DNA of 64,000 bases from contig JAUCBJ010000200.1 of assembly GCA_032718475.1 (NCBI GenBank), positions 1 through 64,000 of the forward strand. The letters are read 5' to 3'. Made by a program: the position numbers and the translations under genes. This document shows positions 1-64,000 of this stretch, piece after piece; positions within the stretch are counted from its first letter, which is position 1, and each line of letters starts with the position of its first letter. The stretch comes from Nemertoderma westbladi. Taxonomy: Eukaryota; Animalia; Xenacoelomorpha. Below the pieces are notes generated by a model. The model was not told the DNA's origin and made no database searches. It saw only the letters and a list, made by a program, of their open reading frames with translations.

Positions 1-443
1 CATCTCCACATGATAGACGTTATCACGAATATTTTTTAACTAGTTGTATGGTTATCAGCGGCTTTGAAAACCAGTATAGCTTCAGAATTACTAAACCAAA
101 GGCAAAATTTAACTGTTTGAAATTTTTGCTACTTGTACTTTTCGTTCTGGGTCACTAGAATGGCACCAAAATTGGATTTGCACATACCAGAAATAAATAT
201 AACTACTTCCATTGTGATCAGCGACCTCGAAAACCCGTATACCTTCAGTATTATCAAAACAAACACAAACGTTTTAGTTTGACAATTTTTTACTTGTACT
301 TTTCGTCCTGAGGGGCCTAATCGCACCAAAAATGATTGATGAAATGCCAGAAAATATTTTTAACAAGTTTTCGTGATCAGCGTCCTCAAAATCCCTTATG
401 CCATCAAAATTGTAATTTTTGAGCCAAGATCTAAAGATTTCTA

Positions 444-474
<31 letters not shown>

Positions 475-516
475 GAGCCAATATGTAGTAAAATAACCCG
501 GGCCAGATAGGGTTAA
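1..516. repeat. Fragment of a dispersed repeat / non-autonomous DNA transposon end (same family as 7130-7680)
   Basis: Internal repeats of 'tttttgctacttgtacttttcgt..gtgatcagcg.cctcgaaa' and terminus 'cccgggccagatagggttaa' recur at 7455-7680; the GGG-TTAA end resembles piggyBac-like termini. Confidence 0.55.
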
Positions 517-1488
517 AAGTACCGGTAACTCAGGATTACGGTAGTAACTAGTACTGAATATGGATATCTTAATTCCGCATCAAACACATAGTAGAGTTAG
601 AGTAGAGTAATATAAAGTATCCGTTCCTCAAATCATAAACGACACTATATTCCAGGATATGGTGTAGTCAAGTAGTAGCAATATTCCAAGTCATATCAAT
701 AATTGCAGTAAATAATAATTTCCATAAATAATATCAGTTCCTCATTATATTGAAGTCGTAATCGTTTAATATCATCTTTTGATAAAGATAGCCGCTGGTT
801 ACTGAATATATCGCCCGTCGAAATATACTAATGTTGCGGAATGTCAATGGTGCCTAACAGCATGAATGGCTGAATGGGATGCCTAACGCAGCAGTAGCGC
901 AGTGCAGTGGGTAGTGCACACACGGAATTATACACTTCATTTCCGGACCAGTACTGTAGTAGAAGGAATGGAAATTTTGCTTGTGTCATCTCGCTTTCGA
1001 TTACTAATAATGAATTCAACAAACCAAAACAGCCTAGTATGGTTTAATGGTTATACCAAAGTCTTGAAGGGTGATGTATTTTGAGTAATTTTATCAATTC
1101 AGAAAGGTGTTGATATGGTATGGGTGCCAGGAACTCCTCATATCTCGAAAACTATTGGAGCTATTAACTTTTTATTTGTCTCATCTGAAAGACGATATAA
1201 TTTTAGTTACGGACAAGTACTTTCGACGCCCTAGACACTAAATATAGGGGCTTTACAGCCGCTTGGCGGGTCGTCGTATCTATAGTAGGTCATGGCGATA
1301 AATAAAAACGAAATATCCATTATCCAACGATTATACAGATAATTATTAATGGCGATAATAATAGCCCATAAGTAGCACAGATAAAGAATTACCTCGTCCG
1401 TTTCACCTTGTATATTCAATATAAAGCTAATTCTACACAAATTTACACAAAAATAAAAAAGTAAAACTCAAAAATTATTATTGGGAAG

Positions 1489-3657
1489 CTAATCCGGCAG
1501 GAGGTAGAACTGTGATCGAACCTGTACCATCGGTACCGTCCATTGGGAGTTCTCCTCCCCTAGATGTTTAACCCTCGCGCTCCACTCCACGCGATGGGCG
1601 GCATGCAACGCCCCCGCCTCGTGTTTCTGCCGCTGAATTAACTGATCTTTAAGTCGCGTGAAGGTAGTATCGTTGTCCTCCAGCCAGTGGTTGAACTGTC
1701 GGACGTTGAAGCGGTCCCGTATGGATACCGATTTACCCGCGGTCTCCTCCGAGTTGTAGACCTCGGCGTCCCGAAGTACGACGCTCGCGCTCAACGGGAC
1801 CGACTGGTTGACGAGCGCACGCGCTGCTCGCGAATGGGCCCGGATGACCTCCGACTCGCAGGCCAGTCGCAACCGCTGCTGCTCGATAATGTGGCGGACC
1901 CGCAGCGCGAACCTCTGTGACTCCTGTACCTCGAACAACGAGCGCAACGAGGGGCTCGTGTGGCAGGAGAGCGCGAGTTTCGGTACGGAACTCAACCCGT
2001 AGCGGTTCGACTCGAGGAGGTAGTTCCCAGACACCGATAGGAACTTATCGAACCCGGGCGGGGCCCGGGGTACCACGACTCGTAACGACTTCCTCCGGCT
2101 CTCCAACTGCTTCCGAATCTCGATAAACAACTGGAAGGAGGTTTTGAAACGCTTCCGGCCCTCGGCGATCGGGTCGTACGCGTCGATGTTGTGGTCGACG
2201 ACGGTTACGACTTCCTCAGTTGTCGCGCGCGGCGGCATCTCGTAATGCCGATAGAGCTTCCGTTTCTTTGGATGGTCGTGTAGACGGTTGGTGACGGCGG
2301 GCGCGGCGATGTACAGGCCGGGTTTCCGACGAACCCGACGTGCAGGCGGCTCCTCGATTGGTTTAATTGCCACCTCCGATGGGTTCGCGGAGTCCGCCAG
2401 ACACTCCGTGGCCGCAGGCGTGGAAGAACCTGAATTCTCGCTCCTGAAGTCGAATATAGAGTCGGTCGGTTCGGGAGCTGACGGCGGTGGCTGGACACGG
2501 GGCATCTTTATTCGCTTCCCCGCGGATCGTTTGAACCGCATCCGGAGGCTAATGAGATCCGCGATGCGACGGTTCCGTTTCGGCGTCCGGTGGAGGTTTC
2601 GGACAGCGGCGGACGGGACCGCCGCCGGACTACGAGAGGCTAGGCGCTTCGCCAGAGTCGATTTCGCGGATTTCGATACGTTTTGTCGCTTCCGTGTCGC
2701 TGATTTCAACGGATTTGTAGAGGCGCGGCGCGACTGCGCGGGGGTTTTATTTCCTCGTCGCGGCGTCGGCGACTGTGATGTAGATGGCCGAGTATCCGCG
2801 GGTTCGGGAACCGCGTCGATTGGGAAGAAAACGTTCCCTCTGTTCTGTTCCGTTCCGTCTGTATCGGAAACCGCTCCCTCGGTGTCGGAGCCCGGAGAGG
2901 ACGGCATCGATCCCGCGAGCAACTCGAGGTATTCCTCGCGGTTCTTGGCAACTTCGAGCGGAGTCGCGCCGGAGTCGTTGCGGATCTCCGCGTCCGCGCC
3001 GTTCCGCAACAGGATCCCGATGATCCGGGAGTGGCCGTTGATGGCGGCGTCGTGGAGCGGCGTAATCCCGTCGAGTCCGTGGACGTTGGGATCGGCGCCC
3101 GCGTCGAGGAGGAGTTTAACGACTCTGTAGTTTCCGTGGTTCGCGGCCTCGTGTAGAGGCGTCCACAGCGCGTTATCCCGCGCGTCGATGTTAGCTCCTT
3201 CTACGATCAGGTTGCTCGTCTGCGCCACGTCCCCTTTTATCGCGGCGAGGTGCAGCGGGGATTCGCCTCGTGTATTCAGTTTACTTATTTTTTTATTTGA
3301 GACGGGAGTTTTGCGTTGCGCAGCGGCCGGCGTTGTAGGCGAAACGCAGGGAGAACTCGCCTCCGGTTGCGCTGTTAGTTGCATCAACATCTGTACTTGT
3401 TGTCGTTCCGATAGACGGACGGGTTTCCAATTACCATCCTCGTCCGCGTGTTTCTTGCGTTTCCCGCTAGATGATGGTTTGGGGGTTGGAGTTTCGATTA
3501 TTTCCACGTGTTTTCGCACGGATGAGGAGACGCTGCTGGGGGCCGGGGAAGGAAGTGGCGATTCTGCCAAAATAGAAGACACCACTGGTACAGTAAGGGA
3601 ACTATCTTGCGTGGATGGTGGCGGCTGGGGTGATGATGTTGGAGGTCTAAACGCCAT
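1489..3657 (-). CDS. ANKRD11/12: Ankyrin repeat domain-containing protein 11/12-like chromatin co-regulator (compact, 722 aa, single exon)
   Basis: LSERQQ motif before three ankyrin repeats (GESPLHLAA, WTPLHEAA, ITPLHDAA); conserved C-terminal region (RAHSRAARALVNQSVPLSA..EVYN..SIRDRFNVRQF..RQKHEAGALHA) typical of ANKRD11/12. Confidence 0.88.
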   Translation of the reverse strand: MAFRPPTSSPQPPPSTQDSSLTVPVVSSILAESPLPSPAPSSVSSSVRKHVEIIETPTPKPSSSGKRKKHADEDGNWKPVRLSERQQVQMLMQLTAQPEASSPCVSPTTPAAAQRKTPVSNKKISKLNTRGESPLHLAAIKGDVAQTSNLIVEGANIDARDNALWTPLHEAANHGNYRVVKLLLDAGADPNVHGLDGITPLHDAAINGHSRIIGILLRNGADAEIRNDSGATPLEVAKNREEYLELLAGSMPSSPGSDTEGAVSDTDGTEQNRGNVFFPIDAVPEPADTRPSTSQSPTPRRGNKTPAQSRRASTNPLKSATRKRQNVSKSAKSTLAKRLASRSPAAVPSAAVRNLHRTPKRNRRIADLISLRMRFKRSAGKRIKMPRVQPPPSAPEPTDSIFDFRSENSGSSTPAATECLADSANPSEVAIKPIEEPPARRVRRKPGLYIAAPAVTNRLHDHPKKRKLYRHYEMPPRATTEEVVTVVDHNIDAYDPIAEGRKRFKTSFQLFIEIRKQLESRRKSLRVVVPRAPPGFDKFLSVSGNYLLESNRYGLSSVPKLALSCHTSPSLRSLFEVQESQRFALRVRHIIEQQRLRLACESEVIRAHSRAARALVNQSVPLSASVVLRDAEVYNSEETAGKSVSIRDRFNVRQFNHWLEDNDTTFTRLKDQLIQRQKHEAGALHAAHRVEWSARVKHLGEENSQWTVPMVQVRSQFYLLPD

Positions 3658-3879
3658 TTTCCTGTTTACAGGTTTATCTATACCTGTATACCTGTATACA
3701 GCTATATAATTCTAGGTCCAAGTCAGCAAGTTCAATGGGCCTAGTCCTGTAGTGCTGTCAGACTGTAGTCTGATAGTACTGTACCGGTAGTAGTCGAATT
3801 GAATTTGGTTTAATCAGATAATGACGCATCAATTAAAATTTTCACATACAAGAAATATAGAAACATAAGGCACCACAAG

Positions 3880-4964
3880 CAGGCCCGTATCGTGCGGGGG
3901 GGGGGGGGCTTTGGGGGCACTGCCCCCCCCCCCCCCCCCCCCAGACAAGTCCCACTGCCCCCCCAGACATGTCTTGTTCACTGTCTTGTTCACAATTAAT
4001 TAATAATAATATTGTTGTTGTTGACCCCACTGATCAATATTATTGGATACACATTGATACACTTATAGGATACACACTTTCTACATACTGACCTGACTCC
4101 CCACCATCCCATTTTGGTCCAATTATATAATACTACATGACATTGACCTACCTACCTGTAATTACTACAAAATACCCGAAAGCTCCAGGTTCTCTCATTG
4201 GCTACCAGTGGTTGTTTGTTGTTGACCCATTGTCTATTTGTCTGTAATTTGGGAGCCAGCTTGCAGCTAAAAGTCTAGGCGCTGAGGGTTGCTTGCGCTG
4301 GTATCCATATCTATAATTTGTTGTAACTTAACCTTAACCATATTATACCTGAAGTGGGTCCTTCGCGCAGCACGTGACATAAACTTATGTAAGTGCCAAC
4401 GCGAAAGAAATATAGGCAAAATCTAAGCAGATGTCCCTTGATCACTTTACACCTAGAGGCAGTCTAGGTCACAGTCTGGAAATCTGCAGTCGATTTAAGA
4501 CCTCAGAAAAAGATTAAATGACACAGCAAATGGTCTAGTACAATTCTGCCAAGTTTCCGCTGAAACGGATTAAAAGCAAAGAAATGGGAGGACATTTAAT
4601 GCTTAGACATGTAGCCATCTAGCGGGAGACTGCTGAACTGTTGGTGTCAAAAGTCGCTAAATAATGTCAAGTTTTGGACATATTTATGCCTACAAATTTT
4701 CAATTCGACAGCTTTAAATCGGACAAAGTTATTTGAATGTTACGTTAATGCAAATCGTTACGTCAACAACTATTTGCCATTTTATTGACATACTCCTTAA
4801 CAGTGTCAGTTCGCCAAGGCTCCGCCAACTTCGTGGCTTGCCCCACACGCTCTTCAACAGTATTGACTTTTTATGTACTAAATTAACTCTCACTTTGCTG
4901 TATGTCCCCACAAACCCAGTTAAAGGTTTGCCCCCCCAGATATTATGATCACCATACGGGCCTG
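3880..4964. mobile_element. hAT-like MITE
   Basis: TIRs CAGGCCCGTA...TACGGGCCTG; perfect 8-bp TSD ACCACAAG at 3872-3879 and 4965-4972. Confidence 0.85.
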
Positions 4965-5149
4965 ACCACAAGAGTAATTTAAGTAAAATATATATACAGT
5001 ACCGGACCGGTATAATTAATTAATAATAATAAAAATATTGACAAAAACATAACTTTAAAATATTACTATAACAACTAAATTATTACAGGATATTGAACTG
5101 TTAATTACGGGGTGGGGGGATATAAACAACGTCCATCGTCCATCGTGTC

Positions 5150-6485
5150 CTTCCAGGAGCCCTTGCAATAAGGTAGAAGATCCACATTACAGAGGGGGGT
5201 CTTACACAGTTGTGCATAAAACTATATTGGATGGGAGACTGTTCCAGGCAGATACACGCCAAACTGCGAAATGATTTTTAAATATACAGTTTGTTGATCG
5301 TGGAAGGAATATCTTACACCCATTTCCTCTGGTTGATCGCGTAACAAACCGAAAAATATTATTAGCACTGAGGGGACTCAGACCGTTTATTAGTTTGAAC
5401 ATTTCGACTAAGTCATTTTATATTCTGCGATATTCCAGGCACTTGGCACCGAACCTTGCTAATGTGTCGGCATAGCTGGGCCTGGGACCAAACATACCAG
5501 GAAGGTAACGGAGTAGGTGATGATAACTCCACCTACTGGCTCCAGAAGTCGAGGAAATCCTGCCAAGTACCTAACTGATCTAGACTTTGCTGATGACTTA
5601 GGAGTACTCTCAGAATCATTAGAGGGAGCCCAACGGCTCCTCAGCTCATTAGAACATGCTGCTTCTAGTGTTTATTAACTCCAGAAAGACCAAAATTCTG
5701 ACAGTTAACTTTGAAAGTCCTCAGCAAGTCTCTGATCGGATGAGCATAAGCTCAAAGGATGGTATGCTTGAGCATGTGGACGACTTCTGTTACCTGGGAT
5801 CATGGATCCGGAAGTCAGGTGAGGACCTTCGAATACGTAAGGGAAAGGCATGGGCAGCCTTGAATAGGCTTTCCAGGATTTGGAAGTCACCGAGAATTAA
5901 TCGGAAACTTAAGGTCCGATTATTTAGAGCAGCAGTAGTTCCAGTACTCCTCTACGGGAGTCCATGCTGGGCTCTAACTGCTGAGGACACCAAATCTCTG
6001 GATGGCACATTCACAAGAATGCTACGCCGGGTACATTGTGTCAAGTACAATGCACACATCTCCAACCAGACACTATATAACATTGGAGGTGTCTCATTGG
6101 TTCCCCCAAGCTTGACACTAGAACAAAATCGCCTCTGCTTTGCAGGACATTGCTTTCGCCGTGAGGACCAGCCAGTGCATAATCTTGTACTTTGGCAGCC
6201 TCATGGAGTGAATAAGCATGGTGGACAGCCCATGACTTTCTTGAGACGCATCTTAAAGGACACTGGCCTTAAAGATGCGGATGATCTAGAAAATGTCATG
6301 GGTGATAGGGAGTTGTGGCGGTGCAATTTTGTTGACAAGCCGGCACAGCATTCTTAAAAATGCAGCTGCAATGCAGCATGCCGATCCTAGTAGTAGTAAG
6401 GTAACGGATGAAAGATCGCTGGGAACGTTCCAGAATGTCTATATCATTATCGCGACTAGGGCACCATATTGAACTAATATGATAT
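5150..6485 (-). pseudogene. 3' fragment of a CR1-like LINE, split by an RTE insertion
   Basis: Minus-strand translation WCPSRDNDIDILERSQRSFIRYLPG..LEYRR..DLVEMFKLINGL..TRGNGCKI..FAVWRVSAWNSLP matches the CR1-clade ORF2 C-terminus; the frame joins across the RTE TSD. Confidence 0.7.
5513..6397 (+). mobile_element. 5'-truncated RTE-clade non-LTR retrotransposon (RT C-terminal part)
   Basis: DFADDL, FCYLGSWI, LLYGSPCWALT and GHCFR motifs (ORF 5656-6357); (TAG)n tail; 11-bp TSD AAGGTAACGGA at 5502-5512 and 6398-6408. Confidence 0.85.
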
Positions 6486-7129
6486 ATATACAGGAGGAGT
6501 CTACAGGGGAGTCACTCGTTTAATTTTCCGGTTTATGTTTAATATTCAGGATTGTTACTTAATCAATTTATGAATTTAATAATTTCAATAATTTTTGTTA
6601 TTAAATAAATAATAGTAATCAATAATTTGATTGATTGAAGTTGAAGTTGAAGTTTTTTATTACACCAAAACACTATAGAAACAATAATAGAGACGCAAAT
6701 GGAAACAAGTTATACAGTATCTTCTTAATCTAAACAAACATGACTCGACTATGTAGGAGGTCACAAGTATAATATATTCACTAAGTATACATCAGGTGGC
6801 GTTATTTAGTTTCTATGTATTAAATTATTTGTTTAAAGATGCACAACAAATTTCATTGATTTATAATTACTTTATGGTAACTATTATTATTTAGGTATTT
6901 TATATTATCACTTTATATAATACCGTACTTTTTATTACATTATTATTTATATTATTTATTATTACTGTTTTATGATTGCCGACCAAATATTCCCACTCCA
7001 GAGAACACATCACTGGCCCTGATATGGGCTCTTCATTAATTAAATAGCATTATTATTAATAGCATTATAATTAAATGGTAATTTTAAATGTGCCCTCAGA
7101 GGCACGAAAAAACAAGTAGTGCAAATATG

Positions 7130-7680
7130 ATATTGAAGAATCACCACAAAATCAAATTGATTTTATGATCATATGGGTTTTTGGGATGCTGATCACAAAT
7201 ATGACACTGAAATATATCGTACATTGTTGACTATGGCAATTTTTGATATGTGTCAATGTGCAGCACGAAAAATACAAAGTAGCACGAATTTTTATAAGAA
7301 AAAATCATCACCAAATCAACCTGATTTTTAGACATTAGGGGTTTTCTGGGGCGCTGATCACGAATATGACACTATATGACACATATGATGACACATATGA
7401 CTCCATATCGTATTATCAGATTATCCAACCAAAATTCGATTTTTGACGTTTCAAATTTTTTGCTACTTGTACTTTTCGTCTTGGGGGACCAAAATAGCAT
7501 CAAAAATGATGGTTGCATTGCCAGAAAATATTTATAACACGTTTTATCGTGATCAGCGTCCTCGAAACCCCTTATACCATCGAAATTGTAATTGTTGAGC
7601 TAAGATCTAAAAAATTTCTAAAATGACCCCCCTAACTGGGCCAAGGGGTTGTTAAATGGCCCGGGCCAGATAGGGTTTAA
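7130..7680. repeat. Second copy of the dispersed repeat seen at 1-516
   Basis: 7455-7678 aligns to 283-515; inverted 'gggtttt..ggg.gctgatcac' subunits at 7175-7370. Confidence 0.6.
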
Positions 7681-9276
7681 TGGATGGATATCCTTGGATT
7701 GCGACCATATAATCAGTCCTTGTTGAGTATGTCTTTGAACAATGTACTTCAAGTTGGCGAGTCATAAACTCCAATTGACTGTTTCGAATTCCCAGAGTCG
7801 ACGACCTTCCAAATAAGTTCGCGGGCCGTCAGGCAGTCAGGAGGTTCCCTATAGCGCTTCGGAGATCTGTGTCTCTTTTCACCGTTGCCACAACTTTTCT
7901 CAATTACGACCAATTGGTTATCACCGAATTGGTTAATACATGTATTAACATTGATATTGAATTAGTGAAGTTGGCTTCTCCCGTCGGTGGTTTTCCGGCG
8001 TTGAAGTAGTATTTATTTATTGAAGTGGTATTTATTTGCACTATATCATTATTAATATAATATAAGTTTGTTTGTCTGAAATATACGGTAATACTTTTAG
8101 TTAATTTTTTTTTGTATTTTACCACCCCCTTGAAAAATTCCTGCGTACGCCCTTGGGTGGATGAGTTTGTATTTCTCCACTCAAATCCCTATTAAAAATT
8201 AAAATTAAATTCGCATTGCTAATTTTTTAGACGCACGAGTAAAATTGGTATTGTGACATAGAGCAGGCAAAACTACATATGTTGGTCCTGTAAAGATTAA
8301 AATTACAGCATAGTTAACTTTTAATTAATAATTAATTGGATTCTACCCGTTAAACGGGTGGATTTGTAAAATTTTATATGGCCACTTGTTGTCCACCTGA
8401 GGCAAGCAGATTCCTTCCCAACTCTTGGGCCAGACTGCCAATCAACACACCATGCAGCCATCCTTACAGCCTACAGCTATGCTTATAGCCATGCTGTAGG
8501 CATCTGGCATGTCCAACTTATTACTGGAGATAATGTCTGGCAGTCTAGCTTTCATCTTTGTTACCTCTGTACCTGGCCTAGCTGGCTGTATTGGCCTAGC
8601 GGGCACGTGGTTTTAGAGGTAAACCAAGCCAAGGTTCAATTGGTTTTTAGCTATCAGCCTATGTTATAAAAGGGAAAGTTATTGCCCAGATGGCAAACAG
8701 CAAGAGGGTTTGAATTACAGAGTTACTTTAGTTAATTATAGCCTGTGGCGGTGTAGTTTCTATTTCCTGACGTATATGGCCGGCCTAGATTTAACTCTAA
8801 TTTAAGTGATCCAGTGATAAGTAGGTTTTTTATCATTTATTCTTCATCATTATTGATTAATTATTAGGCGTTGTTAATATTTATATTTATATTTAACTGT
8901 TTTTTTAGTAGGTAAATATAGTTCTAGAATTAGTTTAAAGAGCTATAGTAATTGTTTTATTAGTCAAAGAAGTATCTCGTACATAGTTGTTCCGCTATAT
9001 TCCACGTACATAGATTTAAACTAGTTGTATGCTCTCCTACGCTAAAAGGTGGCGATAGTGTATTATTCGTAACTTGGAAAATCTAAATTCATTGACTTTC
9101 GTAACATAAAGCTATATCCATTTCCTTTGATAACAACTTGCTTTATATACAATAATTACCTAACTATATGTATAAACACTAATCACTATCCCCACCCACC
9201 ACCCTATAATGTATTTAAAGGCTTTGCGGATTTCATCGCTTAATATTTTGGTTATATATGGTTAATATTTTTTATT

Positions 9277-9773
9277 ACAAATGATATAAATTTCAAAGCT
9301 AAATTTTAAAGTATATATGGAAATGTTCCCATAGACTTTGCGAATAATGTATGAATTAAAATTAGATATGAAAATACTCTTATTCCATGCTTTAGGCCAA
9401 AGATCATAAAGATCATGATCAAAGATCATAAAAATGACCCTTTTGGGTAAATAAACTAAAATTGTGAATATCGTCCACTAGCGAACCCGTATCGACCAAA
9501 AAGTTTCGAATTTTAAATCAATATCGCTCATTTTGCTTTGGTGGTTCACCCAGCCATTGCATGGCTGGGTGAACAACAAATGATTTAAATTTCAAAGATA
9601 AATTTTAAAGTATGTCTGAAAATGTCCCCATAGACTTTGCTTATAATGTACGAATTACAAATTAATATAAAAATACTCTTATTCCATGCTTTAGGCCAAA
9701 GATCATAAAGATCATGATCAAAGATCATAAAAATGACCCTTTTGGGTCAATAGACTAAAATTTTGTATATCGT
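9277..9773. repeat. About 200-bp direct duplication with 300-bp period
   Basis: 'acaaatgat.taaatttcaaag...ggccaaagatcataaagatcatgatcaaagatcataaaaatgaccc' starts at both 9277 and 9577. Confidence 0.8.
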
Positions 9774-9964
9774 TAAGTGATCAAGTGTGATAGATAGGCC
9801 TACTGGTTTCAGCCAATTCAGCATTTATTATTAAATTAATTATTAAATTAATTAATAATTTAATTAATACATTAATTCTGTAATTATTAAATTAATTAAT
9901 AAATTAATTATTTTCTTTTTATTTCTTATTATATTGTAATTTATATTATTTCTATTTCTATTAA

Positions 9965-10092
9965 TTGTTTTATCTCTATCAATTAGTAATTGTTTATCTC
10001 TATCAATTAGTAATTGTTTATCTCTATCAATTAGTAATTGTTTATCTCTATCAATTAGTAATTGTTTATCTCTATCAATTAGTAATTGTTTG
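9965..10092. repeat. 24-bp minisatellite (about 5 copies)
   Basis: Unit ttgtttatctctatcaattagtaa. Confidence 0.9.
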
Positions 10093-10204
10093 ATGATAAA
10101 ACCTATTATTTTGATATCTATTTCATATATTTCATTGCGCGCATTCGTCATCAACTGTCAGTACTGCATGGTCTTAAGTCTTTCACCACGGGCACACAGG
10201 GAAA

Positions 10205-10577
10205 TGCCGGGGTCTGGGGGCGATAATCCCCAAGAAAATAAGCGGGGGTTTGGGGGCGGCAGCCCCCAAGAAAAGATGTAGGGGTTTGGGGGCGGCAGCC
10301 CCCAAGAAAAGAGGCGGGGGTTTGGGGGCGGCAGCCCCCAATTAAAAGAAAAATAAACAAAATTTGACTAAAAATGTTTCTTTTATAATTTTGAAAAAAT
10401 TTGTCTAGATACAACTTGTCCTGTAACCATCTTTAACTTTTGTTTATTGCTTTGATGCACCCAGATTAATTTTAACACTTTAACTGGGGGGGAAGTGTCC
10501 GGGGGGCAAGTGTCCTACTTGGGCGGGGGGGAAGTGTCCGGGGGGGAACTGTCCGGGGGGGAAGTGTCCTAGATCCA
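10205..10577. repeat. GC-rich subterminal repeats and end of a DNA transposon
   Basis: 4x 'ggggtttgggggcggcagcccccaag' and 5x 'ggggggaagtgtcc', ending in 'gtcctagatcc'; a pattern commonly seen at TIR-element ends. Confidence 0.5.
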
Positions 10578-10619
10578 CTGGTTGCTATTATTGCTTAGTA
10601 CATTTCATTATATTTTTAT

Positions 10620-11480
10620 AGGATCAGTTCGAAAACAGCTGCGTGTCTTTTTGATACAACTTGATGGTATCCACGATAGTATCGAAATAATGGCGAAAGT
10701 CCAAGAGTTTCTATCGGGGTGTAAAAACGAAGGGTTTGTTACCTTAATGGAGTTTAATCTCACCTACTTACTCAGTATTGTAATACTTCGAATTGGGATA
10801 CGGAGAAGTCGTATGGATTTGGTGGTTTGTGCCATGGTAAAGTTTGCCCCTCTGCTATTTGTAAGGGGGCACACTTGGTACCAACGCATAGTTGGGTATT
10901 TTATTGCCCAGCGGTTACGGCTCAGCGCGTCAGTAATAAATCTTACTGATAAATCACTCGTATACCGACGCAAAAATGATTCAATGAACGCAGAAGGGGG
11001 GCGATTATGTATTGGAAGGAATCCATAAAATACTGAAGCATTTGCACCCCCATGGTGTACCTAGAAATATGGAGAAGTGGGAGGAACTTTATGATTTAGT
11101 TTCTGTGGCAGAAGAGTTGAGGGTGCTGTGCAAATCCATACACCCGACACAGAAAACTTAAAAATCTTCTAAAGTCGACAATGCTCATAGAAGAAAGATG
11201 GTCGAATCGGTGGAGAACTGGCAAACAATTGTTTCTGCTTCACCCTTGTGCCAGGCAGAAATGATATACCAACCTACGGGCATCTGTGGCACCGAACTAT
11301 CATCCCATTTCCCCCACCTGAGTTCGATAGGTAAGAAGCGCTTCATACATACTATAACAACATTTTTAGAGAATGGTCCAACTTATGGGGAAGTGGGAAA
11401 GTTCAAAAAAATTCCACTCACGAAAGACGCTGAGTTTATTGGGAGTAGAATTGTAAATCGAACTATTGGATGTTGATGAC
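10620..11480 (+). pseudogene. Decayed transposase-like coding remnant (possibly DUF6589/Academ-related)
   Basis: Frameshifted segments GIRR..FAPLLFVRGHTWYQRI..EGG(DY)VLE..K..PHGVP..W resemble invertebrate transposon proteins from memory; family assignment is not verified. Confidence 0.35.
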
Positions 11481-11706
11481 GACGACATCGATAAATATAC
11501 AAAGTCATACAAAGACTGTAAAAGGTCAAGGCTGACTTTGTAAACCTATTAAATTCACTAATACATTCAAATGGTCTTTAATAATTTTAAGAAATAAATA
11601 ATAATATTATATAATAATTAAGTAGGGGAAATAATAGTAGGCCCATACTTTATTCATTACAGATTATTCATTACAGGTAGAGTTATGTATCGAGTTAAGT
11701 GGATAA

Positions 11707-12590
11707 TCATTTCCTTTGTAACAATCGCCTTTTTTTCTGAATAGTTACATTCATACCACCTTTCCTAGCGCTCTCAAACTTTGCATTTGCGACATCCGGT
11801 TTTTCCATTTTCAAGTGCTCTTTGTAGTGCGCTCTGCAATAGTAGTCCACCTGCTTGTTGGACCACCCAACAAATCCAGCACAACAAGCATGTATCCAGA
11901 CACTGCAAGTTAAAATGTTTATGTTAATTATAATTAATCCCTTACTCGATAACATTTAAATTTCAACATGTAGGATTTTTCTGTTTGCCCAAAATCAATT
12001 AAACAGTCGTTTTATTTGTCTATAGACACATATGTCCGTGTTAGTTACGCTATACATTGTTAGTGTTATTTATAATCGGTAACATTTAAATCCTGGCCAC
12101 TTAGAAATCGCATCATGCAGAATAGATAGTAGAAAATTCATATCATTTTCTGAAATACAATCCCGGCCAGGGATTTCATTTTTCACTTTTGCCTTTTTCG
12201 GGATCAGGATCCCGTTTAACCACTAAGTATTTAAGTATGTATCATTATATGTAAAGTAGTAATTGTATTGTTAAATTTAATTGTTGTATACTTACTCGCA
12301 CTCTCGTGTATATTCTTTCCCACTGCTGTCTCTTAAAACAGTTTCGTGGTCGCATCCTACCCACCGTTTTGTTCCGCACATGAGAAAATCCTCTATACTC
12401 CACCACTCCACCTTACAGATGTGGCAGATATTTTGAGACCCGCGGCTGGGGTTCGCGAGTGGTTGTTAATTGCCTTTATTGGCGAGAATTGAAACTGTGT
12501 CCTCTGTGGGCGGCGTGGTGTTAGTGGCACAGGCGAAGCTACACCTGTGTTATCTGGTACAACGTTTTCCTTCAGGCTAATGGCTTCCAT
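11707..12590 (-). pseudogene. Spliced PHD-finger gene remnant
   Basis: Exon reading CHIC..WVGCD..REC joined by a GTAAGT..TTGCAG intron (11903-12295) to DVWIHACC..YYCRAH gives a complete PHD pattern; a frameshift near 12432 separates it from the ATG at 12590. Confidence 0.7.
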
Positions 12591-13079
12591 CTTTTCCTAT
12601 TGAAAATAATATTTTATATAACGGAAATGAATGAAATCTTGAATAGTTAAGGATACCCCATTTTACGAGACAGAGGGTGGAAACTGAACGCAAATCCCGC
12701 CTCAATGTTAAATTCGCAATTTAGGGAAAGGAGCAGGTTACAATGGCACGTTATTTTAACCGTTAAATTAATTAACATAAATTAACCATAAATAAATTTT
12801 TGGTCGACCATAAATTAATTTTTAGTCGACAAATACGTTAATTTTATTATAAGCTATTATTTGCGTCGATGTTCTCCTCGAGGCGTAAAGAGGGATGGAT
12901 TTTGATTGCGTAGAAGCCCCCCCCCCCCCCCCCCCCCCTATCAGAATTTGGTGTTCAAAAGTTGAAAGATTTTGTATCTGAGCGAGATTCTTTTTAATCT
13001 ATTGAATAATTACACAAAATTCTGGAACAATATATTTACACATATAAATTATCAGTAGTTGGGCAAGTGGGCAACAATA

Positions 13080-13703
13080 TATGGCATACATTTAGTATTA
13101 ATGTTCAATGTTTTTTTCTCAATGTATTTATTTTCGCAAGACGACATGCCTCACGGAAAGATGCCATTAGAAAATTAGATAATTTCCTCAATGTATTTAT
13201 TTTCTCATTGTATTTTTTCACTGCTGCATTGATAGCAAGCTACTGGTGCCTGCAGGCACCCCGCAGTCTGACAGTCCGCCCATTCCCAGCTTACACTACT
13301 GCACTATAATGTGCTAGCGATTTACCTATGCCATAGGCTAACAGAAGAACGGCATAGGCGGCAGAAGAACCTAAAATGGGTGCGACCAATGAGATATTGA
13401 GAAAAAATTCACGGTTTAGCCAATCAGATATTGAGCAAAAAAAGACAGGGCTCGGCCAATCAGATATTGAGCAAAAAAATTAACCGTTTGGCCAATCAGA
13501 TATTGAGGAAAAAACATTGATAAAATATATACACCGTTTGGCCAATCAGATATTGTGAAAAAAATCATTGAGAATGATAAAATAAATACATTGAGAAAAA
13601 AGATATTGAGAAAATAAATACATTGAGAAAAAAGATATTGCGAAAATAAATACATTGAGAAAAAAGCATTGAATATTAATACTAAATATAAATGTGTGCC
13701 ATA
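13080..13703. mobile_element. MITE with long imperfect TIRs and internal CCAAT-containing repeats
   Basis: TATGGCATACATTTAG..ttttcgcaa is inverted at 13638-13703; flanking ACAATA duplicated; internal about 41-bp 'gccaatcagatattga' repeats and 31-bp repeats. Confidence 0.7.
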
Positions 13704-14044
13704 ACAATACAAGACCTACAGTATTTATAATAATACTAATAGGTAGCTATTCATACATATATAAAATAGAAAATGTTCTATAATATAGTGATAATTATGT
13801 GAGCTAGTTTGTGGCTGTGGTAGATGATTGTAGCGAGACCTGTGCAGGTAGTACAACGCTGAAAAACACAACCCGTGTGACACTGAATTACTGGGGCCTG
13901 TGTCACTGAATCAGGACACTAAAGTATTCCGGGAGATAGTGAAGGCTTATTATATGCTGTTTCATTTATATACCATATAAAATTGTATCTTCATTTCTGA
14001 GAAAAAGTCATTAAATTTAAATCTGCATGGGCGTATCACTAGCT

Positions 14045-14625
14045 TCAAAACTGTTGACCAACATTATTGGCGGTATCAATCCTACGACTTCGAATAATAC
14101 TCAGTGCCCGGCCAGTGCATCGACCAGAGCATACTGTAGACGACGTTTTCACATAACGTCTACAGATCGAGCACCGCTTACGTTTATTATACCAATATTT
14201 AGTGTTAGTGGGGTTGGAATTACACACAGACTCTAATCCTTTAATAATAATACCCGGGGGAATTCCGCTTGTGTCTTTTTCTCGCCTTTTCCATCGCTCG
14301 CGGCATCGTTTAGAGCATATTGTTTTTGTCCTTTTAACCATGTGATTGCAGATCGGGCACCGCTTAGTAACATATTTAGTAGTGTTGGCATTATATACCC
14401 GTACCCGAAGACGCTAAATCTTTATCAACATAACCGGACACTGACTCGTCAGTCAGTACTAACAATTGTACTTATTTCCTCTTTTACAACAACAAACTCA
14501 TTGCATCTATTGAAATTGGCTGTTAAGTTGCTACAAATTTCATCATCACTAGTAGAATTCATTTCTAATTCGCCAAACTCTCTCTTTACTGTGACCTGTG
14601 AGTAATGTTGTGAGGAGGCGTTCAT
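14045..14625 (-). pseudogene. Decayed gene with two tandem Cx2Cx9CSx2C (FCS/TRASH-like) zinc motifs
   Basis: CPICNHMVKRTKTICSKRC and CSICRRYVKTSSTVCSGRC lie in one frame; the upstream segment from ATG 14625 is interrupted by stops and frameshifts. Confidence 0.4.
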
Positions 14626-15696
14626 ATATCACACTCATTTTCCTAGTATTTCAGACACGAGTTTAACGAGTACTTGCCTTTCCATCCCGAGAAAAATAAT
14701 TTTTGCACATAAAGGGTAAAAATGGAAAATTCAGCATGGTTTTAAAATCTGGTTTTGTTTGTTTTTCTGTAAATTTATATAAAAATTGAATTTAAATATC
14801 AATTTTTCTAAAATTAAACCTTAAATAGTTAATACACGTTCGTGGGGCGTCGCGCAGCACGCGAATTTGAGCAAGTTCGAAAGTTCGATTTGATTTGGTT
14901 GGAGTCAAAAGTTCGAGAGGTATTTGCCCGTAACTTTAAAAAATATTGGAACTTTTTCTGTAGTATGCCCATACAAAATTTGGTTGAAAATGGTTAAAAT
15001 CTTAAAATGTTATTTACTATTATACTATTAATTTACGTTAGATTACGTTACGTTATTAAATTACGTTAGATTACATTTTAAATGTTATTACTATTTATTA
15101 ATGTTATATTAATGAATTTTTCATTACAGACAGACAGACGGACATGGAATTTTGCCTTATTTACTAGTGCTTACTATGTACCGCGCTAAGGCTCGCCCTG
15201 ACTGCGTGGCTCGCCCCACATTGGGTAAAAACTAGTAAATTCTTTCACGACCATCATTGAGTTGCACCATCGCCGGAAAAACATAGCGACTAATGGAAGT
15301 GAAAAAATCTAGTGTAGTTTAGCTTTTTAGCAGATTATTACATTAATTTTATTCTAAATTGATACTTCTTCATAAGCTGTTTTTTTTACATAAACTATTT
15401 ATACAATATATACAAATATTACTTCCAGTCCAAGAATATTATTTTTGTAGAATTTTTCAAGTTTCGATTAATTTGGTTGCCATGAAAATTCAGTATATAC
15501 TCGTATTCCAGGTTTACCATGTTACCAGGTATGGCATCGGTGGTATGTGTGTACTTGCGTACTGCCGGCACCGCCAACCAGCACATATACTGAGCAAACC
15601 CAAAGCTGACCTGGTATATGGATTCTGTAACGAGCAATCAAGCATGCATCACACAGAAATAGAAATTTCAAGAAATAGATGGGATTGGAAGACGGA

Positions 15697-16387
15697 CAGG
15701 GGCGCAGCCACGTTCCCCAGAGTGGACCCCCCCCCCCCCCCCCCCCAAAGAATAGTTTTACATATCGTAATGATATTTTAAAGAAATTTTAAACTGACAT
15801 GTTTTCACCTCCCTCCTCCTTCAGTCCTTACTGGGTGGGGTAAACATTTTAACCGTTTGACACGACACAGCAGCGGCCGTTATGAGGGAGGTGAATAGAT
15901 CGGCCGCTCCAAAAGACGAAGGCAATCGCTCACTTATGTATAATGGTTAACTTTCAAATTTCTTTATTTTCGCACCAAGGGAGCTGCTCGGAATTCTAAG
16001 ATACTCGCAACTTAACATTAGTAAATCTATCCCCTCGACGGACACGGCGGACAAAAAACCGTCATTTTTTTAAAAGTAATAATATACTATCTTATATTAT
16101 ATTGACATAATATCTTGAAACGGGGAATTAAAAAAAGTAATTATTTTCTATTTTTGATTCTAACCAAAACAATATACGAAATTTAGGGATATGGAAACAC
16201 ACCTTTACATCAATCAGGTTTACTTATATTGTTAGTGCAGATACAGACATACAGTTCACAGGCATAGTACCCGATCAGAGTTTATTAAGATTATTTGACT
16301 TTTAAATTGAATATAAAAAGTGTAAAAAGGCCGGGAACATATAACATGATTGCCCCCTCCCCCACCCCCCCTGTGGCTGCGCCACTG
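15697..16387. mobile_element. hAT-like MITE
   Basis: TIRs CAGGGGCGCAGCCAC...GTGGCTGCGCCACTG; 8-bp TSD AAGACGGA/AAGATGGA (one mismatch). Confidence 0.8.
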
Positions 16388-16398
16388 AAGATGGAAGA

Positions 16399-16465
16399 TG
16401 CAAACCAAAAATGGCTCGCTGGTAGGGACGTACAGTCCCTACCAGCGAGCCATTTTTGGTTTGCA
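16399..16465. repeat. Perfect 31-bp inverted repeat with a 5-nt loop
   Basis: tgcaaaccaaaaatggctcgctggtagggac-gtaca-gtccctaccagcgagccatttttggtttgca. Confidence 0.92.
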
Positions 16466-16838
16466 AATTTTGGTACTCAAAACTGAGAATTAGTGCTTAA
16501 AGATATCACTTTAAAAGACCTGATCTGATAGTTAGTTCTGACAATAAAAATTGCTACGAATATGACTATGAATGCCTAAACTACTGAACGAGAGTGAAAA
16601 GGGTAGCAACTTAAGAATATAACATTTCAAGCCACATCGCTACAACTTTTGCTACAGTTACGCGGCTTACGCTACGTAACAGGCGAATTTCAAAGTAAAG
16701 TTAACACATCATTAGAGATATAAGTTGAAAAGCTGCCCTGCAACAAAAAAAGAACCCACACCCCACACCACAGTCACGCAAATTGGAGACCCCCCATTGA
16801 AAATCCATGCCTCCAGTCCCAACTCTATGCACGTCACC

Positions 16839-17480
16839 TCAATCATCATTACTCACATTTGTAGTTACAAACGGTGCAAAATCATTATATCTGACATTAG
16901 TGACAGCTTCATTTTCGTTTTCATATTTATTACTTCCACTACCAGAAAATTGCTTTTGGTTTGTGATCTTCCGTTGTATTGGCTCCTGTTTAAGGTTGTG
17001 CCAAGAATGCCAAAATTCTTTATTCGAAACGTATTTTGGACAGAAAAAACACCTTCTAGGTAACCTCTTATTACGATGAAATCTTCTTATGCGATTGTCG
17101 CGCATATCACATTTAGTACCGGAACCGGTACGAGGTTTAAGTTTAATATGATCGAAATCACCATCTATTTGAACGTAATCAGAAGGCCTATCAATCGCCC
17201 ATAAAATTTTAGCCATTACTGTCTCAACTGCAAGAATAGTATTATCACTGACCGTATCCGGGACTCGGGTTATGCTTCTCCGTTGTTTAAGTGAATTACT
17301 CTGGACAATCGTACTCCTAATTTCGCCAACCATACCATCTTTATCCACAGGCCCATCGCTTCCATTGGACCTACTGGTATTGCTTGGAATACTGGTAGAG
17401 GTATCATCCCAATCCCTGTCACTTGATTCATGAATTACAGCCGGACTCCAATCTGCCAATAGACATAGAAAATCAGCCAT
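16839..17480 (-). CDS. Hypothetical protein (213 aa), possible Cx2C..HxxH metal site
   Basis: ATG-initiated 642-bp ORF in AT-rich surroundings; upstream region has ACCGG/AGGCCT words like those upstream of the bona fide genes; no recognised homology. Confidence 0.4.
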   Translation of the reverse strand: MADFLCLLADWSPAVIHESSDRDWDDTSTSIPSNTSRSNGSDGPVDKDGMVGEIRSTIVQSNSLKQRRSITRVPDTVSDNTILAVETVMAKILWAIDRPSDYVQIDGDFDHIKLKPRTGSGTKCDMRDNRIRRFHRNKRLPRRCFFCPKYVSNKEFWHSWHNLKQEPIQRKITNQKQFSGSGSNKYENENEAVTNVRYNDFAPFVTTNVSNDD

Positions 17481-18209
17481 ATCCCTAAATCTAATACTGT
17501 ATTACGGTACCGTATCCTAACCTGCTAACTGGCTACCGGCAAGTTGCCGATGATACACAACTGCACAATCAGACAATGGCAGCTGGACAGCGGCAGTGAA
17601 ATTAATTCAGTAATTGAGTAAGAAAAGTAGCAGGCCTACTACTGTATGTACCTGCCTACGGCTATACAGTGAAAGTAGGCCTACTTATCAGAGTTTGTAT
17701 TAGGAAAATATTTCAAACTATTTATCCTGCAGTACTCACTCAGGTCAGCAGGTACTGTCAGCCTGTACAAGTCCCTAAAAGGTGCCACCCTGCTCCATAG
17801 CGCGGGAAATTCAAATGATTGGAAGACATAATTTGGGCAGTGATTTTTTATGTCCTTTTATTTGACTTTTTTTGTCCTCCTTTTTTTACGAATTATGCAT
17901 AATGACTTTTGTTGTCCTTTTAATGACTTTTATTGTCCTTTTAATGACTTTTTATGTATGTATTTCTTCAAACTGTCAGACTGCTGATTTATGGACTGTC
18001 AGACAGTTGATTTCAACATGCCTATGCCAAAACATTCAAAATTTGTTGATTTCTGGTCTGTCGGACAGTTGGTTTCACTATGCCTGTGTCAAAACATTCC
18101 ATGATTCCATGATTTATAGACTATGAGATAGAATTCCATATGCGCCTGTGGTAAAAGACTCTAAATTTAATAGTTTGTGGTTGTTGTCGATAATCGATTA
18201 CCACATGAC

Positions 18210-18771
18210 GTAGCAAAACACTCATTTTATAGCCAAAAACAATTACCAATTGATGGAAAGAAGCAGGTTAAGGCCGGATTTTCTAACCAAAACAATAAAC
18301 AGTCACTTTACCAAATCAGGGAAAGGAGCAGGTTACAGAGGCGGGATTTTCTAACCAAAACAATAAACGATCATTTAACTAATTGAGGGAAAGGAGCAGG
18401 TTACAGAGACGGGATTTTCTAACCAAAACAATAAACGATAACATTACCAATTGAGAGAAAGGAACAGGTTACAGATGCGGGATTTTCTAACCAAAACAAT
18501 AAACAGTCACTTTACCAAATCAGGGAAAGGAGCAGGTTACAGAGACGGGATTTTCTAACCAAAACAATAAACGATAACATTACCAATTGAGAGAAAGGAG
18601 CAGGTTACATAGGCGGGATTTCCTAACCAAAACAATAAACGATCACTTAATTAATTGAGGGAAAGGGGCAGGTTACAGAGGCGGGATTTTCTAACCAAAA
18701 CAATAAACAGTCACTTTACAAAATGAAGGAAAGGAGCAGGTTACAGAGGCGGGCCTTTCTAATACAATAAA
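18210..18771. repeat. 68-bp tandem satellite (about 8 copies), resuming at 31510-31590 after the LTR insertion
   Basis: Unit ggattttctaaccaaaacaataaacagtcactttaccaaatcagggaaaggagcaggttacagaggcg. Confidence 0.9.
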
Positions 18772-19948
18772 TGTAAAAGCTTTTGTGGGATAACTGATTC
18801 GTTTGCTTTGCTAACCAGTTCCCCCCAAGGCGCTGGAATACTCTAAAAGGGATCTCTAGCTCGAATAGTGCAAGCTACCGGCTGATTGGCTGATTTGCTG
18901 TACGAAGGGATCTGGGCTATGTTCGATCGTCCAACCAGCTTGGGAAGGTTGCCCCACAGCCCTGCTTTCTGTACCTGCCAATAGGATTTGAGTTGGTTTT
19001 GATTTCGACCTATCACAGATCTACTGAACTGAATTTTCCTATCTGTATGCTCATTCTCTGTGGTGGGTGGAAGCCTTTGTAAATAAGGTTATTCTTATCA
19101 GTTCAGTGTTATGTTTTTTGCCCAGAGCCTAAGAACCGGCTTTTGGCACCTCCGTGTTTTCAGTTTTTAGTCTTACACTAGTAGGCTTAATTATAAGGAC
19201 ATATATCCGTTATCATAACATAACATAACTAAACATAACATACCATACCTAATCAAACAACCTGTGCATACTTTATATTGTTATACTGCTATTTACTGTC
19301 AGTTCTTCATAATATGGTTGATGAATTATTATATTTGGAATAACGATAAATAACCCGAAAACCCAATATTCTTGATATACCGAAGGTAAGAGAGAAAGGT
19401 TACATATAACGATTGTGACTTATGTTAAAGTGGTTTGAAGTGAATCTAATGTTATTTGATAGACCCTACATGATTCGGTCCGTGTTCCTTTTATATGTGG
19501 CTAAAATCAGTGAAGATCGGCAGATCAGTGTGCAGTATTGTGCAGCATTGTGTATGAGTGAGACTGATAACGAAGCATTTCCTAAAGAATGCGCCATATA
19601 TGTGAATTATAACTAAGCCATATCGTTGTGAGTAGTTTAAGTCATAACTCTGTTTATATAGGTAGAGCGCCACGTCCTAAAGGAACTGTTAATATTTCCC
19701 GAAGGTGAATAATATTGTCAGAGATTATATAATACTGTCAGTCGAATAATACATTAGGCCTACATAGCAATACGATTAAGCCGTCGAACCCAATCTCCCG
19801 GGTATATCCAGCGGGTGAATGATCGCGCACAGATTGGTTTCGACTAGTGTAGTGAATCAAATACTTGTCATAGGCTAAAAGCGAATTATTATCTAGAAGA
19901 CATCCTAATTTGGCGGGTTAAACTGCCAAAGGTCTGAAAGCGCGAACA
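18772..19948 (+). repeat. 5' LTR of copy 1
   Basis: TGTAAAAGC...GCGCGAACA; direct repeat of 30333-31509. Confidence 0.95.
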
Positions 19949-19959
19949 ATAACGGATAT
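19949..19959 (+). promoter_or_regulatory. Non-tRNA primer-binding site complementary to LTR positions 19203-19213
   Basis: ATAACGGATAT abuts the LTR end and is the exact reverse complement of ATATCCGTTAT in the LTR; no TGG-type PBS. Confidence 0.75.
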
Positions 19960-20307
19960 TTAGTCTGTATTGCAGTGTAGGCATTAAATACAGTTTAATA
20001 TTGTTCTGGTAAGAACAATAACAGATATTGCTTCTGGATTGCGGTGTAAGCAATCTAGTCGAAAGTACCGGTCGATCGGTAACCAGTAGGCCTGACTGCC
20101 TGATCATCCGGACCGGTACCTACAGCAGTATAGGTACAGCAGTATTATTCGATTTTGATAGTTATATACCGGTAGGCCTTAATAATTAATCAGGGACTGC
20201 AGCCCTGGTTTTTTATTGAGATTTTTACTTATTTCTGTCAAGTTTTATTTGTTTGTAGGCCAGTATTGAACAGAAGGCGTGTAAGCCTGATCAGATAGTA
20301 CAGACAA

Positions 20308-20870
20308 TTTGTAGGCTGAGCTGTTGTCTGATTGCTGTTAAGTCTGAACGGATTGCAGTGTGTGTAGATCACCTGTCCGATAAAGAACGGTTAGGAAGTA
20401 GGGGCAGCCAAAGCTGTAAGGTAAACCCCCAACTAAAGAATAAGTCGTACTACTGGGTTAGAACGCATACTACCTAATCATTTCGGAGTCTGCATGTCCT
20501 GTAGTTTATTTAGGCTTGAGAGTAGTCTGCCATCGTTTGGTCTGTACTTTGTTTGTGTAGTCTGTACGGGTAGCGTATAATTTTATTTAGATAATTTGTA
20601 GGCTGGATAGTTGTCTGGCTGCTGTTGGGTTTGAGGAAATTTCGGTGTGTATAAAGCATCTGTCCGATAAAGAACGGTTAGGAAGTAGGGGCAGCCATCG
20701 CTGTAAGGTAAACCCCCATCTAAAGAATAAGTCGTACTACTGGGTTAGAACGCATACTACTTAACCATTTCGGAGTCTACATATACCGTAGTTTGTTTAG
20801 GCTTGATAGTAGTCTGTCAGTATTTGGTCTGCATTTTGTTTGAGTGGTTTGTACGCGTAGCGTAATATTT
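20308..20870 (+). ncRNA. Tandemly duplicated (about 288-bp) structured RNA element in the 5' leader
   Basis: Two copies here and two at about 45930-46500; nested stems tccga/tcgga, g(g/a)ttagg/c(c/t)taa(t/c)c, gggg/cccc, cagc/gctg, cg(t/c)..(a/g)cg with compensatory changes. Confidence 0.6.
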
Positions 20871-22194
20871 ATTATTCAGAGTTTATGCGATTATTCGCAA
20901 CATTCATTCCCCAAGTTTGTTCCTACAATAATTGTGTTTGTTATACATACCGCTATAGTTAAATTAACCCCGGTACTACACGGGCTGCTTGGCGTAGGTA
21001 AAGACTGGTGATTTTGTGCACCGGTCACTCCAGCAGATGCCGTGGTTCTTTTAGCTGTTCAAGTATATTTAACTACTGATTATATGTTGTACAAGTACTC
21101 GTACCTAATTTAGGGTTTAGTGTACAGTGCTTTCCGAAAGTAATTAGTGTAGGCATTATATTTGTGTTGTAAAGTGGTTGATAGGCACGTTCGATTAGCT
21201 CTATTAACTTCTAGGTAGGAACACTCCGTGATACATAACGTAGTACCTATAGCGATACGGCTATAGGTCGTCAGGCGGTGGTATTTTCCTATCTGGACAA
21301 CGCAGTGTATTTTACTACTACTTATTATTTTCAAATACCGTAGTACCCTGTCCGTTGTAATAACCAGATTTCTAACCCTTTGTTAGGCTGGTTTGTAGAC
21401 TTCTTGTAAAATTACCCTGAAAATTCGTATTTTGTGTTTTTTGTAAATTTTTGTGTTTATTTAGAGATTGTAATCTCACCCGAATTGTACGTAATTTGTA
21501 GTATTAAGTAACTTAGGTAAATTAGCATTATTTGTTTTAGTGTCCTATAAGTAACACTTCACTGAAAGCGTACCGCTTTGTGTAGTGATTACCCCCCAGA
21601 AATAATAACATTTATTTCAAATACTGACAAAACCCATTAAAACGGGTATATATATATTATAAATCAAATCTAACGATTTATAAATAGTAGGCCTACCATA
21701 CAACCATTAGGTCTCAATATCAGTTGGACTACTGCTCAAATAGCGGTAATAAAGTAAGTAAAGTAACCAAGTAACCCTAAAATTCAGAAATTCAATTATT
21801 TAAAATAATTGATATACCGGTATTTACGATAGGCCTATTATCTTTATTTCTATAAATTTAGGCTGAAACTATACCGGTACTTTATAATTAATTCTAGTCC
21901 AGAATTATAATTATATATACTACAAAACTGTAAGCTGTATACCGGTATTCCCGATAGGCCTATTATATATTTATATATATTTGTGCTAAAATTATACCGG
22001 TATTCTGTGATAAACCTAGTCTGTAATAATAGTTATATATACTATAAGCATACCGGTATTCTAATATATTATATATATCACGCTACACTGAGTAGCAGTA
22101 CCGGTAATTAATTACTAGGCTAGCAGTTAATACTGAGTTACTAGACTTGCTCAGACTGTAATACAGCAGTAGACATTCAACTGTACACATAAAC

Positions 22195-25100
22195 ATGTCT
22201 GATACTAAGCAGAACCTGTCAGACAGTTTATTAGATGTAACTATCTGCGACTCAGATAGAGGCGTAGAACCGTCTAGTCGTAAGTTCAGTTCACCTCCCA
22301 CTGTGAGGAAGGTCATCCCTCCTGTAGTAATAACAGAACCTAGGCTGGTCCAACATCGTAGGTCTATCATAGGCACTCGAGCTCAGGTCAAGCGGGACCA
22401 AGAAGCAGCAGAACAGCAACAACCCGCGAGCCAAGAACTTACTTCTCAACGGCCCAACAGCTCCAGTAGTGAGGATACTGTAGAACTGACACCAGAACGC
22501 GGAGCAAAGATGATGGATGCGGTTTATTCGGATCCCCTTCTCATCCTTCCTGCAGCCGTACTCACTAGGTTATTGATTGCAGTGGAAGAACACCAGATCG
22601 ATTGGGCGAGAAGTCAACGATCAACTAAAGATAATTATGCGGGATACACGAGTGAAGAACTGAAGTCTATTGTCGAGTCGCAATGGAACTTCCCCGGACC
22701 CGGACTCCCGTTTGATTTATCAGAAGCTGCCTGGGAAGACATACATCGGATGGGAGTAGCCAAAGAAACCATAGATCCCGCTGTGTGGAAGAGGTCCGCA
22801 GCCGGATACGCACAGGGATTCTTCAGCTCTATGGAGCGAGTAAAAGGACAACTGTTTCAACAACCACAAGGACCTCAAGAGCAGGGACAACTGCTTTATC
22901 AAGTTAGAGAAAGAATTCTACGAATCAGGCTAATATTATCGGCCTTTGAGGAGGCTTCTAAACGAAGGCAAGACACGTCGTTGCAAGTTGCCGTAAAGAC
23001 TTGGTTTCAAAGGGTGAGTCTCCAGGTTCAAGGAACAGCTCAGTGGAAAGCTCAGCTGGAGGAGCGCTCAACCCATGGAGAATCAACAGACGCTACTTTT
23101 TCCCAAGTGGAAAGTGAAGCGACGGCAGAGAAACCGCATAAGAGGGATGCCATTGACATCTATCTGTCAGACTATCAACGTTTTTTAGGTGATGACGAGT
23201 TGAGGAGAAGGTTAGAGGGACTTAGCCCTAATAGTGAAGGAACCAAGCTTGTGTTGGATGCCATCGATGTGGAAATGAGGGCTGCGAATCAGGCTAAATT
23301 TGATGAACAACTCCGCATCACACGAGTCCAAGAAGAACAAGTAAAGAAAAAACGTATAGAAGACAGAAAGAAAGCAGCAGTGGTAGCTGCAGAAGCAGAA
23401 AGAAAGGCGGCAGCGGCCAAGGCAAAAGCGGCAGAGGCAGCGGCCAAGGCAAAAGCGGCAGAGGCAGCGGCAGAGGCAAAAGCGGCAGAGGCAGCGGCAG
23501 AGGCAGAGGCAAAAGTGGCAGAAGCAGAACGGAAAGCGGCTGAAGAAACCACCCAATTAGAATTGGAAAACATTCAGGAGAATCAAGACTGCATAAATAA
23601 ACAGTTAGCAGCTAGTAATATGCAGATGATGAATCGATCTACTCCCAAAAGACAGGGATATACATCATCTGAGGAAGGCGATACCACCGATACTGAAGGC
23701 AAAGGAAATAGATCTCGTCTAAGCAGACGTAAAAGAACATTCCACCGTCAGAAATTGCCTGATTTGCCTCCAGCTGTTAGAAGGCAACTAAATAACACCA
23801 ACTTAGGTAGTACAGAGCCCACAGACCAAATAATTAAAATAGAAAGACTCCCTACTATAGTAGATGAGCCTGAAATAATTAGGCCTGTTCTTGAAATCAC
23901 CCCTTCGGTGATAGACACACCTGTGCTCCCTGAAACTACCTCTAAATTCCCTCTGCATAGCACTAAGCTACCTGTGCCCCGTAGAACTGCCCAGGAGACA
24001 GTTCAGGTCCTGGACCCCGAGCGAAATATTCCTGATTTGTCGCCCGTTGTCCCTCGTCCGCTCGCTACAACGTTGGCGACTCCCGCTTCGGCGGTCGAAT
24101 GGGTGGACGAGAGACGGCGGGGGATGGATCTCCTGCTCGGGCAGATGCAGGAGACGGTTCAGCAATTCAAGGGCACAGTAAGGGAAAGTAGGCTTGAGTT
24201 GCAAGAAGTGCAGCAAAGTATCGCGCTAGAACGCGATAAATTAGTAAATACACAAAGGGGTATACCACCACCCCCTGTAACAATGTGTCAACCTGTTAGG
24301 TCTGAAGTATCTCATGCGCAAGGTGTGGAGCCTACACGCATATATACTGCTAGCGAAGTAGAAACTCCTATAGTGAACCCTATTAAGGGTAATTATAGAC
24401 TTGTTGATAATGACATTCCCTATAGAACTGATCATAATCCGAGAAATTTATATACCGATAACTCGATATTAAATAACACGATGGCCCAAGAAAGTTTTAC
24501 GCGTCAAATGGCTAGAACCGAAGCCCGGCAAGCGGTAAAGGTGGGAGAGATCGTCAAGTTCAATGGAGATGAGATGAAATGGTTACCTTTTAATGAATAT
24601 TACAAAGATAACATACAGAACTCTGTACTATCTAATGGAGAAAAACTTAGATACCTCATCGAGTGCTTGGAAGGATCTCCCAAGTTAATGGCGTTAAAGT
24701 TTATTGGACATCCAGACGGATTAAGACAAGTTTGGGATACACTAAACATCAGGTATGGTAATAGGAATAACATCGCTGGGTATTTGTATGCAAAGTTGGT
24801 AGCGCCCCGAAAGTTTATTAGCAGCGGAATTATCAGAGTTTTCCGATGAGATTCAGGAGATCTGTAGACAATTAGATTGGCTAGGTAAGTCTCAGGAGTA
24901 TCAGAATGCTATGGTTATTAGAGCAGTGGCTTCTACTTTACCGAAGGGTGGAGTAGGTACACGCTGGGATAAGAAAGTGTTATATATGATGGAACAACAA
25001 CGACGAGACCCTACCATGGCTGATCTCATGTCATTCCTAGATGGAGAAGTGAAATTACAGCTCCTAAGGCAGTCCAGAGAGAAGACACTGGAAAACAAGG

Positions 25101-27133
25101 TAAGTGAGAAACCCGTTTCTAGGAGAAGGGTAACACCAGTGTGTTATACAGACGACGGCGAAAGCCAGACTTCTCAAGGAGAGGATAGCGGGAAAGACAC
25201 TGAAAGATCTTATTATGTCAATAAAACGCCTAAAGACCAGGTAAGTAAATTCAAGTCTCGAACCAATGACAGGAGAGAACAGGTAAGAAAAACTCCTCCT
25301 ACGTCTCCCAAGAGAATTCAGGTGAGAAAGCCCGAGGAAAGAACGAACGTGCACCACACAGCACATGTTAAAGTAAGTAACATCAAGCCCAAATGTGTGC
25401 TGTGCGACGGGCCCCACCGTTTAAATGCGTGTGATAAATTCCTGAGGAAATCACTAAAGGATAGACGTGAAGTCATGTGGGATAAGCGGTTGTGTTATAA
25501 TTGCCTCAGACGAGGACACCAACGGCGAACCTGTTACTCCGACGCAAGGTGTGCAAAGTGCGGTGCGAAACATCATATCTTGTTGCACACTGAATTCGAG
25601 CGAAATAGTCCGAGTCAGGTGAGTGATTCCGAACTACATGTCCAATTCAGTGATGTGAACGACACTGATCAATCTGAGATGGAAGGATTCTATACGGACG
25701 AGTTCTCCGACGAAAACGAATCCTGTTACTTAATAAACACCACCGCAGTGTATCGAGCACTCATGTATGAGAAAGACACAGACAGCGACCTCACCCTAAC
25801 TACTTCAGATCAACAACAATCTTGGAAAGCGCCAACTTCAAATGTAGGAATCCGAGAATTTCCTGTAGTCCAGTTACGGGTCCACGGACCTCAGAAGAGC
25901 TATATAGTGAACGCCCTCCTGGACTCCGGCAGCACAGGAACATTCATCGATAAAGAACTAGCCGAAGACATCTTTGCTGGACAACCCAAGTTCCGAACCA
26001 AGCTAAACATGTCAGGGATCATGCAGGTTTGGAAATCTGCTGTGGCTGCCGACTATTATATAGGTGAGTTGTCCACTCCACAGGATAAACTAGGAGAACA
26101 CAGTATAAGGTCAGTCAAAATGGTGGCAATAAAGAACTTCGCTACCACCCAAGTGGAACCTTATAATTGGGACGAAGATGATCATGCCCAACAACTTAAC
26201 ATTCCTAGATTCGACACCGATTATCCTGGAGTACAAATATTAATCGGTCAAAACGCGCATGAGGCGCTGGAGACATTAGAGAAACGACCTGCTCAACCGC
26301 AACCACTTCAGACCTATGCGGTAAGAACTAGAGTAGGTTGGTACCTTACTGGACCTTCCCGTAGAACGCTCAGAGAAAGACTGCTTCAAGATCGCGTCTG
26401 CCAGGTGAGTGAATGGGAAGATGATACTAGTGAGGGAGACGACCCAACTGAGGGAACACCATACTCCTCAGATAATGACGATATTAGCTCCAATGTAGAT
26501 CAATGGAGATATTGCCCCAAGAAGTTTAATCCAACTGACATCGCTTCCAGAGGAGCAACTCCTCAAGAACTGACAGATACTACAGACCGGTTAGGTGAAC
26601 CCGACTTCCTGAGTAAGGAGGATGAATGGCCTCCCCATCTTACTCCGACTGAGATTAGACCAGCCAAGGGAGCGGAGAAAGTCAAACCTAAAACCCGGAC
26701 GGGTGGATCGGAGTTATTTGAACCCGGGATAGATCTGTCGGTATTACATATTGCCAGGGACGACGCCGTGGATCTGGACCTCCCCACCGCGAGTGGATCC
26801 TTCATGAAGATCAGAGAGAGCGATTGGAGCTCTGGAACATCAGACGTCTCGCAGGGACTCTCACCTCTCCTGCAGGGAGCGACGGACCACTATAGCTCCT
26901 GGAATCGGCTTTGTAAGGCCGTCGTGTACCTAGAGCGATGTTTCTATCGTCACTATTCCAGGACGAAGAGGAAACCTGGAATTGTATTCGGGATGCAGCG
27001 ACTCAATCACCCAGTCGGTCGTTTGTGTTTACCGGAAGGGAATGGAGGACTCTCCGGAAACTGTGGAAGGCAAGATTCTCTTCCCACGACCACCTCCCTA
27101 ATCCTTCAAACATCTAGGGACTCCATAACGTAA
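22195..27133 (+). CDS. gag-pro: Gag-protease polyprotein of copy 1, split by a 1-nt insertion near 24834
   Basis: ORFs 22195-24849 and 24911-27133 are colinear with the single 1408-aa ORF of copy 2; DUF1759-like Gag core (KFNGDEMKWLPF..EKLRYLIECLEG), CVLCDGPHRLNAC, CYNCLRRGHQRRTC, CAKCGAKHHILLH, ALLDSGSTGTFI. Confidence 0.88.
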
Positions 27134-27678
27134 CAACATATGGAGTGGGTGTGTGACTCTATTATTTTATATTATTTTATTATTTTTATATTTATGTATG
27201 TATTACTATGTAATTTTATTATAATCGTTTTATTTAATTTAGTAGAATATTATTTAGCGATTATTTAGTAGAATAGTGCAATATATTCGTGTTTATTGCG
27301 TACGTAATTACTTATATTATATTTAGTGCGACGGCGAAGAAATAATTATTTTTCTCTTTCCTTACTGTCCGTATTATATTATAAATACGTAACTACAGTA
27401 AGATGAAATGTCCGTACTTATTAAAGTACAATAAAGCCACTACTATATTAAAGTATTATTGGTAGGCAGAGTATTAGGAATGCAAAGTTCAGATCCTCGT
27501 GTCTCGGCTAAACCAAGCTCTGGGTAGACCTTGGAAACGACTTGCCTCTTCACACTGACATTGCTTCGTGCGATATTGCTCTCATACCGTATATTAAATA
27601 ATACATATAGTAGCGTGATGTCCCTTTAACAGTAGCGTATAACGCAAAATAAATCTGTTAAACCCTTTGACCATCTGT

Positions 27679-27970
27679 AATTCTAGTCGATTAAGATATC
27701 GCGGCACCCACCGATATACTTGAAAGACAAATTCTAGAATCAGTGGTTAACGTCCCCAGACAAGTTCTGGAATAAATCGGTGCCCATCTCAAATATTAAT
27801 TATTTAATATTTGCAAATCTAATAAATCAAAATCTGTAAAATTCAGATCCTTCAACAATTCTAGTCAATTAAGATATCGTAGCATTTACCGATATTCTTA
27901 AAAGGACAATTTCATAGAATTAAGGATCTTGTGTCCCCAGACATGTTCTAGAATCAAAATATGTCCATTT
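27679..27970 (+). ncRNA. Duplicated long stem-loop (possible pseudoknot) between pro and the accessory ORF
   Basis: attctag..gtc..ttaag.atatcg-loop-cgatat.ctt(g/a)a..gac..ctagaat occurs twice; loop GGCACC is complementary to downstream GGTGCC in the first copy; conserved in element copy 2. Confidence 0.5.
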
Positions 27971-28779
27971 AATTATCAAATAATAAAATTTCAGGGAATA
28001 AATTTAAATTCATGCCTTTTAATGAATTTAATAAATTGCCATTTTTACGCAATTTATAACATTCCCAAAATTCCATTAATTAATAGATCAAGGGAGCGGA
28101 GATTTATCTTATTATGCAGTATGAGTGTGCGAAAGTCTCCCAAACATAGTCAATAGCCGATAAAATTCATAAAGTCATGTATAAAACAGGACATTGACTA
28201 TTAAAGAATTACTATTAAATAACATCCCAGATCTGTATGCATTGGAATTACCCTAATTCTACCGCTAGCTTTGCATAATGTCACCATGGCAACAACCACG
28301 CTAGAATTAGAATTGAGTTAAAAGAACAATAGAAAGCTTGTCCCATTGAATAGCATAGGGAATAAATAGCGCACTGCTAGTATCCAAGGATACATAATAA
28401 TACAGTGACATTCTGGAAGGCATTGACTAACGGACAAATGGCCCGAATGTGCGTAGTTGTGACCAGTTGTGTGGTATTTGTGAGTTTATAGGTGAATGTT
28501 ACTGCTAAAGTGTGTTTACAGTAGCTAGTCGCAATCGTGAAAGTAACCTAACTCTCCAAGGAAAACCTGAAGTACATCTAAGCCTTTGGGACGGACAGTG
28601 GAGTGACTTGTGCCGGTTGTCGTTGTCGTTGTGCGGCTACGTCGTTGGCGAAAGTACAGCGGCGACAACACATCGGCGCTGAGGATCTCGCACTGTCCGG
28701 GGGCTGATTGGGGTAGGCAGCGACGCCCGCTCGCCTAAATATAAACTCATTATAATATGGATAAATTTATATAGCAGAT

Positions 28780-29910
28780 ATGATTGAGTTGATAGAAGAT
28801 GATCTTGGTATCAGGGAGCGATATACTCTACCTTTACAAGCGTTTGTTGATAGCTTGATACACGGCGACGCTGGTCCAACTGCTGCGGAGGACGATGATC
28901 GTTATATCGAACCGCCAATGTCCCAAGAGCAGCTCACGCGTGAGTTGGACTATAAGAAATTCACCGCTCGCTATACGCATCGTAATGGTACGTATGTGGA
29001 CTTCTTAACTACTGGTCATCCTATCGATTTACACGATACGGACAATGTCGACACCAAAAGGGAAATGGTACGATTGAAATATCCTACCCAGCGGAGGCGG
29101 AACGATAAACCGAGAATGGAACACGAGAATTCTATTCGAAACAGACTCGAAAGAGAAGACGTTGAGGAGCCGGATAAACGCAGCGACTTCAACGATTATC
29201 TGGAATTCCTGATAGAAACATATCTCAATATTGCCAGTCAACAAAATCTAGAAACTCGATATCCTCAAGGTATACATCATGACCGCATGGTAGAACTCAA
29301 ACGGCTCGATTCCCCTATGATGTATCTTACCGCCGATCGACCGCTACCTGTTGTACCGAATAGCTTCGAACGGATGGAGGAATATTGTAAGCTGGAGAAA
29401 GATCACTCGCGTTTCCCCTACAAGACGTACGTTTTTGGGTATTATTGCGATGAATGCCCAAGACCCAACCAACAAACGGAAAGACATAAACATCCGCGGA
29501 GACGTTGCTTTAAACACGGTTTTACTCGCTATACTTACGGGAGTTTCGAGCGAAACTTGTTCAATGTATCACCTACGCTCGTTCGACTCAGACGATCCTT
29601 AAATAAACCAATGATCAGAGTTTCGGAATACTCGATCAGAGCTCCTCATTCCCTAGTGAGGCCTCAGACTCTTGATCCTATTAGTATGACGGATCCTCCC
29701 GAGCTGTACTCACTGCTCAAAGATCTAGTGTTACCTGAACGATTAGACGGTGGCACCCCAGTTGTGGGTTTCTTAGATATTAGCCCATCCTACCTAGCCG
29801 GATTGGGACGCGGACATTTAATATCGCCGTTTAACCCTTACCATCGTCCCGGCTTGACACGATATAACCTGTCACCAGAGTGGCGGAGAACGTTGTACCA
29901 AAAGAGATAG
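28780..29910 (+). CDS. Accessory ORF of the LTR element (376 aa, unknown function, CDEC..HKH..CFKH motif)
   Basis: Sense ORF in the env position; homologous decayed copy at 33379-34711; no signal peptide or TM helix evident. Confidence 0.7.
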   Translation: MIELIEDDLGIRERYTLPLQAFVDSLIHGDAGPTAAEDDDRYIEPPMSQEQLTRELDYKKFTARYTHRNGTYVDFLTTGHPIDLHDTDNVDTKREMVRLKYPTQRRRNDKPRMEHENSIRNRLEREDVEEPDKRSDFNDYLEFLIETYLNIASQQNLETRYPQGIHHDRMVELKRLDSPMMYLTADRPLPVVPNSFERMEEYCKLEKDHSRFPYKTYVFGYYCDECPRPNQQTERHKHPRRRCFKHGFTRYTYGSFERNLFNVSPTLVRLRRSLNKPMIRVSEYSIRAPHSLVRPQTLDPISMTDPPELYSLLKDLVLPERLDGGTPVVGFLDISPSYLAGLGRGHLISPFNPYHRPGLTRYNLSPEWRRTLYQKR

Positions 29911-30324
29911 ACGCTATTCTACAAAGATCAGAAAAGAAATCTATGTTTGCTCAGATAAACCTAAATTATAACAGCAAGTCCAAGCGGTAAACGATATTGA
30001 ACTTGGACGACCCTATTCTCGGTGAGAGTTTTAGACGAACGTATCCAACGATGAGAGGAGGAAAATCAGCTCGAGGAGAAACATATTGAAACGGCGGATA
30101 CCCCGACTATAATCCCACGCCTTCTGATGCAATCATATTGCACCCTTCACCCAGGAGTGATAGCCCTCCTTGTAAAGTGGCTCGCCCCAAAGAGAAAAAG
30201 ACTCTTGCTAGCTTTAAAAAACTGCGTAAACGCCGTCTGCGCAAGAAAGACTAACTGTTTAGAGTATTCTCGTATTTTAGAAACTGTGATTTTGTATATT
30301 TTATAGACTTAAATCCCATTTTCT

Positions 30325-30332
30325 GGGAGCAG
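30325..30332 (+). promoter_or_regulatory. Polypurine tract
   Basis: GGGAGCAG immediately before the 3' LTR (GGGAGCGG in copy 2). Confidence 0.65.
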
Positions 30333-31509
30333 TGTAAAAGCTTTTGTGGGATAACTGATTCGTTTGCTTTGCTAACCAGTTCCCCCCAAGACGCTGGAAT
30401 ACTCTAAAAGGGATCTCTAGCTCGAATAGTGCAAGCTACCGGCTGATTGGCTGATTTGCTGTACGAAGGGATCTGGGCTATGTTCGATCGTCCAACCAGC
30501 TTGGGAAGGTTGCCCCACAGCCCTGCTTTCTGTACCTGCCAATAGGATTTGAGTTGGTTTTGATTTCGACCTATCACAGATCTACTGAACTGAATTTTCC
30601 TATCTGTATGCTCATTCTCTGTGGTGGGTGGAAGCCTTTGTAAATAAGGTTATTCTTATCAGTTCAGTGTTATGTTTTTTGCCCAGAGCCTAAGAACCGG
30701 CTTTTGGCACCTCCGTGTTTTCAGTTTTTAGTCTTACACTAGTAGGCTTAATTATAAGGACATATATCCGTTATCATAACATAACATAACTAAACATAAC
30801 ATACCATACCTAATCAAACAACCTGTGCATACTTTATATTGTTATACTGCTATTTACTGTCAGTTCTTCATAATATGGTTGATGAATTATTATATTTGGA
30901 ATAACGATAAATAACCCGAAAACCCAATATTCTTGATATACCGAAGGTAAGAGAGAAAGGTTACATATAACGATTGTGACTTATGTTAAAGTGGTTTGAA
31001 GTGAATCTAATGTTATTTGATAGACCCTACATGATTCGGTCCGTGTTCCTTTTATATGTGGCTAAAATCAGTGAAGATCGGCAGATCAGTGTGCAGTATT
31101 GTGCAGCATTGTGTATGAGTGAGACTGATAACGAAGCATTTCCTAAAGAATGCGCCATATATGTGAATTATAACTAAGCCATATCGTTGTGAGTAGTTTA
31201 AGTCATAACTCTGTTTATATAGGTAGAGCGCCACGTCCTAAAGGAACTGTTAATATTTCCCGAAGGTGAATAATATTGTCAGAGATTATATAATACTGTC
31301 AGTCGAATAAGACATTAGGCCTACATAGCAATACGATTAAGCCGTCGAACCCAATCTCCCGGGTATATCCAGCGGGTGAATGATCGCGCACAGATTGGTT
31401 TCGACTAGTGTAGTGAATCAAATACTTGTCATAGGCTAAAAGCGAATTATTATCTAGAAGACATCCTAATTTGGCGGGTTAAACTGCCAAAGGTCTGAAA
31501 GCGCGAACA
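30333..31509 (+). repeat. 3' LTR of copy 1
   Basis: Direct repeat of 18772-19948. Confidence 0.95.
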
Positions 31510-32081
31510 ATAAACGGTCACTTTACCAAATCAGGCAAAGGAGCAGGTTACAGATTTTCAAACCACGCGGGATTTTCTAACCAAAACAACCGGTCAGCCG
31601 GTAGGCCTACCAGTACCGTATTTAAATGGTAGGCTACACAGTAGGCCTACAGCAGTACCGGTGCCGGTTCCGGTACTAAAATACAGAAATGCCTGCTTTA
31701 TACCTACATCTGTACATACAATACAGCAAAATAGTGCTATATATACTAATACCGGTACTGATAGCCTGAGAGAACAGCAGTAGAGAAACCGGTAGCATGG
31801 AACCTAACATTAGATTTTTGGAGGACATAAAAAAAATAAAAAAAAATGACAAAAAAAGGATTTAAACGGACAATAAAAATTATTGCGTATAATTGTACTG
31901 GCGGAAAGGGTGGCAGATTAGTTCTGGCACCTATATTTTAGCGGTAAATTCAAATCTGTTTTAACATTGAATACATGAATAGAGTAAGACTTAAAATGTA
32001 ATTCATTGAATCAGAATAAATTATTTCTTACCGGTTTAACTCACTCATCCGTTATTGTTGTTGTTTTATCTATTCTGGGAC

Positions 32082-33300
32082 TGTTCGCGCTTTCAGACCA
32101 TTGGCAGTTTAACCCGCCAAATTAAGATGTCTTCTAGATATTAAATCGCTTTTTAGCCTATGACAAGTATTTGATTCACTACACTAGTCGAAACCAATCC
32201 GTGCGCGACCATTCACCCGCTGGATATTCCCGGGAGATTGGGTTCGACGGTTTAATTTTGTTGCTATGTAAGCCTAATGTATTATTCGACTGACAGTATT
32301 ATATAATCTCTGACAATATTATTCACCTTCGGTAATATTAACAGTTCCTTTAGGACGTGGCGCTTTATCTATAAACAGAGTTATGACTTAAACTACTCAC
32401 AACGATATGGCTTAATTATAATTCACATATATGGCGCATTCTTTAGGAATTGCTTCTTTAACAGACTCACTCATACACAATGCTGCACAATACTGCACAC
32501 TAATCTGCCAATCTTCACTGATTTTAGTCACATATAAAAGGAACACAGGCTGACTCATGTAGGGTCTATCAAATAACATTGGATTCACTTCAAACCACTT
32601 TAACATAAGTCACAATCGTTATTGGTAACCTTTCTCTCTTACCTTCGGTATATCAAGAATATTGGGTTTCGGGGTTGTTTATCGTTATTCCAAATATAAT
32701 AATTCATCAACCATATTATGAAGAACTGACAGTAAATAGCAGTATAAAACAACAACTGAACACTGATTGTTATGAGTTTGCAATGTTTCAGCAGTCAGTA
32801 TGTATGATCAGTTAGCAGTGATTCCATGAGTTTTATCGGTACGTCAGTTAAAGGATATATGCCCTTTATAATTAAACCTACTAGTGTAAGACTAAAAACT
32901 GAAACACGGAGGTGCCAAAGCCGGTTCTTAGGCTCTGGGCAAAAACATAACACTGAACTACTGAGTTTCTGTATATACCTCCAACACAAAGACAACAAAC
33001 GCTCTGATTGGTCAACCTGAACAACGAGAGAACAGAGAAACAAAGAAACGTCGACGTGGCAATATCAGCTGCTAGCTGTCGTCATGGTAGCGACACTGTT
33101 TTCAAGAGTATCGAGCTTTTACGTCACTGAATTACGGATTATGTCCTCTAAAGTACAAATACAGAAGAAATAGCTCTTATGTCCGCTAAAACACCAGTAC
33201 AGCAAGGACACGGCCTTTTTATGCCTGGTAAACCAACTACAGAGTACTTTACGGGAAAAATAAGGAAAAATAACCGGACAATTCAGTAAAAGCTTTTACA
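32082..33300 (-). repeat. 3' LTR of copy 2
   Basis: Direct repeat of 46804-48022; preceded on the minus strand by a PPT. Confidence 0.95.
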
Positions 33301-33378
33301 CCGCTCCCAGAAAATGGGATTTTCAGTCTATAAAATATAAAAATCACAGTTTCTAAAACATAAAGATACTCTAAACAG

Positions 33379-34711
33379 TTAGTCTTTCTTACGCAGACGG
33401 CGTTTACGCAGTTTTTTGAGGCTAGCAAGAGTCTTTTTCTCTTTGGGGGGAGCCACTTTACTAGGAGGGCCATAACTCCTGGGTGAAGGGTGCAATATGA
33501 TTGCATCAGAAGGTGTAGGATTGTGGTCGGGGTATCCGCCGTTTCGATATGCTTCTCCTCGAGCTGATTTTCCTCCGCTCGTAGCTGGATACGTTCATCC
33601 AAAAACTCTCGCAGAGAATGGGGTTGTCTAAGTGCGATATCTTCTTAGAGATTCTGGATTTCACAATCGAACTGAGATAAAGACAATTCGTTTATCGATT
33701 GGACTTACTGTTATAACTTACGTTTATCTGAACAAACGCAGGTTTCTTTTTTGATCTTTATAGAATAGCGTTTAACTCGTTTCGTACAACGCTCTCCTTC
33801 ACTTTGATGAAGGGTTGTATCGCGTTAAACGGGACGACCATACGGTTGGATAATGATATTAGGTGTCTGCGTCATAATCCAGCTAGGTAAGATGGGCGGC
33901 TAGCTAGAAATCACTGTCGGAGTGTTACCGATTAATTGTTAGGGTAGCACTAGATCTTTGAACAGTGAATACAGTCCGCGAGGATCCGCGACACCACCAG
34001 GATCGCAGGTCTGAGGTCCAACTAAGGAATGAGGAGGTTTGACCGAGTATTCCGGGACTCTGATCGTAGGTTTACTCTAGGATCGTTAGAGCCGAGTGAG
34101 CATAGGTGATACGTCAAACAAGTTTCGCTCGAAACTCCAGTAAATATAACGAACACAACTGTATTTAACACAACGTTTCCGTGGATGTTTATGTCTTTCC
34201 GTTTATTGGCTGGGTCTAGGGCATTTACCGTAATAATACCCAAGACGCACGTCTGGTAGGGGAAACGCGGATGATATTTATTTGTAGTTACAATGATTCT
34301 ATCAAGAATTCCAAATATATGTTGGAGTTACCGCGTTTATTTGTTTCTTTAATGTCTTTTCTTTCGAGCCGATTTCGAATAGAATTTTCGCATTCGAATT
34401 TCAGTTTATGGTTCAGACTCCGCTGGGCAGGATATATAGTCGACATAGTCCGTATTGTGTAAATCGATAGAATGGTCAATGGTTAAGAAGTCCATATACA
34501 TACCATTACAATGCGTGTAGCGAGCAGCGAATTTTCTATAGTCCAACTCTCGCGAGAGCTGCACTTGGGACATTGTCGGTTCGATATAACGACCATCGTC
34601 CTCCGCAGCAGTTAGACTAACGTCACCGCGTATTAAGCTATCAACAAACGCTTGCAAAAGTAGAGTATATCGCTCCCCGATACCAAGACCATCTTCTATC
34701 AACTCCGTCAT
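33379..34711 (-). pseudogene. Decayed accessory ORF of copy 2
   Basis: MTELIEDGLGIGERYTL.. is homologous to 28780-30254, with frameshifts and deletions. Confidence 0.75.
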
Positions 34712-36369
34712 ATCTGCTATATATGAGTTTATCCATATTATAATGAGTTTATATTTAGGCGAGCGGGCGTCGCTGCCTACCCCAATCAACCCCCGGACAG
34801 TACGAGATCCTCAGCGCCGATGTGTCGTCGCCGCCGTACTTTCGCCAACGACGTAGCCGCACAACGACAACGACAACCGGCACAAGTCACTCGACTGTCC
34901 GTCCCAAAGGCTTAGATGTACTTCAGGTATTCCTTGGAGAGTTAGGTTACTTTACGATTGCGACTGGCTACTGTAAACACACCTTAGCAGTAACATTCAC
35001 CTATAAACTCACAAATACCATACACACAACTTGTCACAAATTACACACATTCGGGCCATTTGTCCGTTAGTCAATGCCTTCCAGAATGTCACTGTATTAT
35101 TATGTATCCTTGGATACTAGTAGTGTGCTATTTATTCCCTATGCTATTCAATGGGACAAGCTTTCTATTGTTCGTTTAACTCAATTCTAATTCTAGCGTG
35201 GTTGTTGCTATGGTGACATTATGCAAAGCTAGCGGTAGAATTAGGGTGATTCCAATGCATACAGATCTGGGATGTTATTTAATAGTAATTCTTTAATAGT
35301 CAATGTCCTGTTTTTATACATGACTTTATGAATTTTATCGGCTATTGACTATGTTTGGGAGACTTTCGTACACGCATACGCATAATAATATAAATCTCCG
35401 CTCCCTTGATCTATTAATTAATGGAATTTTGGGAATGTTATAAATTGCGTAAAATGGCAATTTATTAAATTCATTAAAAGACATGAATTTAAATTTATTC
35501 CCTGAAATTTTATTATTTGATAATTAAATGGGCATATTTTGATTCTAGAACATGTCTAGGGACACAAGATCCTTAATTCTATGACAATTGTCTTTTTTAA
35601 GAATATCGGTAAATGCTACGATATCTTAATTGACTAGAATTGTTGAAGGATCTGAATTTTACAGATTTTGATTTATTAGATTTGCAAATATTAAATAATT
35701 AATATTTGAGATGGGCACCGATTTATTCCAGAACTTGTCTGGGGACGTTAACCACTGATTCTAGAATTTGTCTTTCAAGTATATCGGTGGGTGCCGCGAT
35801 ATCTTAATCGACTAGAATTACAGATGGTCAAAGGGTTTAACAGATTTATTTTGCGTTATACGCTACTGTTAAAGGGACATCACGCTACTATATGTATTAT
35901 TTAATATACGGTATGAGAGCAATATCGCACGAAGCAATGTCAGTGTGAAGAGGCAAGTCGTTTCCAAGGTCTACCCAGAGCTTGGTTTAGCCGAGACACG
36001 AGGATCTGAACTTTGCATTCCTAATACTCTGCCTACCAATAATACTTAAATATAGTAGTGGCTTTATTGTACTTTAATAAGTACGGACATTTCATCTTAC
36101 TGTAGTTACGTATTTGTAATGTAATACGGACAGTAAGGAAAGAGAAAAAGAATTATTTCTTGCCGTCGCATTAAATATAATATATATGTAATTAAGTAAT
36201 AAACGCGAATATATATTGCACTAATCTACTAAATAATCGCTAAAATAACATTCTACTGAATAAAATTAAAGAAAACGATTATAATAGAATTACATAGTAA
36301 TACATACATAAATATAAAAATAATAAAATAATATAAAATAATAGAGTCACACACCCACTCCATATGTTG

Positions 36370-39300
36370 TTACGTTATGGAGTCCCTAGATGTTTGAAGG
36401 ATTAGGGAGGTGGTCGTGGGAAGAGAATCTTGCCTTCCACAGTTTCCGGGGAGTCCTCCATTCCCTTCCGATAAACACAAACGACCGACTGGGTGATTGA
36501 GTCGCTGCATCCTGAATACAATTTCAGGTTTCCTCTTCGTCCTGGAATAGTGACGATAGAAACATCGCTCAAAGTATATGACGGCGTCACGAAGCCGATT
36601 CCAGGAGCTATAGTGGTCCGTCGCTCTCTGCAGGAGAGGTGAGAGTCCCTGCGAGACGTCTGATGTTCCAGAGCTCCAATCGCTCTCTCTGATCTTCATG
36701 AAGGATCCACTCGCGGAGGGGAGGCCCAGATCCACGGCGTCGTCCCTGGCAACATGTAATACCGACAGATCTATCCCGGGTTCAAATAACTCCGATCCAC
36801 ACGTCCGGGTTTCAGGTTCGACTTTCTCCGCTCCCTTGGCTGGTATAATCTCAGTCGGAGTAAGATGGGGAGGCCATTCATTCTCCTTACTCAGGAAGTC
36901 GGGTTCACCTAATCGGTCTGTAGTATCTGTCAGTTCTTGAGGAGTTGTTCCTCTGGAAGCGATGTCCGTTGGATTAAACTTCTTGGGGCAATATCTCCAT
37001 TGATCTACATTGGAGCTAAGGTTGTCATTATCTGAGGAGTGTGGTGTTCCCTCAGTTGGGTCGTCTCCCTCACTAGTATCATCTTCCCATTCACTCACCT
37101 GGCAGACGCGATCTTGAAGCAGTCTTTCCCTGAGCGTTCTACGGGAAGGTCCAGTAAGGTACCAACCTACTCTAGTTCTTACCGCATAGGTCTGTAGGGG
37201 CTGCGGTTGAGCAGGCCGTTTCTCTAATGTCTCCAGCGCCTCATGCGCGTTTTGGCCGATGAGTATTTGCACTCCAGGGTAATCAGTCTGGAATCGAGGT
37301 ATGTTAAGATGTTGGATGCTCTCATCCTCGTCCCAATTATAAAGGTCTGCTTGAGTAGTAGCGAAGTTCTTTATAGTCACCATTTTCACTGACCTGATGC
37401 TATGTTCTCCTAGTTCGTCCTGGGGGGTGGACAACTCACATATATAATAGTCGGCAGCTACAGTAGAATTCCAAACCTGCATGATCCCTGACAGGTTTAG
37501 CTTGGTTCGGAACTTGGGTTGTCCAGCAAAGATGACTTCGGCTAGTTCCCTATCGATGAATGTTCCTGTGCTACCGGAGTCCAGGAGGGCGTTCACTATA
37601 TAGCTCTTCTGAGGTCCGTGGACTCGTAACTGGACTACAGGAAATTCTCGGATTCCTATATTGGAAGTTGGCGCTTTCCAAGATGGTTGTTGATCGGAAG
37701 TAGTTAAGGTAAGGTCGCTGTCTGTGTCTTTCTCATACACGAGTGCTCGATACACTGCGGTGGTGTTTATTAGGTAACAGGATTCGTTTTGGTCGGAGAA
37801 CTCGTCCGTATAGAATCCTTCCATCTCAGATTGATCAGTGTCGTTCACATCACTGAATTGGACATGTAACTCGGAATCACTTACCTGACTCGGGCTGTTT
37901 CGTTCGAATTCCGTGTGCAACAAGATATGATGATTTGCGCCGCACTTTGCACACCTTGCGTCGGAGTTACAGGTTCGCCGTTGGTGTCCTCGTCTGAGGC
38001 AATTATAACACAACCGCTTATCCCACATGACTTCACGTCTATCCTCGAGTGATTTCCTCAGGAATTTATCACACGCATTTAAACGGTGGGGCCCGTCGCA
38101 CAGCACACATTTCGGCTTGATGTTACTTACTTTAACCTGTGCTATGTGGTGCACACTTGTTCTTTCCTCGGGCTTTCTCACCTGAATTCCTTTAGGAGAC
38201 GTAGGAGGGGTTTTTTGTACCGGTTCCCTTCTGTCATTGGGTCGAGACTTGGATTTACTTACCTGTTCTTTAGGCATTTTATTGACATAATAAGGCCGGT
38301 CAGTGTCTTTCCCGCTGTCCTCTCCTTGAGAGGTTTGGCTTTCACCGTCGTCGGTATAACATACTGGTGTTACCCTTCTCCTAGAAACGGGTTTCTCACT
38401 TACCTTGTTTTCCAATGTCTTCTCTCTGGACTGCCTTAGGAGCTGTAATTTCACTTCTCTATCTAAGAATGACATGAGATCAGTCATGGTAGGGTCTCGT
38501 CGTTGTTGTTCCATCATATATAACACCTTCTTATCCCAGCGTGTACCTACTCCACCCTTGGGCAAAGCAGATGCTAAGGCTCTTACAACCATAGAATTCT
38601 GGTATTCATGAGACTTACCTAGCCAATCTAATTGTCTACAGATCTCCTGAATCTCATCGGAAAACTCTATAATCCCGCTGCTAAGAAACTTTCGGGGCGC
38701 CATTAATTTTGCATACAAATACCCAGCTATGTCATTCCTATTACCATACCTGATGTTTAGTGTATCCCAAACTTGTCTTAATCCATTTGGATGTCCAATA
38801 AATTTTAACGCCATTGACTTGGGAGGTCCTTCCAAACATTCGATGAGGAATCTAAGTTTCTCTCCGTTAGATAGTACAGAGTTCTGTATGTTATCTTTGT
38901 AATATTCATTAAAAGGTAACCATTTCATCTCATCTCCATTGAACTTGACAATCTCTCCCACCTTCACCGCTTGCCGGGCTTCGGTTCTAGCCATTTGACG
39001 CGTAAAACTTTCTTGGGCCATCGTGTTATTTAATATCGAGTTATCGGTATATAAATTTCTCGGATTATGATCAGGTCTATAGGGAATGTCATTATCAACA
39101 GGTCTATAATTACCCTTAATAGGGTTCACTATAGGAGTTTCTACTTCGCTAGCAGTATAGATGCGTGTAGGCTCCACACCTTGCGCATGAGATACTTCAG
39201 ACCTAACAGGTTGACACATTATTACAGGGGGTGGTGGTATACCCTTTTGTAAATTTACTAATTTATCGCGTTCTAGCGCGATATTTTGCTGCACTTCTTG

Positions 39301-40596
39301 CAACTCTAGCCTACTTTCCCTTACTGTGCCCTTTAACTGTTGAACAGTCCCTTCTAACTCTCGGACCTGTTGAGAGGAGCGTGCTTGATTCTCCTCCATC
39401 TTTCCGAGGAGAATGTCCATCCCCCGCCGTCTCTCGTCCACCCAATCAACCGCCGAAACGGGATCCGCCAACGTCGTAGCGGGCAGACGAGGGACAACGG
39501 GCGACAAATCAGTAATATTTCGCTCGGGGTCCAGGACCTGAACTGTCTCCTGGGCAGTTCTACTGGGCACAGGTAGCTTAGTGCTATGCAGAGGGAATTT
39601 AGAGGTAGCTTCAGGGAGCACAGGTGTGTCTATCACCGAAGGGGTGATTTCAAAAACAGGCCTAATTATTTCAGGCTCATCTACTATAGTAGGGAGTCTT
39701 TCTATTTTAATTATTTGGTCTGTGGGTTCTGTGCTGCCTAAGTTGGTGTTATTTAGTTGCCTTCTAACAGCTGGAGGCAAATCAGGCAATTTATGACGGT
39801 GGAATGTTCTTTTACGTCTACTTAGACGAGATCTATTTCTCTTACCTTCAGTATCGGTGGTATCGCCTTCTTCAGATGATGTATATCCCTGTCTTTTGGG
39901 AGTAGATCTATTCATCATCTGCATATTACTAGCTGTTAACTGTTTACTGAAGTCGTCTTGCTTCTCTTGAAGATTTTCCAACTCCAGTTGGGCGATCTCT
40001 TCAGCCGCTCTCCGTTCTGCTTCCGCCACCGCTGCCGCTTTTGCCTCTGCCGCTGCCGCTTTTGCCTCTGCCTTTGCTTCTGCTGCTGCCGCTGTTGCCT
40101 TTGCCTCTGCTTCTGCTGCTGCCGCTTTTGCCTTTGCCTCTGCTTCTGCTGCTGCCGCTTTTGCCTTTGCCTCTGCTTCTGCTGCTGCCGCTTTTGCCTT
40201 TGCCTCTGCTTCTGCTGCTGCCGCTTTTGCCTCTGCCGCTGCTTCTGCCAAGGTCGCTTTTCTTTCTGCCTCTGCCACTGCTGCTATCTTTCTGTCTTCT
40301 ATACGTTTTTTCCTTACTTGTTCTTCTTGTTCTCTAGCGATGCGGAGTTGTTCATCGAATTTAGCCTGATTCGCAGCCCTCATTTCCACATCGATGGCAT
40401 CCAACACAAGCTTGGTTCCTTCACTATTAGGGCTAAGTCCCTCTAACCTTCTCCTCAACTCGTCATCACCTAAAAAACGCTGATAGTCTGATAGATAGAT
40501 GTCAATGGCATCTCTCTTATGTGGTTTCTCTGCTGTCACTTCGCTCTCGGTTGTATCTAGTAGACTGTCTGACAGGTTCTGCTTTGCGTCAGACAT
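36370..40596 (-). CDS. gag-pro: Intact Gag-protease polyprotein (1408 aa) with RNase H C-terminal remnant; no RT or IN
   Basis: Same motifs as copy 1 in one open frame; AEAKA-type helical repeat; LLDSGS; WRYCPKKFNPTDIASRG..PDFL..WP..SSWNRL. Confidence 0.9.
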   Translation of the reverse strand: MSDAKQNLSDSLLDTTESEVTAEKPHKRDAIDIYLSDYQRFLGDDELRRRLEGLSPNSEGTKLVLDAIDVEMRAANQAKFDEQLRIAREQEEQVRKKRIEDRKIAAVAEAERKATLAEAAAEAKAAAAEAEAKAKAAAAEAEAKAKAAAAEAEAKAKAAAAEAEAKATAAAAEAKAEAKAAAAEAKAAAVAEAERRAAEEIAQLELENLQEKQDDFSKQLTASNMQMMNRSTPKRQGYTSSEEGDTTDTEGKRNRSRLSRRKRTFHRHKLPDLPPAVRRQLNNTNLGSTEPTDQIIKIERLPTIVDEPEIIRPVFEITPSVIDTPVLPEATSKFPLHSTKLPVPSRTAQETVQVLDPERNITDLSPVVPRLPATTLADPVSAVDWVDERRRGMDILLGKMEENQARSSQQVRELEGTVQQLKGTVRESRLELQEVQQNIALERDKLVNLQKGIPPPPVIMCQPVRSEVSHAQGVEPTRIYTASEVETPIVNPIKGNYRPVDNDIPYRPDHNPRNLYTDNSILNNTMAQESFTRQMARTEARQAVKVGEIVKFNGDEMKWLPFNEYYKDNIQNSVLSNGEKLRFLIECLEGPPKSMALKFIGHPNGLRQVWDTLNIRYGNRNDIAGYLYAKLMAPRKFLSSGIIEFSDEIQEICRQLDWLGKSHEYQNSMVVRALASALPKGGVGTRWDKKVLYMMEQQRRDPTMTDLMSFLDREVKLQLLRQSREKTLENKVSEKPVSRRRVTPVCYTDDGESQTSQGEDSGKDTDRPYYVNKMPKEQVSKSKSRPNDRREPVQKTPPTSPKGIQVRKPEERTSVHHIAQVKVSNIKPKCVLCDGPHRLNACDKFLRKSLEDRREVMWDKRLCYNCLRRGHQRRTCNSDARCAKCGANHHILLHTEFERNSPSQVSDSELHVQFSDVNDTDQSEMEGFYTDEFSDQNESCYLINTTAVYRALVYEKDTDSDLTLTTSDQQPSWKAPTSNIGIREFPVVQLRVHGPQKSYIVNALLDSGSTGTFIDRELAEVIFAGQPKFRTKLNLSGIMQVWNSTVAADYYICELSTPQDELGEHSIRSVKMVTIKNFATTQADLYNWDEDESIQHLNIPRFQTDYPGVQILIGQNAHEALETLEKRPAQPQPLQTYAVRTRVGWYLTGPSRRTLRERLLQDRVCQVSEWEDDTSEGDDPTEGTPHSSDNDNLSSNVDQWRYCPKKFNPTDIASRGTTPQELTDTTDRLGEPDFLSKENEWPPHLTPTEIIPAKGAEKVEPETRTCGSELFEPGIDLSVLHVARDDAVDLGLPSASGSFMKIRESDWSSGTSDVSQGLSPLLQRATDHYSSWNRLRDAVIYFERCFYRHYSRTKRKPEIVFRMQRLNHPVGRLCLSEGNGGLPGNCGRQDSLPTTTSLILQTSRDSIT

Positions 40597-41525
40597 GCTT
40601 ATGTGTACAGTTGAATGTCTACTGCTGTATTACAGTCTGAGCAAGTCTAGTAACTCAGTATTAACTGATAGCCTAGTAATTAATTACCGGTACTGCTACT
40701 CAGTGTAGCGTGATATATAATATATTAGAATACCGGTATGCTTATAGTATATATAAGTATTATTACAGACTAGGTTTATCTCAGAATACCGGTATAATTT
40801 TAGCACAAATATATATAAATATATAACAGGCCTATCGGAATACCGGTATACAGCTCACAGTTTGTAGCATATATAATTCTGGACTAGAATTAATTACAAG
40901 TACCGGTATAATTTCAGCCTAAATTTATAGAAATAAAGATAATAGGCCTATCGTAAATACCGGTATGCAGTTTACACTTATAGTGTATATATATAAGTAT
41001 AATTACAAACTAGAATTAATTACAGAATACCGGTATGATTTCAACCTAAAATTTATAGAAATAAATATAATAAGCCTACTGTAAATACCGGTATATCAAT
41101 TATTTTAAATAACTGAATTTCTGAATTTCAAGGGTTACTTGTTACTTTACTTACTTTATTACCGTTATTTGAACAGTAGTCCAACTGATATTGAGACCTA
41201 ATGGTTTTATGGTAGGCCTACTATTTATAAATCGTTAGATTTGATTTATAATATATATATACCCGTTTTAATGGGCTTTGTCAATATTTGAAATAAATGT
41301 TATTATTTCTGGGGAGTAATCACTACACAAAGCGGTACGCTTTCAGTGAAGTGTTACTTATAGGACACTAAAACAAATAATTCTAATTTATATATATTTC
41401 AATACACCCCGGGCGGGGTAAATATGCGGTAAAATTAATTATAAAAACACACAGTAAAAGGTCGTTCACTTGTAAAATAAATATTAAGTATAAAATATTA
41501 TTATTATTATTTAACTGGAAGATGA

Positions 41526-44366
41526 CTATGAAGCAGCCAGTTGTGACAGCGGTGGGCACATCGCACAGACGAGCACGTGGTAACGGTCATCGCAGGGCTC
41601 GCCGCAGTATGTACAGCAGCAGGTGGATGTGAGTTCGTGGAACGGTGTAGCGGTTGAGCAGACACGGAAGTGAAACCCGTGGGCGGTTGCCCTCGTAACT
41701 ACGTGTCGATTACGTTGTCCGGCGCGTTTCCAGATTTCGCATTGGAAACCCGGACCACGCTGGTAACCTTCGTCGTGGAAGTTTAGCTCGCGTTCACGGC
41801 GGTAACTGCGGTAATTCGAAACGATATTGGTGTCGAATATATTGGGGCTGGAGGTGAGTATGGACTCAACGAATGATTTTTCTTGAGTTAAATGCAGCAC
41901 TAGAGTGGAAGAGGTTGATGAGTGTAGAGAGAGCATTCGCTTTAAATATTTGTTTTTAATTTTATCGATTTCTTTAAGATTAGCGAGAGTGAAAAATCGT
42001 CCGATTTCTTTAAATGAATAAGTAACCAATGGGGCAATTTTCATATTGAATATTGATATACCTGTAGATATTGATAGTAGATGGAGATGGTTTAGTGAAC
42101 CAGTTACTATGGAGGCGCTTTCTTTTTTCTGCTGGATGTGTCGTGTGAAGGAGAGCGAAGACTGTAGGACGACCCCGAGGTATTCGTAGCTGCTCGCGAT
42201 AACAACTGGGTTGGCCCCGTAAGTGAAGTTGTCGTTGACAGCGAGGCGGCCTCCTTTACGGAATTTAATTACTTTGGTCTTAACCAAGTTAACTTCCATT
42301 CCGTTGGAGAGGCACCATCCATGGAGCGCAGTTAAACATGCCTGTATATCCTCCTTATTGTTCGAGTAGATAACGAGATCGTCGGCATAGAACAGGAATT
42401 TAATAATGGCAATGCCTGCTGAACGGATAACGGCTGCGAGGTCAGCAATAAATATAATGAACAATGTTGGAGAAAGGCAGTCTCCTTGAAGAATGCCACG
42501 CAACTGTTGGATAATATTCGAGAAGCGAATTCCATCGAAAACTCTAAAACTGTTGTCGAGTAGCTCCTTTATTAGATCGTAAACCTTCCCTTTGATACCT
42601 GCGTTGTAGATTTTGTAAAGTAGTTTAGTGCGGGGGACCATGTCGAACGCCTTACGGAAATCTATGAAAGCCGCGTATATTATACGTTGCTGCCGTGAAG
42701 GGGAATGGAAACCGGCGGATATGTCATCGATGAGTTGGGAAATGGCTTGTTTGGTTGACTTACCCGGAAGGAAACCGTACTGTTCTGGAGGAAGATAATG
42801 AGAGATGAATTGCCTAACCCGATTATTTATTAGCGAGGTTAGGATCTTGAGGGTCACACAGATCAGGGCGATACCGCGATAGTTATCCGGATTTGTGACG
42901 TCACCTTTGCCTTTATATATAATATTGATTACGCTGGTTTTCCAGATCGAAGGGAGTTTCGCTGTATTGAGGCACACATTATAGAGTAGAGTTATTAATA
43001 TAACCAAGAAAGGGGCTGCCTGTTTAAGGTGCTCATAAAATATTTTATCCGGGCCACTTGCTTTGTTGTTTGCCGAAGCATTAATGGTTGTGAGAACTTC
43101 GGTGTTGGAGAATGTCTCGTTGTACCATTCGGGGGTGCTACGCTCGTGTTCCGTGGTGACTGGGATTGGTTCACAGTTAGGAGGATCCACCCGGGTTCCA
43201 AGTAAATTCCGAAAGTGGGACTCAAGGCGGGAAGCATCTATAGGGGCAACATTAGGCTTGTAGTCTCTGAATAAAAGCCAGGGTTTAATTTCCACTTTTC
43301 CTATAAGTTTCCTAAGTGAGTTTTCTTCGTAGGCCAAGCGCTTTAACTTTATAAGCTTTTTGTATTGTTTGCGTTGTTCCCAGAAAGCGAGTTTATCGGA
43401 GTTAGAGTCGTTCCTCTTCTTCATTGACTCAACTAAGGTTCCCTTTAGTCGCTGACAGTCAGAATCGAACCAAGGTTTACCATGGGCTCGGCGGAGGGGG
43501 ATTGTTTCGGTCGATTCGAGTATTGCATCATTTACTAACTGTATAGCAGAGTCTATGTCTGAGTTCCCGGAGAGTTCCTCCTCTAGAGACTGTACATCGA
43601 GGCATCCACGTAGATGACTGATATCCAACTTCCTGCTAACCCGAATAGGTTTGCAGCTGATGTCGGGGTTGACCGCCGGAATGGTAATCAATGCTGTTAC
43701 ACGCTGGTGTTTACGAATCGGATTGATAGAGACCGTTGTTGTCTGGAGATCGACTGGGAATGACCCCGGGTACTTTATAAATAGAAGATCAATAAGACTT
43801 TCGCCTTGTGGTGAAATGTAGGTAGGTTCAGTTGGGTTGTTGATACATATAAATCCTAGATTATTAAAGTAGCTGCATAGTTTTGTCCCTCGAATACCAC
43901 TGTCAAGTCTACAGTTAAAGTCCCCGCCAATGATAATGGGTATATCTGGGTGAGTGTAGGATAGTGCGTTAGTTACTGATAATGTTATGTCTTCAATTGC
44001 GTAATCCGGGTTGAAGTAGAAGACAATGAAATGTGCTGCTATAGTTTTAATAGCAATAAACGATTCATCTCTGGCGACTATTGCTGGGTTTAAATTGGGT
44101 CTACATAGTATCAGTAGGCCCCCATAGGGGCGGCCTCTAGTGGGCTTCACTGCAGGGCTCGTGAAAGGATAGTATTCAGTTGTATTAAAGGTAGTGGAGG
44201 TATGGAATGTCTCCGTGAAGAGAAGAACATCCGAGTGAGAGTAAAGTTCATTATCTGGGAGGTGGTCCGTGAGGTATTTAATACCTTCCACATTCCATAG
44301 TGATACAGTGAGGGGGTGCGGGTTGTCTGCGCGCGCGTAAGTGTGGAGTTGGCAGAATGGTGGTTG
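41526..44366 (-). CDS. LINE ORF2: AP endonuclease + reverse transcriptase + C-terminal CCHC
   Basis: WNVEG, FTET, GGDFN, IDL, NYRGIAL, QYGF, FIDFRKAFD, GILQGDCLSP, FYADD, YEYLG, CTYCG..HVLVC; the frame is open from the ORF1 stop. Confidence 0.92.
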   Translation of the reverse strand, partial: QPPFCQLHTYARADNPHPLTVSLWNVEGIKYLTDHLPDNELYSHSDVLLFTETFHTSTTFNTTEYYPFTSPAVKPTRGRPYGGLLILCRPNLNPAIVARDESFIAIKTIAAHFIVFYFNPDYAIEDITLSVTNALSYTHPDIPIIIGGDFNCRLDSGIRGTKLCSYFNNLGFICINNPTEPTYISPQGESLIDLLFIKYPGSFPVDLQTTTVSINPIRKHQRVTALITIPAVNPDISCKPIRVSRKLDISHLRGCLDVQSLEEELSGNSDIDSAIQLVNDAILESTETIPLRRAHGKPWFDSDCQRLKGTLVESMKKRNDSNSDKLAFWEQRKQYKKLIKLKRLAYEENSLRKLIGKVEIKPWLLFRDYKPNVAPIDASRLESHFRNLLGTRVDPPNCEPIPVTTEHERSTPEWYNETFSNTEVLTTINASANNKASGPDKIFYEHLKQAAPFLVILITLLYNVCLNTAKLPSIWKTSVINIIYKGKGDVTNPDNYRGIALICVTLKILTSLINNRVRQFISHYLPPEQYGFLPGKSTKQAISQLIDDISAGFHSPSRQQRIIYAAFIDFRKAFDMVPRTKLLYKIYNAGIKGKVYDLIKELLDNSFRVFDGIRFSNIIQQLRGILQGDCLSPTLFIIFIADLAAVIRSAGIAIIKFLFYADDLVIYSNNKEDIQACLTALHGWCLSNGMEVNLVKTKVIKFRKGGRLAVNDNFTYGANPVVIASSYEYLGVVLQSSLSFTRHIQQKKESASIVTGSLNHLHLLSISTGISIFNMKIAPLVTYSFKEIGRFFTLANLKEIDKIKNKYLKRMLSLHSSTSSTLVLHLTQEKSFVESILTSSPNIFDTNIVSNYRSYRRERELNFHDEGYQRGPGFQCEIWKRAGQRNRHVVTRATAHGFHFRVCSTATPFHELTSTCCCTYCGEPCDDRYHVLVCAMCPPLSQLAAS

Positions 44367-45128
44367 TCAGTTTGAACTCGACTCCGGCCGGTTCAGCCAG
44401 GGTCGGCGAGGTTTAAGTCCAAAAGTTTCCCGTTCAGCGTTGGTTAAACGGTAATTTCTTATTGTTATACCCTCCGTCCAGAGAGATGGGTCCATTAGTT
44501 TGTCGCGGTCGTCTTGGTCGGCGATAAGATGGAAGCTGTTATATATGGAGTCGGGGTGAGGTTGTATGGCGATTACCTCCTCGAAGGGGATAGCCTCCGC
44601 TTTAAGGTAGTCGCCAATATCTTTGCTGGTTACCTCCGGGTCGAGACGCCCAATGTGAATGTGGGCTTTGCGGGGGCCCGGCGCGTTGCGCTGTGGTTGT
44701 GTAGGGGGGACTGCGCGAAGTATTCCTCCCTGTCTGTTGCCGCGAATAGTTGGTGGCCTTGCCGCTCCGTTGGGCCTACCCGCGGCAGGTGGGGAAGTGC
44801 TCTGGGTGGTCGGAGTGTTGGTAGAGTGCGATGAGAGGAGCGTTGGTCCGGCACCATTGGCGGGGTTGGTGCGCAGGGCATCAGAATATCGGGGAGATGG
44901 CTGGACGGCCGTATTTTTACATTCAATGAGAGCGTTCTTTGAGGTTATAGATTCCGCGCGGGCATCCGCAAGTTTACCAACTACAATGGTATACATTGAA
45001 GTCATCCTTGTGAGTCCGTCGATTAGCTGACGTTCCACGCCGTTGTTCACATTTTTCTTTTCTTTAATTAGTTTTACTAGAGAGATAACCTCATTCTGAA
45101 TTTTTATGTATTCCTCGGCATCAGCCAT
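44367..45128 (-). CDS. LINE ORF1 (coiled-coil plus RRM-like C-terminal domain)
   Basis: ATG at 45128 (MADAEEY); IHIGRLDPEVTSKDI..SFHL..LMDPSLWTEGITIRNY is typical of LINE ORF1 RRM-like domains. Confidence 0.8.
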   Translation of the reverse strand: MADAEEYIKIQNEVISLVKLIKEKKNVNNGVERQLIDGLTRMTSMYTIVVGKLADARAESITSKNALIECKNTAVQPSPRYSDALRTNPANGAGPTLLSSHSTNTPTTQSTSPPAAGRPNGAARPPTIRGNRQGGILRAVPPTQPQRNAPGPRKAHIHIGRLDPEVTSKDIGDYLKAEAIPFEEVIAIQPHPDSIYNSFHLIADQDDRDKLMDPSLWTEGITIRNYRLTNAERETFGLKPRRPWLNRPESSSN

Positions 45129-46787
45129 GGGACCATTCACCACAGTGGATTAATAAATTATATTAAAATCATAAAGTCTGCAGTCATAGACCGGGTACAG
45201 CAGTATTATTCAGTATTTTGGTCAGAAGTACTATTTAACAATTTTTAACTCAATAATATATATATAACTCAATAATTCTAATTTACCTAAGTTACTTAAT
45301 ACTACAAATTACGTACAATTCGGGTGAGATTACAATCTCTAAATAAACACAAAAATTTACAAAAACACAAATACGAAATTTTAGGGTAATTTTACAAGAA
45401 GTCTACAAACCAGCCTAACAAAGGGTTAGATAACCGGTTATTACAACGGACAGAGTACTACGGTATTTGAAATAATAAGTAGTAGTAAATACACTGCGTT
45501 GTCTAGATAGGAAAATACCACCGCCTGACGACCTATAGCCGTATCGCTATAGGTTCTACGTTATGTATCACGGAGTGTTCCTACCTAGAAGTTAATAGAG
45601 CTAATCGAATGTGCCTATCATCAACCACTTTACAACACAAATATAATGTCTACAATAATTACTTCGGAAAGTACTGTACACTAAACCCTAAATTAGGTAC
45701 GAGTACTTATATAACAGACAATCAGTAGTTAAATATACTTGAACAGCTAAAAGAACCACGGCATCTGCTGGAGTGACCGATGCACAAAATCACCAGTCTT
45801 TACCTACGCCGAGCAGCCCGTGTAGTACCGGGGTTAATTTAACTATAGCGGTATGTATAACAAACACAATTACTGTAGGAACAAACTTGGGGAATGAATG
45901 TTGCGGATAATCGCATAAACTCTGAATAATAAATATTACGCTACGCGTACAAACTACTCAAACAAAATACAGACCGAACACTGACAGACTACTATCAAGC
46001 CTAAACAAACTACGGTATATGCAGACTCCGAAATGATTAGGGAGTATGCGCTCTAACCCAGTAGTGCGACTTATTCTTTAGTTGGGGGATTACCTTACAG
46101 CGTTCGCTGCCCCTACTGCCTAATCGTACTTAATCGGACAGATGATCTACACACGCGGCAATCCGTTCAGACCTAATAACAGCCAGACAACTATCCAGCC
46201 TACAAATTATCTAAATAAAATTATACGCTACCCGTACAGACTTACACAAACAAAGTACAGACTAAACGATGGCAGACCACTCTCAAGCCTAAATAAACCA
46301 CAGGACATATGCAGACTCCGAAATGATTAGGGAGTATGCGCTCTAACCCAGTAGTGCGACTTATTCTTTAGTTGGGGGATTACCTTACAGCGTTCGCTGC
46401 CCCTACTGCCTAATCGTACTTAATCGGACAGGTGATCTACACACACTGCAATTCGTTCGGACTTAACAGCAATCAGACAACCGCTCAGCCTACAAATCGT
46501 CTGTACTATCTGATCAGGCTTACACGCCTTCTGTTCAATACTGGCCTACAAATAAATAAAACTTGACAGAAATAAGTAAACCATATAAAGGTATAAGGGG
46601 TGATCAATCCCTAATCCCTTAAACAGCCTACCGGTATGCAATAATCAAATCGAATAATACTAGTGTAGTAGTGTACTTATACTGAAGTACCGGTTAGAAC
46701 AGTTAGGCCTACTGACCTACAGAGTGTACCGGTTCAGGTTTACCGGTTGACCGGTACTCTCAACTTTATTGCTTACTGCAACAAAGA

Positions 46788-46803
46788 GGCATATATCCTT
46801 TAA
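46788..46803 (-). promoter_or_regulatory. Non-tRNA primer-binding site of copy 2, complementary to LTR positions 47570-47585
   Basis: Minus-strand TTAAAGGATATATGCC abuts the 5' LTR; 16-nt perfect complement GGCATATATCCTTTAA lies inside the LTR. Confidence 0.78.
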
Positions 46804-48022
46804 TGTTCGCGCTTTCAGACCTTTGGCAGTTTAACCCGCCAAATTAAGATGTCTTCTAGATATTAAATCGCTTTTTAGCCTATGACAAGTATTTGATTCA
46901 CTACACTAGTCGAAACCAATCCGTGCGCGACCATTCACCCGCTGGATATTCCCGGGAGATTGGGTTCGACGGTTTAATTTTGTTGCTATGTAAGCCTAAT
47001 GTATTATTCGACTGACAGTATTATATAATCTCTGACAATATTATTCACCTTCGGTAATATTAACAGTTCCTTTAGGACGTGGCGCTTTATCTATAAACAG
47101 AGTTATGACTTAAACTACTCACAACGATATGGCTTAATTATAATTCACATATATGGCGCATTCTTTAGGAATTGCTTCTTTAACAGACTCACTCATACAC
47201 AATGCTGCACAATACTGCACACTAATCTGCCAATCTTCACTGATTTTAGTCACATATAAAAGGAACACAGGCTGACTCATGTAGGGTCTATCAAATAACA
47301 TTGGATTCACTTCAAACCACTTTAACATAAGTCACAATCGTTATTGGTAACCTTTCTCTCTTACCTTCGGTATATCAAGAATATTGGGTTTCGGGGTTGT
47401 TTATCGTTATTCCAAATATAATAATTCATCAACCATATTATGAAGAACTGACAGTAAATAGCAGTATAAAACAACAACTGAACACTGATTGTTATGAGTT
47501 TGCAATGTTTCAGCAGTCAGTATGTATGATCAGTTAGCAGTGATTCCATGAGTTTTATCGGTACGTCAGTTAAAGGATATATGCCCTTTATAATTAAACC
47601 TACTAGTGTAAGACTAAAAACTGAAACACGGAGGTGCCAAAGCCGGTTCTTAGGCTCTGGGCAAAAACATAACACTGAACTACTGAGTTTCTGTATATAC
47701 CTCCAACACAAAGACAACAAACGCTCTGATTGGTCAACCTGAACAACGAGAGAACAGAGAAACAAAGAAACGTCGACGTGGCAATATCAGCTGCTAGCTG
47801 TCGTCATGGTAGCGACACTGTTTTCAAGAGTATCGAGCTTTTACGTCACGGAATTACGGATTATGTCCTCTAAAGTACAAATACAGAAGAAATAGCTCTT
47901 ATGTCCGCTAAAACACCAGTACAGCAAGGACACGGCCTTTTTATGCCTGGTAAACCAACTACAGAGTACTTTACGGGAAAAATAAGGAAAAATAACCGGA
48001 CAATTCAGTAAAAGCTTTTACA
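46804..48022 (-). repeat. 5' LTR of copy 2
   Basis: Direct repeat of 32082-33300. Confidence 0.95.
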
Positions 48023-48796
48023 GGGACTTCGAGCAGCACGTGATCACGTGAACAACTAAGCTGACTGGTTAACTAGTCTGGGACTTTGAGCAGCACGTGA
48101 ACAACTAAACTGGCTGGTTAACTAGTCTGGGGCTTCGAGCAGCACGTAAACAACTAAGCTTACTGGTTAACTAGTCTGGGACTTTGAGCAGCACGTGAAC
48201 AACTAAGCTGGCTGGTTAACTAGTCTGGGACTTTGAGCAGCACGTGAACAACTAAACTGGCTGGTTAACTAGTCTGGGGCTTTGAGCAGCACGTGAACAA
48301 CTAAGCTGACTGGTTAACTAGTCTGGGTCTTCGAGCAGCACGTGATCACGTGAACAACTAAGCTGACTGGTTAACTAGTCTGGGTCTTCGAGCAGCACGT
48401 GAACAACTACGCTTACTGGTTAACTAGTCTGGGACTTCGAGCAGCACGTGAACAACTAAGCTGACTGGTTAACTAGTCTGGGACTTTGAGCAGCACGTGA
48501 ACAATTAAACTGGCTGGTTAACTAGTCTGGGGCTTCGAGCAGCACGTGAACAACTAAGCTGACTGGTTAACTAGTCTGGGTCTTCGAGCAGCACGTGATC
48601 ACGTGAACAACTAAGCTGACTGGTTAACTAGTCTGGGACTTCGAGCAGCACGTGAACAATTAAACTGGCTTGTTACCTAGTTTGGAACTTCTAGCTGCAC
48701 ACGTGAACAACTAAGCTGACTGGTTAAATAGTCTGGGGCTTCGAGCAGCACGTGAACAACTAAACTGGCTGGTTACCTAGTCTGGGACTTCGAGCA
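48023..48796. repeat. About 49-bp tandem satellite (about 15 copies)
   Basis: Unit gggacttcgagcagcacgtgaacaactaagctgactggttaactagtct. Confidence 0.92.
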
Positions 48797-49544
48797 AAAT
48801 TGAAAATTGAGGAGGGGGGGGGGGGGGGGGGGGGGTCGGGGGATTTGGCTTAACTTCTATCACTAAAATGTTAAGAACATTTATTATTTGCATCTATCAG
48901 TTATAATTACATCAGAGCATTAATTGAAACAATTATACACTTAATACCTAGTATATTAATAGTAGATTTCAAGTAGATAGGTGATAGATGATAGAAAGGC
49001 GCTGTGAATTGATATTTTTTTGGCGGTTGATTATAATTACAGAAGTATCATATTTCCAATACAAACTGTACACAATGAGCTGCAGTATGTACGTGGGTAC
49101 GTACTAAAAGGTCAAGGGCTAGAGCAGTAGACTTCATACTGTAAACCTCTTACTGTAGTAGCTACTGATACTGCATGTGCAGTAGGCCTACTGTAATAAC
49201 AATAGGCTGATAGGTGTATAATGCCTCTGCCAATACTGCTATATTTGTCTATGACATATAATATGATAAAATATTATTATGAATGAATGTGCTGTTCGAA
49301 GACCCAGACTAGTTAACCAGTCAGCTTTAGTTGTTCGCCTGCTGCTCGAAGCCCCAAAATAGAAAAAACAACAACGGATGAGTGAGTTAAGAGTTAAACT
49401 GATTCAATACTCGCTGACTTCTCTATACTATTCATGTATTCAATGTTAAAACAGATTTGAATTTACCGCCAAATATAGTATATATATAGTATATATAGTA
49501 TAGCCTTTCCAGTACAAATTACATGTCTTTCAATCATTTGAATT

Positions 49545-52500
49545 TCAAAATATAAATCTGCATACCTCCTTTAAATCGTTCTCAGTGAAAAATACACCAA
49601 TGTTATCAAACTTTAAGTGGCCGAAACGTTCTCTTAACTTCTTCGTTAAAATGCAATTCAAATTAATATGAGGCTCATCCTGTATTGATTCACTATCGCA
49701 GCTACAAACCCTACATTCGCGTGGTAACCTACTCCAACGTCCGGTCTCGATACGTAGGTTGTGGGACATCAAGCGGAGCCTACTAAAAGCTAATCGTTGA
49801 TAATCTGGAATATATATATCAGAGGAAATGTAAATTTCAACGGGTTTCAATCTAGGGTTAAAAATAGTTCTATAAGTTACAAATTTTGTAGCAGAGTCAG
49901 GTTTATCTAATACTCCGTTACGTATTGAATGAAGAGGGTCAGAGTTATTATACTCTTTAGATTTCACAAGGAGAGCATACCGGGAGTATTATTGTAGTCC
50001 CTACATAACTTTAGGATTGACACATAAGGAACATCTGAATCATTAACTGTACTGTATTTAACAACAAATTTTTTCCGGGCGGAGTTGACATAATGAGTCA
50101 AGGGGGGCAAACCTACTTCCAAACAGCACAAGGCAATGGGAGTCTGCTTACGTACACCAAGCATTGATCTAATCATACGGTGGTAAAAATCTTCAATTGG
50201 TTTAAGATTATTTGAGAGCCGTGATTCACAACCGTATAATAGAGAGGAAATAACACGAGCATCAAATACCTTCCGTTTAAAACGGACAAACGGAAAAAGG
50301 CATTTCTGAATTCTTAGCACAAAAAATTGAAAACTTATTCGCAGTATCCTCGCAGCAGGTTAAATGTAAATTCAATACAGTAGAAATTTTACCATCCTCT
50401 GAAAAAGGGGAGCCGAGGTATGTATATGTATCACATTGTTTAACAGATAAACCATCCTCCAATATAGTTTCTCTATCAACATTCGAACCATTTATAACAA
50501 ATAACTTTGTTTTTTTTATCGTTCGCTACCATACCAAAATCTTTACAATAAGTATTCAATGCCTTTATTTTATCTATACAATTTGATCGCGTGGTGGAAA
50601 GAAGCACGGTATCGTCCATTAAAAGTAGTATTGATATCAAACCCAAAAAACCGTCAACCACAACTGCACCTTTCACTAATTTTACTAACTCGTTCACATA
50701 AATACAAAAAAAGAATAATACTAGATGGCGCCCCCTGGCGGACTGCAATGGCAGTGAAGATAATGGCAGAACCTAAAATTGATTTTGTGCCACAATATAG
50801 GCCTTTTATGGCATACAACATTACCTTTCCGCATCCCATATCCCTCAACAGTTCTAGCAATTTGTATCTGGGGACTCTGTCATAAGCTTTACTAAAGTCT
50901 ACAAACACTATAAAGAGTTTATATTTCATAAATATTGCACAATCAATCAACAGCCGTAAAGAGACAATTTGTTCGGTACACCCCCGACCCTTCTGACCCC
51001 CCGCTTGACACTTATCAATGTTCGAACCATAACTCTAAACGTCTACTGATCAATGTATCGTACACTTTGGCTAATGTTGACAAAATTGAAATGCCGCGAT
51101 AGTTATTACAATTTGACATTGCACCAGATTTAAACAACGTTACAAGTTTAGAGGTGCACCAAACGACGCGATACCAACCATGCAAAAATATTACATTAAA
51201 TATCGTTAAAAATAATATCAACCAGTTACCGGATAAAGATTTAAATAGCCCAGGCGATATACCAATATATGACTTTGAACTCTTTATGTCACTCATTGTA
51301 TTAGCTAGCTCTCGATACGTGAAACTGTCGTCTAAACAAACTGCATCAGACGTTGGCGGATTAAGTAACTTATCATAATGTTCTTTAAACTGAAGTTCAT
51401 TAGGCAGGTTACAATTTTCAGAGCTGTTATGCTGAATATTAAGGTTACCATTCCAGTCCAGGGCATTCCAAATATCTTTAGAATCTTTACCAATAAGTAA
51501 GTTCTCCCATATATTTAGGTTGTTATTACAATATTTAACATTTACTGGTGCCTTACAAGATCTGGCCACACAGTCTATCTTTTCCCAGCATTCTGCTAAA
51601 ACGGATTCTAATGAACTTTTGGTATTACCTAGAGTGGGTGGTGTCATAGATTTTAACGCAGATTCAAAGTCAGATAACTTAACTATACGATGAGAAATAG
51701 ACTTCTTCAACTTCCCAGGATCGGCGCAGTCACTTGATAATGGCAGGGTTTCACCGAGCAAAGAAGCCATGATGTCTAGTAGCCCGCGATCCAACGGTAT
51801 ATCAGCCATATTTAGTCTACAGGTGCTTGGATTCTACTCAATACATAGTAGAGCATGGTCCGACCCACCAACCGATTGGTCGATCATTAGCGATTTAATC
51901 AAGTTCACTGATGAATTATTACTAATACATATATCTACTTCAGACACCCAGATACGCCCCTTGCGGTAGGATAATCCTCCCCCAAAACATTGCTCCTGTG
52001 TTTCTAAATGGTTGACAGGGAAACCGCCGACTGCTCTACATACAGTATATTCCTTAATACTCGACCGTTCTGATTTTGTATCTCGTCCGAAAAAAAAATG
52101 TGTTTAAGAAAAACATTATCATAAACAAATTTTTCTTTCCCAAACCTGCTGTTGAAGTCCCTAAGGACAATATAATTCTGTACACGTGCCAGACGGCTAT
52201 GTAGAATGCTGAATAAGTTCTGATCGAAGTAAGGAGAGTCATATGGTGGGATGTAGCATCCACCAAAAACCAATCCATGTAGGTAAGACAGGGTAACCCA
52301 AATTTGCCCTTCAGTACTTACATCAATTTCTTGAACAAATTGCACTAGGATGTTTCGTATCAGCAGCAGAATTCCACCCCTGTGCGGATGCGATGAGGGA
52401 TTCGAGTAAGCAGTAAAACCTGGTACATAAGGAAGGGTTGCGGTCTTTGTTTCTGAAAGCCAGACAATGTCGTAACCAGCTATAAATTTAACTAAGGAAC

Positions 52501-52560
52501 TCTCCGAGTGAGATAGTTTATCGCGCAAGCCGCAAACATTCCAAGAACATAGTTTAATAT
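49545..52560 (-). pseudogene. Degenerate APE-RT LINE ORF2 (multiple frameshifts and stops)
   Basis: SWNVCG, LSET, YIPP, DFNSR, NYRGISI, FVDFSKAYD, VRQG, LMDD, YTYLG, LLYGCE and SHNLRIETGRW..C.C..DEPH..C motifs in the correct order. Confidence 0.88.
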
Positions 52561-53867
52561 CAAAAATGCGTGAGTCTGAATGTGCCTGAAACCCCTAGAA
52601 TATAGCTGTCACACTCCATAACACCCGTAAGAATTAAATTCCTCTCCCTCTCTTTATATCGACACGTTCGATATAAGATTGTTGCTTATCGATTACAATA
52701 GTACATACTATGTTATTCATAACTTCCCACTTTCCCAGTTTATTTAGCGTTACAGTAAACGGCCTGAGTTCTGCCCTGACCTTTATTCGTGTCATTAACC
52801 CTTTGTTGCACTTGTTGCTTTTAGGCAACAGTTCTATTATCGGTCTTATCTCATAGAAAAACCATCAACCAACCATTACTGCACCTTGTAGCTTATAGTA
52901 GGATAATTAAATTATCCAATAAAAACGAAGAGTCTTGGGTGGTGGGAGGTTTAAATTGTGTTGTAAGTTAACATTCAAAAATGCTGATAGGAAAATTGAT
53001 ATTTCTAGTTTATAAGTGTCTTTACTCTTTAGGTTGGCTTTTTTTATTCTTGCGATAATTTTGTGGTGCCAAAAAAAAATACTAACGTATTTTCTTGTAT
53101 ATCCTGCACCAATTACATGTATTATTGCAAATATACAGGTTTAATTTGTAATTCTAAGGCACAAAATAAGCCGCATTGCTTACAAGCAACATGGTGCAGT
53201 AAAGGAAAGTAGTGGAACATGGAACTGAACTGTGCAATTAGGTTTTCCTTTTGTAAAAGCCTTATTGTTTGTCATTTCTAAGTAATTATTGATTGTTATA
53301 GAAAGACAGAGTTATTTAGAGCTAATTAATGATTTAATTAGTTTAATTATTTAATAAGTGATTAGGCTAATTATTTAATTAGGTAATTAAATTACTAAGG
53401 ATATTACAGTTGTGCAGGAAATTTTTTAAGTGTAGAGAATGGTCTTTCGATGATTTTAGTTAATTAATTGGGAGACTAATTATTGGTTATTACTAGTTAA
53501 TTAGGTTAATTAATTACATTGATATGCTAATTATTTAAATAGGAAATGAATTTACTAAATAGTGGTACATAGAATAGGGAGGGAGGCCCTTTGTAATTCG
53601 ACCACGCAGTTATACTGCGCAAAGTGCACAGAAGTAGCGGATGGTATACGCATTTTCCTTTGCCTAACTACAAAGAAAAACTGCTTGCAAGACTTCCACC
53701 TTTAGGAACTATTAGGAAATACTAGGGAACTATTATAGGAACTATTAGGAAATACTTGGAAACTATTAGGAACTATTAGATTATAAGGAATTATTATTAT
53801 AGGAATTATTAGGATAATTTGTAAATAAATATGAACTGAAATCACAAGGAACTCGATTTTAGGAACC

Positions 53868-54348
<481 letters not shown>

Positions 54349-54685
54349 TCGCACCGGCACCGTGTTGCTTTTAAGCAACGTGTTGTGAAAACACACAAAA
54401 TCATAAAATTTTGGCTTTTTTTGTTATATTTCACAGTATTGACACCGTTTTATTACCAAAAAAACATAAATTTAATTGTTTTCATTAAAATCGTCTGCTC
54501 GGTGCAATAAAGGGTTAACAGTTTAACCTCTGAACCGAACTATTCAGCTTTCAGCTATTCAGCTATTCAGCTATTACCGGTCTGCCGGTATCCATTCTGC
54601 CATTTACTGATTTACCCAGTTCTGCAGTTACCTGGTCCTACTGTCCTAGGCTGGACCCTAGACATTATACAGACTTAACAGCTTA

Positions 54686-55309
54686 ATGGCTAATCCAACG
54701 ATATACCAAACAGCAGGTTATAACAATAACAGTAGTTTAATGAAAATTGCCGTTATTTGTTCGAGCAACCAAAACCGCAGTATGGAAGCGCATAACTTTC
54801 TGGGGAAGAAGGGTTTCAACGTCCGATCCTTCGGCTCCGGGAATCAAGTTAAATTGCCGGGCCCGGCCGCCGATAAACCGAACACCTACGAGTTCGATAC
54901 CTCATACGACGACATGTATAAAGACTTAGAGGCGAAAGACAGAAATCTGTACACACAGAACGGTCTGCTACACATGCTGGATCGAAACAGAAGGATAAAA
55001 TCAGCGCCTGAAAGATTCCAAAACTGCTCCGAAGAGTTCGACCTTATATTCTGCTGCGAAGAAAGAGTTTACGACCAGGTGATAGACCATTTGAGTGAAC
55101 GCGAGCAGATCACATACAAGCCCGTTCACGTTGTTAACTTGGACATTCAGGACAATCACGAGGACGCTACTATAGGCGCCTTTATGATCTGCGATCTTTG
55201 TGCAATGCTTGCAGATACCGAGGATATGGACGATGAAATAGAAGAAATTATTCAGAGTTTTGAGGGAAAATGCGGCCGGGAAATTTTACATACTATGTTG
55301 GGTTACTGA
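54686..55309 (+). CDS. SSU72: RNA polymerase II CTD phosphatase Ssu72 (single exon)
   Basis: CSSNQNRSMEAH catalytic motif, VKLPGP, YTQNGLLHMLDRNRRIK, CEERVYDQV, DIQDNHEDATIGA. Confidence 0.97.
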   Translation: MANPTIYQTAGYNNNSSLMKIAVICSSNQNRSMEAHNFLGKKGFNVRSFGSGNQVKLPGPAADKPNTYEFDTSYDDMYKDLEAKDRNLYTQNGLLHMLDRNRRIKSAPERFQNCSEEFDLIFCCEERVYDQVIDHLSEREQITYKPVHVVNLDIQDNHEDATIGAFMICDLCAMLADTEDMDDEIEEIIQSFEGKCGREILHTMLGY

Positions 55310-55916
55310 ACAGTAGTTATTTCCCATTTTCTGTTAAATCTATTTATGTATTTTATTTTTTTATCTGCAATAAAATAACCTCAAACAAATAAAAATAAAG
55401 ACCCTTGCATATCTATGATATTTTGAATTGGCGCTTCTATCAGCATAACAATGATGAATTGTGTTATTTTCTATTTTAGCCTCGCGCCTTTATAGTGCGA
55501 GGCCTGAGTGTATCCGACAATCTCTACACCAGAATTAATGAAACGAAGTTGTTGGGAGATTGTAGATATGTAAATCGTTAAAAAATTAGATAAAAATTAC
55601 CACAGCGGATGGCAGAGTCGAAAAATGTACATTAGTGACAGCAAGGATAACAGTAATTATCGATAGCCGTTAAATATTATTGCATAGCCAGTCATAGGGA
55701 ATTTGGTTATACGACAATCGTCGGTAATATGGCAGACCCACCAAAGTGCAAAAATGCTGCCAAATAACTTCAGCTATTATACCACACCTCTCTACTTCCC
55801 TAAGATACTCAAGTACAAATTTATGACTGTGTAATGTATAAATTTATAATAATTATATACGTATAAAAAGTGTATAATGAAAATTATACTTCGAAAAATT
55901 ATCTCTATCAGCTTAT

Positions 55917-56105
55917 TTATAGGGCGAAGATTGGGCGTGGGCACAGGGCGATGTTTACTCACGAGCCAAGTTTTCTGCGAAGTGCCCAGCACATAATGGA
56001 TGCATTTGTAAGAAGGAGCAGGGAAGGTGTGTTTATAACAGTCTATTTTTGTAAATGTAAAGTGACACAGTAGGCAGCACCCGCGTCCAATCTTCGTCAA
56101 TATAT
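55917..56105. mobile_element. Small MITE-like element
   Basis: About 25-bp imperfect inverted termini tatagggcgaagattgggcg / cgtccaatcttcgtcaatata. Confidence 0.5.
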
Positions 56106-56128
56106 AATTACAACTTAATTAAGTGACT

Positions 56129-56813
56129 CAGGGGCGTCACAGCCACCCCTGCGACCCCTGCACTCCAGGGGGGCGCAGGGCCAGTGGGGGCGCAGCATAT
56201 TTTTGAGACAGGGGGGGGGGGGGGGAAACTCGACGCAAATGACAGCTTATTACTCCCAAAAATAAAACAGTGACCTGTTCTATTGACTAATTGTTTTGGT
56301 CAGTGTAACGTTCCACAGTTACCTGCTCCTTTCCTAAAATTGATAATACACAATTGAGACGAAATTTTAAATTTATTTAGAATTTTTTTTATTCCAACAC
56401 AAAAAACCTAATCCATTTATTTTTCTTTAAAAAAACACAGCATTTTAAAAATATTGTACTTTTCCTATCCAATATTATACATGTATTCCTGAGCATTTCA
56501 TTTATGTATGAATAGCAAACTAAAGTACTAATACGTAATATAGTCCATTGTTGCCCAGCTAATTGTGTGAGATAAATTAGTCTTTCGAACTCCCATACCT
56601 CAGATATTTTTCAACGAAATTCAGATTGTGTTACAAATTGTTAGAAATTCAGATTACTTTTTAATGTAAGGGGGTGGGTGAGACGTGAGGGGGTGTACGC
56701 ACAAGCCAAATTTTGTAGGAAGGCTTGCATGAAGATTTAACTTTTTAATCCACTGTAAGGGGGCGCATGCAAAATTTTGCAGGGGGGCGCATTGCGATGT
56801 TGCGACGTCACTG
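56129..56813. mobile_element. hAT-like MITE
   Basis: TIRs CAGGGGCGTCAC...GCGACGTCACTG; perfect 8-bp TSD AAGTGACT at 56121-56128 and 56814-56821. Confidence 0.85.
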
Positions 56814-57630
56814 AAGTGACTGCCTAAGTGTCCGGTAACTGTAACCTGCAGATAGGGGAGATTTTCGACGCAATAAAAATTCATCCCTCTCCAGGAGAAA
56901 TTCGACGCAGATGACCTGATTACTCTCAAAAATAGAACTGTAACATGTTCTATTGCGTTTAGTTTATTGTTTTGGTTAAAATAACGTCTAAGCAGGTGTA
57001 CATAATAAATCCAGTTGCTGTGTTACATATATAAAATAGTTGTAAGTTACAAAACTGCACATTTGCAATAATGTGAGGTAGATAATTACCGACTGGCAGT
57101 TAGTTATAGGCAAGGTACATAACGACAATAAATAAAATATCATTATGATTATACATAGTAAATAACAATAAGATTATGTTACTAGTATATCCCCGCTAAG
57201 CTTATACCTATCATTTATGAAATAATAAATTTCGAATCCATTTCGTTATATCGGCCAAGCAATATTCTTGACCTCTCACTCCACACCGCCCGGTTGCAAG
57301 GCAATTCAATATAATATACCTCATGCAAAGTTGCAATATTTCTAATGAAAAAATTTGTTTTGAGATTTGCCACAATTTTCTGGATTTCCGAAATAATCAT
57401 AATTAAAAATGTTTTGAAAGTATTCATTTTTTTATTTTAGGTCGAACCTTCCAGTGATTGAAATAAATTTTCCAAGCTACTCTACAAACTTAGATTGCAT
57501 GGAAGGCGGCACACCACGGCGGGACACCACGGCCTTGATGAAAATCCAGGATGTTAATTGGTATTCCCGCTGTCTGTCAGTCTGTAACTCATCAACAAGC
57601 TTTTGTCGATTAGTGGAAAATGATTTGAAA

Positions 57631-58358
57631 AATTCTCTATTTCACCACACCCACTACAGGCCGCAGATACACTGAGGTGCCGAATCCTCTATTTCACCAC
57701 ACCCACTACAGGCCGCAGATACACTGAAGTGCCGAATCCTCTATTTCACCACACCCACTACAGGCCGCAGATACACTGAAGTGCCGAATCCTCTATTTCA
57801 CCACACCCACTACAGGCCGCAGATACACTGAAGTGCCGAATCCTCTATTTCACCACACCCACTACAGGCCGCAGATACACTGAAGTGCTGAATCCTCTAT
57901 TTCACCACACCCACTACAGGCCGCAGATACACTGAAGTGCTGAATCCTCTATTTCACCACACCCACTACAGGCCGCAGATACACTGAAGTGCCGAATCCT
58001 CTATTTCACCACACCCACTACAGGCCGCAGATACACTGAGGTGCCGAATCATCTATTTCACCACACCCACTACAGGCTGCAGATACACTGAGGTGCCGAA
58101 TCCTCTATTTCACCACACCCACTACAGGCCGCAGATACACTGAGGTGCCGAATCCTCTATTTCACCACACCCACTACAGGCCGCAGATACACTGAGGTGC
58201 CGAATCCTCTGTTTCACCACACCCCTACAGGCCGCAGATACACTGAGGTGACGAATCCTCTATTTCACCACACCCACTACAGGCCGCAGATACACTGAGG
58301 TGCCGAATCCTCTATTACACCACAACACCCACTACAGGCCGCAGATACACTTGAGGTG
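57631..58358. repeat. 52-bp tandem satellite (about 14 copies)
   Basis: Unit aatcctctatttcaccacacccactacaggccgcagatacactgaggtgccg. Confidence 0.95.
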
Positions 58359-60046
58359 TCGACTCACCATATCTGCACCCAAAATACACATCCAAGTCGC
58401 ATTTGACACAGACGTATCTGTGTTATTCGAGATTCAAGGTGCGAATATGAATTTACAGTTGATGTATAAAATAACACAGAACGAAACTGCGCCATCGGTA
58501 ATTGGCGTTGTGAGATAGGAAGATTGATGTTGCAGGGATGAATGATTTATGATATAATTCCTTACGTGCGTGTTTGTATTAGAGATAATGTCAAGGGCAT
58601 TTCGCAATGGATATCTGTGACAACTGGCCTCGCCAACTGATGATGGCAGTAGCCGTGGTAGGTAGCTAAGTACAGTACAATGCCATTAGCAATCTTGTAG
58701 AAGTAAAATAAACAATTGGCATTCCTTCGATATGATAATTTTTGTATGCCACTCGCAATAAGAAGTGCCCCGATATACTGTATACCATATAGCGAACGGG
58801 ACTGGCGTATTTCATAAAGTGAAGGTCTGATGAAACCTTTATATTTTTGAATAATAGATTTTTTTGGAATGATATTTATTTAAAGCTGCGATTGATATTG
58901 AAACTCTACCTACATATTATTGATCGGATATGTTCAGTAAATATAACGGTCGTTGAGAAGGAGACACCTAAATGTCTGTGGGACTCCACAATTGGTAGGG
59001 CTGTTGCTGTAGGCAATGAGTGTCGATTCTACTGTTTTGAACGTTGTTACACGCCATTTAGGTGTCACTCGTGAAGTGCATTCAGCCATTCAGGTCTATG
59101 TTTAGAAAATGTGTCCTGACTGAAGGATGTTGCATACGAGTGTACGTAGGCCTACATTGACGTATCATCTGCAAAAAGGGAAGTTGTGGATGTCAATACA
59201 ATGCTGAGGTCATTTGAAATTGAGATAGTTTCACAACTCCTGGGTAGGTGAGTCAGAATTTTTGCTCTCATTTTTTAGCTACACCGACAAGCGTTTATAA
59301 AAGTTGTCTCCGCGCGATATTTACACTGTAGTTATTCTTCAAATAGTTATTTGTTGGTACTGATGGAAAGCTGGCCATGAAAGGATTAAAAATGTTACAC
59401 AATCTACATTTCGGTGAAAAATAGCTGAGATATGAACGTTCAAAAGTTGCATGGTTTTGCACATTACGCGAGGCTATTATAATATATTAAATAAAAAGGC
59501 CATATTCTACAGTAGAAAATTCTGTTTATGTATGAATAGCTACATATGAGTATGATCAAATAGACATTGCACTGTTGCGCAGCTATGTATGGGATAAACA
59601 AAATGTTCCAGAATATGACCAGTGAAAACTCACCCCTCCATTTATCAATTTTCACTCTGTGCAAATACATCGCCGGTTTAATGTCCCTAGTGTATTCTCA
59701 CTCCCCTGCTCGCTGCTCCCGGGGTATCAACCGCGGTATGGTACGACGGGGACGGCAGGTTATAACTTCCATATAAAAGTAAATTAATAAATTCATTTTT
59801 AGCTGAGTCGCTTGCTGCAGTATTTTGCAGTTTTGAAATTCCGATCAGCCATTACACTTTTAGAGGCAACCATCACCTGATCCCAGCCTCATCTACCGGC
59901 TTTTCTGCAGTTTACAGATTGCAAACTGCAGTAGTAGTGGCATACCGGTACAGGCACAGGCATAGGCCTATATAAAAATAATTTTCTGAAACAACTGCTG
60001 AACAGGAACTGAGGAAACAGGATTAGACAAAAAGAATACAGTTACC

Positions 60047-60970
60047 ATGACAACTACAAGTGACCTAGACCGCCAAATAGACCAACTGCGACGCTGCGAA
60101 CTAATAAAAGAGAGCGAAGTTAAATCGTTGTGCGCGAAAGTTCGTGAAATATTGATAGAGGAGAGCAACGTGCAGCGAGTTGACGCCCCGGTAACTGTTT
60201 GTGGCGACATCCACGGACAGTTCTACGATCTACGCGAACTATTCAAAGTCGGAGGCGACGTCCCGGACACCAACTATTTATTCCTCGGAGATTTCGTGGA
60301 CCGAGGATTCTACAGCGTCGAGACATTCCTGTTGCTACTCGCGTTGAAAGTTCGTTACACGGATCGGATAACGCTAATCCGCGGGAACCACGAATCGCGA
60401 CAGATTACCCAGGTTTACGGGTTCTATGACGAGTGTTTACGTAAGTACGGTTCAATAACGGTATGGCGGTACTGCACGGAGATCTTCGACTATCTCTCCC
60501 TCTCCGCTATTATCGACGGAAAGATTTTGTGCGTTCACGGCGGTCTCAGTCCCTCCATACAGACCCTGGACCAGATTCGGACTATAGACCGTAAGCAAGA
60601 GGTCCCCCACGACGGGCCCATGTGCGATCTCTTGTGGTCTGACCCCGAGGACACCCAAGGCTGGGGGGTATCGCCCCGCGGTGCCGGCTATCTGTTCGGC
60701 TCCGATGTAGTACAACAATTCAACTCGACGAATAACATCGACCTCATTTGTCGCGCTCATCAGCTCGTTATGGAGGGCTACAAATGGCACTTCAATGAGA
60801 CCGTTTTGACTGTTTGGTCGGCGCCGAACTACTGCTACCGGTGCGGCAATGTCGCCGCTATTCTAGAACTAGACGAACACTTACAGAGGAACTTTACGAT
60901 CTTCGAAGCCGCACCCCAAGAACACCGCGGAATTCCAGCCAAAAAACCCACTCCAGATTACTTCCTCTAG
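60047..60970 (+). CDS. PPP4C: Serine/threonine protein phosphatase 4 catalytic subunit (single exon)
   Basis: 307 aa; GDIHG, GDFVDRG, RGNHE, SAPNY; PP4-type [33 protein letters not shown] and C-terminal DYFL. Confidence 0.96.
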
Positions 60971-61043
60971 CCAAAAATGAGTGTAACAGTCCAGCAGTCA
61001 CTATATTACTTTCTCTAGAGATCGAGCCACTGGCTCTAACGGA

Positions 61044-61485
61044 TCCACTGAATTTAACAGACACCCAAATTATTCCTCTAGACCCACTGAGTTTAACAGA
61101 CTCCCCATAACTTCCTCTAGACCCACTGAGTTTAACAGACACCCAATAACTTCCTCTAGACCCACTGAGTTTAACAGATACCCCATAACTTCCTCTAGAC
61201 CCAATGAGTTTAACAGACACCCCATAACTTCCTCTAGACCCACTGAGTTTAACAGACACCCCATAACTTCCTCTAGACCCACTGAGTTTAACAGACACCC
61301 CATAACTTCCTCTAGACCCACTGAGTTTAACAGACACCCCATAACTTCCTCTAGACCCACTGAGTTTAACAGACACCCCATAACTTACTCTAGACCCACT
61401 GAGTTTAACAGACACCCCATAACTTACTCTAGACCCACTGAGTTTAACAGACACCCCATAACTTACTCTAGACCCACTGAATTTA
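61044..61485. repeat. 39-bp tandem repeat (about 11 copies) just downstream of PPP4C
   Basis: Unit acccactgagtttaacagacaccccataacttcctctag; a degenerate continuation follows at 62902-62925. Confidence 0.93.
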
Positions 61486-62901
61486 GGGGGGGGGGGGGGG
61501 GTGTGACTAATTGAATTTAGAAAAAAATGCAAATTTTTCAATTACACCTAGTGCATATTTTTTTGAGGATTTCAAAACTTTAAACCGTTTGTTAATAGCT
61601 AATGTACTTCAAAAGTTATGAGTATTATGATAACCTAACTCTGTGTAAGTGTCTGAAAAGTGTCTGTCAAAATATAACAAGAGCAATTATCTTAGCTAAA
61701 AGTTTTGTTATAGGGGTTTTCATGGTCGCTGATTTATTCCTAACATCAGTTTTCACTTTTAATGAAAACTATTATGTCTGTCAGTCTGTCTGTCGGTCCG
61801 ACAATGTGACTGACAAAATATAAAGACACACCATCAAGCTAAAACGTTGCTGTTGTGATTTTCCTGGTCGCCGATTTCAATTCCAATGTCAGTTTTCATA
61901 TTTTGAGAAGTCTATTCTGTCTGTCAGTCTGTATGTCAGTGTGTCTGTCTGTCAAAATTTAAGAAAAGCATTCCAACTAGATATACGTTTTTTTTTGTTA
62001 TGGGGGTTATACTGGTTGCTGATTTCATTTCCGACGTCAGTATTCACTTTTAACAGAACCTACTATGTCTGTCTGTCGGTTTTTCTGTCTGTCCACGGAT
62101 CTGTCTGTCACAATAATAGGAAAGCATACCAACGAGCTAAAAATGTTGTTATGGGGGTTTTAATGGTTGGTGATTTCATTTCCGATCTCAGTTTTCATGT
62201 ATTACGTCATCCACATCGTCTGTTTGTCTGTTCAGCTGTCAGTCATATTTTTGACGGACAGACAGACAGCAATTCAGACAGACATGACGTTGTCAAATGA
62301 GAAAACTTACTTCAGAAATGAAATCAACGACCCGGAAAACCCCTGCAACAAAATGTTCAGTTGGGTTGTGTGCAGTCTAACTCATTTTAATTAATTATAT
62401 TACCCTGAACGATAAACTTTAAATGCGTTTTATGAAGGGGAAATTTCAAAATGCAAAGGCTTTTCTAAAAGTGAACGAATTCGCGTGAAATTTGGCATGA
62501 ATGATGACTAGGTGTGCTTAACACCCCCTATGACCACTTTTTGAATTTTCTTTGTTATATATAGCTGAAATATTTAACAAAATGTGTCAATTTTTGGTCA
62601 AAGATAAAAATGTGGCAAAAAATCGGTTTTAAAATAATTTTTGAACATAAGCAATAATCAAAATTCTGGTCATAGGGTCGTTTCAGAATTCCATTGTATA
62701 CAAATTATGAAATTTTGGGCGAGTGATGTGATGACCTTTGACCATTTCTCTAAGAGCCTTTGTATTTAAAAAAAATTCGCAAAAATTTAGTTAATTAGGT
62801 AAAAAATAATTTTTTATCCACCTATTGTATAAATTTGGGTAAAATACGGGCACGAAAATTTTTAGTGAATTAGTCAACCCCCCCCCCCCCCCCCCCCCCC
62901 C
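61486..62901. mobile_element. Non-autonomous TIR element with poly-G/poly-C ends and TA duplication
   Basis: G-run+tgtgactaatt / aattagtcaa+C-run termini; TA on both sides; the interrupted 39-bp unit resumes afterwards (ttTA|..|TAacaggcacccc); internal about 145-bp repeats 'ggggtttt..ggtcgctgattt'. Confidence 0.72.
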
Positions 62902-64000
62902 TAACAGGCACCCCATAACTGCCCCTACCAATTTAGCAGTGACTCACTACTTCAGGGTTGTAAGAATTCCCGTAGAGTCTGTATCTAAACGTTAACCATA
63001 TACCTAACAAGGTTAGGTTTAGGTGCGTAATTATTGTATTATTTATTTATTGTGATTTCTTGCGCTCACCACAACACAGAGTTATAATAGAGCCATTTTA
63101 GTTTCTGTCGTATGGTTTTATATATCGACAACTAATAACTCATTGTAAGTAAAATATATTAATGATTGTGGCATTAAAAGTAATTTATTTATAAATGGCG
63201 TCATTTTCATTTGTCGATCCGAAAAAATATGCCAGCTAAATGGCGCTAAAACTGTTTAACTGTTTCATTATAACTCCCTCTATAACTCTGAAGTTTATAA
63301 ATTATTGTTCAAGCTGATTAGCGCTTTGAACTCCGACAACGATAATTAGTGGGTTTAACATCGATCTTATGTTAGCTGTGAAAAAAAAACGTTCATATTT
63401 TATTTAATAAGGATTTATCCTGCTTATTTCTTATCGATACTAAATCAAACAGTTTACGAATTCCTTATTGTGTGTGCCAAGTAATTAATTGTCATGTGTA
63501 AAAATGTTTTATTATTCAGTTTCGTTTTTATATATCTAAAAACCGTTTGACAATATTTTAGGATGTTATATCAGGTTTTAAGATCTTGTAAAATTTGTAA
63601 CTTTGCATCGCGCTCATATGTTTTAACTAAATAAACTACAAAACTCAAAGTCGATTATTCTACCAATTGTCACCGGTAGACGGCTTTACATTTGTCGCTT
63701 TCTCTACGATTATAAAATATTTTAAATAATTATATTTGTAGATGTAGACATTTACGCGTGTTTAAGTCTCTACCCTTATAATATTTTGTGATTTTCTTTG
63801 ATACATTGAATAAAATATTTTGCGTGTCTCGATTTTACTTAATTGGTGATTTTATGTCTGATGCTGTTTATTTTGACATTAAATAATTACTGTTATATAA
63901 ATCTACATTATACAGCATTACTAGTCATTTATTGTGATTTTGAATTATTTTATATTGTTTTGTAACTCTAATTAAAACTATCGAACAGTTTTAATATGTG

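What the first reader, a model, noticed from the sequence alone, without database searches (positions are those of the whole stretch)
19203..19959. Candidate tRNA-independent self-priming in a BEL/Pao-type LTR family: the PBS pairs with the element's own LTR and co-varies between copies
Seen: the bases immediately 3' of the 5' LTR are not a TGG/tRNA-type PBS. In copy 1, ATAACGGATAT (19949-19959) is the exact complement of LTR 19203-19213. In copy 2, TTAAAGGATATATGCC (46788-46803, minus strand) is the exact 16-nt complement of LTR 47570-47585. The two copies differ at positions 1 and 5 of this motif, and both partners change together. The 3' end of the LTR segment pairs with the first base after the LTR, so extension would start exactly at the LTR's terminal CA. 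LTR homology between the copies also breaks right after this segment. Established: S. pombe Tf1 and related Ty3/gypsy chromoviruses self-prime with an 11-nt 5' mRNA segment released by RNase H, whereas BEL/Pao elements are generally described with tRNA PBSs. Inference: this family primes minus-strand DNA with its own RNA. The segment is about 100 nt downstream of the likely TSS (Inr-like TCAGTT near 19098), so the primer may be an about 115-nt cleavage product or the 3' end of the genomic RNA folding back, which would differ from Tf1.
Basis: partly seen in the sequence, partly recalled or inferred. Interest (0 to 1): 0.9.

Follow-up and report, generated by a model that had tools for sequence, protein, structure and literature searches.

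The report
Self-priming BEL/Pao retrotransposon, internal primer
Two recently inserted BEL/Pao jumping genes have no tRNA landing site; the 11 to 16 letters where DNA copying must start pair exactly with a stretch of the element's own terminal repeat and change in step with it, so the element likely starts copying itself with a roughly 100-letter piece that would be cut from the front of its own RNA.

Summary
Observation confirmed. Two young, RT-less BEL/Pao elements (LTR pairs 2 differences each, 5-bp TSDs) carry, directly after the 5' LTR, an exact 11-nt or 16-nt complement of their own LTR (4 and 0 of 5000 shuffles), with both differing positions compensated. New here: (1) a second co-varying helix joins the LTR to the leader just behind the primer site; (2) the likely poly(A) signal lies about 560 nt downstream of the segment, which argues against the 3'-end fold-back model and for a cut 5' fragment of about 100-110 nt; (3) 14 of 14 distant BEL/Pao relatives with a defined LTR end lack a TGG site and show the same self-complement (one after a post-hoc end correction), 11 only across a GTAAG..AG splice junction, 3 contiguous as here. 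Against: no RNA data, start site inferred, copy 1's primer helix is absent from its predicted fold, two family primer-site variants have no seen partner, host RNAs untested. Works like Tf1 self-priming; not a Tf1/sushi member; conflicts with ICTV's tRNA-primed description of Belpaoviridae. The scan noted BEL/Pao self-priming before on other genomes; ten literature searches found no paper on it.

The parts
18772..19948 (+). Copy 1, 5' LTR (1177 nt, TG..CA)
   Evidence: 2 differences to the 3' LTR; TSD ATAAA
19080..19110 (+). Inferred core promoter and start-site zone (TATA-like at 19080; Inr-like at 19098 and 19103); similarity between the two copies' LTRs begins at 19100
   Evidence: inference, no RNA 5' end data
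19203..19213 (+). Copy 1 predicted primer 3' segment
   Evidence: family similarity stops at 19214
19214..19280 (+). Hypervariable patch starting one base after the predicted primer end
19758..19779 (+). LTR arm of a second co-varying helix; overlaps the place where other family copies carry canonical poly(A) hexamers (19769-19780)
   Evidence: (table 3)
19909..19931 (+). 8-bp hairpin near the LTR end, identical in both 5' LTRs (U5-IR-like, label recalled)
19949..19959 (+). Copy 1 primer-binding site, directly after the terminal CA
19960..19982 (+). Leader arm of the second helix
20013..20054 (+). Diverged duplicate of LTR end plus primer site (34 of 42 nt identical); fits another family allele of the segment, not copy 1's own
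22162..27133 (+). Copy 1 gag-protease region in two frames; RT, most of RNase H and integrase absent
28765..29910 (+). 3' ORF of 381 codons, no family found; broken counterpart in copy 2
30323..30332 (+). Purine-rich tract before the 3' LTR (PPT position)
30333..31509 (+). Copy 1, 3' LTR
32082..33300 (-). Copy 2, 3' LTR (1219 nt)
   Evidence: TSD GTCCC
36370..40629 (-). Copy 2 gag-protease ORF (DUF1759, zinc-knuckle region, protease motif, RNase H remnant)
41390..45271 (-). LINE (APE endonuclease + RT) inserted in copy 2's leader
46771..46785 (-). Copy 2 leader arm of the second helix (partner 46995-46979)
46788..46803 (-). Copy 2 primer-binding site (16 nt)
46804..48022 (-). Copy 2, 5' LTR
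47570..47585 (-). Copy 2 predicted primer 3' segment

Best explanation
These are two young non-autonomous BEL/Pao LTR elements whose primer-binding site is an exact, co-varying complement of a segment of their own LTR, and the family likely primes minus-strand DNA with a 5' fragment of its own RNA, predicted to be about 100-110 nt long and to be freed by a cut right after the segment. Shown: element anatomy, complementarity, covariation, boundary of conservation, the same signature in distant relatives. Inferred: transcription starts near 19105; the segment (ending 19213) pairs with 19949-19959; a second helix (19758-19779 with 19960-19982) closes the domain next to the site and may also hide the poly(A) signal in the 5' LTR; an RNase H borrowed from an unidentified autonomous partner cuts between 19213 and 19214, as Tf1's does between bases 11 and 12; extension starts at the terminal A of the LTR; strong-stop DNA ends at 19214 and jumps to the long R (to about 19800) of the 3' LTR; plus-strand copying of the primer end rewrites the site, which would keep both partners in step. 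The family looks like the intron-less form of a wider BEL/Pao system in which most members make the same complement by splicing an intron in the LTR.
For: Exact 11 and 16 nt, 4 and 0 of 5000 shuffles, cross pairs 5 nt. Both differences compensated. Direction fits priming at the LTR end. Similarity among family contigs ends at 19214 in 4 of 4 runs. A third segment allele in runs X3 and X5 matches the duplicated site at 20018-20028, while the LTR-adjacent site matches copy 1's own allele. Second helix -27.4 and -17.9 kcal/mol (2 and 13 of 300 shuffles), cross pairs -9.7 and -15.0, three pairs changed on both sides. Canonical poly(A) hexamers at 19769-19780 in copy 2 and in other family contigs. 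Relatives: 0 of 14 with TGG, 14 of 14 with a 10-15 nt self-complement at offset 0-4, 11 spliced and 3 contiguous; hexamer downstream of the primer end in 9 of 9 that have one; next base C in 13 of 14 and in both window copies; 9 of 38 further loci with a junction match against 0.3 expected. Tf1 precedent: PMC7175516 passage.
Against: No RNA ends, no cDNA intermediate, no assay. In the predicted fold of copy 1 (19100-20000) the primer helix is absent and costs 15.8 kcal/mol to enforce; in copy 2 it costs nothing. Two primer-site variants from runs X3 and X4 have no partner among the segments shown, and my prior prediction of those changes could not be read because the substitution table was blank. 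Copy 1 has no canonical hexamer in its own LTR. The second helix is not general: at most 1 of 13 relatives shows one. Relatives are distant (20-30% identity over longer gag-protease matches, long branch) and no autonomous partner was found. One of the 14 (L057) counted only after I corrected its LTR end (276 of 300 shuffles before). The 14 are not all independent (L021/L026, L033/L069, L012/L027 are close pairs). Host RNAs could not be searched.
Confidence: 0.6

Rival explanations
1. Self-priming with a short, Tf1-like primer: the replicating RNA starts (or is spliced or trans-spliced to start) just upstream of the segment, so the primer is 11-20 nt, not about 100.
For: An AG stands 16 nt before the segment end in 5 of 5 alleles seen; copy 2 folds the helix with probability near 1 when the RNA starts at the segment; in relative L064 the TATA-like motif would put the start right at the primer; Tf2 uses alternative starts (PMC5341516 passages).
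Against: No TATA-like motif 25-30 nt upstream of the segment and no strong donor between 19100 and the AG; the 100 nt upstream are conserved between copies with otherwise unrelated U3s; relatives L001 and L027 imply primers of about 115 nt (inference).
Confidence: 0.13
2. Priming in trans: a separate short LTR transcript (from any LTR or solo LTR), ended or trimmed at 19213, acts as a tRNA substitute, and the genomic RNA is not cut.
For: High-copy family with many LTRs; fits covariation and the sharp boundary at 19214; would explain how relatives keep their LTR intron.
Against: Each copy's site matches its own LTR allele, not the other copy's, which favours action in cis; no terminator-like feature is shared after 19214.
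Confidence: 0.1
3. The pairing is a structural or regulatory helix (packaging, dimerisation, poly(A) masking) and the real primer is an unrecognised host RNA or tRNA fragment.
For: The second helix shows that long-range pairing is selected here outside the primer site; ICTV describes tRNA priming for the family; host RNAs were not searchable.
Against: At least five different site sequences in one family and unrelated ones in 14 relatives, none with TGG; the helix ends at the LTR end in the priming direction; a host primer would hold the site constant.
Confidence: 0.1
4. The genomic RNA ends at 30774 and its 3' end folds back onto the site.
For: TATAAA/ATTATA-like letters 15-20 nt upstream of the segment end; similarity breaks there.
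Against: Canonical hexamers lie about 560 nt further on and downstream of the primer end in 9 of 9 relatives with one; no U-rich element follows 19214; a poly(A) tail would block priming.
Confidence: 0.06
5. Chance or a one-off template-switch duplication.
For: Copy 1's 11 nt alone is only 7 of 300 under the laxest null; the segment is part of a weak local hairpin (-2.0 and -5.0 kcal/mol).
Against: Same place in both copies, two compensated changes, 16 nt in copy 2, 14 of 14 relatives.
Confidence: 0.01

Closest known systems
Tf1/Tf2 (Schizosaccharomyces pombe), Tj1, Tf1/sushi and Tcn1 chromoviruses (Ty3/gypsy)
   Same: No tRNA site; about 11 nt of LTR-derived RNA complementary to the site; priming direction fits; neighbouring helices (Tf1's need for a U5-IR-like structure seen as a reference title; the U5-leader stem is recalled).
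   Different: BEL/Pao gag-protease, not Ty3/gypsy; segment about 100 nt inside the inferred transcript rather than its first 11 bases; relatives assemble it across an intron; no RT or RNase H of its own; untested.
Belpaoviridae / BEL-Pao elements as described by ICTV (PMC8742986, whole text)
   Same: DUF1759 gag, protease and RNase H remnant matching BEL/Pao polyproteins; LTRs near 1.2 kb; PPT position.
   Different: No 18-nt site for tRNA-Arg or tRNA-Gly; RT and integrase deleted; extra 3' ORF of no known family.
TAR lineage Ty1/copia (Houba, Osr-1), predicted self-primers in plants (PMC6317226 passages)
   Same: Self-priming predicted from sequence outside the Tf1 group.
   Different: Other superfamily and kingdom; no splice junction or long internal primer in the passages read.
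BEL/Pao self-priming and splice-junction primer notes from this scan (e1-7811049, e1-7882409, e1-7803594, e1-7803750; unpublished AI notes)
   Same: Same superfamily and signature; the spliced form was reproduced here on other DNA.
   Different: This family is contiguous, has no spacer before the site, a long R and a second co-varying helix over the poly(A) signal.

Membership tests
BEL/Pao (Belpaoviridae) | Direct LTRs TG..CA with target-site duplication and PPT | tested here: met
BEL/Pao (Belpaoviridae) | BEL/Pao-type Gag and protease | tested here: met
   PF03564 above cut-off in both copies; 14 of 14 and 4 of 4 homologues carry PF05380 and/or PF03564
BEL/Pao (Belpaoviridae) | PR-RT-RH-IN order and RT phylogeny | tested here: inconclusive
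   RT and integrase are absent, only an RNase H remnant remains; gag-protease sits on a long branch; subclade not assigned
BEL/Pao (Belpaoviridae) | 18-nt site for host tRNA-Arg or tRNA-Gly (ICTV) | tested here: not met
   no TGG after the LTR in either copy or in 14 relatives with intact BEL/Pao pol similarity; filed as BEL/Pao-derived by protein ancestry, with this described trait absent
Tf1/sushi self-priming group | Ty3/gypsy (chromovirus) polyprotein | tested here: not met
Tf1/sushi self-priming group | Site complementary to the element's own LTR RNA, about 11 nt | tested here: met
Tf1/sushi self-priming group | [quoted passage not shown] | tested here: inconclusive
   motifs put the start about 100 nt upstream; no RNA data
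Tf1/sushi self-priming group | RNase H cut at the 3' edge of the duplex | not testable with these tools
   needs RNA end mapping or biochemistry
Splice-junction primer BEL/Pao (scan notes, unpublished) | Complement exists only after removal of an LTR intron | tested here: not met
   contiguous in both copies; best junction match at offset 0 is 8 nt; met in 11 of 14 relatives

The most novel reading that the evidence does not exclude
A large marine-animal branch of BEL/Pao has replaced tRNA priming with a self-made, tRNA-sized primer: a capped 5' fragment of its own RNA whose pairing end is usually assembled by host splicing of an LTR intron. This family is an intron-less descendant in which the primer site is rewritten from the primer each cycle, and a second helix couples priming to hiding the poly(A) signal in the 5' LTR.
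Probability: 0.45. Interest if true: 0.88.

Novelty: new variant of a known kind. Interest (0 to 1): 0.72.

Why it matters
BEL/Pao replication is 'poorly understood' and assumed to be tRNA-primed (ICTV). If true, self-priming arose in a third LTR superfamily, with a long internal primer and, in most relatives, a splicing step in primer formation that has no described parallel in the papers searched. It would free these elements from tRNA supply and from silencing by tRNA fragments (recalled; PMC7472051 seen only as a search listing), explain failed PBS annotation, and give sharp testable RNA ends (19213/19214).

Tried and rejected
No whole genome is held, so family-wide phasing of site and segment was not possible. 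DNA pattern scan of metagenome contigs: 0 matches; viral contigs: no relatives. Sequencing runs: no RNA holder listed; all four runs laid are contigs and show no RNA ends. Predicted segment substitutions (note) could not be scored: substitution table blank, 19 of 41 loose ends shown. No tRNA gene in the window; Rfam on 18700-20300 gave one chance-level hit. A hidden intron that would extend the complement in this family: not found. Second helix as a clade trait: rejected. Autonomous partner: not found. 3' ORF: no Pfam or Atlas hit. Gag-protease tree: window row on a long branch, not usable; the Pol tree in the same script did not finish and was redone with FastTree. Of 78 loci, 31 had a long-range direct repeat; I chose 14 by eye whose repeat end looked like the LTR end and dropped 17 (repeat cut by the contig end, tandem or internal); 38 of the other 64 loci had enough upstream DNA for the discovery scan, 29 of them without a hit, many probably lacking the LTR. 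Primary Tf1 papers were not held, so finer Tf1 structure is recalled. Supplements were not opened; those of PMC3118150 hold reference alignments that bear on subclade assignment.

Full report
1. What is there. The window holds two related LTR elements in opposite orientation: copy 1 at 18772-31509 (+) and copy 2 at 48022-32082 (-). Each has TG..CA LTRs (1177 and 1219 nt) that differ at 2 places, a 5-bp target duplication and a purine tract before the 3' LTR. Both encode a Gag with DUF1759 above Pfam's cut-off, a protease motif and a short RNase H remnant; RT and integrase are absent. All 18 homologues found are BEL/Pao-type polyproteins. So this is a young, non-autonomous BEL/Pao family, high-copy in four sequencing runs.

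2. The observation. Both complements are exact and start at the first base after CA. Chance: 4 of 5000 and 0 of 5000 shuffles; 6 of 10343 and 0 of 13450 internal positions; 5 nt for cross pairs. The two differences in the site are mirrored in the segment. In the 98 nt upstream of the 16-nt segment region the copies differ by one substitution and four single-base gaps, so the segment is not held constant; it is held complementary.

3. Other copies in the same organism. Contigs of runs X1, X3, X4 and X5 stop matching at 19214, one base after the predicted primer end, and go on with different letters in all four runs (19 of 41 loose ends shown; depth already falls from 19192 on, so the segment varies too). 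A third segment allele appears in X3 and X5; its complement occurs in the window only in a diverged duplicate of the LTR end and site at 20013-20054. The LTR-adjacent site thus tracks copy 1's own allele and the displaced duplicate does not. Against: two further site variants (X3, X4) have no partner among the segments shown, and the test that I wrote down beforehand could not be scored. Contigs are too short to phase site and segment.

4. A second helix and the poly(A) signal. The 23 nt behind the site pair with 19758-19779 (21 bp, -27.4 kcal/mol, 2 of 300 shuffles); copy 2 has the same helix (14 bp, -17.9, 13 of 300); cross pairs give -9.7 and -15.0; three pairs change on both sides (read). 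Primer copying cannot explain this, so RNA structure next to the site is under selection. The LTR arm covers 19769-19780, where copy 2 has ATTAAA and many family contigs have canonical hexamers (table 3). I infer that R ends near 19800, about 560 nt past the segment, and that the helix, possible only in the 5' LTR, may hide the signal there. At most 1 of 13 relatives shows such a helix. Against the main model, copy 1's full fold lacks the primer helix and pays 15.8 kcal/mol for it; copy 2 pays nothing.

5. Relatives. A scan note led me to test splice junctions. From 78 BEL/Pao loci in metagenome contigs, 31 had a long-range direct repeat and I chose 14 with a usable LTR end. None has TGG there. 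Thirteen had a 10-15 nt exact complement at offset 0-4, with 0 to 12 of 300 shuffles reaching it; the fourteenth (L057) failed (276 of 300) until I saw that the alignment had overrun its LTR end, then gave 11 nt (post hoc). Eleven match only across a GTAAG..AG intron of 67-164 nt, three are contiguous (L029, L033, L069). Nine have AATAAA or ATTAAA, always downstream of the primer end. The base after the primer end is C in 13 of 14 and in both window copies. A blind scan gave junction matches in 9 of 38 further loci against 0.3 expected, several of them repeats of the same families. In an RT/RNase H tree (FastTree, no outgroup) contiguous L033/L069 group with spliced L020 and L057 (support 99), which suggests intron loss. 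The window family is only distantly related; that it belongs to the same system rests on the shared signature, not on a tree.

6. Mechanism. Most likely (0.6): RNA starts near 19105; segment and site pair; a borrowed RNase H cuts after 19213; the 5' fragment of about 100-110 nt primes at the LTR end; strong-stop DNA ends at 19214 and transfers to the long R; copying of the primer end rewrites the site. All these steps are inferred. Self-priming in some form: about 0.89 (with short primer 0.13, in trans 0.10, 3' fold-back 0.06). Structural role with a host primer: 0.10.

7. What is known. ICTV (PMC8742986, whole text): 18-nt site for tRNA-Arg or -Gly, replication poorly understood. Tf1: first 11 bases pair with the site, RNase H cuts between 11 and 12 (PMC7175516 passages; PMC4600332 and PMC5341516 passages). 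Predicted self-priming in Tcn1 and TAR copia (PMC6317226 passages). PMC3118150 and PMC554778 hold no occurrence of PBS or tRNA in the main text; passages of PMC3601003, PMC5443660, PMC8220671, PMC3286476 gave nothing on BEL/Pao priming. Ten searches listed no paper on self-priming or splice-made primers in BEL/Pao; subscription journals and Repbase notes are not covered. This scan has noted the idea on other genomes; none of its notes matches this DNA.

8. Verdict. Real feature; works like Tf1 self-priming; not a Tf1/sushi member; a BEL/Pao-derived element that lacks the described tRNA site. New variant of a known kind, interest 0.72.

Noticed in passing
window 18203-18771, 31510-31590 and 48023-48796: Copy 1 sits inside a 68-nt tandem array, copy 2 at the edge of a 49-nt array; the two lie tail to tail 572 nt apart.
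   Followed up: no
window 18785-19099 versus 48009-47682: The two copies have unrelated U3 regions behind a shared 13-nt end, while the rest of the LTR is about 89% alike: U3 exchange within a family.
   Followed up: partly
window 19302, 19386, 19705, 19741: Strong splice-donor-like and acceptor-like motifs conserved in both LTRs downstream of the segment; one donor-like motif also on the minus strand near 19176. Splicing from them could drop the primer site from a gag mRNA.
   Followed up: partly
window 19965-19990 and 46785-46765: The leader arm of the second helix can instead pair with a local partner that contains an AATAAA/ATTAAA hexamer, about 30 nt after the LTR end: a possible switch.
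   Followed up: no
window 41390-45271: A LINE with a 946-codon endonuclease-RT frame and a roughly 15-nt duplication sits in copy 2, whose LTRs differ at only 2 places.
   Followed up: partly
window 28765-29910: Orphan 381-codon ORF in the env position, 53-77% identical to a broken counterpart in copy 2.
   Followed up: partly
window 54662-55309 and 60002-60970: Intron-less, apparently whole Ssu72 and PP4-type phosphatase frames 5 kb apart (PP4 label recalled).
   Followed up: no
window 32046-32057: A 12-nt match to copy 1's LTR end plus primer site lies in the spacer between the elements, on the minus strand; chance or a remnant.
   Followed up: no
L001, L012, L014, L015, L020, L021, L026, L027, L057, L064, L077 (3' LTRs): LTR introns of 67-164 nt, all with GTAAG donors although any GT was allowed, whose junction pairs with the primer site.
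   Followed up: yes
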